NCBI RefSeq assembly: GCF_039654945.1
Contig: NW_027361794.1
Location: 18,104,001 to 18,168,000, forward strand
Direction of reading: 5' to 3'
Length of the DNA: 64,000 bases
From: Dendrobates tinctorius
Taxonomy: Eukaryota
Shown: positions 1 to 64,000 of the stretch, in pieces
Layout: the number at the start of each line of letters is the position of its first letter
Numbering within the stretch: position 1 is the stretch's first letter
Notes under the pieces: model-generated
Database searches by the model: none
Told to the model about the DNA's origin: nothing
Seen by the model: only the letters and a program-made list of their open reading frames with translations
Position numbers and translations under genes: made by a program

Positions 1-580
1 GGTGGTCGACAGGATGGCTTACGCACAGCTGCAAACCTCTGAAGGACCCTGCATCTTGTTGTTCTGTTGTTCGGGGGACGTAGGAGGCACCAGCAGCTTC
101 AAAAACTTGTCTGCTGCTATGACAAGGCATTTTTGCAGCTGCTCTTTTAACCTGCCGCAATTGCCTGTTGGAAAGAGTCCTCAATTTTTCCTTATCAGCA
201 CGCACACGTGTGCTGGGAATCAGCTACATACTTCTTGATTGTGAGATGATCACGATGAAGTGTCTTGGCAATGTTGATTGTAGTCATGCCTTGACCTAAA
301 TACTCCACAATTTGTAGCTTCTCAGCAGCTGACACACCCTTTTTCTTTCCCATTTTGGCAAAAAATGTAGGCTGCTCAATAATGTGGAACAGCCTTCTTA
401 AGTAGTCTTGCCTTTATTTGTACACACCTGCCAAACTAATTTGCACAGGTATCTGCAATTGCTTACAGTGATATAAAGAGCCCTGACACACATCACCATC
501 AATGAGTTTAAATGACAAAACAAAAAAATTCTAACCTTATCACTCCTAAACTCTTTTTACATAATAATTTAGAACACAGT
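1..580 (-). mobile_element. Tc1/mariner remnant (left TIR plus decayed transposase N-terminus), running off the window edge
   Basis: The minus strand from ATG 353 reads MGKKKGVSAAEKLQIVEYLGQGMTTINIAKTLHRDHLTIKKYV, a Tc1-type HTH. The TIR-like sequence ACTGTGTTCTAAATTATTATG reads down from 580. Confidence 0.7.
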
Positions 581-762
581 TTAAAGAAGACTTCTCTGAT
601 GTCTATCAAAATATGCTTTCTGGTTAAAACATTTTGTACAGGGAAAAGGCTTCTTCCCTGTATGAATTTGCTGGTGCTTAACAAAATGTAATTTCTGGTT
701 AAAACTTTCCCAGATTGTGAACGGGAAAAAGGCTTTTACCTTGTGTGATTACTCTGATGATG
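581..762 (-). pseudogene. Degenerate C2H2 zinc-finger repeats (distal tail of the ZNF array, beyond the DIRS insertion)
   Basis: The minus strand encodes HHQSNHT..., FNQKLHFVKHQQIHTGKKPFPC and FNQK-type finger and linker sequence with indels. Confidence 0.8.
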
Positions 763-1025
763 AAAAAAGCCGGATTACTTACCGGTAATGCTCTTTTAAT
801 GAGTCCATGACAGCACCCACTTGGAGAGAGGGATCTGCCCATAGGAACAGGAAACCTACAGAGATAAAAGAGGGCGGTCCGCCTCTCCTCCTCAGTTGGA
901 TTTCAGAGTACCCGGAGGACCGCCAATTATTAGGCCATTATATTATTCAATATTCTAAATTTATTAACTTTACAACTAAGATGGTGTATATCCATTATGT
1001 TAACTTCTAGGGAGGGTTAGTGAAC

Positions 1026-1113
1026 GGGTGCTGTCGTGGACTCATTAAAAGAGCATTACCGGTAAGTAATCCGGCTTTTTACTCTTCGCCACGACAGCAC
1101 CCACTTGGAGAGA
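1026..1113. repeat. DIRS internal complementary region (ICR)
   Basis: 1026-1078 is the reverse complement of the terminus at about 766-818, and 1078-1113 is the reverse complement of the terminus at about 6140-6174. The two are joined as CCGGC-TTTTT-ACTCTTC. Confidence 0.9.
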
Positions 1114-1126
1114 CTTTCAGAGACCT

Positions 1127-2680
1127 TCACCTGGGAGGGACCACCGTGCCGAGGACCGCTCTACCAAAGGCTAGGTCCGATGAGCATGATAAATCAAGCC
1201 TATAGTGGTTATAAAAGGTAGAGGGCGTTGACCAAGTAGCAGCCTTACAGATAGACTCGATTGCGACGTCTCCCCTCTCCGCCCAAGAGGAGGCCATAGA
1301 TCTGGTGGAGTGTGCCTTGATACCCTCCGGAGGATCTTCATTGCTCGCGGAGTATGCCAGGCTGATTGCATCTCTGATCCATCGAGACAGAGTATCGATA
1401 TATTGTAGTACTGCTCTTCTAACATCTAGCGTATGGAACTTTTCTTCCTCTGGAGTAGAAGGGTTACTAAAAAATGAGGGGAGGTGGATCTCTTGTGATC
1501 TATGAAACTTTCTTGCTACCTTTGGTAAATATGAGGGGTCTGGTTTTAATATTAACTGATCCTGGAATGTCAACAGAAAAGGGGGTTCTATTGAAAGTGC
1601 TTGTATGTCACTAACTCTTCTGGCTGAGGTTAGTGCCACTAGCAGTACTGTTTTGAGAGACAGATGTTTAAGGGATATTGAGTCTAATTGTTCAAATGGA
1701 GGGAGTGTAAGGGCCTCTAGCACCAGGTTCAAGTCCAAAGGAGGGACTCTAGGTATGTGTACCGGTTCGCTCCGCTCACAGGCCGAGATAAATCTGGTTA
1801 TCCATCTATTGCCTGCCACGTTATAACTACAGAGGGCCCCTAAAGCCGACACATGGACTTTTAGTGTGTTGATCGATAGTCCTAAATCTTTCCCCTTCTG
1901 TAGAAATTCTAGGATTGCTGTTATCCGGATTTCTCTGGAGCCAGGAGTTGTGTGAAACTCTAGGAATTTCTTCCACACCCTGGTGTAAATTTTCGTCGTA
2001 GCCAGTTTCCGACTTTGTAAGAGAGTTTTGACTAACCCCTCCGAGAATCCTCTTGCTCTCAACATTTCCCTTTCAAGTTCCAGGCCGTCAAGTGGAGATT
2101 GTCCACTTGAGGATGGAAGAATGGCCCCTGCGAGAGGAGCCTGGGGGTTGAAGGAAGCACCCAAGGGTCTGTCACAGACATTGCTTGCAGGCATGAAAAC
2201 CACGGCCTCCTGGGCCAGAATGGCGCTATTAAGATTATTCGTGCTTCCTCCGCCCTGATCTTCCTGATCACCTGCGGTAGTATGATTGGGGGGGAAGGCG
2301 TATGCTAGTTTGAACTGCCATGGGGCTTGGAGGGCATCCAGGATTTCTGGACTGTCTGTCGCATTCAGAGAGGCGAATCTTCGCACCTGCCTGTTTCCCC
2401 TGGTGGCGAAGAGATCTATCTGGGGAAGACCCCATAGTGACACGATGCGTGTGAATATTTGATGATTCAGGCACCACTCTCCTTGCCGTAGTGTATGGTG
2501 GCTTAGAAAGTCTGCTTCCGAATTGTTTTCCCCTCTTATGTGGAGGGCTGAGAGAGACGAAAAATGTTTTTCGGCTAAGGACAAGATCTTTCTTGCGGAA
2601 GAAATTAATGTGACTGATCGAGTCCCGCCTTGCCTGTTCAGATATGCGACCACTATGGTGTTGTCTGCCAGGATTCTCAC
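1127..2680 (-). pseudogene. DIRS RNase H / methyltransferase-like domain fused by frameshift to a tyrosine recombinase
   Basis: RNase H motifs DN..VVAYLNRQGGTRS and HIRGENNSEADFLS. MT motifs IDLFAT...AYAFPP. YR motifs TSARRVSDI and HSTRSMASSWA...ICKAATWSTPSTFYNHY. Confidence 0.9.
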
Positions 2681-2952
2681 GTTCTGTCATTGTAACTGTG
2701 GAAGAAAGTGATATAATGCATGACCCACTGCTTTTAGCTCTTTCAAGTTTGATGAATCCTGCTCCTCCCTTATACCCCATAAGCCTTGGGTGAAGGTGCT
2801 TCCCATATGAGCTCCCCATCCTGTGGGGCTGGCGTCAGTAGTAATTATACGGGAGGGTGTTATTACCTATGGTACTCCTCCCGATAGGTTATCCTCCTCT
2901 AGCCACCATGCTAGGGAGGTTAGGACCATCTGAGATAAGGTGATTTTTTTCC

Positions 2953-4056
2953 TCAAATTCCCATGGTCCTGAGTTTCCTCCAAGAGGATTTGATGCTGTA
3001 ATTCTCATGTGAAATTGGGCCCACCGAACTGCCGTGATGCAGGAAGTAAGGGACCCCAGGAGGGACATTGCCTCTCTTAAAGATGTGTGGTTTGTCTATT
3101 GCTGACCTGACCTTCGTTTTAATTGCTGTAATCTTTACCTGTGGCAGCAGACATTTTTGGCTTATGGAGTCTAGCTGAAGACCCAGGAAGGACTGAACTG
3201 ATTGTGGTTCGATTCTGGACTTCTTGAAATTTATTACCCAACCAAGAGTCTGTAGGGATAAAATTGCATCAGCCACTCGTTCATTACATTGTCTAGTTGA
3301 GTTCCCTATTATCAAAAAATCATCCAAATAGGGAACTATCAATGTATCCTTTTGTCGTAAGAAAGCCATTACTTCCAGCATCACCTTTGTAAAGACTCTT
3401 GGTGCGATGGAAAGGCCGAATGGCATGACTGTGAACTGAAGGTGTTGTATGGTGCCCTCGAGGAAGACCGCCACTCTGAGGTATTTCTGGAATCTGTAAT
3501 GGATGGAAAGATGATAATAGGCATCTTTCAGATCCAGGCCTGCCATCCTACAATTTGGGAAAAGGTGCTTAATTGTAGATCTAATAGACTCCATTTTAAA
3601 TTTATGATTTATTATAAATTAATTTAGTTTCTTCAGGTTAATTATCGTCCTGAAGGAACCATCGGGTTTAGGTATCAGAAAGAGAGGAGCGTAAAATCCT
3701 CTCCCTTCCTGTCCTCTAGGCACCTGGACCAAGACTTTTTTGTTCAGCAGACTGAAAATCTCAGTCTCTAAGGCCCGTTGTTGGACTGGGGAGCTGAGGG
3801 ATGTTACGATGACTGAGTTACGGGGTACATGATGGAACTCTATTTTTAGTCCTTCCCTAATAATGCCTAGGACCCAAGGGCTGGCCATGATTTTCTCCCA
3901 TTCCTGAAGGAAAAATTTTAGTCTCCCTCCTACTGGAGGGACTGGTTCTTTAGCTCCGATCTCTGCGGAAGGAGGATCCTCTAAACATAGCACCTTTGCC
4001 TTTCCCTTCCTTCGTGGCCCAGCGATTTTGATTCTCTGTTGGTCTTCCCCTACCAA
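2953..4056 (-). pseudogene. DIRS reverse transcriptase (disrupted)
   Basis: VGGRL..F..EW, FYAPLFLIPKPDGSFRTIINLKKLN, LDLKDAYYH, MPFGL..APRVFTK and YLDD, broken by a stop/frameshift near 3620. Confidence 0.92.
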
Positions 4057-5446
4057 ATGGTCGTCTCCTAAATGCCCTCATATAAAATGGGAGACAGGGG
4101 TTAGGGAATCCTTTTTTCCTTTCCTTTGCTTTAGCAAGGATTTCATCCAAAGCTTTTCCAAATAAAAACTCACCCTCACAAGGTATGGCACAGAGCTTTG
4201 CCTTGGATTGGGTGTCACTTTTCCAGCTCTTAAGCCACAGGCTACGCCTGGCGTTATTAAGCTTGCTGTTCGGGTTGACATGCGTAGCGAGTCAGCTGAC
4301 GCATCTGCTATGTATGCCGCTGCGCCACGAATCAGTGGTATCACAGCTCGTAGCTTCTCTCTGGAGACTTTTTGTTCTACTTGTTGGTCTAGCTGATCAA
4401 TCCAGACCAGCATAGAGCGAGCTGTGCACGTACTGGCTATTGCCGGCTTAAACGTGCCCGTAGCTGCCTCCCATGCCCTCTTTAGTGAGGCATCCGCTTT
4501 CCGGTCCAGTGGGTCTTTTAGAATCCCTGCGTCTTCTACTGGTAAGGCCGACTGTTTTGAGGCTAAGGCGACTGCCGCGTCGACTTTCGGGACCTTAGAC
4601 CACGTTGACAATTCCTCGTCGCTGAAGGGATACCTTCTTTTTGACGTCGAGGGAAGATAACCTCTCTGGTCCTGCTTCTCCCATTCCTTTCTCACTAGGG
4701 CTTTTATCGCTGGTATAACGGGAAAAACCCTTCTCCTCCTATCTGTCAATCCCGCAAACATAATGTCTTGTGTCGTCTGCGGTTCTTTAGTCTCTGCGCA
4801 TCCCATGGTGTTTCTCACTGATTTCACCAAATTGTCCATGTTATCTAATGGAAAACATGAACGTCCCTTGATATCCGAGGAAGATGATGATGTAGACGTA
4901 TTGGAGCTGTCGGAGACTACTGCTTCGTCCTCATCCGTATCTAAGCTAACTGCAGTCGATTTGTTAGTCTTAGTTTTCTTAGATATGCCACTAGACTGGG
5001 TTAGGGCCTGTAACTCCTCTCTTATTATAGCCCTTATGTCTGTGACTGGTGTTGAAGCCTGTTTTGCAGTCTCATTTATACATTTTTTTGCACAGTCTCT
5101 TTGTAGAAGAGTCCGGTAAGGGACGTGTACAGAGGGCACATTCTTTGTTTTTTGATTTTTCTTTCCTCTTAGCCTACGGTGGACGTAGCAGATTTTTTTT
5201 TTTGGGGGGGAGAGAGAGGGAGATCGAGAGGGAGAGAGAGAGGGAGAGAGAGATTCTTTAACAGCTTGATAGGCAGAGAGTCGTCCACTCACCCAGAGAA
5301 GCTGTAGGTACCGGCTCAGGAGGCTGAGAAGGGGTTCTATTGGCATGGCTTCTGTGGCTCCTATCCGAGGAGCCTCGACGTGAGTGATCCTTGGCTGCCG
5401 CTGTGTCACCTCCCTGGGGCTGCGTGTCCTGTCTTGGGGAAGACAT
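3950..5446 (-). pseudogene. DIRS gag-like ORF (frameshifted, with a probable intron at 5174-5292)
   Basis: Vertebrate DIRS gag motifs KEWEK...KRRYPF...WSKVPKVDAAV and LKDPLDRKAD, plus a C-terminal LFGKALDEIL in a shifted frame. Confidence 0.8.
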
Positions 5447-6175
5447 GTCTGCACGCTCTATCCATATCCCCACGGTTTTTTTATATCCCCTTCAATACCT
5501 GGTACCTCCCCCTCCCAGGTGCGCCTGCCTGCGGCGCGCTCATTAGCCTGCAACCGGCCTGGAAATACAGTTGCCGGCGCTGCTGCATTAAACCATCTCC
5601 TCTTTTTTTTCTTCCTGGAAGGGGTGGGGAGTGCTCTTCCCTGCTGATCTCGCGCGGCTGTGTGACACCGCGCATGCTCAGTGGACTGAGGAACCTCCGT
5701 TAACCCGGAAGTTCCTCCTTGCCTCCTCCCAGCGCTGTATGTGCGTCCTCCCTGATGCTGAGGCCTAGAACGCCGTAGATGCTTCCTTCATCTCGGCTCT
5801 GCACCCCCACACGAACCGGGATGGATGTCTCCAAAATCCCGGTGACGTGTATGATTTACCAGAAAACCCCTGGTCGGCTCCACCCGGTACCGGTGTTTCT
5901 CCTTGCGCTGCCGCTGTCCCAGACGAGGAGGGAGCCGGACTCCAGCACTCCCCCGACGCTGCTTCTGGACCGGAACCCTTGCCGTTCGCACAGTCACTGC
6001 ACAGGCGGTTCCTTGGTCCAGGTATGTCTTCTTTGTAGAAATCCTGTGGTTCCTATAGGAACAGGAAACCAACTGAGGAGGAGAGGCGGACCGCCCTCTT
6101 TTATCTCTGTAGGTTTCCTGTTCCTATGGGCGGATCCCTCTCTCCAAATGGGTGCTGTCGTGGCGAAGAGTAAAA

Positions 6176-6422
6176 GAGATGATTTCTTCACATAACATTT
6201 TCCACCTTCTGAACATGAAAATGGCTTCACCCCTATGTGAGTCCTCTGATGTGTAACAAGTATTGATTTCTCTGTAAAACATTTCCCACATTTTAAACAG
6301 GAAAAAGCTTCTCCTCTGTGTGGGTTCTTTGATGTATAACAACATCTGATCTCTATTTAAAACATTTTCCACATTCTGAACATGAAAGGCTTCTCCCCTG
6401 CGTGAGTTCTCTGGTGCATAAC
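6176..6422 (-). pseudogene. Degenerate C2H2 zinc-finger repeats between the L1 remnant and the DIRS
   Basis: [58 protein letters not shown], with frameshifts. Confidence 0.88.
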
Positions 6423-6583
6423 ATTGGGGATTTATATACCCTATGGATGAGAGGAATTTGGAACATTCTGTGACTCCGACAAGTAAAGTTTAGGTATCAC
6501 ATACAGCATTTTCACCCATTGCTCCTCAAAGGACCCACGTCATCCTCCCATTTTGTCTAAACTATCAAATGTAGGGCCAGTAA

Positions 6584-7087
6584 AGGCCCCGTCACACTAA
6601 GTGATCTCGCTAGCGAGATCGCTGATTTTGTGACACATCAGCAATCTTGCCAGTGAGATCGCTGTGTGTAACGGGGATCAGCGACTGGCCCCACTGCCGG
6701 TTATCGCTGATCGTGCTTGAGCGGCCTGGGCAGTTTTTCGATTGCTGGTCTCCCGCTGCCCAACGCGCATCGCTGCGTGTGGCAGCGAGAGACCAGCGAT
6801 CAGCGACGCTGGTTGCTAATGTAAACGTCGGGTATCCAGGAGCCGCACGGCTCCTAGATACCTGATGTTTACCTTGGAAACCAGCTTGTACGCCGGGTTC
6901 CAAGGTAAACAGCGGGTATCCAGGATTCGCGCAGCTCCTGGATACCCGACGTTTACATTAGAAACCAGAGTCACTCGTCCCGATCGCTGGGGCTGTCTAT
7001 GTGACAGCTCACCAGCGATCAGCCTAACGATGCCCCAGCGATCCCATCATGTCGGATCATTGGACATCGTTTAGTGTGACAGGGCCT
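6584..7087. mobile_element. PIF/Harbinger MITE
   Basis: 17-bp TIRs AGGCCCCGTCACACTAA / TTAGTGTGACAGGGCCT, TAA target duplication (6581-6583, 7088-7090), internally palindromic, no coding capacity. Confidence 0.9.
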
Positions 7088-9278
7088 TAACTGCCTATAA
7101 ATAAGGGATATTAGACCTTTTGTGTCCACCACTTTAGGAATTGTATCTATTGTGAGATCTATAAATCAGTAAGGCGTTTATTCTAGATAGTGTACTATAC
7201 ACATGACGTATTTGCAGATACTGATTAACGACCCTATTTGGAAAGTTAAAAATCGGCCTTTATTTGTTCAAAGCTCTTAAATAATTCATCCCTCAAGATT
7301 TGTGATACCAAACATATACGCTTATCCTCCACTCACTACTCTTTTTTTGCTTTCTGTAGCTCTGGTAAGTTATAGTTGTGCCATATTATATGGAAAAAAG
7401 GGGGAAGGAAAAAAAGGATAGATAGAAAGATTAAGAGGAAGGAGGAAGTATAGATAGTAACGTCTACCTCTCTACCTCCAAGGCATATAGATTATGGATA
7501 TATTGAACACAAAGAAACTGCGAAACAAGCAGACCCCAACTCAAATCCATAACTGGTGTTGTTTTTTTTTTACAGGTGTAAGTCTAACTTTCAGTCCTAG
7601 TGATCCTACTAAGTGGAACCATGGAATACATAGCAAGTAAACTGATACAGCCAGATATCACAGTAATATAATGTGAGCTCAACTTATATGCAGTTCTAAG
7701 ATCTTATATGAACTGAGACATCCTTTATAGTGTGAGAGAGGAACATAAAACTCTATTAAGCTATATGTAATTATATTCTTAAAGAAACAACCAAACATCT
7801 GTAAACTGTCTCTCTCATCAGGGGAGACAAGTTTCATTTCAGAAGCTCATATGATTGGCAGGTTCCTTTCCCATCTGGAAAGTTCCTGATCCATTGAAAG
7901 CCTTCTGCAACGTGCTGGAACTCTCTGTGGCAATGGTGGAGCAGGTGTCCAGTAAGATATATATGGATTCTGGGAATATCCAGGGCATCACAGAATGGTC
8001 TCATGCTGCTTGGATTTTTGAAAATATATGTGGCGCCCCTGAGGGTCCAGTCGCCACAGAGGTATTGCACCTCAACCAGAGGTGTAGTATCCCACCTTTC
8101 AGGTAAGATGGAGACATCTGACCTGGCTATAAAAAAAAACACTGCATCCACCACACACCACAGCAGCAAGTGATGTGCTTCACCATCCCTGCTGGCTAGG
8201 AAAGGGTGTTAGAAGGTGGGTGGAGCTGGAAGGTTGGAGCGGGAGAATAGAAGGGAAGTTAGGATCAGTCTTCCCGTAGAGGAAGAAGGGAAAAGACGTG
8301 CATAGGCAACCTTCCCGTAAGTGAAGGTGGGAAGAGATAGAATTGTACAGCAGACCCCTGCTCTGAGGGACTGCTGGTACGGACTGAAGGACTGAAAGAA
8401 GCTCCCTGAAGGGGATAGGGATTTCCCAGAGGCACTGGTGGAGAGTACTCCCCGTGGGGCTCGTTCCATGCTGACGGACGTCAGGTTGGGGAATTCCAGG
8501 TCGCAGAAGGGTCTCGACCCCTAGCCTAGTGGAGTGGACAACAGGACTCAGTTAGCAAGCCAACAGCTGTGGCAACTTTAGGGGCCACTGCCAATTACCA
8601 CAGTTATCTTCTCCGGAAAGGCAGCCAGAAAGGATCAAGAAAACGTTTTGGGTCACGTTATCTGGCAGGGTTCGCGGCAGCTGGCCTGGGACACTGACTG
8701 TGAGGTGCTGGAAAGGAAGGAAAGTGGAAAGCAGCACTGTGAGATGGCCAGGGAAGGCACATACTGACAGGAAATTCTGGAAAGGTGTTCTCTATCTTTC
8801 TGGAGGTTGGCTGGATCCCTCACCTGGAGGATGTGGCACCAAGCGGGAATCTGTACTGTAGACAGAACTATGAGTAAAGCTTTGGAACTGCACCCAGCTG
8901 TGTCTTCTGCATTCTTCCTGCGTCACATTCTCAGCACTGCTACATCTCTTGCCTAACACTATATCATCACCGTGATCCTCAATTTCTTCTACAACTGCAC
9001 TGGGACTAAGCTCTGCCTGTGGAGAGCTATTCCAACTCTGCTGCATCACACCATCAGTCCCAGAGGATCTGCACTGCAGCGCTGGTCCCTTCTGATCAGA
9101 TACTACAGGTGGCGTCACAAACACTGTATACAAAAACTCTTTATTTTCAATCCCCTGTAAATATACCCCATTTATTGGATGCCCAGGGACACGGACCGGG
9201 TCACCGCCGCAGTGATACTGTCCCTTTAAAAAGCGGCCCGATACAGAGTACCCCACGGCTCTGGTGGGCGCTCCAACT

Positions 9279-9296
9279 TGGTGTCACGAACAGGAT
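9279..9296 (+). promoter_or_regulatory. Primer binding site complementary to the tRNA-Ser(CGA) 3' end
   Basis: TGGTGTCACGAACAGGAT lies 3 nt after the LTR-terminal CA. It matches the complement of ...ATCCTGTTCGTGACGCCA (vertebrate tRNA-Ser-CGA, from recall) with one mismatch. Confidence 0.8.
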
Positions 9297-9660
9297 TTCG
9301 ATGCTCGGTGTCACTGGGTCCTGTGTGCCAGAAATTTGACTGTACTGAGAAATAAACCACAATGGGCAAACCACAGCACATTTATTGGACTATGATTTTG
9401 ACTGTAAAGATGGCTGCTATGGCGGTCCCACGAGGTGTGCGGTGAGGCATGCCATCGTGGGCGGTACCCAAGAAAGAGCGTGAAGCAGCATGAACCTCCC
9501 CTGCCTGTACTTCTATGCAACTGCATCATGGCCGACAGCCAGAGGGGTCTGGATCTTGGCCTGGTATTGCAGCAAAGGAAAAAGACACCGCCGCCAGGGG
9601 GTGAAGAGAGGCCCCACGGTGGGAAAGAGAGCATAGGAGAAGCCAGTACACCAGGAGGCC

Positions 9661-10670
9661 ATGATGGAGAGCAGAAGGAGGCCTGTGAAGTGCGGTGGAG
9701 AAATGCAACTTTCTCCCGACTCTGTGCAATCAGGCTCCGGCCCCTCGGAGTATGTCAACCTGGAGCAGGAAATTGAGGAGCTGAACAGGAGTCTGCATCA
9801 GTGGCAGGCTCTCCTTGCGCAGAAAAGACAGGCTGCCCATGAGGAAACTGCCAGAACACTGGTACCAATGCCACCGGTACCCACTCCCAGTTCCAAGGTA
9901 CCACCACCAATGATACCCACCGCCAGTTCCCAGGTACCATCTTCGCCGGTACCTGCCGCACCAGTCTCTCCGTCACCGGAGCCTGTGAAAGATGACTGCG
10001 GCCCTGGAGGAATAGGTACGGTCAGCGCCCCTGGGACAAGGGATGCCCTGCTAGGCTCCATCGGGTTACCACCGACCAAAAATTCCGGCCAGGTCGTCAT
10101 GGACATCGCGGGGGACCGGAAAGCTGCGCCCAGGGGAGGGATCCTGGAACCTGTCCCCATAATGCAGTCAACTCCCGCAGCATGCAACAGGCTGGAGATG
10201 GCCGGGTGGGAGGGGAGGAAGAGGGAGCTGATGTCATGGGGTTCCCCATCACCACACAAGAGTTCTGCCATAGGCAGATACTTACATTTGTGCAGGAAGA
10301 GTGGGAGCGACAAAGGCAGAAACTGGCCTTGGCGGAGCGTAATCTAAGGGGCAAGATCCAGGCCCATGGTGAGCATTTGGAGAACTGTAATCCCATGGGT
10401 TGGGGCAGAGTCCTCTGCTTCGACCTCAGAGGATTCGGGTTCATCCAGGACTCCAGAAAAGCTCCCAACCTATTTGTGAACAGGCGGGATGTCGAAGCTC
10501 ATCTCATCCGGGGACATCCGGAGCGCGATCTGTTCCCTCACGAGTATGTCTCCTTTACTCGCCATCTTGGAGACAGGAGATGGTACGTGCTTCATGTCCG
10601 CAGGATTCCCGCCGAGCTGATAGCTCCACAGGACCACCAGGGGGCAACAACTGAGGCTCCGTCAGTGTAA
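9661..10670 (+). pseudogene. LTR-internal ORF: coiled-coil, Pro-rich linker and cold-shock domain (two overlapping frames, probably one frameshifted gene)
   Basis: LEQEIEELNRSLHQWQALLAQKRQ coiled coil and a Pro/Ser-rich tract. Then GRVLCFDLRGFGFIQDSRKAPNLFVNRRDV...EYVSFTRHLGDRRWYVLHV (about 10401-10604), with CSD RNP1 (GFGFI) and RNP2 (LFVN) motifs at canonical spacing. Confidence 0.78.
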
Positions 10671-13455
10671 TCCTAGCCATGGCAATACCACCAGTGCCAC
10701 GTACAGCAGCAGTGACACCAGCTGCAGAAAGGCAGATTGTTCCTCAGGCTGCAATTGTACCTCAACCAGCACTCAATCCATCATCATTGCCAACAATAGG
10801 ACAGGAGGAGACTTTACCAGATGAAGCTCCGCAAGCAGTATATACCCAGGCTGCTACAGCAATCATAATCCATCCAAGACGCAGTAGTCCTGAAGTTCTT
10901 CCCTGGAAGCAAGGGAACCAAACAGCTTCAATGTAACCAGGAGGTTGTATCATTCAGCCCCATTAAAATGAACAGAGACTAGGGCAAGTCCGTTGTAAAT
11001 AGTTAGACCCAGGGGGGCTTTGGCAACATATTATACCTGATTATGTTTTATAGTCATAAGGAGAAAAAGAAGTAGAGACAATGGGATCATGAACAGTGAG
11101 TGATCAAAACTTTCTTTGTATATAGTTTAGCACCTATTCAGGTGCTCCTTCTTGGTTTTACACGTGCCTTTTAAAATACAGAGACTTCATCATTGCACAA
11201 CAACTACAGACCTAAAGAAAAACCTGTTAGGTGTGGCCGAAGATGAGGTCTAAAGGGGAAACCAGTTATATCTTGCCGCTCACCCAAAACCAACGTTGGA
11301 GGTTTTGAGCGGGTCCTCCATACAGCACAAGGACACTAGAAGATACCCCGGCTGGGATAGAATCTGCCACTTACCTCAAATAATGACAGCTTTTTGACTG
11401 TAACTAATAATGTTATTATGATTGTAAATATTATACTATGTATAGGAAACGGTATATTGATAGTGTATAGGATTATTGTGAAAATCTAGTATAGCATTGG
11501 TAGAGTATCAGAACTAATAGGTATCAGTAGATTATTAAGTAGGGAACTGGCTTTTTGTAAAATATGGTGAATGTCTAATAGTAAATGAGAGAAGTATTGT
11601 TTCTGGGACAAGGTGTCCAGAGCAGGTGGCGAACCATTTAACAACGGTTGTCACCCAAACAGTTTAGGGACATGTGTTAGTATTGTATAGATAGATGTAA
11701 GACATAAGGAATAATGATAGTATTTCAGCAGGGATAGTGTGCCCTGACTTGGTAACGAACTTCACAGTTGGTAATGGTTGCTGCCAGTAGCACTTTAGAA
11801 TATAGAAGATAGGAATGGATAACTATCTAGGATGTAAGATAGTAGTAAGATATAGATAATGTAAGGTAATGTTATCATGTAACGTTGAAGTGAGAGAGTG
11901 TCTCTCATAAAGGGAAGTTGAGTTTGAATATGTTTTCCCTGATAACACGTGTTTAATTTGTTTGTATGTTCCCCTGTAACATCATGTACTCTGTTCCAGC
12001 CCGCGAATGTGCTGCGTTTAATGGGGGGGTTATGTGGCTCCCCTGAGGGTCCAGTCGCCACAGAGGTACTGCACCTCAACCAGAGGTGTAGTATCCCACC
12101 TTTCAGGTAAGATGGAGACACCAGACCTGGCTCTTACACAACACTGCATCCACCACAGCCGCAGGTGATGTGCTTCACCATCCCTGCTGGCTAGGAAAGG
12201 GTGTTAGAAGGTGGGTGGAGCTGGAAGGTTGAAGTGGGAGAATAGAAGGGAAGTTAGGATCAGGCTTCCCGTATGGGAAAGACGTGCATAGGCAACCTTC
12301 CCGTAGGGGAAGGTGGGAAGACAAAGAATTGTACAGCAGACCCCTGCTCTGAGGGCCTGCTGGTATGGAGTGAAGGACTGAAAGAAGCTCCCTGAAGGGG
12401 AAAGGGGTTTCCCAGAGGCACGGGTAGAGAGTGCTCATTCAGAAAGGATCTGTGAGCAATTGTATGCATTTTACATTGAAATCAATAAGACCCAACTCTC
12501 TTGTTTTCCTCATAATGGGCTCATTTACATTAAAAAAAATGTGCGACAAATAATGTCTATTGGACTCTCAGAATCTGAGCCATGATTGTCTAGTGTATGG
12601 TGCATCCTATCGATCTCCAGCTCCTTATCAATAGGATCACCAAGGATAGTATTGAATAAAGTGAGCAGTGTCTGCATAATCACTTGTGCATTGATGCTTT
12701 CAGGTATACCTCTTATCCAGATATTATTGTGATTTTCTTGGTCATCAACCATATTATACAGACTGTTTATTTGCTGGCTGTGAAGATCCAGTGTTAGTTT
12801 ATGAGCATTTTGATGGTCCAAAACTTGTAAACATCATCCTGTAATCTCTGTACCTTGACAGTAAGCTGTGACAGGCTATAAGTGAGGGAACATATTTTCA
12901 GTTTTGTATGTGGTCTCCAGCCTTTGTATATATTGCTCCATGTCTTGTTTAGTAGGCATAGATGCAATACGGTATACAAATCAATTATGGTGTTCCACAT
13001 ATCAGAATCCCCTGTGGTTTGGGAGGGGGGGAGGTAAATTCCCCTGTGAAGCAAACATTGCTCAGTATGTGGGCATCGGTGAGAACACAAGAAGATTTGT
13101 GGAGCTGTTTTCTTGTGAGACCGACATTAAGAAAGGAGAAATTGCAAGACTTTCATAATGTAAGACAGCTCAAGCCTGTGAGTTAAGTGCTTTTTCCAAG
13201 CTGAGGCAGTAATGGCACCAGAGTGGGAAGATGTGCCCTTTGATAAGAAATGCGGGAATGTGAATCGCGACACCAATTAATCAGCATAGGCATGGAAGGA
13301 GAGTATGATTGTTTATATTTTAAAGAGACCGAACATGAGAAATGATAAGATACACTTTTTGGTTAAAAAATTCTGAAGATGAAAAAGGCTTCTCCCCTGT
13401 TTGACTACTCTGAAGTTTATTAAGAGTTAAATTTCCAAATAAAACTTTTCCCGCA

Positions 13456-16400
13456 TTAGGAACATGAAAAAAGCTTCTCCCCCGTGTGACTGCTCTGATG
13501 GCTAAAAAGAGATGATTTCCTCTCAAAACATTTTCCACATTCTGAACATGAAAAAGGCTTCTCCCCTGTGTGAGTACTCTGATGTGTGTTAAGATTTGAT
13601 TTATCTGTAAAACATTTCCCACATTCTGAACATGAAAAAGGCTTCTCCCCTGTGTGAATTCTCTGATGTTTGATAAGATGTGATTTATGGTTAAAACATT
13701 TCCCATATTCTGAACAGGAAAAAGGCTTCTCCCCTGTGTGAGTTCTCTGATGTGTGATAAGATTTGATTTCCGTGTAAAATATTTCCCACATTCTGAACA
13801 TGAAAATGGCTTCTCCCCTATGTGAGCACTCTGATGTGTGATAAGATTTGATTTCCGTGTAAAATATTTCCCACATTCTGAACATGAAAATGGCTTCTCC
13901 CCTATGTGAGTTCTCTGATGTGTGATAAGATTTGATTTCCGTGTAAAATATTTCCCACATTCTGAACATGAAAATGGCTTCTCCCCTGTGTGAGTTCTCT
14001 GATGTGTGATATGATTTGATTTACCTGTAAAACATTTCCCACATTCTGAACAGGAAAAAGGCTTCTTCCCTGTGTGAGTTCTCTGATGTGTGATAAGATT
14101 TGATTTATCTGTAAAACATTTCCCACATTCTGAACATGAAAAAGGCTTCTCCCCTGTGTGAGTTATCTGGTGTGTAACTAGATGTGATTTCTGGTTAAAA
14201 CATTTCCCACACTTTGAACAAGAAAATCTATTCTCCTCTGTGTGAATTTTTTGATATTTAAGAAACGACTTTTCGAGGGGAAAACTATTTACATATTCAG
14301 AACTTGAGAATGGTTTCTTTGCTTTATAAGTTTGTTTTTTAATGCTTATTTTGTGACTTTGAGTTTCCTCAGGGGTCAGTAATGAATCAGAAGACAGGAC
14401 CTGTTTCAAAGGATCAGAAGGTCGATCTTTGCTTTGAAGGGATGATGGAATATCTGGATTAATGGCATTCACTTCAGTGGTATCCTGTGTAATCTCAAGA
14501 TCATCTGATTTAAAAATTGAAGATGTCAGCTGTCCCCCTGATCTCCTGGTACAGTCATTTGCCAAGAATAAAACCAATTATTATTTTTGAATAAAATCAT
14601 TGAAATTTATAAAAGGTGTAATATTTTTATGCAGTTTCTCACGACCCTGTTTGAAGTTATTCATTTTTAAATTGAAAAGTAAGGATGAAGGAAAACTCTG
14701 TTGTTATTGTACAGAAATTCACACTTGGCCTCACTGCACATTTAATGTTAGTGATCATAAAAGAGAAGTTTGGCCGGAAAGACTGGACCTGGTCTTGTAG
14801 GGACCATATGAGCACATTCAGTAGCACAGAAGGGAGAGAAGCTAGATTCATCCAATAAAATATCAGGGATCTAGGAAGCCAACAGCATCATTACCTTCCA
14901 CTTTCTCTTACAGACCCATCATAATATTTTTCTTCAAGTGATTTTCTAACTTGTCAGCACATTCTATGTACACTGTCATTTGGCTTTTTAGTTTTCAGAT
15001 CTGAGCAGGTAATGATCAGCGTCTTCTAATCCCAGGTAGTAAGTGGATCCTCAAGGTTGTAACTTCTATAGAAAAGGGCTTTCAATGACCAACGTCATCT
15101 GAACTGTTTTGGGTGGTGGAAAACGTTGTCTAGCGGCAAAATGGTGATCACACGATTGTATAATATATATATGGGGAAAGACAACCAAGCCGTCAGGAAA
15201 ATCAATCAATAATATCATAAAACCTGAGGCTTTAGAAAATGATTTTTGAATATGCAAATTTTATTTTTCAGTCACACAGAGCCCAACGTTTCGGCCGAGC
15301 AGGCCTTTATCAAGGGTTTTTATCTTTAAAAAATATAACAATAATGTAAAATTAGGAATCATGTCTAAGAATGACACAAAATGAAATAAGTACAGTATCA
15401 CTGACTGACATATTAGTGCGAGTGAAAAAAGTTTATTATAAAAGAAAACATCTGGTCAATATTGGTCAATATACGCAATACATTGACAAAATTTACAGAA
15501 ATAACGAAAAAGATTATTTTCCTCTCAGGAGTAAGGACTCCATCATCAGAATAAATCCTCACAATAAATCAATAAGTACAATCTGTAAATAAAAGGGAAA
15601 AAAGAGGGGAGAGAACAGTTACTCAAATACCATAAATAAAATACAGCCTAACGCAGCTTAAAGGTACCATAGAGGAAATGTGCAACAAGTAAAAGGATAT
15701 AAGTACCTGTGTGGCTATATATTGAAGTTTCAAAAGCTTTAAAGACAGAAGAGGAGAACAAAAGGGTAAAAATATTATCACCGTTATCTGTTGTACTTGA
15801 AAAGATCCTTTCTCCTGTCTTACATTTGATCCCCTCATGGCTTAGAGATACATCACATTTTTTGTCTTGCATTAGGGATTTGAATTTAACTTCGGTTAAT
15901 TGTTACTTGGTGACATTAGAGGTCACTAGTTTATATACTATTATTAGCTATACAAGGGGTATTCAAGCCGTAAAAATATTTTTAGAAAATAAAACGGATT
16001 TTTCTAGCGACATTCAATCTTTTTGTATTTCTATGTTGACTCTCATTCTAACAAAGAATTTTTTCTTATTTGAGGATCAGTTTTTTATTCAATTAACTGG
16101 CACTGCAATGGGTTCAAATGTGGTGCCCCTATATGCCAATATTTTTATGGCAGAATTTGAATTAGAGTTTGTCTACCCACATGTTCTCTTCCAACAGTAC
16201 TCGGTACTGTGGAAGAGATACACAGACGACATTTTTCTCATCTGGACGAGTGACTTGGTTTCTCTTAAGAGTTTTTTCCAAGATATTAATACAAAAGTTG
16301 CAGGTTTATCTTTCACTATGCAATATAATTCAGTTTCTATTCCTTTTCTTGACACCTGGGTTATTAGAGATATTGATGGTTCCCTTTCCACTGATTTGTT

Positions 16401-19400
16401 TGTAAAACCAATGGACAAAAATAGTCTCCTACATTTCACTAGCTGTCATCCGAAACACATAAAAAAAAATCTCTCCCAAGATCACAATTTTGCCGTATTA
16501 ACCATATTGTGTCTGATAATCTTAATCGTGTTGGTCGTTTTGCTGAAATGAAATCCAAATTCGAATCCTGAGGATATCCCGATTCCCTGTTGTCTTTTTC
16601 TCCTCCATCTATATCTAGTCATGCAACTAAAATTAATAGGGTGGCCTTCGTTAACACATACCATCCCTTCATGTATCTCATCCATAAGGTTATTCGTCGA
16701 CACTGGCCACTCCTCTCTAATTCTTATCCTCAGATACCCCAATTTTAAGCTCCACCTTTGATTTGTCACAAAAAACCTCCTAACTTACGCAATCTTTTAG
16801 TAAGGGCAGACATTGGTAGTTCCCGTGATTCAAGAAGACAAATTTTATTTAGGCCATTGCGCAAAGGGACTTTTCCTTGCTTGCATTGTTTGCAATGTTC
16901 CAAAATTACTAAAGGGGACACCTTTACCCATCCCAGATCGGGAAAGATTTTTCCAATTAAGGACTATTACAATTGTGACTTATCATATGTAATATATTTC
17001 ATAAAATGCCCATGCGGTCTCGGATATGTTGGAGAGACTACCCAACATATCCAAGACCGTATCTCTCAACATAAATCCACTATCAGCTGTAAGAGAACTT
17101 TGTTACCCATTTCAGCTCATTTTATTTCTCATAACCACAATATTTCTAAGCTTTGTTATCAAGTAATTGACAGTGTACCTCTGGCTAGACGAGGTGGCAA
17201 CAGGATACAAAGACTGAAAGAGAGTCCTATTGGATTTTTGTTCTTCAAACATTGGAACCTTTTGGCCTTAATAGGGAGTATGAGGTTTTTTATTGATTTT
17301 TTTCTCCAGGTTTTCTCCATTTTAATTTTATTTTAACTTCCATTATGATAATGTGGAGTTTTGGTGCCTTGATCTTTTTATAGAGAGCACTATATTTACC
17401 TTATAATATTAGTTATTTTGGATATATATGTGTGATAGGGAAACCCTGATTCTTTGGGGTCCTTTCATACACTCTTAGGGTCTCACTCTCCATACTTCTA
17501 TGATATTAGCTGACAGAGGAGAGATCAACTCTCACCTAATCCTGTTATTCTTGCCTCTTACCTCTATAACTCTTATGATTCATGTAACTAAAAGAACATA
17601 TCACGAGTTCCATGTAGGCCTAAGGTAGATAATGAGTACATAGTCTTAGAAATAGATAGATAAAGGGGCTATGAACCCTTATTAAGACAGGTTAATGAGG
17701 CTAATGTTAGGGTATTGTATAACCAATACCTGTTTCCACCTTTTTCTGGAAATTCCCGAATGTATCTAATAATTAACAGCCGAGTACAATCTGATTGGTT
17801 GCCGAATATGAATATGATTGGTTGAAACCATTTATGCTTACTCTTGAATAATCAACTGTCCAATGGAATATGATGATGTAATGTAACCGCCTACTCAAAA
17901 GAGTATATAAACTTGATCTGATTAAACAGCCGTGTGGCATTTTGCAGATACATAACCTGTCTCTGTATTGATCTGTCACCTTGCCCGGGCAACAAGCTAT
18001 CAATCTGGCTACCATCCGGTATATCTAAAGATCTCACGTTGAGAGATAAAGATCAAACTCGTCATATGTATGTGTATACATGTATCCCTCAATATGTGTA
18101 CACATGCAAACATTCGTAGGTTTTCTCATAAGTAACATGTTATGAGCATTGTATAGGTATTTATATAAGTGCCTCATATGTGTCTATGTAATATAAGAAT
18201 AATTTTTTCTTTCTCTTTTTATTCTTTTACAGACCTAATCGCGGAAGGAAGGTACCCACTTTCGGTTCTGATCTTTTTCACTTGGTGGTGTTTTCCCCCC
18301 TTTTCTTTTTTCTTTCCCTCCCTCTATTTCTTGTTTTTATAACAATTTTACACATACATGCGATATAGACCTTCATATTTGACCTGGCTCAGATATATGT
18401 AATATAATATACTTATAATTATACACATATTTTCTCCTCTTTTCGTTATTTCTAGCGCTTGCGCTGTAGCGGTCATTATTTATACATTATCACTCCTCCT
18501 TGCCACACTTCCGATTTCGGACATGATTATGCCCCACTTCCGTCCAGAGGGACGGTCTGCATACGCGCGGTTAAACATGAAGCTTCTCTGACACACTTTC
18601 TTTTTACTCGTACAGATCATGCCCCACTTCCGTCCGGAGAGACGGTTTGCGCATGCGCGATATTGGCGATATTGCACGCCTGTACCCCTCCAGCTGTAGT
18701 GCATTTGTGTCATGAGTAGAATATAAAAGAGACACAAGTTCCGGCCCATACACATGAACACACTCCACAGGCAGCGGCGCAGTCCCATGTTACCGCATTT
18801 CTCGTTCTAGGTTTGTAAATATTAGCTATATACCGCTTATATTACAATATACTTACAATGCTTTCTTCTGTCATACTCTGGTTTTTACCTTATTTTTACC
18901 CTTATTTTCTCCTCTTCTTTCTTAGAGCTTTTGAAACTTCAATATATAGCCACACAGGTACTTATATCCTTTTACTTTTTGCACATTTCCTCTATGGTAC
19001 CTTTAAGCTGCGTTAGGCTGTATTTTATTTATGGTATTTGAGTAACTTCTCTCCCCACTTTTCCTCTTTTTTTTACAGATTGTACTTATTGATTTATTGT
19101 GAGGATTTATTCTGATGATGGAGTCCTTACTCCTGAGAGGAAAAAAATCTTTTCCGTTATTTCTGTTCAATGTATTGCGTATATTGATTAGACGTCTTCT
19201 TTTTGTAATGATCCAGGTTGGATCTGACAGATAAATGTTCAAGTAACCTTTTTTTTCCTTGAGCTGTGTGCTCGGCGTTGGTTTTGCCCTCAGTGGCCAT
19301 TAGGGTCATTGCACTGTGGTGGTTTCAGTTCTAGTTTGCCCCCGGTGGCCGTTAGGGTCATTGCACTGTGGTGGTTTCAGTTCTAGTTTGCCCCCGGTGG

Positions 19401-21762
19401 CCGTTAGGGTCATTGCACACTGGTTACTTTGGTTTATTGCACGTTATTATTTAGCAGGTGTGACTGCTCTGGCTGACCTATAAAAGAGTGTCAGGTGTTG
19501 CAATCAGCGTGGGTGATATTGCTCAGTTGCAACCAAGCCTTGGTGAAGGAAGGAGCTGGAGGAGAGTCCCGGGCATCTCAGTCAGAGTCCTGGAGTGGCA
19601 GCTATGGTGTCAGCGAGGAGTGCTTGCATAGCTTGGTGGAGTGGCAGCTATGGTGTCAGTGAGGAGTTCTTGCAAAGCTTGGTGGAGTGGCAGCTATGGT
19701 GTAAAGCTGCAATCATGATGCTGGACTTTGTTGCTGGAAAGCTACACTTGGATGCTGGACTTTGTTTCTGGACTGCTGCACTCAGGTTCTGGACTCTGTT
19801 GCTCCAAGGCTGCATGCTGGTGTTGGACCCGGTGGGAAGAAAAGGTGCACTCAGGTGTTGGACTCTGTTGCTGAGAGCATAGAAACAGAGCAAAGCTAAG
19901 TGGTGTTTCTCTGTTTTGTCACTTTCCTCAGTGTGTGTTTAGTGCAGTGGTGGGATTAGTTTCTGCACCGTCCACTTCACTAGTAAGGGACTGGCGCAGG
20001 GAGAGTTAGGGATTTTAGGTTCCTGATCGGCGCCCGGTGCGGAACCGGCCTGGGGTTCGTGAGGAGTGCAGGGACACTGGCTCAGGGGAGTGCAGGAGGT
20101 CTCCACGTCCCCGTTCCCTATCGCAGGGCCCTCCATTGTATCGGTTTCCCTGGTGTTTCCTTTTATTGTTTAAATTAGCCCTCCTGGAGGCGGTGTATCC
20201 AGAGATACGTGTATACTGAAATTCGTCTGCTGGAGGCGGGGTATCCAGCTGCACGTTGTATTATTTAAATTCGCCCTGCTGGCGGCGGTGTATCCAGGGT
20301 CACGCGTGTCATATAAATTCGCCCTGCTGGAGGCGGTGTGTCCTGCCACACGTGACCATGACACTTTTATTATAAACTTTTTTTCACTCGCACTAATATG
20401 TCAGTCAGTGATACTGTACTTATTTCATTTTGTGCCATTCTTAGACAGGATTCATTTATTTTATATTATTGTTATATTTTGTTTAGATAAATACCCTTGA
20501 TAAAGGCCTGCTCGGCCAAGACGTTGGGCTCTGTGTGACTAATAAAATTTGCATATTCAAAAATCATTTTCTAAACGGTGAGGTTTTATGATAGTATTGA
20601 TCACACGATTGTGATACGGCCTGACTACACCACCGGTAAAGCCGCCATAGCCGGTGACTAAGAAGAATCTCTGACTTGTCTATATTTAGTGGTCAGTACT
20701 CACCCGACCGGTTATAAGCAGTAATCTCCTCTTTACATCTCTCATCACCCCTCACACATGTCTCTGTAGTATTAATATGGGTCAGATCTTCACCCTAAAA
20801 TAAATATTGTAAAAGTCACAGATGGAGAAGTCACATCTATGATCAGCTCTAATCCTGCCATCTCCACCGCTCTCATTACACAAGTATAAAACATATAATA
20901 CTGGGGGATAAAACAAGACTGAGCACAAGACCTTCACAGCCGTCTACACATCATAGGGGAGATCTCATAACACCTTCTCTCCATCTACCTGATGATCCTG
21001 AGGAACATTGGGATCTCCATGTTTACAGTCCTGTGGAAGAAGAGGACGGGGACATCTCTCTGGTATTGTCCTCTTACTGGACAGGTCTGGAAGAAACACA
21101 TACAGGGACTGAATTCATTCTTTACATACAGATAATTATAGGCCGTGTGTATTTAGTCCTGTCTATTACCTGATGATGTGAGGGGCTGGGGAACCTCCAT
21201 CACGACATCCTTGTACAGATCTTTGTGTCGTTCGAAATACCCCCACTCCTCCATGGAGAAATAGACAGCGACATCCTGACACCTTATAGGAACCTGACAC
21301 ATACAATGATACCGTCATGCCCTGATCCCTTCATAGTGTTACTGTATAATGTCCCAGCATTCCCAGCAGTGTCACCTCTCCAGTCAGCAGCTCAATCATC
21401 TTGTAGGTGAGTTCTAGGATCTTCTCGTCATTGATGTCATCATGTATCAGGGGGTGAGGTGGAGGCCCCATGATTGGGTTCAGGGGTCTTCTCAATCTCT
21501 CAGACACAGGGTTCTGACAGCGCCCACTAGAGGTCTTCTTCACTACTGTGTAATCCTGGTTATGGACAGACACAATAATAAACCTCACTACAGACATTCC
21601 CAGAGTCCTCACCTCTCCAGTTCTGTCCATCTGTTATTCCCATAGATAAGAATGATGTAATGTGACGTCATCAGAATCTCTCACCTCTCCAGTAAGCCGG
21701 AAGAGGATCTCTAGGGTGAGGTGTAATATCCTCTCCGCCATCTTGTCTCTGTCCATATCCAT
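13456..21762 (-). CDS. KRAB C2H2 zinc-finger gene (oocyte/gastrula ZF-like), left copy. Coding exons 21762-21685, 21555-21376, 21293-21170, 21086-20989, 20794-20704, 14558-13456. Last-exon acceptor mutated, so possibly a pseudogene.
   Basis: Phase-consistent exons encode [26 protein letters not shown] / [10 protein letters not shown]... / KRAB-A-like [30 protein letters not shown] / ... / 9 C2H2 repeats with TGEKPF linkers. The acceptor at 14560-14559 reads AA. Confidence 0.88.
15282..15316 (-). ncRNA. Minimal hammerhead ribozyme variant (U3-A8) in the PLE1 pseudo-LTR
   Basis: CCC-TTGATAA-A-GGCC-TGCTC-GGCC-GAA-ACGT-T-GGG. The tail copy at 20494-20528 has its GAAA motif mutated. Confidence 0.7.
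19204..20363. mobile_element. Solo LTR inserted in the PLE1 3' tail
   Basis: TGTAATG...CATGACA termini and a 5-bp TSD CTTTT on both sides. It is absent from the inverted pseudo-LTR copy of the same sequence. Confidence 0.88.
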
Positions 21763-21864
21763 CCTTGATGGGTAAAACAGGAAAATTCTCTTAAGTAGAA
21801 GATCTTCACTGAGAGGATCCGATATTGTAGAGAAATGAATGAGAAGATGAGCCGATGTAACATC

Positions 21865-22802
21865 ATAGAGAATAATGGGGCCTCCAGCACCGACCTCCAC
21901 TCGCAGAGCCGCACTCCACATAGAGAATAATGGAGCCTCCAGCACCGACCTCCACCCGCAGAGCCGCACTCCACATAGAGAATAATGGAGCCTCCAGCAC
22001 CGACCTCCACCCACAGAGCCGCGCTCCACATAGAGAATAATGGAGCCTCCAGCACCGACCTCCACCCGCAGAGCCGCACTCCACATAGAGAATAATGGGG
22101 CCTCCGGCACCGACCTCCACCCGCAGAGCCGCACTCCACATAGAGAATAATGGAGCCTCCAGCACCGACCTCCACCCGCAGAGCCGCACTCCACATAGAG
22201 AATAATGGAGCCTCCAGCACCGACCTCCACCCGCAGAGCCGCACTCCACATAGAGAATAATGGAGCCTCAGGCACCAACCTCCACCCTCAGAGCCGCACT
22301 CCACATAGAGAATAATGGAGCCTCCGGCACCGACCTCCACCCGCAGAGCCGCACTCCACATAGAGAATAATGGAGCCTCCGGCACCGACCTCCACCCGCA
22401 GAGCCGCACTCCACATAGAGAATAATGGCGCCTCCGGCACCGACCTCCACCCGCAGAGCCGCACTCCACATAGAGAATAATGGAGCCTCCAGCACCGACC
22501 TCCACCCACAGAGCCGCACTCCACATAGAGAATAATGGAGCCTCCCGCACCGACCTCCACCCACAGAGCCGCACTCCACATAGAGAATAATGGAGCCTCC
22601 AGCACCGACCTCCACCCGCAGAGCCGCACTCCACATAGAGAATAATGGAGCCTCCGGCACCGACCTCCACCCGCAGAGCCGCACTCCACATAGAGAATAA
22701 TGGAGCCTCCAGCACCGACCTCCACCCGCAGAGCCGCACTCCACATAGAGAATAATGGAGCCTCCGGCACTGACCTCCACCCGCAGAGCCGCACTCCACA
22801 TA
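21865..22802 (-). repeat. 55-bp minisatellite, about 17 copies
   Basis: Unit (gene sense) ATGTGGAGTGCGGCTCTGCGGGTGGAGGTCGGTGCTGGAGGCTCCATTATTCTCT. Confidence 0.97.
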
Positions 22803-23059
22803 TATGGCAGCTCTGTGCGCACAGGACCTGTCATGAGGTCACAGGAGGGGAGGAGTCAGGGGTCACATGATCAGGGCCTCAGTGTATGCAGGACTCTGCT
22901 GTGCTGGTTGTCATGGTGCTGGATGAGGGGAAGTTTCTGTGTGGGGTCAGGAGGGGTTTACAGGGTGGATGTAGCAGAGCCGCGTGTGTACGAGACGTAC
23001 AGAGCCGAGTCGCATGTGTACGGAGAGGAGCCGTGTTCGGAGTGGAGCTGCGTGTCTGT

Positions 23060-25496
23060 CCGGATGAACCCTCTGGAAAAGTTCTCCTGAATATACTCCG
23101 ACATGGCCTGAGTCTCCTCTGGAGATAAAGGGTAGATCCTTTTCCTGGGCGGCGAGGAACCTGGAACAAGCTTGATCGGGCAATCATACAGGCGGTGTGG
23201 AGGAAGGACCTCAGCCTCCTTCTTATTGAAGACGTCCGTATAGCCCCAATAAGCCGAAGGGAGACCTGCGGGAGCAGAGGTGGACTGTGGGAGATTAACA
23301 GGACGAATTGGCTGCATACACTGCTTCTGGCAGGAGGATCCCCCAACGTAGCACATCACCCGAGCACCAATCAAGGATAGGTTCATAGGACCAGAGCCAA
23401 GGCAACACAAGCAACAGTGCGTGTGAGAGGTTCGGTAGTATGTACAAGGCAATGCTCTCCTAATGAAGTGCCCCAATCTGTAGTACTATTTCTTCGGTCA
23501 CCATGGTGACGAGCTCTGGCAAAGGTCTTCCATCAACCGATGCAATCAAACGTGGTCTGTCCAGGGAAACAACAGGTATCTGAAGCCTCCTGACAGTCTT
23601 GAGACTACTTTAATAAAGTTGCCTGCCACACCCGAATCCACATAGGCCACCTCGGAGTAATGTCACTGCTCCAGGTATTTCAAAACTTAAAAAGTCAAGG
23701 GAGATGAGGAATCAGGAACTCCTAAGAAGGCCTCCCCTACCTGTCCTAGAGGAAGAAGTAAACCATCCTCTCTGGAAGCCTTGCAGGATCGTTCCTGGGA
23801 ACACAAATCTATGCATGTGGCCAGGGAGATTAGATCCTCCAAGGAGGTTGAAGTATCTCGCCCCGCGAGCTCATCCTTAATCCAGCCTGACAGCCCATGC
23901 CAGAAAGCACCAACCAGAGCCTCATTATTCCATCCCAACTCGGAGGGTAGGATGCGGACGCGAATGGCGCACTGAGCTACTGACAGGGAACCTTGGCGAA
24001 GGTTGAAAAGGGACCCAGTCATGAAGGCCAGCCATCCTGGTTCATCGAAGACCCTGCGAAAAGTCTCCAAAAAAGCTGCCAATTGGGAGACAATGGGGTC
24101 ATCACGCTCCCACAGGGGATTCACCCAAGCCAAGGCCTCTCCCTCTGGAAGAGATAAAATGAAAGCCACCTTTGCCCGGTCGGTGGGATACCACAGGGGC
24201 AGGAGTTCAAAATGGATGCTGCACTGAGTCAAAAAACGCCTGCACAGATTGGGAAAACTTAGGTGGCTTGCAAGCACGAGGCAGGAAATGTGGCAAGGAC
24301 ACAGAGCCAAAGCCACAGGCTGTTACCTGTACAGAAGCCGCGGAAAACGTGGTGCCAGCGGGGTCCATGGCCTGGTTATTCTGTAACGCCACAGGGAGGC
24401 GAGCAATAAGAGTAGACTCTCTGGACTGTGGAACAGATAGCTCCAGGGAGAGCTGACCTGGTGAAGACTGACCCCTATACAGGGATCATCAGGGACAGGC
24501 CCAGGGATCTCTAATTCTGTGACGACTCCTGGAGTGGACCTTCTGGGTCGTGACACCAACCCACCTAGGGCGAGCTGACCTAGTGAGGACCACTCCCTAT
24601 ACAGGGAGTGTCAGGGGCAAGCCTAAGGGGGTGAGCTACCACGACAGCTGGAACCAGGTGGCCGGCTCACAGGAGACACGAGTGATGTGTCTAGCAACAG
24701 GGAATGTGCAGAGTACAAGAGTGTGCATAGCGTAGACATAGGGACATGCAGGGTATAGGACAATACAGGGCGAGTGTACGGGAGCACTGAGAGTACAGGA
24801 CAATACAAAGCATGTACACGGGAGTACGCTAGATACAGGATAGTGCAAGGTGGGTACACGAGAGCACGTATGGCGTGCATAGACAAGCACGCCCCGGTGC
24901 GAGCAAAGCAGGGCGCGAGCGAAGGAGCACGTCTGAGTACAGAGTTAGGCAAAGTGTGCGCAGAGGGCACGCCTGAGTGCAAGGTTAGAGAGTGGGTGTG
25001 CTGAGAAGCACGACAGGGAGAAGGTAGGAGCTGAGCGTGTGCAAAGGAGTATGACAGAGCAGAGACAGATGCACACTAGCAACGTTGTGCATCCATGGAA
25101 CTAAGTATGAGAGGCGCGTGTGCGGACCCGATGGGAACCCCGGAGCGGCCGCAGCGCCAGACATGGTGACACCGGGCGTGGGGTCCTGCCCCCAGGTGAG
25201 AGCCGCGTGACTGGCGGTGTGACAAATACCACGTTAGCTGATACCAAGAGGGGCGGCTCAGATAGCGGGAGACACATGGGATAGAAGGGAAACGTAGAAG
25301 ACTGACGAACACCAGAGCACTAGAGACAGACATTCACAACGGAGTACAGGAGTATGGATGTGCAGAGCAGTGTAGAGGGTACGGAGAAGTAGAGCAGGAT
25401 ACAGGAATACAGACGTGCAGAGCAGGGTAAAGGAGTACGGACGCGCAGGGTAGAGCACACAGAGAATAGACATGGGCCTGAGTACAGGCAGATATG
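23060..25496 (-). mobile_element. Decayed Ty3/Gypsy (sushi-like) element: partial LTR, gag, protease, start of RT; 3'-truncated
   Basis: LTR end GGCGTTACA followed by ATGGACCCC. Gag CRRFLTQCSIHFEL...AKVAFILSL..GEALAW...FRRVFDEPG, protease VDSGVAGNFI, and pre-RT DVFNKKEAEVLPPHR.YDCPIKL...IYPLS..ETQAMSEYIQEN..RGFIR. Confidence 0.88.
24518..25224 (-). mobile_element. Related solo LTR nested in the Gypsy LTR
   Basis: TGT...ACA termini, imperfect 5-bp TSD (AATTC/AATAC), and a 3' portion resembling the host LTR (CCCTGTATAGGG...CACTAGGTCAGCTCGCCCT). Confidence 0.65.
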
Positions 25497-25754
25497 TACG
25501 CCTGTCCAGGAGCGTGATGCCGGGAGCCATGAAGCAAGCAGGAAGGCGGCAATTATGAGAAGATGGGAGGCGCCAAACCTGGACCTGCAACACCCATCGG
25601 ACCAGACTGCCCCCGGATAAGTACAATAAAACTTATTTATCTTATCTTTCTGGTCGGATTGGGGGCTTATCTACAGTATTATAGAATGCTGTAGATAAGC
25701 CCTGAAAGGCGGTGGCCATATCTGATATCGGCCAAACCTGGTGACAGGTTCCCT
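25497..25754. mobile_element. Kolobok/T2-type MITE, one end only
   Basis: Terminus TTAA-AGGGAACCTGTCACC on the minus strand and an internal hairpin GGGCTTATCTACAG...CTGTAGATAAGCCC. The other end is missing. Confidence 0.65.
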
Positions 25755-26147
25755 TTAATTCCAGTGAGATCATGTAATCCTGTGGTAAGGAGAGCAGAAG
25801 AGCTGATTAACTTGCATAAAAAGTGTTACACAATAGGCTGCCAACGATCTGTAGCATAGGATGGAGAACAAGAAATTGTATTCGCCATGAATGGATGAAT
25901 AATTCCAAGTGGCAGGCAACTTGGGAACCGCTATGTATACTGAAAAGATAGAACAACTATTTCAGCTGTAAAGGTAGATAGTTATGAGCTGTGAAAGTGT
26001 CCAGTATCGAGATCATGGTAACGACCGTGCTGCGTGCCAGGCGTGGTCCAAAGAAGCGTGCGCTCCATTATCCCAAGCCCGGATATATAATGTGCCGTCA
26101 GTAAAGAGAATGGCCAAAAGAATTAATAATGGGTGCTGGACCGAATA

Positions 26148-27586
26148 CAGTGGGTACGGAAAATATTCAGACCCCTTTACATTTTTCACTCTTTGTTTCA
26201 TTGCAGCCATTAAGAAAATTCAAAAAAGTTCATTATTTCTCATTAATGTACAATCTGCAGATCATTTTGACTGAAAAAAAACAGAAATGTAGAAATTTTG
26301 CAAATTTATTACAAAAGAAAAACTGAAATATCACATGGTTATAAGTATTCAGACCCTCTGGTCAGACACTCATATTTAATTTACATGCTGTCCATTTCCT
26401 TGTGATCTTCCTTGAATCGATTCTTCACCTTCATTGTAGTCCAGATGTATTTAATTAAACTGATAGGACTTGATTTGCAAAGGCACACACCTGTCTATAT
26501 AAGACCTCACAGTGCATGTCAGACCAAATGAGAATAATGAGGTCAAAGGGACTTGCCAAGGAGCTCAGACAGAATTGTGTTGAGTCACAGATCTGGCCAA
26601 GGTTACAAAAGAATTTCTGCAGTACTCAAGGTTCCTAAGAACACAGTAGCCTCCATAATCCTTAAATGGAAGAAGTTTGGAACCACGAGAAGTCTTCCTA
26701 GACCTGGCCGTCCAGCCAAACTAAGCAATCGTTGGCGAAGAGCCTTGGTAAGAGAGGTAGAAGAAGAACCCCAAGATCACTGTGGCTGAGCTCCACAGAT
26801 GCAGTAGGGAGATGGGAGGAAGTTACACAAAGTTAAATATTACTGCAGCCCTCCACCAGTCGGGCCTTTATGGCAGAGTGGCCTGACAGAATCCCCTCCT
26901 CAGTGCAAGACATATGAAAACCCGCATTGATTTTGCTAAAAAAACATGAAGGACTCCGAGACTATGAGAAATAAGATTATCTGGTCTGATGAGACGAAGA
27001 TAGAATTATCACCAAAAAGGTCTAAGCGGTACCTGTGGAAAAAAACAGGCACTGCTCATCACCTGCCCAATACAATCCTAACAGTGAAACATGGTGGTGG
27101 CAGCATCATGCTATGGGGGTGTTTTTCAGCTGCAGGGACTGGATGACTGGTTGACATTGAAGGAAACTTGAATATGGCCAAGTAGAGAGATATCCTGGAT
27201 GAAAACCTCTGCCAGAGTGCTTTGGACCTCAGAATTGGTCAAAGGTTCACCTTCCAACAAGACAATGACCCTTAAGAACACAGCTAAAATAGGAAAGGAG
27301 TGACTTCAGAACAACTCTGTGACCATTCTTGACTGACCCAGACAGATCCCTGACTTAAACCCAAGTGAGCATCTCTGAAGGACCTGAAAATGTCTGTCCA
27401 CCAAAGTTCACCTTCCAAGCTGACGGAACTGGCGTGGATCTGCAAGGAAGAATGACAGATGATCCCCAAATCCAGGGGTGAAAAACTTTTTGCATCATTC
27501 CCAAGACGACTCATGGCTGTACTAGCTCAAAAGGATGCCTCTACTCAATACTGAGCAAAAGGTCTGAATACTTTCTGTACCCACTG
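26148..27586 (+). mobile_element. Tc1-like DNA transposon, full length, transposase decayed
   Basis: TA-flanked TIRs CAGTGGGTACGGAAAATATTCAGACC / GGTCTGAATACTTTCTGTACCCACTG. Fragments [54 protein letters not shown] and FQQDNDP. Confidence 0.95.
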
Positions 27587-27876
27587 TATGTATGGAGATA
27601 AACATGAAAAAGGAAGCATTATACCTATAGAGGGTGGAGTGGTGAAAAAAGTGTTTCCTCTATGAGCAACCTATTAATGTGTGTGAATATTAGCGGTGAG
27701 CTGTAAAGTGTTAAAGTGTGGATAAACACTTAAGAAAAATGAAAATAAGGGACTAGTGCATGCAATATTACTGTGCAAAAATGGAAATAATAAAAGTGCG
27801 GATGTGCTGCTAAGTACTAAACTGAAAATTATCCCAATTGTAAAAGATGTTTTTTGCTGTTAATGTGAATAGTTAA

Positions 27877-28578
27877 GGCTAGTTTCACACTTGCTTTTTT
27901 TTGCAGCGCGTTTTTCCCGCAAAAAAACGCATTGAAAAAACGCATACAAACGCATACAGATGCTGCGTTTTTTTCAAGCATTTTTATGAGCATGCATGAA
28001 AAAAACGCAGCGTTTTTATGCGTTTGTATGCGTTTTTAGTGCGTTTTTACCACATTTGCGTTTTTTTCCAACATTAGGTGGCCCCTCACACTAACCCAAA
28101 CCATGACTTTACTAACCCTGACCCTGACCCTAACCCTAACCCTTAACCAAACCATACCCTGATCCTAACCCTGACCCTAACCCTAACCCCCTTAATTAAC
28201 CCTAACTCTAACCCAAACCCCTAAATTCCATTGTCTAAACGAATGGTAAAAAAAAAACGCATGTGCAAAAAAACGCATACATAAGCATGCCAATGCGCAC
28301 ATATGCTCACCATAGACTTATAATGGGTGTCTTGCTGTAAAAAAACGCATTGCGCGCGCATGCGTTTTTTTGAGGCAAGTCGGACGCCCAAAAAATGCAA
28401 CAGGATGCATTTTGTGCGCCCGAGCGCATACCGCAAAAAAACGCATGCGCGGAAAAACGCATACAAACGCATGTGTATGCGCACATAAGCGCATCCCATG
28501 CAAAATATAGGAAAAAAAAAACGCATGCGTTTTTTAGCGCTAAAATCCCGCAAAAAAAACGCAAGTGTGAAACCAGCC
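27877..28578. mobile_element. PIF/Harbinger MITE with a telomere-like (CCCTAA/CCCTGA)n core
   Basis: TIRs GGCTAGTTTCACACTTGC / GCAAGTGTGAAACCAGCC, TAA TSD, AAAACGCA sub-repeats and a hexamer tract at about 28110-28223. Confidence 0.88.
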
Positions 28579-28651
28579 TAAGCAAGTTAAAGATTAAGAG
28601 ATGTCTAAAAGGTCTAAAGTTAAAGATGACACGTTTCCTTTATATTTTAGG

Positions 28652-28654
<3 letters not shown>

Positions 28655-28694
<40 letters not shown>

Positions 28695-28917
28695 TACAGG
28701 CCAAAAGTTTGGACACACCTTCTCATTGAAAGAGTTTTCTTTATTTTCATGACTATGAAAATTGTAGATTCACTCTGAAGGCATCAAAACTATGAATTAA
28801 CACATGTGGAATTATATAATTAGCAAAAAAAGTGTGAAACAACTGAAAATATGTCTTATATTCTAGGTTCTTAAAAGTAGCCACCTTTTGCTTTGATTAC
28901 TTATTTGCACATTCTTG
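28655..28917 (+). mobile_element. (TA)n microsatellite followed by a truncated Tc1 terminal repeat
   Basis: (TA)n then CAGTACAGGCCAAAAGTTTGGACACACC, a typical vertebrate Tc1 terminus. Similarity appears to end near 28917, where the PLE2 tail abuts. Confidence 0.7.
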
Positions 28918-31900
28918 AACCCAATACCAATGAGTATGGTGGAAGATGATGCTGACAAAGTGCCAAATGAAAATAATATATACAGCAACACGTAAAAATA
29001 AAAACACCTTTATTGAAATATAAATGGGTGTACACTTAAAATAAATAAAAAGGCATCCCAAATAAATGCGTAATGTTGAATTATAATAAACTTCAACATA
29101 GGGTAAAATATATACCCATAGAGAACAGGCTCAATGCTATACAGTAGAAGAAATGACTGTACACTTATTAAAGCCCCCCCAAAAAATATGTATACAATGC
29201 ACAATATAATAATAAATAACCAAAAAGTATATATATATATACAGTGTGCAAATAATAACAACTGCTGTGCATACAAAGTGCAATAAAATAAGAAGTGCAA
29301 TGAAAAATAGATAAATGATATGCAGTGCACAATTAGAAGGGTGACACTACTGAGGTGCCACACAATGTGAAAAAAGAAGAAATGGGAGCTAGGAATGGAC
29401 AGAGTAATACCTAATGAGCCAGTGGATGGTGCCTGGGAATGCCTGTGAACGCGCCCCGACGCGCGTTTCGGAATAGAACTTCCTTCGTCAGGGGGTGGGT
29501 ATAAGACTGGTCGGTACATCCTTATATACTGGACTAATTAGCGGGCAGGTCACATAACGGCGCATGCGCCGCCGCCGCGACCCGGAAGACACATCGCGCG
29601 CGGCGTCACATGACCAAGTACCGCCGGGTAAACCCGGCGTGTCCGGCCATGAGGAGACGCCGTCGCCATGTGAACAACCGGCGCCGAGGCGGCGCATGCG
29701 CACCAGTGCCCGTCCATGAGAAATTGAGGGCTGTGTAAGTACAGCTGTTGCTGCATAAAACCTCATAACTTAGTACATCACTGCAATGGATGTATTACTA
29801 ATGGGGACAAGATTATATACATATATATATATGTAAAAATGAATAAAAAGAAAATAAATAGTGAAAAAAATATATAATAACAATTAAATATGTGCAATAA
29901 TAATTAATATAATTATATACAATGAGGTGCATAAACACATGAGAAACAATATGTGTGACAATTAAGAAAAAAAAAAAATAAAAAAAAAAAAAAATAAAAA
30001 TAAAGAGTAAAAAATAAAAAAATAATAGAAAAATGAAGCGTGAGAATAAAATGACAATTAATATAACATGCCAAAAATTATTATATGAATGCTGTTTCAA
30101 CATCCAAATACCATAATATAATGTGTAAATACAATATATATGTGCGCAAGTCTTGTCACTTTTTCTTGTTAATCAATGTGAATGATCCACCATGACACAT
30201 ATGTCGACCAGACCATCTAAAATAAATATACAAAATGTATAAAATATTAATAAGTGTACAAGATATACTATTCATAAAAACGGAATAAAAGAAAGACTCT
30301 CGTTCAAACCCAGTGGGGACACAGTATTCAGTGTCCAAATCCACTGGGTTTCTAATTGAGCAAGACGTTTGCTGATATTGCCTCCCCTAATCCCCCTACA
30401 AATCATGTCAATCCCAGACACCTTTAATAAAGTAGGATCACAGTTGTGATACATTTTAAAATGTTTTGGCAAGGTTTTAAGGGAGGCAATATCATCAACC
30501 TCCCCAGCTGCCTTTATGCCCAAGACATGCTCGCGAACCCTCACCTTGAGCTGGCGAGTGGTGAGGCCAACGTAGATGAGGGAACACGGGCATGTAGCAT
30601 AGTAAATCACAGCTGTTGATGAACAAGTGATAGATTTTTTGATATTGTAGACACGCAATCCGTCAGAACTAGTAAAAGAATGAGCTCTGACAATGTTACA
30701 ACAGGCAACACAAGAACCGCAGGGTTTGCACCCCACGGATCGTGTGTATTGAGTCATGAAATTATTTGCCGGTATAGGAATATAATGACTTTTAACCAAC
30801 CGGTCACCAAGATTTGATGATCTGCGAAAAGCCAATGTTTGGAAAGTCACCAATATACTTGGAGAGTATCGGGTCATTTTTTAAGATAAGATTCTATTTA
30901 AAGAAATTTTGGCCTATCTGTTCATTTTGACCATTAAACGTGGTTATAAACCTAACCAACTCCTTAGATTCAGATCTATTCGTGTCAGTATAAAGAGCAT
31001 TATGACGTGACGTGTGCATAGCCCTGTTGAAGGCTCTCTTCAATGATCGCCTGCTATACCCACGTTCGAGGAATCTCTCTTTTAATAAATCAGCCTGTTT
31101 TAAAAAATCAGTGTCTGTAGAACAAATCCGTCTAAGACGTAGGAATTGTCCAATGGGTATTGAATTTATAAGAGTACGAGGGTGAGAGGATGAAGCGTGG
31201 AGGAGTGCATTAACAGAGGTGTGTTTTCTAAATAAATCTGTCTGAAGAAAATTGTCCGAATCTCTCCTCACTAGGACATCAAGGAACTCGATGGTTTTCA
31301 AATCACTATGATGTGTGAGATGTACATTGATATTATTAGAATTTAATACATCAATGAAATCAGGTAACACACCGATGGGATCCTGCCAAATAAAGAAAAT
31401 GTCGTCAATGTAGCGTGTCCAAAAGAGAACACGCTCCATTTGTTCAATCTTTCCAGATAAAAAAAGGTCCCTTTCCCACAGACCCAGGAACAGGTTGGCG
31501 TAAGATGGGGCAAAGGAGGCACCCATGGCTATTCCCTGGGTCTGTAGGAAAAAGGAATCCTTGAAAATAAAAAAATTGTGTGACAATGCAAACTCTAATA
31601 AATTAATAAAAAATATAATAAAAGCTCGTGAAAAGGAAGAATGTTGTAAAAAATAAGACACAGCCGCTATCCCATCGGTGTGCTTGATGTTGGTGTATAA
31701 AGATTCAACGTCACATGTGACAAAAGAAGAATCTTCATCGATATGCAAACCATCGACTTTCCTGAGGAAATCATTGGTATCCCTAGTATATGATGGGAGG
31801 GCAATGACAAATGGTTGTAAGATATGGTCAATATATTTATTTACATTTTCTAAAAAGTTACCCCTCCCCGATATAATGGGCCTACCAGGTGGTATCTCTT

Positions 31901-32150
31901 TATTTTTATGTATTTTGGGTAGCAGATATAGGGTGGGAACGGTGGGTTCATGAACTTGTAAGGCCAAAAAGAGGTCATTGGAAATAATATCATCCTCTTT
32001 AGCATCATTCAGTAATTTTTTCAATTCAGCCGGGAATTTCAAAAGAGGATTAAACGTCAGTCTCTTATAACAATCCAAATTATCTAGCTGACGAAATGCC
32101 TCATTTTCGTACATAACTTTAGGCCATACCACCACATTCCCACCCTTATC
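28918..32150 (-). mobile_element. Penelope-like element 2 (Neptune-type), 5'-truncated at the DKG motif
   Basis: RT 30894-32135 (DKGGNVVV, YLLPKIHK, PGRPIIS, CDVESLYTNI, QTQGIAMG, RYIDD) and CxxCxxC plus GIY-YIG 30272-30877 (VIYYATCPCSLIYVGLT, GLNE). A hammerhead and AATAAA lie in the tail. The 3' boundary is approximate. Confidence 0.95.
29454..29495 (-). ncRNA. Minimal type I hammerhead ribozyme (PLE2)
   Basis: CCCC-CTGACGA-A-GGAA-GTTCTA-TTCC-GAA-ACGCGCGT-C-GGGG: canonical core, palindromic stem III, GUC cleavage triplet. Confidence 0.88.
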
Positions 32151-34680
32151 TGGAAAGATTGAACAAATGGATCTGGTTCTCTTTTGGACACGCTACATTG
32201 ACGACATTTTCTTTATTTGGCAGGATCCCATCGGTGTGTTACCTGATTTCATTGATGTATTAAATTCTAATAATATCAATGTATATCTCACACATCATAG
32301 TGATTTGAAAACCATCGAGTTCCTTGATGTCCTAGTGAGGAGAGATTCGGACAATTTTCTTCAGACAGATTTATTTAGAAAACACACCTCTGTTAATGCA
32401 CTCCTCCACGCTTCATCCTCTCACCCTCGTACTCTTATAAATTCAATTCCCATTGGACAATTCCTACGTCTTAGACGGATTTGTTCTACAGACACTGATT
32501 TTTTAAAACAGGCTGATTTATTAAAAGAGAGATTCCTCGAACGTGGGTATAGCAGGCGATCATTGAAGAGAGCCTTCAACAGGGCTATGCACACGTCACG
32601 TCATAATGCTCTTTATACTGACACGAATAGATCTGAATCTAAGGAGTTGGTTAGGTTTATAACTACGTTTAATGGTCAAAATGAACAGATAGGCCAAAAT
32701 TTCTTTAAATAGAATCTTATCTTAAAAAATGACCCGATACTCTCCAAGTATATTGGTGACTTTCCAAACATTGCTTTTCGCAGATCATCAAATCTTGGTG
32801 ACCGGTTGGTTAAAAGTCATTATATTCCTATACCGGCAAATAATTTCATGACTCAATACACACGACCCGTGGGGTGCAAACCCTGCGGTTCTTGTGTTGC
32901 CTGTTGTAACATTGTCAGAGCTCATTCTTTAACTAGTTCTGACGGATTGCGTGTCTACAATATCAAAAAATCTATCACTTGTTCATCAACAGCTGTGATT
33001 TACTATGCTACATGCCCGTGTTCCCTCATCTACGTTGGCCTCACCACTCGCCAGCTCAAGGTGAGGGTTCGCGAGCATGTCTTGGGCATAAAGGCAGCTG
33101 GGGAGGTTGATGATATTGCCTCCCTTAAAACCTTGCCAAAACATTTTAAAATGTATCACAACTGTGATCCTACTTTATTAAAGGTGTCTGGGATTGACAT
33201 GATTTGTAGGGGGATTAGGGGAGGCAATATCAGCAAACGTCTTGATCAATTAGAAACCCAGTGGATTTGGACACTGAATACTGTGTCCCCACTGGGTTTG
33301 AACGAGAGTCTTTCTTTTATTCCGTTTATATGAATAGTATATCTTGTACACTTATTAATATTTTATACATTTTGTATATTTATTTTAGATGGTCTGGTCG
33401 GCATATGTGTCATGGTGGATCATTCACATTGATTAACAAGAAAAAGTGACAAGACTTGCGCACATATATATTGTATTTACACATTATATTATGGTATTTG
33501 GATGTTGAAACAGCATTCATATAATAATTTTTGGCATGTTATATTAATTGTCATTTTATTCTCACGCTTCATTTTTCTATTATTTTTTTATTTTTTACTC
33601 TTTATTTTTATTTTTTATTTTTTTATTTTTTATTTTTTTCTTAATTGTCACACATATTGTTTCTCATGTGTTTATGCACCTCATTGTATGTAATTATATT
33701 AATTATTATTGCACATATTTAATTGTTATTATATATTTTTTTCACTATTTATTTTCTTTTTATTCATTTTTACATATATATATGTATATAATCTTGTCCC
33801 CATTAGTAATACATCCATTGCAGTGATGTACTAAGTTATGAGGTTTTATGCAGCAACAGCTGTACTTACACAGCCCTCAATTTCTCATGGACGGGCACTG
33901 GTGCGCATGCGCCGCCTCGGCGCCGGTTGTTCACATGGCGACGGCGTCTCCTCATGGCCGGACACGCCGGGTTTACCCGGCGGTACTTGGTCATGTGACG
34001 CCGCGCGCGATGTGTCTTCCGGGTCGCGGCGGCGCATGCGCCGTTATGTGACCTGCCCGCTAATTAGTCCAGTATATAAGGATGTACCGACCAGTCTTAT
34101 ACCCACCCCCTGACGAAGGAAGTTCTATTCCGAAACGCGCGTCGGGCAGCGTTCACAGGCATTCCCAGGCACCATCCACTGGCTCATTAGGTATTACTCT
34201 GTCCATTCCTAGCTCCCATTTCTTCTTTTTTCACATTGTGTAGCACCTCAGTAGTGTCACCCTTCTAATTGTGCACTGCATATCATTTATCTATTTTTCA
34301 TTGCACTTCTTATTTTATTGCACTTTGTATGCACAGCAGTTGTTATTATTTGCACACTGTATATATATACTTTTTGGTTATTTATTATTATATTGTGCAT
34401 TGTATGCATATTTTTTGGGGGGGCTTTAATAAGTGTACAGTCATTTCTTCTACTGTATAGCATTGAGCCTGTTCTCTATGGGTATATATTTTACCCTATG
34501 TTGAAGTTTATTATAATTCAACACTACGCATTTATTTGGGATGCCTTTTTATTTATTTTAAGTGTACACCCATTTATATTTCAATAAAGGTGTTTTTATT
34601 TTTACGTGTTGCTGTATATATTATTTTCATTTGGCACTTTGTCAGCATCATCTTCCACCATACTCATTGGTATTGGGTTC
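32146..34680 (+). mobile_element. Inverted, shorter copy of PLE2 (RT C-terminal half, GIY-YIG, tail)
   Basis: ORFs 32167-32712 and 32806-33333 mirror 30894-31440 and 30272-30800, including the shared FFK* stop. Confidence 0.95.
34107..34146 (+). ncRNA. Minimal type I hammerhead ribozyme (mirror copy)
   Basis: CCC-CTGACGA-A-GGAAGTTCTATTCC-GAA-ACGCGCGT-C-GGG. Confidence 0.85.
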
Positions 34681-35006
34681 AAGAATGTGCAAATAAGTAA
34701 TCAAAGCAAAAGGTGGCTACTTTTAAGAACCTAGAATATAAGACATATTTTCAGTTGTTTCACACTTTTTTTGTTAATTATATAATTCCACATGTTAATT
34801 CATAGTTTTGATGCCTTCAGAGTGAATCTACAATTTTCATAGTCATGAAAATAAAGAAAACTCTTTCAATGAGAAGGTGTGTCCAAACTTTTGGCCTGTA
34901 CTGTATATATATATATATATATATATATATTTGCCTAAAATATAAAGGAAACGTGTCATCTTTAACTTTAGACCTTTTAGACATCTCTTAATCTTTAACT
35001 TGCTTA

Positions 35007-35714
35007 GGCTGGTTTCACACTTGCGTTTTTTTTGCGGGATTTTAGCGCTAAAAAACGCATGCGTTTTTTTTTTCCTATATTTTGCATGGGATGCGCTTAT
35101 GTGCGCATACACATGCGTTTGTATGCGTTTTTCCGCGCATGCGTTTTTTTGCGGTATGCGCTCGGGCGCACAAAATGCATCCTGGTGCATTTTTTGGGCG
35201 TCCGACTTGCCTCAAAAAAACGCATGCGCGCGCAATGCGTTTTTTTACAGCAAGACACCCATTATAAGTCTATGGTGAGCATATGTGCGCATTGGCATGC
35301 TCATGTATGCGTTTTTTTGCACATGCGTTTTTTTTTTACCATTCGTTTAGACAATGGAATTTAGGGGTTTGGGTTAGAGTTAGGGTTAGTTAAGGGGGTT
35401 AGGGTTAGGGCCAGGGTTAGGATCAGGGTATGGTTTGGTTAAGGGTTAGGGTTAGGGTCAGGGTCAGGGTTAGGGTTAGTAAAGTCATGGTTTGGGTTAG
35501 TGTGAGGGGCCACCTAATGTTGGAAAAAAACGCAAACGTGGTAAAAACGCACTAAAAACGCATACAAACGCATAAAAACGCTGCGTTTTTTTCATGCATG
35601 CTCATAAAAATGCTTGAAAAAAACGCAGCATCTGTATGCGTTTGTATGCGTTTTTTCAATGCGTTTTTTTGCGGGAAAAACGCGCTGCAAAAAAAAGCAA
35701 GTGTGAAACTAGCC
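35007..35714. mobile_element. PIF/Harbinger MITE with (TTAGGG)n-like core (mirror)
   Basis: Mirror of 27877-28578, one hexamer longer. Confidence 0.88.
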
Positions 35715-36004
35715 TTAACTATTCACATTAACAGCAAAAAACATCTTTTACAATTGGGATAATTTTCAGTTTAGTACTTAGCAGCACATCCGCACTTTTA
35801 TTATTTCCATTTTTGCACAGTAATATTGCATGCACTACTCCCTTATTTTCATTTTTCTTAAGTGTTTATCCACACTTTAACACTTTACAGCTCACCGCTA
35901 ATATTCACACACATTAATAGGTTGCTCATAGAGGAAACACTTTTTTCACCACTCCACCCTCTATAGGTATAATGCTTCCTTTTTCATGTTTATCTCCATA
36001 CATA

Positions 36005-37442
36005 CAGTGGGTACAGAAAGTATTCAGACCTTTTGCTCAGTATTGAGTAGAGGCATCCTTTTGAGCTAGTACAGCCATGAGTCGTCTTGGGAATGATGCA
36101 AAAAGTTTTTCACCCCTGGATTTGGGGATCATCTGTCATTCTTCCTTGCAGATCCACGCCAGTTCCGTCAGCTTGGAAGGTGAACTTTGGTGGACAGACA
36201 TTTTCAGGTCCTTCAGAGATGCTCACTTGGGTTTAAGTCAGGGATCTGTCTGGGTCAGTCAAGAATGGTCACAGAGTTGTTCTGAAGTCACTCCTTTCCT
36301 ATTTTAGCTGTGTGCTTAGGGTCATTGTCTTGTTGGAAGGTGAACCTTTGACCAATTCTGAGGTCCAAAGCACTCTGGCAGAGGTTTTCATCCAGGATAT
36401 CTCTCTACTTGGCCATATTCAAGTTTCCTTCAATGTCAACCAGTCATCCAGTCCCTGCAGCTGAAAAACACCCCCATAGCATGATGCTGCCACCACCATG
36501 TTTCACTGTTAGGATTGTATTGGGCAGGTGATGAGCAGTGCCTGTTTTTTTCCACAGGTACCGCTTAGACCTTTTTGGTGATAATTCTATCTTCGTCTCA
36601 TCATACCAGATAATCTTATTTCTCATAGTCTCGGAGTCCTTCATGTTTTTTTAGCAAAATCAATGCGGGTTTTCATATGTCTTGCACTGAGGAGGGGATT
36701 CTGTCAGGCCACTCTGCCATAAAGGCCCGACTGGTGGAGGGCTGCAGTAATATTTAACTTTGTGTAACTTCCTCCCATCTCCCTACTGCATCTGTGGAGC
36801 TCAGCCACAGTGATCTTGGGGTTCTTCTTCTACCTCTCTTACCAAGGCTCTTCTCCAACGATTGCTTAGTTTGGCTGGACGGCCAGGTCTAGGAAGACTT
36901 CTCGTGGTTCCAAACTTCTTCCATTTAAGGATTATGGAGGCTACTGTGTTCTTAGGAACCTTGAGTACTGCAGAAATTCTTTTGTAACCTTGGCCAGATC
37001 TGTGACTCAACACAATTCTGTCTGAGCTCCTTGGCAAGTCCCTTTGACCTCATTATTCTCATTTGGTCTGACATGCACTGTGAGGTCTTATATAGACAGG
37101 TGTGTGCCTTTGCAAATCAAGTCCTATCAGTTTAATTAAATACATCTGGACTACAATGAAGGTGAAGAATCGATTCAAGGAAGATCACAAGGAAATGGAC
37201 AGCATGTAAATTAAATATGAGTGTCTGACCAGAGGGTCTGAATACTTATAACCATGTGATATTTCAGTTTTTCTTTTGTAATAAATTTGCAAAATTTCTA
37301 CATTTCTGTTTTTTTTCAGTCAAAATGATCTGCAGATTGTACATTAATGAGAAATAATGAACTTTTTTGAATTTTCTTAATGGCTGCAATGAAACAAAGA
37401 GTGAAAAATGTAAAGGGGTCTGAATATTTTCCGTACCCACTG
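36005..37442 (-). mobile_element. Tc1-like transposon (mirror)
   Basis: TA-flanked CAGTGGGTAC TIRs, mirror of 26148-27586. Confidence 0.95.
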
Positions 37443-37835
37443 TATTCGGTCCAGCACCCATTATTAATTCTCTTGGCCATTCTCTTTACTGACGGCACAT
37501 TATATATCCGGGCTTGGGATAATGGAGCGCACACTTCTTTGGACCACGCCTGGCACGCAGCACGGTCGTTACCATGATCTCGATACTGGACACTTTCACA
37601 GCTCATAACTATCTACCTTCACAGCTGAAATAGTTGTTCTATCTTTTCAGTATACATAGCGGTTCCCAAGTTGGCTGCCACTTGGAATTATTCATCCATT
37701 CATGGCGAATACAATTTCTTGTTCTCCATCCTATGCTACAGATCGTTGGCAGCCTATTGTGTAACACTTTTTATGCAAGTTAATCAGCTCTTCTGCTCTC
37801 CTTACCACAGGATTACATGATCTCACTGGAATTAA

Positions 37836-38093
37836 AGGGAACCTGTCACCAGGTTTGGCCGATATCAGATATGGCCACCGCCTTTCAGGGCTTATCTACA
37901 GCATTCTATAATACTGTAGATAAGCCCCCAATCCGACCAGAAAGATAAGATAAATAAGTTTTATTGTACTTATCCGGGGGCAGTCTGGTCCGATGGGTGT
38001 TGCAGGTCCAGGTTTGGCGCCTCCCACCTTCTCATAATTGCCGCCTTCCTGCTTGCTTCATGGCTCCCGGCATCACGCTCCTGGACAGGCGTA
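37836..38093. mobile_element. Kolobok/T2-type MITE end (mirror)
   Basis: TTAA-AGGGAACCTGTCACC terminus. Confidence 0.65.
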
Positions 38094-41000
38094 CATATCT
38101 GTCTGTACTCAGGCCCATGTCTATTCTCTGTGTGCTCTACCCTGCGCGTCCGTACTCCTTTACCCTGCTCTGCACGTCTGTATTCCTGTATCCTGCTCTA
38201 CTTCTCCGTACCCTCTACACTGCTCTGCACATCCATACTCCTGTACTCCGTTCTGTATATCTGTCTCTAGTGCTCTGGTGTTCGTCAGTCTTCTACGTTT
38301 CCCTTCTATCCCATGTGTCTCCCACTATCTGAGCCGCCTCTCTTGGTATCAGCTAACGTGGTATTTGTCACACCGCCAGTCACGCGGCTCTCACCTGGGG
38401 GCAGGACCCCACGCCCGGTGTCACCATGTCTGGCGCTGCGGCCGCTCCGGGGTTCCCATTGGGTCCGCACACGCGCCTCTCATACTTAGTTCCATGGATG
38501 CACAACGTTGCTAGTGTGCATCTGTCTCTGCTCTGTCATACTCCTTTGCACACGCTCAGCTCCTACCTTCTCCCTGTCGTGCTTCTCAGCACACCCACTC
38601 TCTAACCTTGCACTCAGGCGTGCCCTCTGCGCACACTTTGCCTAACTCTGTACTCAGACGTGCTCCTTCGCTCGCGCCCTGCTTTGCTCGCACCGGGGCG
38701 TGCTTGTCTATGCACGCCATACGTGCTCTCGTGTACCCACCTTGCACTATCCTGTATCTAGCGTACTCCCGTGTACATGCTTTGTATTGTCCTGTACTCT
38801 CAGTGCTCCCGTACACTCGCCCTGTATTGTCCTATACCCTGCATGTCCCTATGTCCACGCTATGCACACTCTTGTACTCTGCACATTCCCTGTTGCTAGA
38901 CACATCACTCGTGTCTCCTGTGAGCCGGCCACCTGGTTCCAGCTGTCGTGGTAGCTCACCCCTTTAGGCTTGCCCCTGACACTCCCTGTATAGGGAGTGG
39001 TCCTCACTAGGTCAGCTCGCCCTAGGTGGGTTGGTGTCACGACCCAGAAGGTCCACTCCAGGAGTCGTCACAGAATTAGAGATCCCTGGGCCTGTCCCTG
39101 ATGATCCCTGTATAGGGGTCAGTCTTCACTAGGTCAGCTCGCCCTGGAGCTATCTGTTCCACAGTCCAGAGAGTCTACTCTTATTGCTCGCCTCCCTGTG
39201 GCGTTACAGAATAACCAGGCCATGGACCCCGCTGGCACCACGTTTTCCGCGGCTTCCGTACAGGTAACAGCCTGTGGCTTTGGCTCTGTGTCCTTGCCAC
39301 ATTTCCCGCCTCGTGCTTGCAAGCCACCTAAGTTTTCCCAATCTGTGCAGGCGTTTTTTGACTCAGTGCAGCATCCATTTTGAACTCCTGCCCCTGTGGT
39401 ATCCCACCGACCGGGCAAAGGTGGCTTTCATTTTATCTCTTCCAGAGGGAGAGGCCTTGGCTTGGGTGAATCCCCTGTGGGAGCGTGATGACCCCATTGT
39501 CTCCCAATTGGCAGCTTTTTTGGAGACTTTTCGCAGGGTCTTCGATGAACCAGGATGGCTGGCCTTCATGACTGGGTCCCTTTTCAACCTTCGCCAAGGT
39601 TCCCTGTCAGTAGCTCAGTGCGCCATTCGCGTCCGCATCCTAGCCTCCGAGTTGGGATGGAATAATGAAGCTCTGGTTGGTGCTTTCTGGCATGGGCTGT
39701 CAGGCTGGATTAAGGATGAGCTCGCGGGGCGAGATACTTCAACCTCCTTGGAGGATCTAATCTCCTTGGCCACATGCATAGATTTGTGTTCCCAGGAACG
39801 ATCCTGCAAGGCTTCATAGAATCATAGAATCATAGAATCGTAGAGTTGGAAGGGACCTCCTGGGCCATCTGGTCCAACCCCCTGCTCAAAGCAGGATTCG
39901 CTAAATCATCCCAGTCAGATGTCTGTCCAGCCTCTGTTTGAAGACTTCCATTGAAGGAGAACTCACCACTTCTCGTTGCAGCCTGTTCCACTCATTGATC
40001 ACTCTAACTGTCAAAAAGTTTTTTCTAATATCTAATCTGTGTCTCCTCCCATTCAGTTTCATCCCATTGCTTCTAGTCTTTCCTTGTGCAAATGAGAATA
40101 AAGTTGATCCTTCTACAATGTGACAGCCCTTTAGATATTTGTAGACAGCAATTAAGTCTCCTCTCAGTCTTCTCTTTTGCAAACTAAACATTCCCAAATC
40201 CTGCAACCTTTCCTCATAAGACAGGGTTTGCAGACCGGTCACCATTCTGGTCGCTCTTTTCTGAACTTGCTCCAGTTTGTTGATGTCTTTTTTAAAATGT
40301 GGTGCCCAAAACTGGACACAATATTCCAGATGAGGTCTGACCAAAGAGGAGTAGAGGGAAATAATGACTTCACGTGATCTAGACTGTATGCTTCTGTTAA
40401 TACATCCTAGAACTGCATTTGCCTTTTTTGCTGCTGCATCACACTGTTGACTCATATTCAGTCTGTGATCTATTAGTATACCCAAGTCTTTTTCACATGT
40501 GCTGTCACTTAGCCCTATTCCTCCCATTCTATATATGCTTTTTTCATTTTTATTGCCCAGATGTAGTACTTTGCATTTCTCCCTGTTAAAAACCATTCTG
40601 TTAGTTACTGCCCACTTCTCCAGTTTATTTAAATCTTTTTGAATCCTCTCTCTCTCTTCTCTAGTATTAGCTATCCCTCCTAGCTTTGTGTCATCAGCAA
40701 ATTTAATCAGTTTACCCTCAATTCCTTCATCTAAATCGTTGATAAAGATGTTGAACAATACAGGGCCCAGGACAGAGCCCTGTGGTACCCCACTTGAGAC
40801 ATTCTTCCAACTGGATGTGCAGCCATTTACGACCACTCTTTGGGTCCGATCACTAAGCCAGCTATGAATCCACCTAACAGTTGCCTTGTCCATTCCATAC
40901 TTAGTCATTTTTTCAATTAGGATTGTATGAGAGACTTTGTCAAATGCTTTGCTGAAGTCAAGATATACTATATCTACAGCATTTCCTTGATCCACCCAAT

Positions 41001-41753
41001 CAGTGATACCGGAGAGGCTGGTTTACTTCTTCCTCTAGGACAGGTAGGGGAGGCCTTCTTAGGAGTTCCTGATTCCTCATCTCCCTTGACTTTTTAAGTT
41101 TTGAAATACATGGAGCAGTGACATTACTCCGAGGTGGCCTATGTGGATTCGGGTGTGGAAGGCAACTTTATTAAAGTAGTCTCAAGACTGTCAGGAGGCT
41201 TCAGATTCCTGTTGTTTCCCTGGACAGACCACGTTTGATTGCATCGGTTGATGGAAGACCTTTGCCAGAGCTCGTCACCATGGTGACCGAAGAAATAGTA
41301 CTACAGATTGGGGCCCTTCATTAGGAGAGCATTGCCTTGTACGTACTACCGAACCTCTCACACGCACTGTTGCTTGTGTTGCCTTGGCTCTGGTCCTATG
41401 AACCTATCCTTGATTGGTGCTCGGGTGATGTGCTACGTTGGGGGATCCTCCTGCCAGAAGCAGTGTCTGCAGCCAATTCGTCCTGTTAATCTCCCACAGT
41501 CCACCTCTGCTCCCGCAGGTCTCCCTTCGGCTTATTGGGGCTATACGGTCTCCCTTCGGCTTATTGGGGCTATACGGACGTCTTCAATAAGAAGGAGGCT
41601 GAGGTCCTTCCTCCACACCGCTCGTATGATTGCCCGATCAAGCTTGTTCCAGGTTCCTCACCGCCCAGGAAAAGGATCTACCCTTTGTCTCCGGAGGAGA
41701 CTCAGGCCATGTCGGAGTATATTCAGGAGAACTTTTCCAGAGGGTTCATCCGG
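38094..41753 (+). mobile_element. Decayed Gypsy element (mirror), with nested solo LTR 38366-39072 and an arm-specific CR1 insertion
   Basis: Mirror of 23060-25496. The gag ORF 39274-39819 ends at the CR1 tail. Confidence 0.88.
39815..41008 (-). mobile_element. CR1 LINE, 5'-truncated, right arm only
   Basis: Uninterrupted 364-aa RT C-terminus (YLDFSKAFDKV, SGVPQGSVLGP, KFADDTKL, YSSLVRPHLEYC) and an (ATTCTATG)n 3' tail. The empty site is visible at about 23775. Confidence 0.97.
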
Positions 41754-42042
41754 ACAGACAAGCACACACACACAGACACACACGCAGCTCCACTCCGAAC
41801 ACGGCTCCACTCCGTACACCTCGTACACATGCGACTCGGCTCTGTACGTCTCGTACACACGCGGCTCTGCTACATCCACCCTGTAAACCCCTCCTGACCC
41901 CACACAGAAACTTCCCCTCATCCAGCACCAAGACAACCAGCACAGCAGAGTCCTGCATACACTGAGGCCCTGATCATGTGACCCCTGACTCCTCCCCTCC
42001 TGTGACCTCATGACAGGTCCTGTGCGCACAGAGCTGCCATAT

Positions 42043-45000
42043 ATGTGGAGTGTGGCTCTGTGGGTGGAGGTCAGTGCTGGAGGCTCCATTATTCTCTATG
42101 TGGAGTGTGGCTCTGCGGGTGGAGGTCGGTGCTGGAGGCTCCATTATTCTCTATGTGGAGTGCGGCTCTGCGGGTGGAGGTCGGTGCTGGAGGCTCCATT
42201 ATTCTCTATGTGGACTGCGGCTCTGTGGGTGGAGGTCGGTGCCGGAGGCTCCATTACTCTCTATGTGGAGTGCGGCTCTGCGGGTGGAGGTAGGTGCTGG
42301 AGGCTCCATTATTCTCTATGTGGAGTGCGGCTCTGCGGGTGGAGGTAGGTGCCGGAGGCTCCATTATTCTCTATGTGGAGTGCGGCTCTGCGGGTGGAGG
42401 TCGGTGCTGGAGGCTCCATTATTCTCTATGTGGAGTGCGGCTCTGCGGGTGGAGGTCGGTGCTGGAGGCTCCATTATTCTCTATGTGGAGTGTGGCTCTG
42501 TGGGTGGAGGTCGGTGCTGGAGGCTCCATTATTCTCTATGTGGAGTGCGGCTCTGCGGGTGGAGGTCGGTGCTGGAGGCTCCATTATTCTCTATGTGGAG
42601 TGCGGCTCTGCGAGTGGAGGTCGGTGCTGGAGGCTCCATTATTCTCTATGTGGAGTGCGGCTCTGCGGGTGGAGGTCAGTGCTGGAGGCCCCATTATTCT
42701 CTATGTGGAGTGCGGCTCTGCGAGTGGAGGTCGGTGCTGGAGGCTCCATTATTCTCTATGTGGACTGCGGCTCTGCGGGTGGAGGTCAGTGCTGGAGGCT
42801 CCATTATTCTCTATGTGGAGTGCGGCTCTGCGGGTGGAGGTCGGTGCTGGAGGCTCCATTATTCTCTATGTGGAGTGCGGCTCTGCGGGTGGAGGTCGGT
42901 GCTGGAGGCTCCATTATTCTCTATGTGGAGTGCGGCTCTGCGGGTGGAGGTCGGTGCTGGAGGCTCCATTATTCTCTATGTGGAGTGTGGCTCTGTGGGT
43001 GGAGGTCGGTGCTGGAGGCTCCATTATTCTCTATGTGGAGTGCGGCTCTGCGAGTGGAGGTCGGTGCTGGAGGCTCCATTATTCTCTATGTGGAGTGCGG
43101 CTCTGTGGGTGGAGGTCAGTGCTGGAGGCCCCATTATTCTCTATGTGGAGTGCGGCTCTGCGAGTGGAGGTCGGTGCTGGAGGCTCCATTATTCTCTATG
43201 TGGAGTGCGGCTCTGCGGGTGGAGGTCAGTGCTGGAGGCTCCATTATTCTCTATGTGGAGTGCGGCTCTGCGGGTGGAGGTCGGTGCTGGAGGCTCCATT
43301 ATTCTCTATGTGGAGTGCGGCTCTGCGGGTGGAGGTCGGTGCTGGAGGCTCCATTATTCTCTATGTGGAGTGCGGCTCTGCGGGTGGAGGTCGGTGCTGG
43401 AGGCTCCATTATTCTCTATGTGGACTGCGGCTCTGCGGGTGGAGGTAGGTGCCGGAGGCTCCATTATTCTCTATGTGGAGTGCGGCTCTGCGGGTGGAGG
43501 TCGGTGCTGGAGGCTCCATTATTCTCTATGTGGAGTGCGGCTCTGTGGGTGGAGGTCAGTGCTGGAGGCCCCATTATTCTCTATGTGGAGTGCGGCTCTG
43601 CGAGTGGAGGTCGGTGCTGGAGGCTCCATTATTCTCTATGTGGAGTGCGGCTCTGTGGGTGGAGGTCAGTGCTGGAGGCCCCATTATTCTCTATGTGGAG
43701 TGCGGCTCTGCGGGTGGAGGTAAGTGCTGGAGGCTCCATTATTCTCTATGTGGAGTGCGGCTCTGCGGGTGGAGGTAAGTGCTGGAGGCTCCATTATTCT
43801 CTATGTGGAGTGCGGCTCTGTGGGTGGAGGTCGGTGCTGGAGGCTCCATTATTCTCTATGTGGAGTGCGGCTCTGTGGGTGGAGGTCGGTGCGGGAGGCT
43901 CCATTATTCTCTATGTGGAGTGCGGCTCTGCGGGTGGAGGTCGGTGCTGGAGGCCCCATTATTCTCTATGTGGAGTGTGGCTCTGCGGGTGGAGGTAAGT
44001 GCGGGAGGCTCCATTATTCTCTATGTGGAGTGCGGCTCTGCGGGTGGAGGTCGGTGCGGGAGGCTCCATTATTCTCTATGTGGAGTACGGCTCTGCGGGT
44101 GGAGGTAAGTGCTGGAGGCTCCATTATTCTCTATGTGGAGTGCGGCTCTGCGGGTGGAGGTAAGTGCTGGAGGCTCCATTATTCTCTATGTGGAGTGCGG
44201 CTCTGTGGGTGGAGGTCGGTGCTGGAGGCTCCATTATTCTCTATGTGGAGTGCGGCTCTGCGGGTGGAGGTAAGTGCTGGAGGCTCCATTATTCTCTATG
44301 TGGAGTGCGGCTCTGTGGGTGGAGGTCGGTGCGGGAGGCTCCATTATTCTCTATGTGGAGTGCGACTCTGCGAGTGGAGGTCGGTGCTGGAGGCCCCATT
44401 ATTCTCTATGTGGAGTGCGGCTCTGCGGGTGGAGGTCGGTGCTGGAGGCTCCATTATTCTCTATGTGGAGTGCGGGTATGTGGGTGGAGGTCGGTGCCGG
44501 AGGCTCCATTATTCTCTATGTGGAGTGCGGCTCTGCGTGTGGAGGTCGGTGCCAGAGGCTCCATTATTCTCTATGTGGAGTGTGGCTCTGCGGGTGGAAG
44601 TCAGTGCTGGAGGCTCCATTATTCTCTGTGGAGTGTGGCTCTGCGGGTGGAGGTCGGTGCCGGAGGCTCCATTATTCTCTATGTGGAGTGCGGCTCTGCG
44701 GGTGGAGGTCGGTGCTGGAGGCTCCATTATTCTCTATGTGGAGTGCGACTCTGTGTGTGGAGGTCGGTGCCGGAGGCTCCATTATTCTCTATGTGGAGCG
44801 CGGCTCTGCGGGTGGAGGTCGGTGCTGGAGGCTCCATTATTCTCTATGTGGAGTGCGGCTCTGCGGGTGGAGGTCGGTGCTGGAGGCTCCATTATTCTCT
44901 ATGTGGAGTGCGGCTCTGCAGGTGGAGGTCAGTGCTGGAGGTTCCATTATTCTCTATGTGGAGTGCGGCTCTGCGGGTGGAGGTCGGTGCTGGAGGCTCC

Positions 45001-46305
45001 ATTATTCTCTATGTGGAGTGCGGCTCTGCGGGTGGAGGTCGGTGCTGGAGGCTCCATTATTCTCTATGTGGAGTGCGACTCTGTGTGTGGAGGTCGGTGC
45101 CGGAGGCTCCATTATTCTCTATGTGGAGCGCGGCTCTGCGGGTGGAGGTCGGTGCTGGAGGCTCCATTATTCTCTATGTGGAGTGCGGCTCTGCGGGTGG
45201 AGGTCGGTGCTGGAGGCTCCATTATTCTCTGTGTGGAGTGCGGCTCTGCGGGTGGAGGTCGGTGCCGGAGGCTCCATTATTCTCTATGTGGAGTGTGGCT
45301 CTGCGGGTGGAGGTCGGTGCTGGAGGCTCCATTATTCTCTATGTGGAGTGCGGCTCTGCGGGTGGAGGTCGGTGCTGGAGGCTCCATTATTCTCTATGTG
45401 GAGTGCGGCTCTGCGGGTGGAGGTCGGTGCAGGAGGCGCCATTATTCTCTATGTGGAGTGCGGCTCTGAGGGTGGAGGTTGGTGCCGGAGGCTCCATTAT
45501 TCTCTATGTGGAGTGCGGCTCTGCGGGTGGAGGTTGGTGCCAGAGGCTCCATTATTCTCTATGTGGAGTGCGGCTCTGCGGGTGGAGGTCGGTGCTGGAG
45601 GCTCCATTATTCTCTGTGTGGAGTGCGGCTCTGCGGGTGGAGGTCGGTGCTGGAGGCTCCATTATTCTCTATGTGGAGTGCGGCTCTGCGGGTGGAGGTC
45701 GGTGCTGGAGGCTCCATTATTCTCTATGTGGAGTGTGGCTCTGAGGGTGGAGGTCGGTGCCGGAGGCTCCATTATTCTCTATGTGGAGTGCGGCTCTGCG
45801 GGTGGAGGTCGGTGCCGGAGGCTCCATTATTCTCTATGTGGAGTGTGGCTCTGCGGGTGGAGGTCGGTGCTGGAGGCTCCATTATTCTCTATGTGGAGTG
45901 CGGCTCTGCGGGTGGAGGTCGGTGCCGGAGGCTCCATTATTCTCTATGTGGAGTGCGGCTCTGCGGGTGGAGGCAAGTGCTGGAGGCTCCATTATTCTCT
46001 ATGTGGAGTGCGGCTCTGCGGGTGGAGGTCGGTGCTGGAGGCTCCATTATTCTCTATGTGGAGTGCGGCTCTGCGGGTGGAGGTCGGTGCTGGAGGCTCC
46101 ATTATTCTCTATGTGGAGTGCGGCTCTGCGGGTGGAGGTCGGTGCCGGAGGCTCCATTATTCTCTATGTGGAGTGCGGCTCTGCGGGTGGAGCTCGGTGC
46201 TGGAGGCTCCATTATTCTCTATGTGGAGTGCGGCTCTGCGGGTGGAGGTCGGTGCTGTAGGCTCCATTATTCTCTATGTTGATTGCGGCTCTGCGGGTGG
46301 AGGTA
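42043..46305 (+). repeat. 55-bp minisatellite, about 77 copies
   Basis: Same unit as 21865-22802, with one 2-bp-shorter unit near 44627. Confidence 0.97.
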
Positions 46306-47050
46306 TGTGGGGATTCTCCACATCTTTTTAGTCTCTTTAGCTTCATAGTATCAGCTCTAATCCAATGGTGAGAGAGCGATTTACCCTGAAGAGTCACAGA
46401 TTGTGGGGTTGGTATAAAATGTTATATTTAGCGATTTCTGTGTTGTCTCCTTATAAGAATCACAATGGTTTTGTTCCTTTTCCGCTGATTGATACAAACG
46501 ACCCAACTATGAAACACGAGAACCGAGGAAACCTGTATTACTCTCATAGTACGGGGCCTCTTACTTGCCCCCATATACAGTATAATGTTCCCCCAGTATC
46601 GCCATCCTCCACACACAATATGTTTCCACCCAAACCAGGAGATAATCAGTTCTCACTCTTCCCCATACTTAATGCCATAGAGCCCCTTTCTTGGTTCCCG
46701 CACACAGAATTATGTTCCACAGTATCTCCATCCCCAATTTTATTTATTTATTTTTGTGTTTTTCATGTAATATACGGAAGCCTACAGGGAAATGCTAAAA
46801 TATACCACTGTACGTGGAGACATTGGCCTCATATATATATAGGTTTTATTAGTAGATGTAAAGAAGGAAACTAAATACTGTAAAATAATAAATCTCCTCA
46901 TATGTTTCCCTTATTATCTCCAGTAATTGTATTATTACACAGAATATTTATGATGTTACATCGGCTCATCTTCTCATTCAGGTCTCTACAATATCGTATC
47001 TTCTCAGTGAAGATCTATATAAGAGAATTTTCCTGATTTACCCATCAAAG

Positions 47051-50000
47051 ATGGATATGGACAGAGACAAGATGGTGGAGAGGATATTACACCTCACCCT
47101 AGAGATCCTCTTCCGGCTTACTGGAGAGGTGAGAGATTCTGATGACGTCACATTACATCATTCTTATCTATGGGAATAACAGATGGACAGAACTGGAGAG
47201 GTGAGGACTCTGGAAATGTCTGTAGTGAGGTTTATTATTGTGTCTCTCCATAACCAGGATTACACTGTAGTGAAGAAGACCTCTAGTGGGCGCTGTCAAG
47301 ACCCTGTGTCTGAGAGATTGAGAAGACCCCTGAACCCAATCATGGGGCCTCCACCTCACCCCCTGATACATGATGACATCAATGACGAGAAGATCCTAGA
47401 ACTCACCTACAAGATGATTGAGCTGCTGACTGGAGAGGTGACACTGCTGGGAATGCTGGGACATTATACAGTAATGCTATGAAGGGATCAGGGGATGACG
47501 GTATCATTGTATGTGTCAGGTTCCTATAAGGTGTCAGGATGTCGCTGTCTATTTCTCCATGGAGGAGTGGGAGTATTTCGAACGACACAAAGATCTGTAC
47601 AAGGACGTCATGATGGAGGTCCCACAGCCCCTCACATCACCAGGTAATAGACAGGACTAAATACACACGGCCTATAATTATCTTTATGTAAAGAATGAAT
47701 TCAGTCCCTGTATGTGTTTCTTCCAGACCTGTCCAGTAAGAGGACAATACCAGAGAGATGTCCCCGTCCTCTTCTTCCACAGGACTGTAAACATGGAGAT
47801 CCCAATGTTCCTCAGGATCATCAGGTAGATGGAGAGAAGGTGTTATGAGATCTCCCCTATGATGTGTAGATGGCTGTGAAGGTCTTGTGCTCAGTCTTGT
47901 TTTATCCCCCAGTATTATATGTTTTATACTTGTGTAATGAGAGCGGTGGAGATGGCAGGATTAGAGCTGATCATAGATGTGACTTCTCCATCTGTGACTT
48001 TTACAATATTTATTTTAGGGTGAAGATCTGACCCATATTAATACTACAGAGACGTGTGAGGGGTGATGAGAGATGTAAAGAGGAGATTACTGCTTATAAC
48101 CGGTCGGGTGAGTACTGACCACTAAATATAGACAAGTCAGAGATTCTTCTTAGTCACCGGCTATGGCGGCTTTATCGGTGGTGTAGTCAGGCCGTATCAC
48201 AATCGTGTGATCAATACTATCATAAAACCTCACCGTTTAGAAAATGATTTTTGAATATGCAAATTTTATTAGTCACACAGAGTCCAACGTCTTGGCCGAG
48301 CGGGCCTTTATCAAGGGTATTTATCTAAACAAAATATAACAATAATATAAAATAAATGAATCCTGTCTAAGAATGGCACAAAATGAAATAAGTACAGTAT
48401 CACTGACTGACATATTAGTGCGAGTGAAAAAAAGTTTATAATAAAAGTGTCATGGTCACGTGTGGCAGTACACACCGCCTCCAGCAGGGCGAATTTATAT
48501 GACACGCGTGACCCTGGATACACCGCCGCCAGCAGGGCGAATTTAAATAATACAACGTGCAGCTGGATACCCCGCCTCCAGCAGACGAATTTCAGTATAC
48601 ACGTATCTATGGATACACCGCCTCCAGGAGGGCTAATTTAAACAATAAAAGGAAACACCAGGGAAACCGATACAATGGAGGGCCCTGCGATAGGGAACGG
48701 GGACGTGGAGACCTCCTGCACTCCCCTGAGCCAGTGTCCCTGCACTCCTCACGAACCCCAGGCCGGTTCCGCACCGGGCGCCGATCAGGAACCTAAAATC
48801 CCTAACTCTCCCTGCGCCAGTCCCTTACTAGTGAAGTGGACGGTGCAGAAACTAATCCCACCACTGCACTAAACACACACTGAGGAAAGTGACAAAACAG
48901 GGAAACACCACTTAGCTATGCTCTGTTTCTAATGCTCTCAGCAACAGAGTCCAACACCTGAGTGCACCTTTTCTTCCCACCGGGTCCAACACCAGCATGC
49001 AGCCTTGGAGCAACAGAGTCCAGAACCTGAGTGCAGCAGTCCAGAAACAAAGTCCAGCATCCAAGTGTAGCTTTCCAGCAACAAAGTCCAGCATCATGAT
49101 TGCAGCTTTACACCATAGCTGCCACTCCACCAAGCTTTGCAAGAACTCCTCATTGACACCATAGCTGCCACTCCACCAAGCTATGCAAGCACTCCTCGCT
49201 GACACCATAGCTGCCCCTCCAGGACTCTGACTGAGATGCCCGGGACTCTCCTCCAGCTCCTTCCTTCACCAAGGCTTGGTTGCAACTGAGCAATATCACC
49301 CACGCTGATTGCAACACCTGACACTCTTTTATAGGTCAGCCAGAGCAGTCACACCTGCTAAATAATAACGTGCAATAAACCAAAGTAACCAGTGTGCAAT
49401 GACCCTAACGGCCACCGGGGGCAAACTAGAACTGAAACCACCACAGTGCAATGACCCTAACGGCCACCGAGGGCAAACTAGAACTGAAACCACCACAGTG
49501 CAATGACCCTAATGGCCACCGGGGGCAAAACCAACGCCGAGCACACAGCTCAAGGAAAAAAAAGGTTACTTGAACATTTGTCTGTCAGATCCAACCTGGA
49601 TCATTACAAAAAGAAGACGTCTAATCAATATACGCAATACATTGAACAGAAATAACGAAAAAGATTTTTTTCCTCTCAGGAGTAAGGACTCCATCATCAG
49701 AATAAATCCTCACAATAAATCAATAAGTACAATCTGTAAAAAAAAGAGGAAAAGAGGGGAGAGAAGTTACTCAAATACCATAAATAAAATACAGCCTAAC
49801 GCAGCTTAAAGGTACCATAGAGGAAATGTGCAAAAAGTAAAAGGATATAAGTACCTGTGTGGCTATATATTGAAGTTTCAAAAGCTCTAAGAAAGAAGAG
49901 GAGAAAATAAGGGTAAAAATAAGGTAAAAACCAGAGTATGACAGAAGAAAGCATTGTAAGTATATTGTAATATAAGCGGTATATAGCTAATATTTACAAA

Positions 50001-53000
50001 CCTAGAACGAGAAATGCGGTAACATGGGACTGCGCTGCTGCCTGTGGAGTGTGTGCATGTGTATGGGCCGGAACTTGTGTCTCTTTTATATTCTACTCAT
50101 GACACAAATGCACTACAGCTGGAGGGGTACAGGCGTGCAATATCGCCAATATCGCGCATGCGCAAACCGTCTCTCCGGACGGAAGTGGGGCATGATCTGT
50201 ACGAGTAAAAAGGAAGTGTGTCAGAGAAGCTTAATGTTTAACCGCGCGGATGCAGACCGTCCCTCTGGATGGAAGTGGGGCATAATCATGTCCGAAATCG
50301 GAAGTGTGGCAAGGAGGAGTGATAATGTATAAATAATGACCGCTACAGCGCAAGCGCTAGAAATAACGAAAAGAGGAGAAAATATGTGTATAATTATAAG
50401 TATATTATATTACATATATCTGAGCCAGGTCAAATATGAAGGTCTATATCGCATGTATGTGTAAAATTGTTATAAAAACAAGAAATAGAGGGAGGGAAAG
50501 AAAAAAGAAAAGGGGGGAAAACACCACCAAGTGAAAAAGATCAGAACCGAAAGTGGGTACCTTCCTTCCGCGATTAGGTCTGTAAAAGAATAAAAAGAGA
50601 AAGAAAAAATTATTCTTATATTACATAGACACATATGAGGCACTTATATAAATACCTATACAATGCTCATAACATGTTACTTATGAGAAAACCTACGAAT
50701 GTTTGCATGTGTACACATATTGAGGGATACATGTATACATATGACGAGTTTGATCTTTATCTCTCAACGGGAGATCTTTAGATATACCGGATGGTAGCCA
50801 GATTGATAGCTTGTTGCCCGGGCAAGGTGACAGATCAATACAGAGACAGGTTATGTATCTGCAACATGCCACACGGCTGTTTAATCACATCAAGTTTATA
50901 TACTCTTTTGAGTAGGCGGTTACATTACATCATCATATTCCATTGGACAGTTGATTATTCAAGAGTAAGCATAAATGGTTTCAACCAATCATATTCATAT
51001 TCGGCAACCAATCAGATTGTACTCGGCTGTTAATTATTAGATACATTCGGGAATTTCCAGAAAAAGGTGGAAACAGGTATTGGTTATACAATACCCTAAC
51101 ATTAGCCTCATTAACCTGTCTTAATAAGGGTTCATAGCCCCTTTATCTATCTATTTCTAAGACTATCTACCTTAGGCCTACATGGAACTCGTGATATGTT
51201 CTTTAGTTACATGAATCATAAGAGTTATAGAGGTGAGAGGCAAGAATAACAGGATTAGGTGATAGTTGATCTCTTCTCTGTCAGCTAATATCATAGAAGT
51301 ATGGAGAGTGAGACCCTAAGAGTGTATGAAGGGACCCCAAAGAATCAGGGTTTCCCTATCACACATATATATCCAAAATAACTAATATTATAAGGTAAAT
51401 ATAGTGCTCTCTATAAAAAGATCAAGGCACCAAAACTCCACATTATCATAATGGAAGTTAAAATAAAATTAAAATGGAGAAAACCTGGAGAAAAAAATCA
51501 ATAAAAAACCTCATACTCCCTATTAAGGCCAAAAGGTTCCAATGTTTGAAGAACAAAAATCCAATAGGACTCTCTTTCAGTCTTTGTATCCTGTTGCCAC
51601 CTCGTCTAGCCAGAGGTACACTGTCAATTACTTGATAACAAAGTTTAGAAATATTGTGGTTATGAGAAATAAAATGAGCTGAAATGGGTAACAGAGTTCT
51701 CTTACAGCTGATAGTGGATTTATGTTGAGAGATTCGGTCTTGGATATGTTGGGTAGTCTCTCCAACATATCCGAGACCGCATGGGCATTTTATGAAATAT
51801 ATTACATATGATGAGTCACAATTGTAATAGTCCTTAATTGGAAAAATCTTTCCCGATCTGGGATGGGTAAAGGTGTCCCCTTTAGTAATTTTGGAACATT
51901 GCAAACAATGCAAGCAAGGAAAAGTCCCTTTGCGCAATGGCCTAAATAAAATTTGTCTTCTTGAATCACGGGAACTACCAATGTCTGCCCTTACTTAAAG
52001 ATTGCGTAAGTTAGGAGGTTTTTTGTGACAAATCAAAGGTGGAGCTTAAAATTGGGGTATCTGAGGATAAGAATTAGAGAGGAGTGGCCAGTGTCGACGA
52101 ATAACCTTATGGATGAGATACATAAAGGGATGGTATGTGTTAACGAAGGCCACCCTATTAATTTTAGTTGCATGACTAGATATAGATGGAGGAGAAAAAG
52201 ACAACAGGGAATCGGGATATCCTCGGGATTCGAATTTGGATTTCATTTCAGCAAAACGACCAACACGATTAAGATTATCAGACACAATATGGTTAATACG
52301 GCAAAATTGTGATCTTGGGAGAGATTTTTTTTTATGTGTTTCGGATGACAGCTAGTGAAATGTAGGAGACTATTTTTGTCCATTGGTTTTACAAACAAAT
52401 CAGTGGAAAGGGAACCATCAATATCTCTAATAACCCAGGTGTCAAGAAAAGGAATAGAAACTGAATTATATTGCTTAGTGAAAGATAAACCTGCAACTTT
52501 TGTATTAAGATCTTGGAAAAAACTCTCAAGAGAAACCAAGTCACTCGTCCAGATGAGAAAAATGTCGTCTGTGTATCTCTTCCACAGTACCGAGTACTGT
52601 TGGAAGAGAACATGTGGGTAGACAAACTCTAATTCAAATTCTGCCATAAAAATATTGGCATATGGGGGCACCAGATTTGAACCCATTGCAGTGCCAGTTA
52701 ATTGAATAAAAAACTGATCCTCAAATAAGAAAAAATTCTTTGTTAGAATGAGAGTCAACATAGAAATACAAAAAGATTGAATGTCGCTAGAAAAATCCGT
52801 TTTATTTTCTAAAAATATTTTTACGGCTTGAATACCCCTTGTATGGCTAATAATAGTATATAAACTAGTGACCTCTAATGTCACCAAGTAACAATTAACC
52901 GAAGTTAAATTCAAATCCCTAATGCAAGACAAAAAATGTGATGTATCTCTAAGCCATGAGGGGATCAAATGTAAGACAGGAGAAAGGATCTTTTCAAGTA

Positions 53001-55254
53001 CAACAGATAACGGTGATAATATTTTTACCCTTTTGTTCTCCTCTTCTGTCTTTAAAGCTTTTGAAACTTCAATATATAGCCACACAGGTACTTATATCCT
53101 TTTACTTGTTGCACATTTCCTCTATGGTACCTTTAAGCTGCGTTAGGCTGTATTTTATTTATGGTATTTGAGTAACTGTTCTCTCCCCTCTTTTTTCCCT
53201 TTTATTTACAGATTGTACTTATTGATTTATTGTGAGGATTTATTCTGATGATGGAGTCCTTACTCCTGAGAGGAAAATAATCTTTTTCGTTATTTCTGTA
53301 AATTTTGTCAATGTATTGCGTATATTGACCAATATTGACCAGATGTTTTCTTTTATTATAAACTTTTTTCACTCGCACTAATATGTCAGTCAGTGATACT
53401 GTACTTATTTCATTTTGTGTCATTCTTAGACATGATTCCTAATTTTACATTATTGTTATATTTTTTAAAGATAAAAACCCTTGATAAAGGCCTGCTCGGC
53501 CGAAACGTTGGGCTCTGTGTGACTGAAAAATAAAATTTGCATATTCAAAAATCATTTTCTAAAGCCTCAGGTTTTATGATATTATTGATTGATTTTCCTG
53601 ACGGCTTGGTTGTCTTTCCCCATATATATATTATACAATCGTGTGATCACCATTTTGCCGCTAGACAACGTTTTCCACCACCCAAAACAGTTCAGATGAC
53701 CTTGGTCATTGAAAGCCCTTTTCTATAGAAGTTACAACCTTGAGGATCCACTTACTACCTGGGATTAGAAAACGCTGACCATTACCTGCTCAGATCTGAA
53801 AACTAAAAAGCCAAATGACAGTGTACATAGAATGTGCTGACAAGTTAGAAAATCACTTGAAGAAAAATATTATGATGGGTCTGTAAGAGAAAGTGGAAGG
53901 TAATGATGCTGTTGGCTTCCTAGATCCCTGATATTTTATTGGATGAATCTAGCTTCTCTCCCTTCTGTGCTACTGAATGTGCTCATATGGTCCCTACAAG
54001 ACCAGGTCCAGTCTTTCCGGCCAAACTTCTCTTTTATGATCACTAACATTAAATGTGCAGTGAGGCCAAGTGTGAATTTCTGTACAATAACAACAGAGTT
54101 TTCCTTCATCCTTACTTTTCAATTTAAAAATGAATAACTTCAAACAGGGTCGTGAGAAACTGCATAAAAATATTACACCTTTTATAAATTTCAATGATTT
54201 TATTCAAAAATAATAATTGGTTTTATTCTTGGCAGATGACTGTACCAGGAGATCAGGGGGACAGCTGACATCTTCAATTTTTAAATCAGATGATCTTGAG
54301 ATTACACAGGATACCACTGAAGTGAATGCCATTAATCCAGATATTCCATCATCCCTTCAAAGCAAAGATCGACCTTCTGATCCTTTGAAACAGGTCCTGT
54401 CTTCTGATTCATTACTGACCCCTGAGGAAACTCAAAGTCACAAAATAAGCATTAAAAAACAAACTTATAAAGCAAAGAAACCATTCTCAAGTTCTGAATA
54501 TGTAAATAGTTTTCCCCTCGAAAAGTCGTTTCTTAAATATCAAAAAATTCACACAGAGGAGAATAGATTTTCTTGTTCAAAGTGTGGGAAATGTTTTAAC
54601 CAGAAATCACATCTAGTTACACACCAGATAACTCACACAGGGGAGAAGCCTTTTTCATGTTCAGAATGTGGGAAATGTTTTACAGATAAATCAAATCTTA
54701 TCACACATCAGAGAACTCACACAGGGGAGAAGCCTTTTTCATGTTCAGAATGTGGGAAATATTTTACAGATAAATCAAATCTTATCACACATCAGAGAAC
54801 TCACACAGGGAAGAAGCCTTTTTCCTGTTCAGAATGTGGGAAATGTTTTACAGGTAAATCAAATCTTATCACACATCAGAGAACTCACACAGGGGAGAAG
54901 CCATTTTCATGTTCAGAATGTGGGAAATATTTTACACGGAAATCAAATCTTATCACACATCAGAGAACTCACATAGGGGAGAAGCCATTTTCATGTTCAG
55001 AATGTGGGAAATATTTTACACGGAAATCAAATCTTATCACACATCAGAGTGCTCACATAGGGGAGAAGCCATTTTCATGTTCAGAATGTGGGAAATATTT
55101 TACACGGAAATCAAATCTTATCACACATCAGAGAACTCACACAGGGGAGAAGCCTTTTTCATGTTCAGAATGTGGAAAATGTTTTGAGAGGAAATCATCT
55201 CTTTTTAGCCATCAGAGCAGTCACACTGGAGAGAAGCTTTTTTCATGTTCCTAA
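47051..55254 (+). pseudogene. KRAB C2H2 zinc-finger gene, right copy. Exons 47051-47128, 47258-47437, 47520-47643, 47727-47824, 48019-48107, 54236-55254. Frameshift in exon 5.
   Basis: All splice sites are canonical, with KRAB-A-like [20 protein letters not shown] and 8 C2H2 fingers. Exon 5 is 89 nt versus 91 nt in the left copy, giving TGA at 48064-48066. Confidence 0.85.
48214..53634 (-). mobile_element. PLE1 (mirror), with solo LTR 48448-49608 and hammerhead variant 53478-53512
   Basis: TSD ACAATCGTGTGATCA at 48199-48213 and 53635-53649. RT 52243-53085 and GIY-YIG 51458-51937. Confidence 0.92.
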
Positions 55255-56065
55255 TGCGGGAAAAGTTTTATTTGGAAATTTAACTCTTAATAAACTTCAG
55301 AGTAGTCAAACAGGGGAGAAGCCTTTTTCATCTTCAGAATGTTTTAACCAAAAAGTGTATCTTATCATTTCTCATGTTCGGTCTCTTTAAAATATGAACA
55401 ATCATACTCTCCTTCCATGCCTATGCTGATTAATTGGTGTTGCGATTCACATTCCCGCATTTCTTATCAAAGGGCACATCTTCCCACTCTGGTGCCATTA
55501 CTGCCTCAGCTTGGAAAAAGCACTTAACTCACAGGCTTGAGCTGTCTTACATTATGAAAGTCTTGCAATTTCTCCATTCTTAATGTCGGTCTCACAAGAA
55601 AACAGCTCCACAAATCTTCTTGTGTTCTCACCGATGCCCACATACTGAGCAATGTTTGCTTCACAGGGGAATTTACCTCCCCCCTCCCAAACCACAGGGG
55701 ATTCTGATATGTGGAACACCATAATTGATTTGTATACCGTATTGCATCTATGCCTACTAAACAAGACATGGAGCAATATAAACAAAGGCTGGAGACCACA
55801 TACAAAACTGAAAATATGTTCCCTCACTTATAGCCTGTCACAGCTTACTGTCAAGGTACAGAGATTACAGGATGATGTTGTACAAGTTTTGGACCATCAA
55901 AATGCTCATAAACTAACACTGGATCTTCACAGCCAGCAAATAAACAGTCTGTATAATATGGTTGATGACCAAGAAAATCACAATAATATCTGGATAAGAG
56001 GTATACCTGAAAGCATCAATGCACAAGTGATTATGCAGACACTGCTCACTTAATTCAATACTATC

Positions 56066-59000
56066 CTACCAATGCTATACTAGATTTTCACAATAATCCT
56101 ATACACTATCAATATACCGTTTCCTATACATAGTATAATATTTACAATCATAATAACATTATTAGTTACAGTCAAAAAGCTGTCATTATTTGAGGTAAGT
56201 GGCAGATTCTATCCCAGCCGGGGTATCTTCTAGTGTCCTTGTGCTGTATGGAGGACCCGCTCAAAACCTCCAACGTTGGTTTTGGGTGAGCGGCAAGATA
56301 TAACTGGTTTCCCCTTTAGACCTCATCTTCGGCCACACCTAACAGGTTTTTCTTTAGGTCTGTAGTTGTTGTGCAATGATGAAGTCTCTGTATTTTAAAA
56401 GGCACGTGTAAAACCAAGAAGGAGCACCTGAATAGGTGCTAAACTATATACAAAGAAAGTTTTGATCACTCACTGTTCATGATCCCATTGTCTCTACTTC
56501 TTTTTCTCCTTATGACTATAAAACATAATCAGGTATAATATGTTGCCAAAGCCCCCCTGGGTCTAACTATTTACAACGGACTTGCCCTAGTCTCTGTTCA
56601 TTTTAATGGGGCTGAATGATACAACCTCCTGGTTACATTGAAGCTGTTTGGTTCCCTTGCTTCCAGGGAAGAACTTCAGGACTACTGCGTCTTGGATGGA
56701 TTATGATTGCTGTAGCAGCCTGGGTATATACTGCTTGCGGAGCTTCATCTGGTAAAGTCTCCTCCTGTCCTATTGTTGGCAATGATGATGGATTGAGTGC
56801 TGGTTGAGGTACAATTGCAGCCTGAGGAACAATCTGCCTTACTGCAGCTGGTGTCACTGCTGCTGTACGTGGCACTGGTGGTATTGCCATGGCTAGGATT
56901 ACACTGACGGAGCCTCAGTTGTTGCCCCCTGGTGGTCCTGTGGAGCTATCAGCTCGGCGGGAATCCTGCGGACATGAAGCACGTACCATCTCCTGTCTCC
57001 AAGATGGCGAGTAAAGGAGACATACTCGTGAGGGAACAGATCGCGCTCCGGATGTCCCCGGATGAGATGAGCTTCGACATCCCGCCTGTTCACAAATAGG
57101 TTGGGAGCTTTTCTGGAGTCCTGGATGAACCTGAATCCTCTGAGGTCGAAGCAGAGGACTCTGCCCCAACCCATGGGATTACAGTTCTCCAAATGCTCAC
57201 CATGGGCCTGGATCTTGCCCCTTAGATTACGCTCCGCCAAGGCCAGTTTCTGCCTTTGTCGCTCCCACTCTTCCTGCACAAATGTAAGTATCTGCCTATG
57301 GCAGAACTCTTGTGTGGTGATGGGGAACCCCATGACATCAGCTCCCTCTTCCTCCCCTCCCACCCGGCCATCTCCAGCCTGTTGCACGCTGCGGGAGTTG
57401 ACTGCATTATGGGGACAGGTTCCAGGATCCCTCCCCTGGGCGCAGCTTTCCGGTCCCCGGCGATGTCCATGACGACCTGGCCGGAATTTGTGGTCGGTGG
57501 TAACCCGATGGGGCCTAGCAGGGCATCCCTTGTCCCAGGGGCGCTGACCGTACCTATTCCTCCAGGGCCGCAGTCATCTTTCACAGGCTCCGGTGACGGA
57601 GAGACTGGTGCGGCAGGTACCGGCGAAGATGGTACCTGGGAACTGGCGGTGGGTATCATTGGTGGTGGTACCTTGGAACTGGGAGTGGGTACCGGTGGCA
57701 TTGGTACCAGTGTTCTGGCAGTTTCCTCATGGGCAGCCTGTCTTTTCTGCGCAAGGAGAGCCTGCCACTGATGCAGACTCCTTTTCAGCTCCTCAATTTC
57801 CTGCTCCAGGTTGACATACTCCGAGGGGCCGGAGCCTGATTGCACAGAGTCGGGAGAAAGTTGCATTTCTCCACCGCACTTCACAGGCCTCCTTCTGCTC
57901 TCCATCATGGCCTCCTGGTGTACTGGCTTCTCCTATGCTCTCTTTCCCACCGTGGGGCCTCTCTTCACCCCCTGGCGGCTGTGTCTTTTTCCTTTGCTGC
58001 AATACCAGGCCAAGATCCAGACCCCTCTGGCTGTCGGCCATGATGCAGTTGCATAGAAGTACAGGCAGGGGAGGTTCATGCTGCTTCACGCTCTTTCTTG
58101 GGTACCGCCCACGATGGCATGCCTCACCGCACACCTCGTGGGACCGCCATAGCAGCCATCTTTACAGTCAAAATCATAGTCCAATAAATGTGTTGTGGTT
58201 TGCCCATTGTGGTTTATTTCTCAGTACAGTCACATTTCTGGCACACAGGACCCAGTGACACCGAGCATCGAAATCCTGTTCGTGACACCAAGTTGGAGCG
58301 CCCACCAGAGCCGTGGGGTACTCTGTATCGGGCCGCTTTTTAAAGGGACAGCATCACTGCGGCGGTGACCCGGTCCGTGTCCCTGGGCATCCAATAAATG
58401 GGGTATATTTACAGGGGATTGAAAATAAAGAGTTTTTGTATACAGTGTTTGTGACGCCACCTGTAGTATCTGATCAGAAGGGACCAGCGCTGCAGTGCAG
58501 ATCCTCTGGGACTGATGGTGTGATGCAGCAGAGTTGGAATAGCTCTCCACAGGCAGAGCTTAGTCCCAGTGCAGTTGTAGAAGAAATTGAGGATCACGGT
58601 GATGATATAGTGTTAGGCAAGAGATGTAGCAGTGCTGAGAATGTGACGCAGGAAGAATGCAAAAGACACAGCTGGGTGCAGTTCCAAAGCTTTACTCATA
58701 GTTCTGTCTACAGTACAGATTCCCGCTTGGTGCCACATCCTCCAGGTGAGGGATCCAGCCAACCTCCAGAAAGATAGAGAACACCTTTCCAGAATTTCCT
58801 GTCAGTATGTGCCTTCCCTGGCCATCTCACAGTGCTGCTTTCCACTTTCCTTCCTTTCCAGCACCTCACAGTCAGTGTCCCAGGCCAGCTGCCGCGAACC
58901 CTGCCAGATAACGTGACCCAAAACGTTTTCTTGATCCTTTCTGGCTGCCTTTCCGGAGAAGATAACTGTGGTAATTGGCAGTGGCCCCTAAAGTTGCCAC

Positions 59001-59540
59001 AGCTGTTGGCTTGCTAACTGAGTCCTGTTGTCCACTCCACTAGGCTAGGGGTCGAGACCCTTCTGCGACCTGGAATTCCCCAACCTGACGTCCGTCAGCA
59101 TGGAACGAGCCCCACGGGGAGTACTCTCCACCAGTGCCTCTGGGAAATCCCTATCCCCTTCAGGGAGCTTCTTTCAGTCCTTCAGTCCGTACCAGCAGTC
59201 CCTCAGAGCAGGGGTCTGCTGTACAATTCTATCTCTTCCCACCTTCACTTACGGGAAGGTTGCCTATGCACGTCTTTTCCCTTCTTCCTCTACGGGAAGA
59301 CTGATCCTAACTTCCCTTCTATTCTCCCGCTCCAACCTTCCAGCTCCACCCACCTTCTAACACCCTTTCCTAGCCAGCAGGGATGGTGAAGCACATCACT
59401 TGCTGCTGTGGTGTGTGGTGGATGCAGTGTTTTTTTTTATAGCCAGGTCAGATGTCTCCATCTTACCTGAAAGGTGGGATACTACACCTCTGGTTGAGGT
59501 GCAATACCTCTGTGGCGACTGGACCCTCAGGGGCGCCACA
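56066..59540 (-). mobile_element. Cold-shock-domain LTR element (mirror): 5' LTR 58294-59540, PPT and 3' LTR deleted
   Basis: ORFs 57222-57908 and 56899-57387 mirror 9661-10347 and 10182-10670. RNP1 reads GFRFI here. Confidence 0.88.
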
Positions 59541-60482
59541 TATATTTTCAAAAATCCAAGCAGCATGAGACCATTCTGTGATGCCCTGGATATTCCCAGA
59601 ATCCATATATATCTTACTGGACATCTGCTCCACCATTGCCACAGAGAGTTCCAGCACGTTGCAGAAGGCTTTCAATGGATCAGGAACTTTCCAGATGGGA
59701 AAGGAACCTGCCAATCATATGAGCTTCTGAAATGAAACTTGTCTCCCCTGATGAGAGAGACAGTTTACAGATGTTTGGTTGTTTCTTTAAGAATATAATT
59801 ACATATAGCTTAATAGAGTTTTATGTTCCTCTCTCCCACTATAAAGAATGTCTCAGTTCATATAAGATCTTAGAACTGCATATAAGTTGAGCTCACATTA
59901 TATTACTGTGATATCTGGCTGTATTAGTTTACTTGCTATGTATTCCATGGTTCCACTTAGTAGGATCCCTAGGACTGAAAGTTAGACTTACACCTGTAAA
60001 AAAAAAAACAACACCAGTTATGGATTTGAGTTGGGGTCTGCTTGTTTCGCAGTTTCTTTGTGTTCAATATATCCATAATCTATATGCCTTGGAGGTAGAG
60101 AGGTAGACGTTACTATCTATACTTCCTCCTTCCTCTTAATCTTTCTATCTATCCTTTTTTTCCTTCCCCCTTTTTTCCATATAATATGGCACAACTATAA
60201 CTTACCAGAGCTACAGAAAGCAAAAAAAGAGTAGTGAGTGGAGGATAAGCGTATATGTTTGGTATCACAAATCTTGAGGGATGAATTATTTAAGAGCTTT
60301 GAACAAATAATGGCCGATTTTTAACTTTCCAAATAGGGTCGTTAATCAGTATCTGCAAATACGTCATGTGTATAGTACACTATCTAGAATAAACGCCTTA
60401 CTGATTTATAGATCTCACAATAGATACAATTCCTAAAGTGGTGGACACAAAAGGTCTAATATCCCTTATTTATAGGCAGTTA

Positions 60483-60986
60483 AGGCCCTGTCACACTAAA
60501 CGATGTCCAATGATCCGACATGATGGGATCGCTGGGGCATCGTTAGGCTAATCGCTGGTGAGCTGTCACATAGACAGCCCCAGCGATCGGGACGAGTGAC
60601 TCTGGTTTCTAATGTAAACGTCGGGTATCCAGGAGCTGCGCGACTCCTGGATACCCGCTGTTTACCTTGGAACCCGGCGTACAAGCTGGTTTCCAAGGTA
60701 AACATCAGGTATCTAGGAGCCGCGCGGCTCCTGGATACTTGACGTTTACATTAGCAACCAGCGTCGCTGATCGCTGGTCTCTCGCTGCCACACGCAGCGA
60801 TGCGCGTTGGGCAGCGGGAGACCAGCGATCGAAAAACTGCCCAGGCCGCTCAAGCACGATCAGCGATAACCGGCAGTGGGGCCAGTCGCTGATCCCCGTT
60901 ACACACAGCGATCTCACTGGCAAGATTGCTGATGTGTCACAAAATCAGCGATCTCGCTAGCGAGATCACTTAGTGTGACGGGGCCT
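60483..60986. mobile_element. PIF/Harbinger MITE (mirror)
   Basis: Same TIRs, TTA TSD. Confidence 0.9.
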
Positions 60987-61149
60987 TTACTGGCCCTACA
61001 TTTGATAGTTTAGACAAAATGGGAGGATGACGTGGGTCCTTTGAGGAGCAATGGGTGAAAATGCTGTATGTGATACCTAAACTTTACTTGTCGGAGTCAC
61101 AAAGAATGTTCCAAATTCCTCTCATCCATAGGGTATATAAATCCCCAAT

Positions 61150-61396
61150 GTTATGCACCAGAGAACTCACGCAGGGGAGAAGCCTTTCATGTTCAGAATG
61201 TGGAAAATGTTTTAAATAGAGATCAGATGTTGTTATACATCAAAGAACCCACACAGAGGAGAAGCTTTTTCCTGTTTAAAATGTGGGAAATGTTTTACAG
61301 AGAAATCAATACTTGTTACACATCAGAGGACTCACATAGGGGTGAAGCCATTTTCATGTTCAGAAGGTGGAAAATGTTATGTGAAGAAATCATCTC
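61150..61396 (+). pseudogene. Degenerate C2H2 repeats (mirror)
   Basis: Mirror of 6176-6422. Confidence 0.85.
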
Positions 61397-64000
61397 TTTT
61401 ACTCTTCGCCACGACAGCACCCACTTGGAGAGAGGGATCCGCCCATAGGAACAGGAATCCTACAGAGATAAAAGAGGGCGGTCCGCCTCTCCTCCTCAGT
61501 TGGTTTCCTGTTCCTATAGGAACCACAGGATTTCTACAAAGAAGACATACCTGGGCCAAGGAACCGCCTGTGCAGTGTCTGTGCGATCGGCAAGGGTTCC
61601 GGTCCAGAAGCAGCGTCGGGGGAGTGCTGGAGTCCGGCTCCCTCCTCGTCTGGGACAGCGGCAGCGCAAGGAGAAACACCGGTACCGGGTGTAGCCGACC
61701 GGGGGTTTTCTGGTAAATCATACACGTCACCGGGATTTTGGAGACATCCATCCCGGTTCGTGTGGGGGTGCAGAGCCGAGATGAAGGAAGCATCTACGGC
61801 GTTCTAGGCCTCAGCATCAGGGAGGACGCACATACAGCGCTGGGAGGAGGCAAGGAGGAACTTCCGGGTTAACGGAGGTTCCTCAGTCCACGGAGCATGC
61901 TCGGTGTCACACAGCCGCGCGAGATCAGCAGGGAAGAGCACTCCCCACCCCTTCCAGGAAGAAAAAAAAGAGGAGATGGTTTAATGCAGCAGCGCCGGCA
62001 ACTGTATTTCCAGGCCGGTTGCAGGCTAATGAGCGCGCCGCAGGCAGGCGCACCTGGGAGGGGGAGGTACCAGGTATTGAAGGGGATATAAAAAAACGGT
62101 GGGGATATGGATAGAGCGTGCAGACATGTCTTCCCCAAGACAGGACACGCAGCCCCAGGGAGGTGACACAGCGGCAGCCAAGGATCACTCACGTCGAGGC
62201 TCCTCGGATAGGAGCCACAGAAGCCATGCCAATAGAACCCCTTCTCAGCCTCCTGAGCCGGTACCTACAGCTTCTCTGGGTGAGTGGACGACTCTCTGCC
62301 TATCAAGCTGTTAAAGAATCTCTCTCTCCCTCTCTCTCTCCCTCTCTCTCCCCCCCAAAAAAAAAAATCTGCTACGTCCACCGTAGGCTAAGAGGAAAGA
62401 AAAATCAAAAAGCAAAGAATGTGCCCTCTGTACACGTCCCTTACCGGACTCTTCTACAAAGAGACTGTGCAAAAAAATGTATAAATGAGACTGCAAAACA
62501 GGCTTCAACACCAGTCACAGACATAAGGGCTATAATAAGAGAGGAGTTACAGGCCCTAACCCAGTCTAGTGGCATATCTAAGAAAACTAAGACTAACAAA
62601 TCGACTGCAGTTAGCTTAGATACGGATGAGGACGAAGCAGTAGTCTCCGACAGCTCCAATACGTCTACATCATCATCTTCCTCGGATATCAAGGGACGTT
62701 CATGTTTTCCATTAGATAACATGGACAATTTGGTGAAATCAGTGAGAAACACCATGGGATGCGCAGAGACTAAAGAACCGCAGACGACACAAGACATTAT
62801 GTTTGCGGGATTGACAGATAGGAGGAGAAGGGTTTTTCCCGTTATACCAGCGATAAAAGCCCTAGTGAGAAAGGAATGGGAGAAGCAGGACCAGAGAGGT
62901 TATCTTCCCTCGACGTCAAAAAGAAGGTATCCCTTCAGCGACGAGGAATTGTCAACGTGGTCTAAGGTCCCGAAAGTCGACGCGGCAGTCGCCTTAGCCT
63001 CAAAACAGTCGGCCTTACCAGTAGAAGACGCAGGGATTCTAAAAGACCCACTGGACCGGAAAGCGGATGCCTCACTAAAGAGGGCATGGGAGGCAGCTAT
63101 GGGCACGTTTAAGCCGGCAATAGCCAGTACGTGCACAGCTCGCTCTATGCTGGTCTGGATTGATCAGCTAGACCAACAAATAGAACAAAAAGTCTCCAGA
63201 GAGAAGCTACGAGCTGTGATACCACTGATTCGTGGCGCAGCGGCATACATAGCAGATGCGTCAGCTGACTCGCTACGCATGTCAACCCGAACAGCAAGCT
63301 TAATAACGCCAGGCGTAGCCTGTGGCTTAAGAGCTGGAAAAGTGACACCCAATCCAAGGCAAAGCTCTGTGCCATACCTTGTGAGGGTGAGTTTTTATTT
63401 GGAAAAGCTTTGGATGAAATCCTTGCTAAAGCAAAGGAAAGGAAAAAAGGATTCCCTAACCCCTGTCTCCCATTTTATAGGAGGGCATTTAGGAGACGAC
63501 CATTTGGTAGGGGAAGACCAACAGAGAATCAAAATCGCTGGGCCACGAAGGAAGGGAAAGGCAAAGGTGCTATGTTTAGAGGATCCTCCTTCCGCAGAGA
63601 TCGGAGCTAAAGAACCAGTCCCTCCAGTAGGAGGGAGACTAAAATTTTTCCTTCAGGAATGGGAGAAAATCATGGCCAGCCCTTGGGTCCTAGGCATTAT
63701 TAGGGAAGGACTAAAAATAGAGTTCCATCATGTACCCCGTAACTCAGTCATCGTAACATCCCTCAGCTCCCCAGTCCAACAACGGGCCTTAGAGACTGAG
63801 ATTTTCAGTCTGCTGAACAAAAAAGTCTTGGTCCAGGTGCCTAGAGGACAGGAAGGGAGAGGATTTTACTCTCCTCTCTTTCTGATACCTAAACCCGATG
63901 GTTCCTTCAGGACGATAATTAACCTGAAGAAACTAAATTAATTTATAATAAATCATAAATTTAAAATGGAGTCTATTAGATCTACAATTAAGCACCTTTT
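61397..64000 (+). mobile_element. DIRS1-like retrotransposon (mirror), running off the window end
   Basis: Left terminus TTTTACTCTTCGCCACGACAGCACC, gag and start of RT, mirror of 3560-6175. Confidence 0.95.

What the first reader, a model, noticed from the sequence alone, without database searches (positions are those of the whole stretch)
28918..34680. A >60-kb palindrome whose axis is a fold-back inside a Penelope RT gene
Seen: PLE2 is 5'-truncated at its DKG motif and immediately turns into an inverted copy of itself starting 685 bp inside. The inversion does not stop at the element end but continues for at least 25 kb through host sequence, duplicating a KRAB-ZNF gene. Known: PLE insertions often carry an inverted upstream partial copy, and PLE1 in this window shows the normal version of about 0.6 kb. 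Inference: either PLE-associated fold-back synthesis ran on into the flank, or a break in the PLE was repaired by fold-back (breakage-fusion-bridge-like). Either would be a route for ZNF cluster expansion. Serious alternative: an assembler used a long inverted PLE repeat to join two haplotypes back to back.
Basis: partly seen in the sequence, partly recalled or inferred. Interest (0 to 1): 0.8.

Follow-up and report, generated by a model that had tools for sequence, protein, structure and literature searches.

The report
Giant palindrome centred on Penelope retroelement
In this poison-frog assembly at least 60 kb reads as a mirror image around two facing copies of a Penelope jumping gene, doubling a KRAB zinc-finger gene; the centre looks made by a polymerase, but I could not show that both halves lie on one chromosome and are not the two parental copies joined by the assembler.

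Summary
The left arm (3560-31460) and right arm (32146-64000, cut by the window end) are inverted copies around a 685-bp single-copy spacer. There are no N. Substitution divergence is 0.5-1.2% and evenly spread, and there are four large arm-specific differences.

The axis lies in a Penelope-like element (PLE2). The left copy is cut at its DKGG motif and the right copy 685 bp further in. The two overlap by a probable 5-bp microhomology. Three clustered substitutions lie 26-29 bp inside the right arm. PLE2 carried only one in-frame stop when the arms split, so it was young. Each arm holds a KRAB-ZNF gene.

The anatomy fits fold-back priming from the 3' end of a Penelope first-strand cDNA, or snap-back at a head-to-head Penelope pair. 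That argues against a random chimeric join.

Whether the mirrored flanks are real stays open. No run was listed for the junction words. No other assembly of the locus could be reached. The arm differences also look like ordinary haplotype differences.

My odds: real Penelope-nucleated palindrome about 0.5, haplotypes joined back to back about 0.38, break in a bystander element about 0.1.

The scan earlier noted smaller fold-back copies of flanks (0.7 and 3.5 kb) on other DNA of this genome.

The parts
3560..31460 (.). Left arm of the palindrome (at least 27.9 kb; its outer limit is set only by the window end of the partner)
31461..32145 (-). Single-copy spacer (685 bp): the RT N-terminal part of the left PLE2 copy, from DKGG to just before YIDD
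32146..64000 (.). Right arm (at least 31.9 kb, runs off the window)
28918..32150 (-). PLE2 left copy, 5'-truncated at the DKGG motif. The coding part 32150-30272 matches P0001 residues 35-658.
32146..34680 (+). PLE2 right copy, 5'-truncated 685 bp further in. It reads through to the natural stop with one in-frame stop
32146..32150 (+). Junction overlap TTATC. It belongs both to the K/D codons of the left copy and to the start of the right copy, and is complementary to GATAA at 31456-31460. This is probable 5-bp microhomology (range 2-7 bp)
32172..32175 (+). Three substitutions within 4 bp, 26-29 bp inside the right arm (ER in the left copy, DL in the right). The R of the left arm matches two of four homologues, so the right arm is probably the derived one
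30894..30896 (-). In-frame stop shared with the right copy (32710-32712). It is the only frame break that predates the arm split
30832..30832 (-). One extra base in the left copy only; the frame shifts here (arose after the split)
13456..21828 (-). KRAB-ZNF gene, left copy: finger exon 13456-14577, KRAB-region exons about 20986-21828, with PLE1 in the intron
46940..55254 (+). KRAB-ZNF gene, right copy: KRAB box exon 47517-47645, finger exon 54217-55254 (one finger fewer)
15466..19187 (+). PLE1, an older Penelope insertion with a canonical short inverted 3' fragment (15466-15774 against 18891-19187, about 93%). Its mirror copy is at 49625-53328
39816..41008 (-). 5'-truncated CR1 insertion in the right arm only, with an (ATTCTATG)n tail at 39816. 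The empty site is at 23775 in the left arm
42042..46304 (.). 55-bp minisatellite, about 77 units in the right arm against about 17 units at 21864-22802 in the left
11504..12642 (.). 1139 bp present in the left arm only, flanked by a 2-bp AG repeat
33579..33649 (.). They, and their mirror at about 29956-30026, were sent to no search tool afterwards

Best explanation
The head-to-head junction of the two PLE2 copies is a biological, polymerase-made junction, and the mirrored flanks are a real inverted duplication nucleated by it.

The + strand of the left side ends at the axis with the polarity of a Penelope first-strand cDNA: host DNA, then the PLE 3' end at 28918, running to the 3' end near 32150. 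Its last bases (TTATC) paired with GATAA 685 nt upstream, either on the same strand or on a sister copy. Synthesis from this primer copied the element back to its 3' end and went on into the host flank. This would have happened in one of two ways. Either it occurred during an aberrant insertion (cDNA snap-back or bridging of sister chromatids), or it came later, when a break beside an ordinary head-to-head Penelope pair let the two 2.5-kb arms anneal and prime fill-in.

The result is a hairpin-type inverted duplication that must have been resolved by a second junction outside the window. It doubled a KRAB-ZNF gene. The arms have since diverged by about 0.6%.

Shown: the structure, the microhomology, the mutation cluster, and the youth of PLE2 at the split. 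Inferred: the polymerase steps, and that both arms lie on one molecule.
For: (1) The arms are two distinct sequences from the first 30 bp onward, not one molecule read twice. There are 201 substitutions plus a CR1 insertion, a 1.1-kb indel, a 3.3-kb minisatellite difference and a zinc-finger unit difference.
(2) There is no N and no adapter-like filler at the axis.
(3) The junction overlap TTATC is complementary to 31456-31460. The left copy's homology to PLE proteins reaches the D codon inside the right arm.
(4) A cluster of 3 substitutions lies 26-29 bp from the junction, and the left R matches 2 of 4 homologues. Only 4 such clusters occur in the inner 7.7 kb, so chance proximity is about 1.6%, judged post hoc.
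(5) PLE2 had a single in-frame stop and no frame shift in 1.9 kb of coding sequence when the arms split. The axis therefore sits in a young element, in the orientation that leaves the cDNA 3' end at the axis.
(6) Divergence in the PLE part (20/2543 = 0.79%) equals that of the adjoining host part (31/5143 = 0.60%) within error. This is expected if both were copied in one event.
(7) Only about eight 1-bp indels separate the arms over about 25 kb of aligned sequence, so the consensus is accurate. From this I infer HiFi-grade data, for which a 2.5-kb repeat at 99.2% should not confuse an assembler (inference).
(8) There are precedents: an L1 bridging sister chromatids head to head in fold-back inversions (PMC7058536), and a break near natural inverted repeats giving fold-back priming and inverted duplication (PMC10622511).
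(9) Earlier notes in this genome describe smaller fold-back copies of flanks beside retro-insertions (not checked by me).
Against: No run was listed for the two sampled junction words, although four runs of one sample hold 0.51-0.55 of the words of the surrounding 9.6 kb. A palindrome with a 685-bp spacer would be expected to show arm-to-arm gene conversion or central deletions, yet the differences are Poisson-spread and the longest identical run is 962 bp. The divergence and the kinds of difference are typical of two haplotypes; VGP genomes show 0.1-1.1% heterozygosity (PMC8081667). No outer boundary lies in the window. If the copying happened at insertion, the shared stop must already have been in the RNA or the first strand.
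Confidence: 0.5

Rival explanations
1. Assembly artefact: the two arms are the maternal and paternal copies of one locus, joined back to back. There are two routes. The assembler may have turned round inside a genuine head-to-head Penelope pair (2.5-kb arms). Or a fold-back chimeric read may have sent the path back along the other haplotype. In either case the true continuation (the 5' part of PLE2 or another flank) lies elsewhere in the assembly.
For: Divergence of 0.5-1.2% with evenly spread differences and no conversion tracts. The differences are of the kinds that segregate as alleles: TE presence or absence, minisatellite length, finger number, microsatellites. The mirror symmetry runs to the window end with no outer junction. 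No run was listed for the junction words. Complex tandem/inverted PLE insertions are reported to trouble assemblies, especially short-read ones (PMC8557442). Heterotype false duplication is a common error class (PMC8081667).
Against: There is no gap between the copies, whereas the scaffolded false duplications illustrated in the VGP paper (PMC8081667) carry a gap between the copies. Arms of 28-32 kb or more exceed one read. A random chimeric join would have to fall by chance inside a young PLE, in the cDNA orientation, at a microhomology, and next to a mutation cluster. A turn-round inside a true PLE pair needs the paralogue divergence of the PLE copies to equal local heterozygosity by coincidence. 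It also needs a long-read assembler to fail on a 2.5-kb repeat that carries 20 mismatches.
Confidence: 0.38
2. A real palindrome in which the Penelope element is a bystander. A double-strand break happened to fall inside a resident PLE2. The resected 3' end folded back on 5-bp microhomology and primed repair synthesis (a fold-back inversion, breakage-fusion-bridge type), possibly using the sister or the homologue as template.
For: The spacer plus microhomology plus nearby mutation cluster is the general signature of fold-back and replicative repair (PMC10622511). The shared stop shows that PLE2 carried at least one defect before the split.
Against: It requires the break to fall by chance in a nearly intact element, on the side that keeps the 3' part. 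My rough estimate of that chance is a few per cent, and it is an inference. The same lack of read support applies.
Confidence: 0.1
3. A host palindrome existed first, and a Penelope element was later inserted at its centre, both broken ends priming on the same RNA.
For: It would give mirror-image PLE/host boundaries and two copies of different length.
Against: The host arms are not more diverged than the PLE arms (0.60% against 0.79%), so no earlier palindrome is visible. It also needs two rare events at one point.
Confidence: 0.02

Closest known systems
Retrotransposition-bridged fold-back inversion (L1 joining sister chromatids head to head; Rodriguez-Martin et al. 2020, PMC7058536)
   Same: A retroelement sits in inverted, head-to-head arrangement exactly at the axis of a large inverted duplication of host DNA.
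   Different: Those events are somatic, in human tumours, made by L1 (APE endonuclease, poly(A)), and inferred from read clusters and copy-number steps. Here the element is a Penelope-like RT/GIY-YIG element in a frog germline assembly, the arms are 0.6% diverged, and copy number is untested.
Fold-back priming at a break near inverted repeats (Al-Zain et al. 2023, PMC10622511; earlier palindrome work in Tetrahymena, yeast and CHO cells recalled from memory)
   Same: Inverted repeat arms with a short loop, priming from the folded 3' end, and fill-in that yields an inverted duplication centred on the repeat.
   Different: That work is experimental, in nuclease-deficient yeast with short natural repeats, and the product is a dicentric that needs secondary stabilisation. 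Here any stabilising second junction lies outside the window.
Canonical Penelope insertion with an adjacent inverted 5'-truncated copy (Craig et al. 2021, PMC8557442); PLE1 in this window is an example
   Same: Two copies head to head, both 3' ends outward, 5' truncation at different points.
   Different: In the canonical form the inverted repeat stops at the element ends and the flanks are the two sides of one target. Here the symmetry continues for at least 25 kb of host DNA.
Heterotype false duplication in long-read assemblies (Rhie et al. 2021, PMC8081667)
   Same: Two copies differing at the level of heterozygosity, a gene apparently duplicated.
   Different: Those are described as separate haplotype contigs placed in the primary assembly; the scaffolded cases illustrated there are tandem with a gap between. 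This one is inverted, gap-free and joined at a microhomology inside a retroelement.

Membership tests
Penelope-like element (endonuclease-bearing) | PLE-type reverse transcriptase | tested here: met
   The 413-aa ORF matches dendrobatid PLE proteins at 58% identity with E 1e-149. DKGG and YIDD motifs are present. The Pfam RVT_1 hit alone is below its cut-off.
Penelope-like element (endonuclease-bearing) | C-terminal GIY-YIG endonuclease | tested here: met
   tblastn against P0001 residues 471-658 gives 56% identity. The Pfam GIY-YIG hit is weak (E 0.007, below its cut-off). The right copy reads through this domain.
Penelope-like element (endonuclease-bearing) | Hammerhead ribozyme in the terminal repeat | tested here: inconclusive
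   Hammerhead_1 at 29452-29497 (-) scores 25.1 bits against a gathering score of 34.
Penelope-like element (endonuclease-bearing) | Target-site duplication flanking the insertion unit | not testable with these tools
   Both flanks are mirror images, and the other side of the original target is not in the window.
Fold-back inverted duplication | Inverted arms around a short single-copy spacer, with microhomology at the one novel junction | tested here: met
   The spacer is 685 bp. TTATC at 32146-32150 is complementary to 31456-31460.
Fold-back inverted duplication | Both arms on one molecule and a doubled copy number | not testable with these tools
No run was listed for the junction words.
Heterotype false duplication (assembly error) | Each copy at half read depth with haplotype-specific variants | not testable with these tools
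   No reads could be laid.
Heterotype false duplication (assembly error) | Copies meet at a contig boundary or gap | tested here: not met
   There is no N anywhere in the 64 kb, and the axis is continuous PLE sequence.
Gene-conversion-maintained ampliconic palindrome (sex-chromosome type) | Arm identity near 99.9% or conversion tracts | tested here: not met
   Substitution divergence is 0.49-1.17%. The differences are Poisson-spread and the longest identical run is 962 bp.

The most novel reading that the evidence does not exclude
An aberrant Penelope retrotransposition itself made a germline palindrome of more than 60 kb. The first-strand cDNA snapped back (or bridged sister chromatids), and synthesis ran on into the chromosome, duplicating a KRAB-ZNF gene. 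With the smaller cases noted elsewhere in this genome, that would make Penelope elements a recurrent source of inverted segmental duplications in frogs.
Probability: 0.25. Interest if true: 0.7.

Novelty: new variant of a known kind. Interest (0 to 1): 0.45.

Why it matters
If real, this would be a germline, sequence-resolved counterpart of the L1-bridged fold-back inversions so far seen only in tumours. It would be made by a different retroelement class whose insertion mechanism is still unknown. It would also show one concrete way in which KRAB-ZNF genes are copied. If it is an artefact, it is a useful warning: head-to-head Penelope pairs may turn assemblies round and create false gene duplicates in large amphibian genomes.

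Tried and rejected

(2) The run search with the 60-bp junction stretch listed none, but only 2 words were sampled. The four holder runs keep only about half of the neighbouring words, so this is weak evidence.

(3) I tried to reach read-derived or alternative contigs through proteins. The exact look-ups of the 181-aa and 413-aa axis ORFs are not on record. Word searches with the 413-aa ORF and with the 225-aa spacer part gave best hits of only 58% identity.

(4) I tried to extend beyond the window through the ORF at 62118-63941. It is a multicopy retroelement ORF with a LAP2alpha-like domain, best hit 73%, with no record from this genome.

(5) The junction 36-mer has no match in metagenome contigs; this was a long shot.

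(6) I looked for other copies of the Tc1-like tail beside PLE2 to fix the element's 3' end, and found none in the window. No target duplication of 8 bp or more was found for PLE1.

(7) A fold-back read of a single molecule is rejected, because the arms differ from 26 bp onward and carry kilobase-scale differences.

(8) A palindrome maintained by gene conversion is rejected.

(9) The species and its heterozygosity could not be fixed from the papers found.
Full report
**What is there**

A self-comparison of the window on the opposite strand gives one collinear chain of inverted matches:
- 3560-11503 pairs with 64000-56066 (99.3%).
- 13460-21867 pairs with 55335-46949 (98.1%).
- 23775-31460 pairs with 39815-32146 (98.9%).

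Only 31461-32145 (685 bp) has no partner. The window contains no N. The left arm is at least 27.9 kb and the right at least 31.9 kb. The right arm is cut by the window end, so the outer limits are unknown.

The arms are not one sequence written twice. Substitution divergence is 0.49% in the outer block, 1.17% in the middle block (which includes the zinc-finger array and a minisatellite edge) and 0.67% in the inner block, with ts/tv about 1.1. The right arm alone carries a 1.19-kb 5'-truncated CR1 with its octamer tail (39816-41008). The left arm alone carries 1139 bp (11504-12642). A 55-bp minisatellite has about 17 units on the left and about 77 on the right. The zinc-finger exon differs by one finger. 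Differences are spread as a Poisson process: the longest identical run is 962 bp and no conversion-like tract appears.

**The axis**

The minus strand of the spacer and inner left arm encodes a reverse transcriptase followed by a GIY-YIG domain. It matches Penelope-like proteins of dendrobatid frogs at up to 58% identity.

Read through the junction, the minus strand gives ...IFPDKGGNVVVWPK..., while homologues have KP[AS]DKGGN. The homology of the left copy therefore reaches the D codon at 32148-32150. The right copy starts at 32146, about 15 codons before YIDD. The two copies thus overlap by TTATC (32146-32150), which is complementary to GATAA at 31456-31460. This is a probable 5-bp microhomology; it could be 2 to 7 bp, depending on the lost original codons. 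There are no filler bases.

The + strand that ends at this point has the polarity of a first-strand cDNA primed from host DNA at the element's 3' end. Folding its last bases onto 31456-31460 gives a 685-nt loop, and extension reproduces the right arm exactly.

Three substitutions within 4 bp lie 26-29 bp inside the right arm. The left arm has the residue (R) found in two of the four homologues shown, so the right arm is probably the derived one. Only four such clusters occur in the inner 7.7 kb, so chance proximity to the junction is about 1.6%. That figure is a post hoc estimate.

**Age of the element**

The right copy reads from the junction to the natural stop with a single in-frame stop (32710-32712). 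The left copy shares that stop (30894-30896) and has in addition one extra base at 30832 that shifts the frame. When the arms split, PLE2 therefore carried one defect in 1.9 kb of coding sequence, so it was young.

Divergence between the two PLE copies (20 substitutions in 2543 bp, 0.79%) equals that of the adjoining host DNA (31 in 5143 bp, 0.60%) within error.

PLE1, which is present in both arms, shows the ordinary Penelope form: a 309-bp inverted 3' fragment next to a 5'-truncated copy, with arms about 93% identical. It is therefore roughly ten times older than the palindrome.

**Genes**

Each arm holds a KRAB-ZNF gene. In the right arm the KRAB box exon is at 47517-47645 (Pfam E 1.3e-10) and the finger exon at 54217-55254. 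The mirror copy lies at 13456-21828, with PLE1 in the intron.

**What the anatomy argues for**

Three features hold together: the youth of PLE2 at the split, the orientation that leaves the cDNA 3' end at the axis, and a head-to-head arrangement that is the hallmark of Penelope insertions (PMC8557442). Together with the microhomology and the mutation cluster, they make a random chimeric join or a random break unlikely. I put that chance at a few per cent or less; the estimate rests on my own rough guess of PLE density.

The junction is best read as made by a polymerase that switched template. Two real routes then give mirrored flanks:
- Synthesis at the time of an aberrant insertion ran on into the host strand or bridged sister chromatids. 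L1 does this in tumours (PMC7058536).
- An ordinary head-to-head Penelope pair later served as the inverted repeat that nucleates fold-back priming after a nearby break (PMC10622511).

I cannot separate these two routes. Earlier notes of this scan describe fold-back copies of 0.73 kb and 3.5 kb of flank beside retro-insertions on other pieces of this genome. I did not check them.

**What remains open**

Nothing here shows that both arms lie on one molecule. Following the operators' rule, I sent neither those places nor their mirror (about 29956-30026) to any search tool afterwards. Only local arm-to-arm alignments in the sandbox covered them.

Four runs of one sample hold 0.51-0.55 of the sampled words of 27001-36600. 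For the 60-bp junction stretch, with 2 sampled words, none was listed. Given the half share of neighbouring words, I put the chance of such a blank at roughly 0.06-0.3 even if the junction is present, so it counts only mildly against.

Protein routes to read-derived or alternative contigs failed.

The arm differences are exactly what two haplotypes would show; vertebrate heterozygosity of 0.1-1.1% is reported in PMC8081667. A palindrome with so short a spacer would be expected to show conversion or central deletion, and none is seen.

Several points count against an artefact:
- There is no gap at the axis.
- The arms are longer than a read.
- Only about eight 1-bp indels separate the arms over about 25 kb of aligned sequence. 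That suggests accurate long reads, for which a 2.5-kb repeat with 20 mismatches is not confusing.
- A turn-round inside a true Penelope pair would require its paralogue divergence to equal local heterozygosity by coincidence.

**Verdict**

My odds are:
- Real palindrome nucleated at the Penelope junction: about 0.5.
- Haplotypes joined back to back: about 0.38.
- Real fold-back at a bystander element: about 0.1.
- Insertion into an older palindrome: about 0.02.

One long read running from the spacer across 34680, or the depth ratio of spacer to arms, would settle it.

Noticed in passing
window 4078-5454 (-) and 62118-63941 (+): A long ORF with a LAP2alpha C-terminal-like domain (Pfam E 2e-12). 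Its relatives in dendrobatid annotations often carry RVT_1 as well, so this looks like a multicopy retroelement family with a lamina-protein-like domain. The two arm copies differ in ORF length (458 against 607 aa).
   Followed up: partly
window 29452-29497 (-): A weak type I hammerhead match (25 bits, below the gathering score) in the 3' region of PLE2. Two adjacent arm differences (29453, 29454) fall inside it.
   Followed up: no
window 27923-28045: A roughly 120-nt stretch that matches many unrelated microRNA precursor models on both strands, all far below threshold. It is probably a TA-rich hairpin or MITE-like palindrome, present in both arms.
   Followed up: no
window 28690-28917 (-): The DNA directly beyond the PLE2 3' end looks like the terminal part of a Tc1-like transposon ending at a (TA)n run (recognised from memory). 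Its upstream half is not in the window. Finding that half in the assembly would locate the other side of the original PLE2 target.
   Followed up: partly
window 23687-24316 (-) and mirror 39274-39819 (+): A gag-like ORF (Retrotrans_gag/DUF4939). The right-arm CR1 insertion lies at its edge.
   Followed up: no
window 13370-14330 and 54470-55340: The zinc-finger arrays of the two KRAB-ZNF copies differ by one 84-bp finger unit. They also show about four times the background substitution density, part of which may be register shift among fingers.
   Followed up: partly
whole arms: The transition/transversion ratio between the arms is only about 1.1 (107:94), low for vertebrate neutral change. It is unexplained.
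   Followed up: no
window 1127-3594 (-): LINE-type RT ORFs lie at the left end of the window. Their mirror partner would lie beyond 64000, so it is unknown whether the symmetry goes on.
   Followed up: no
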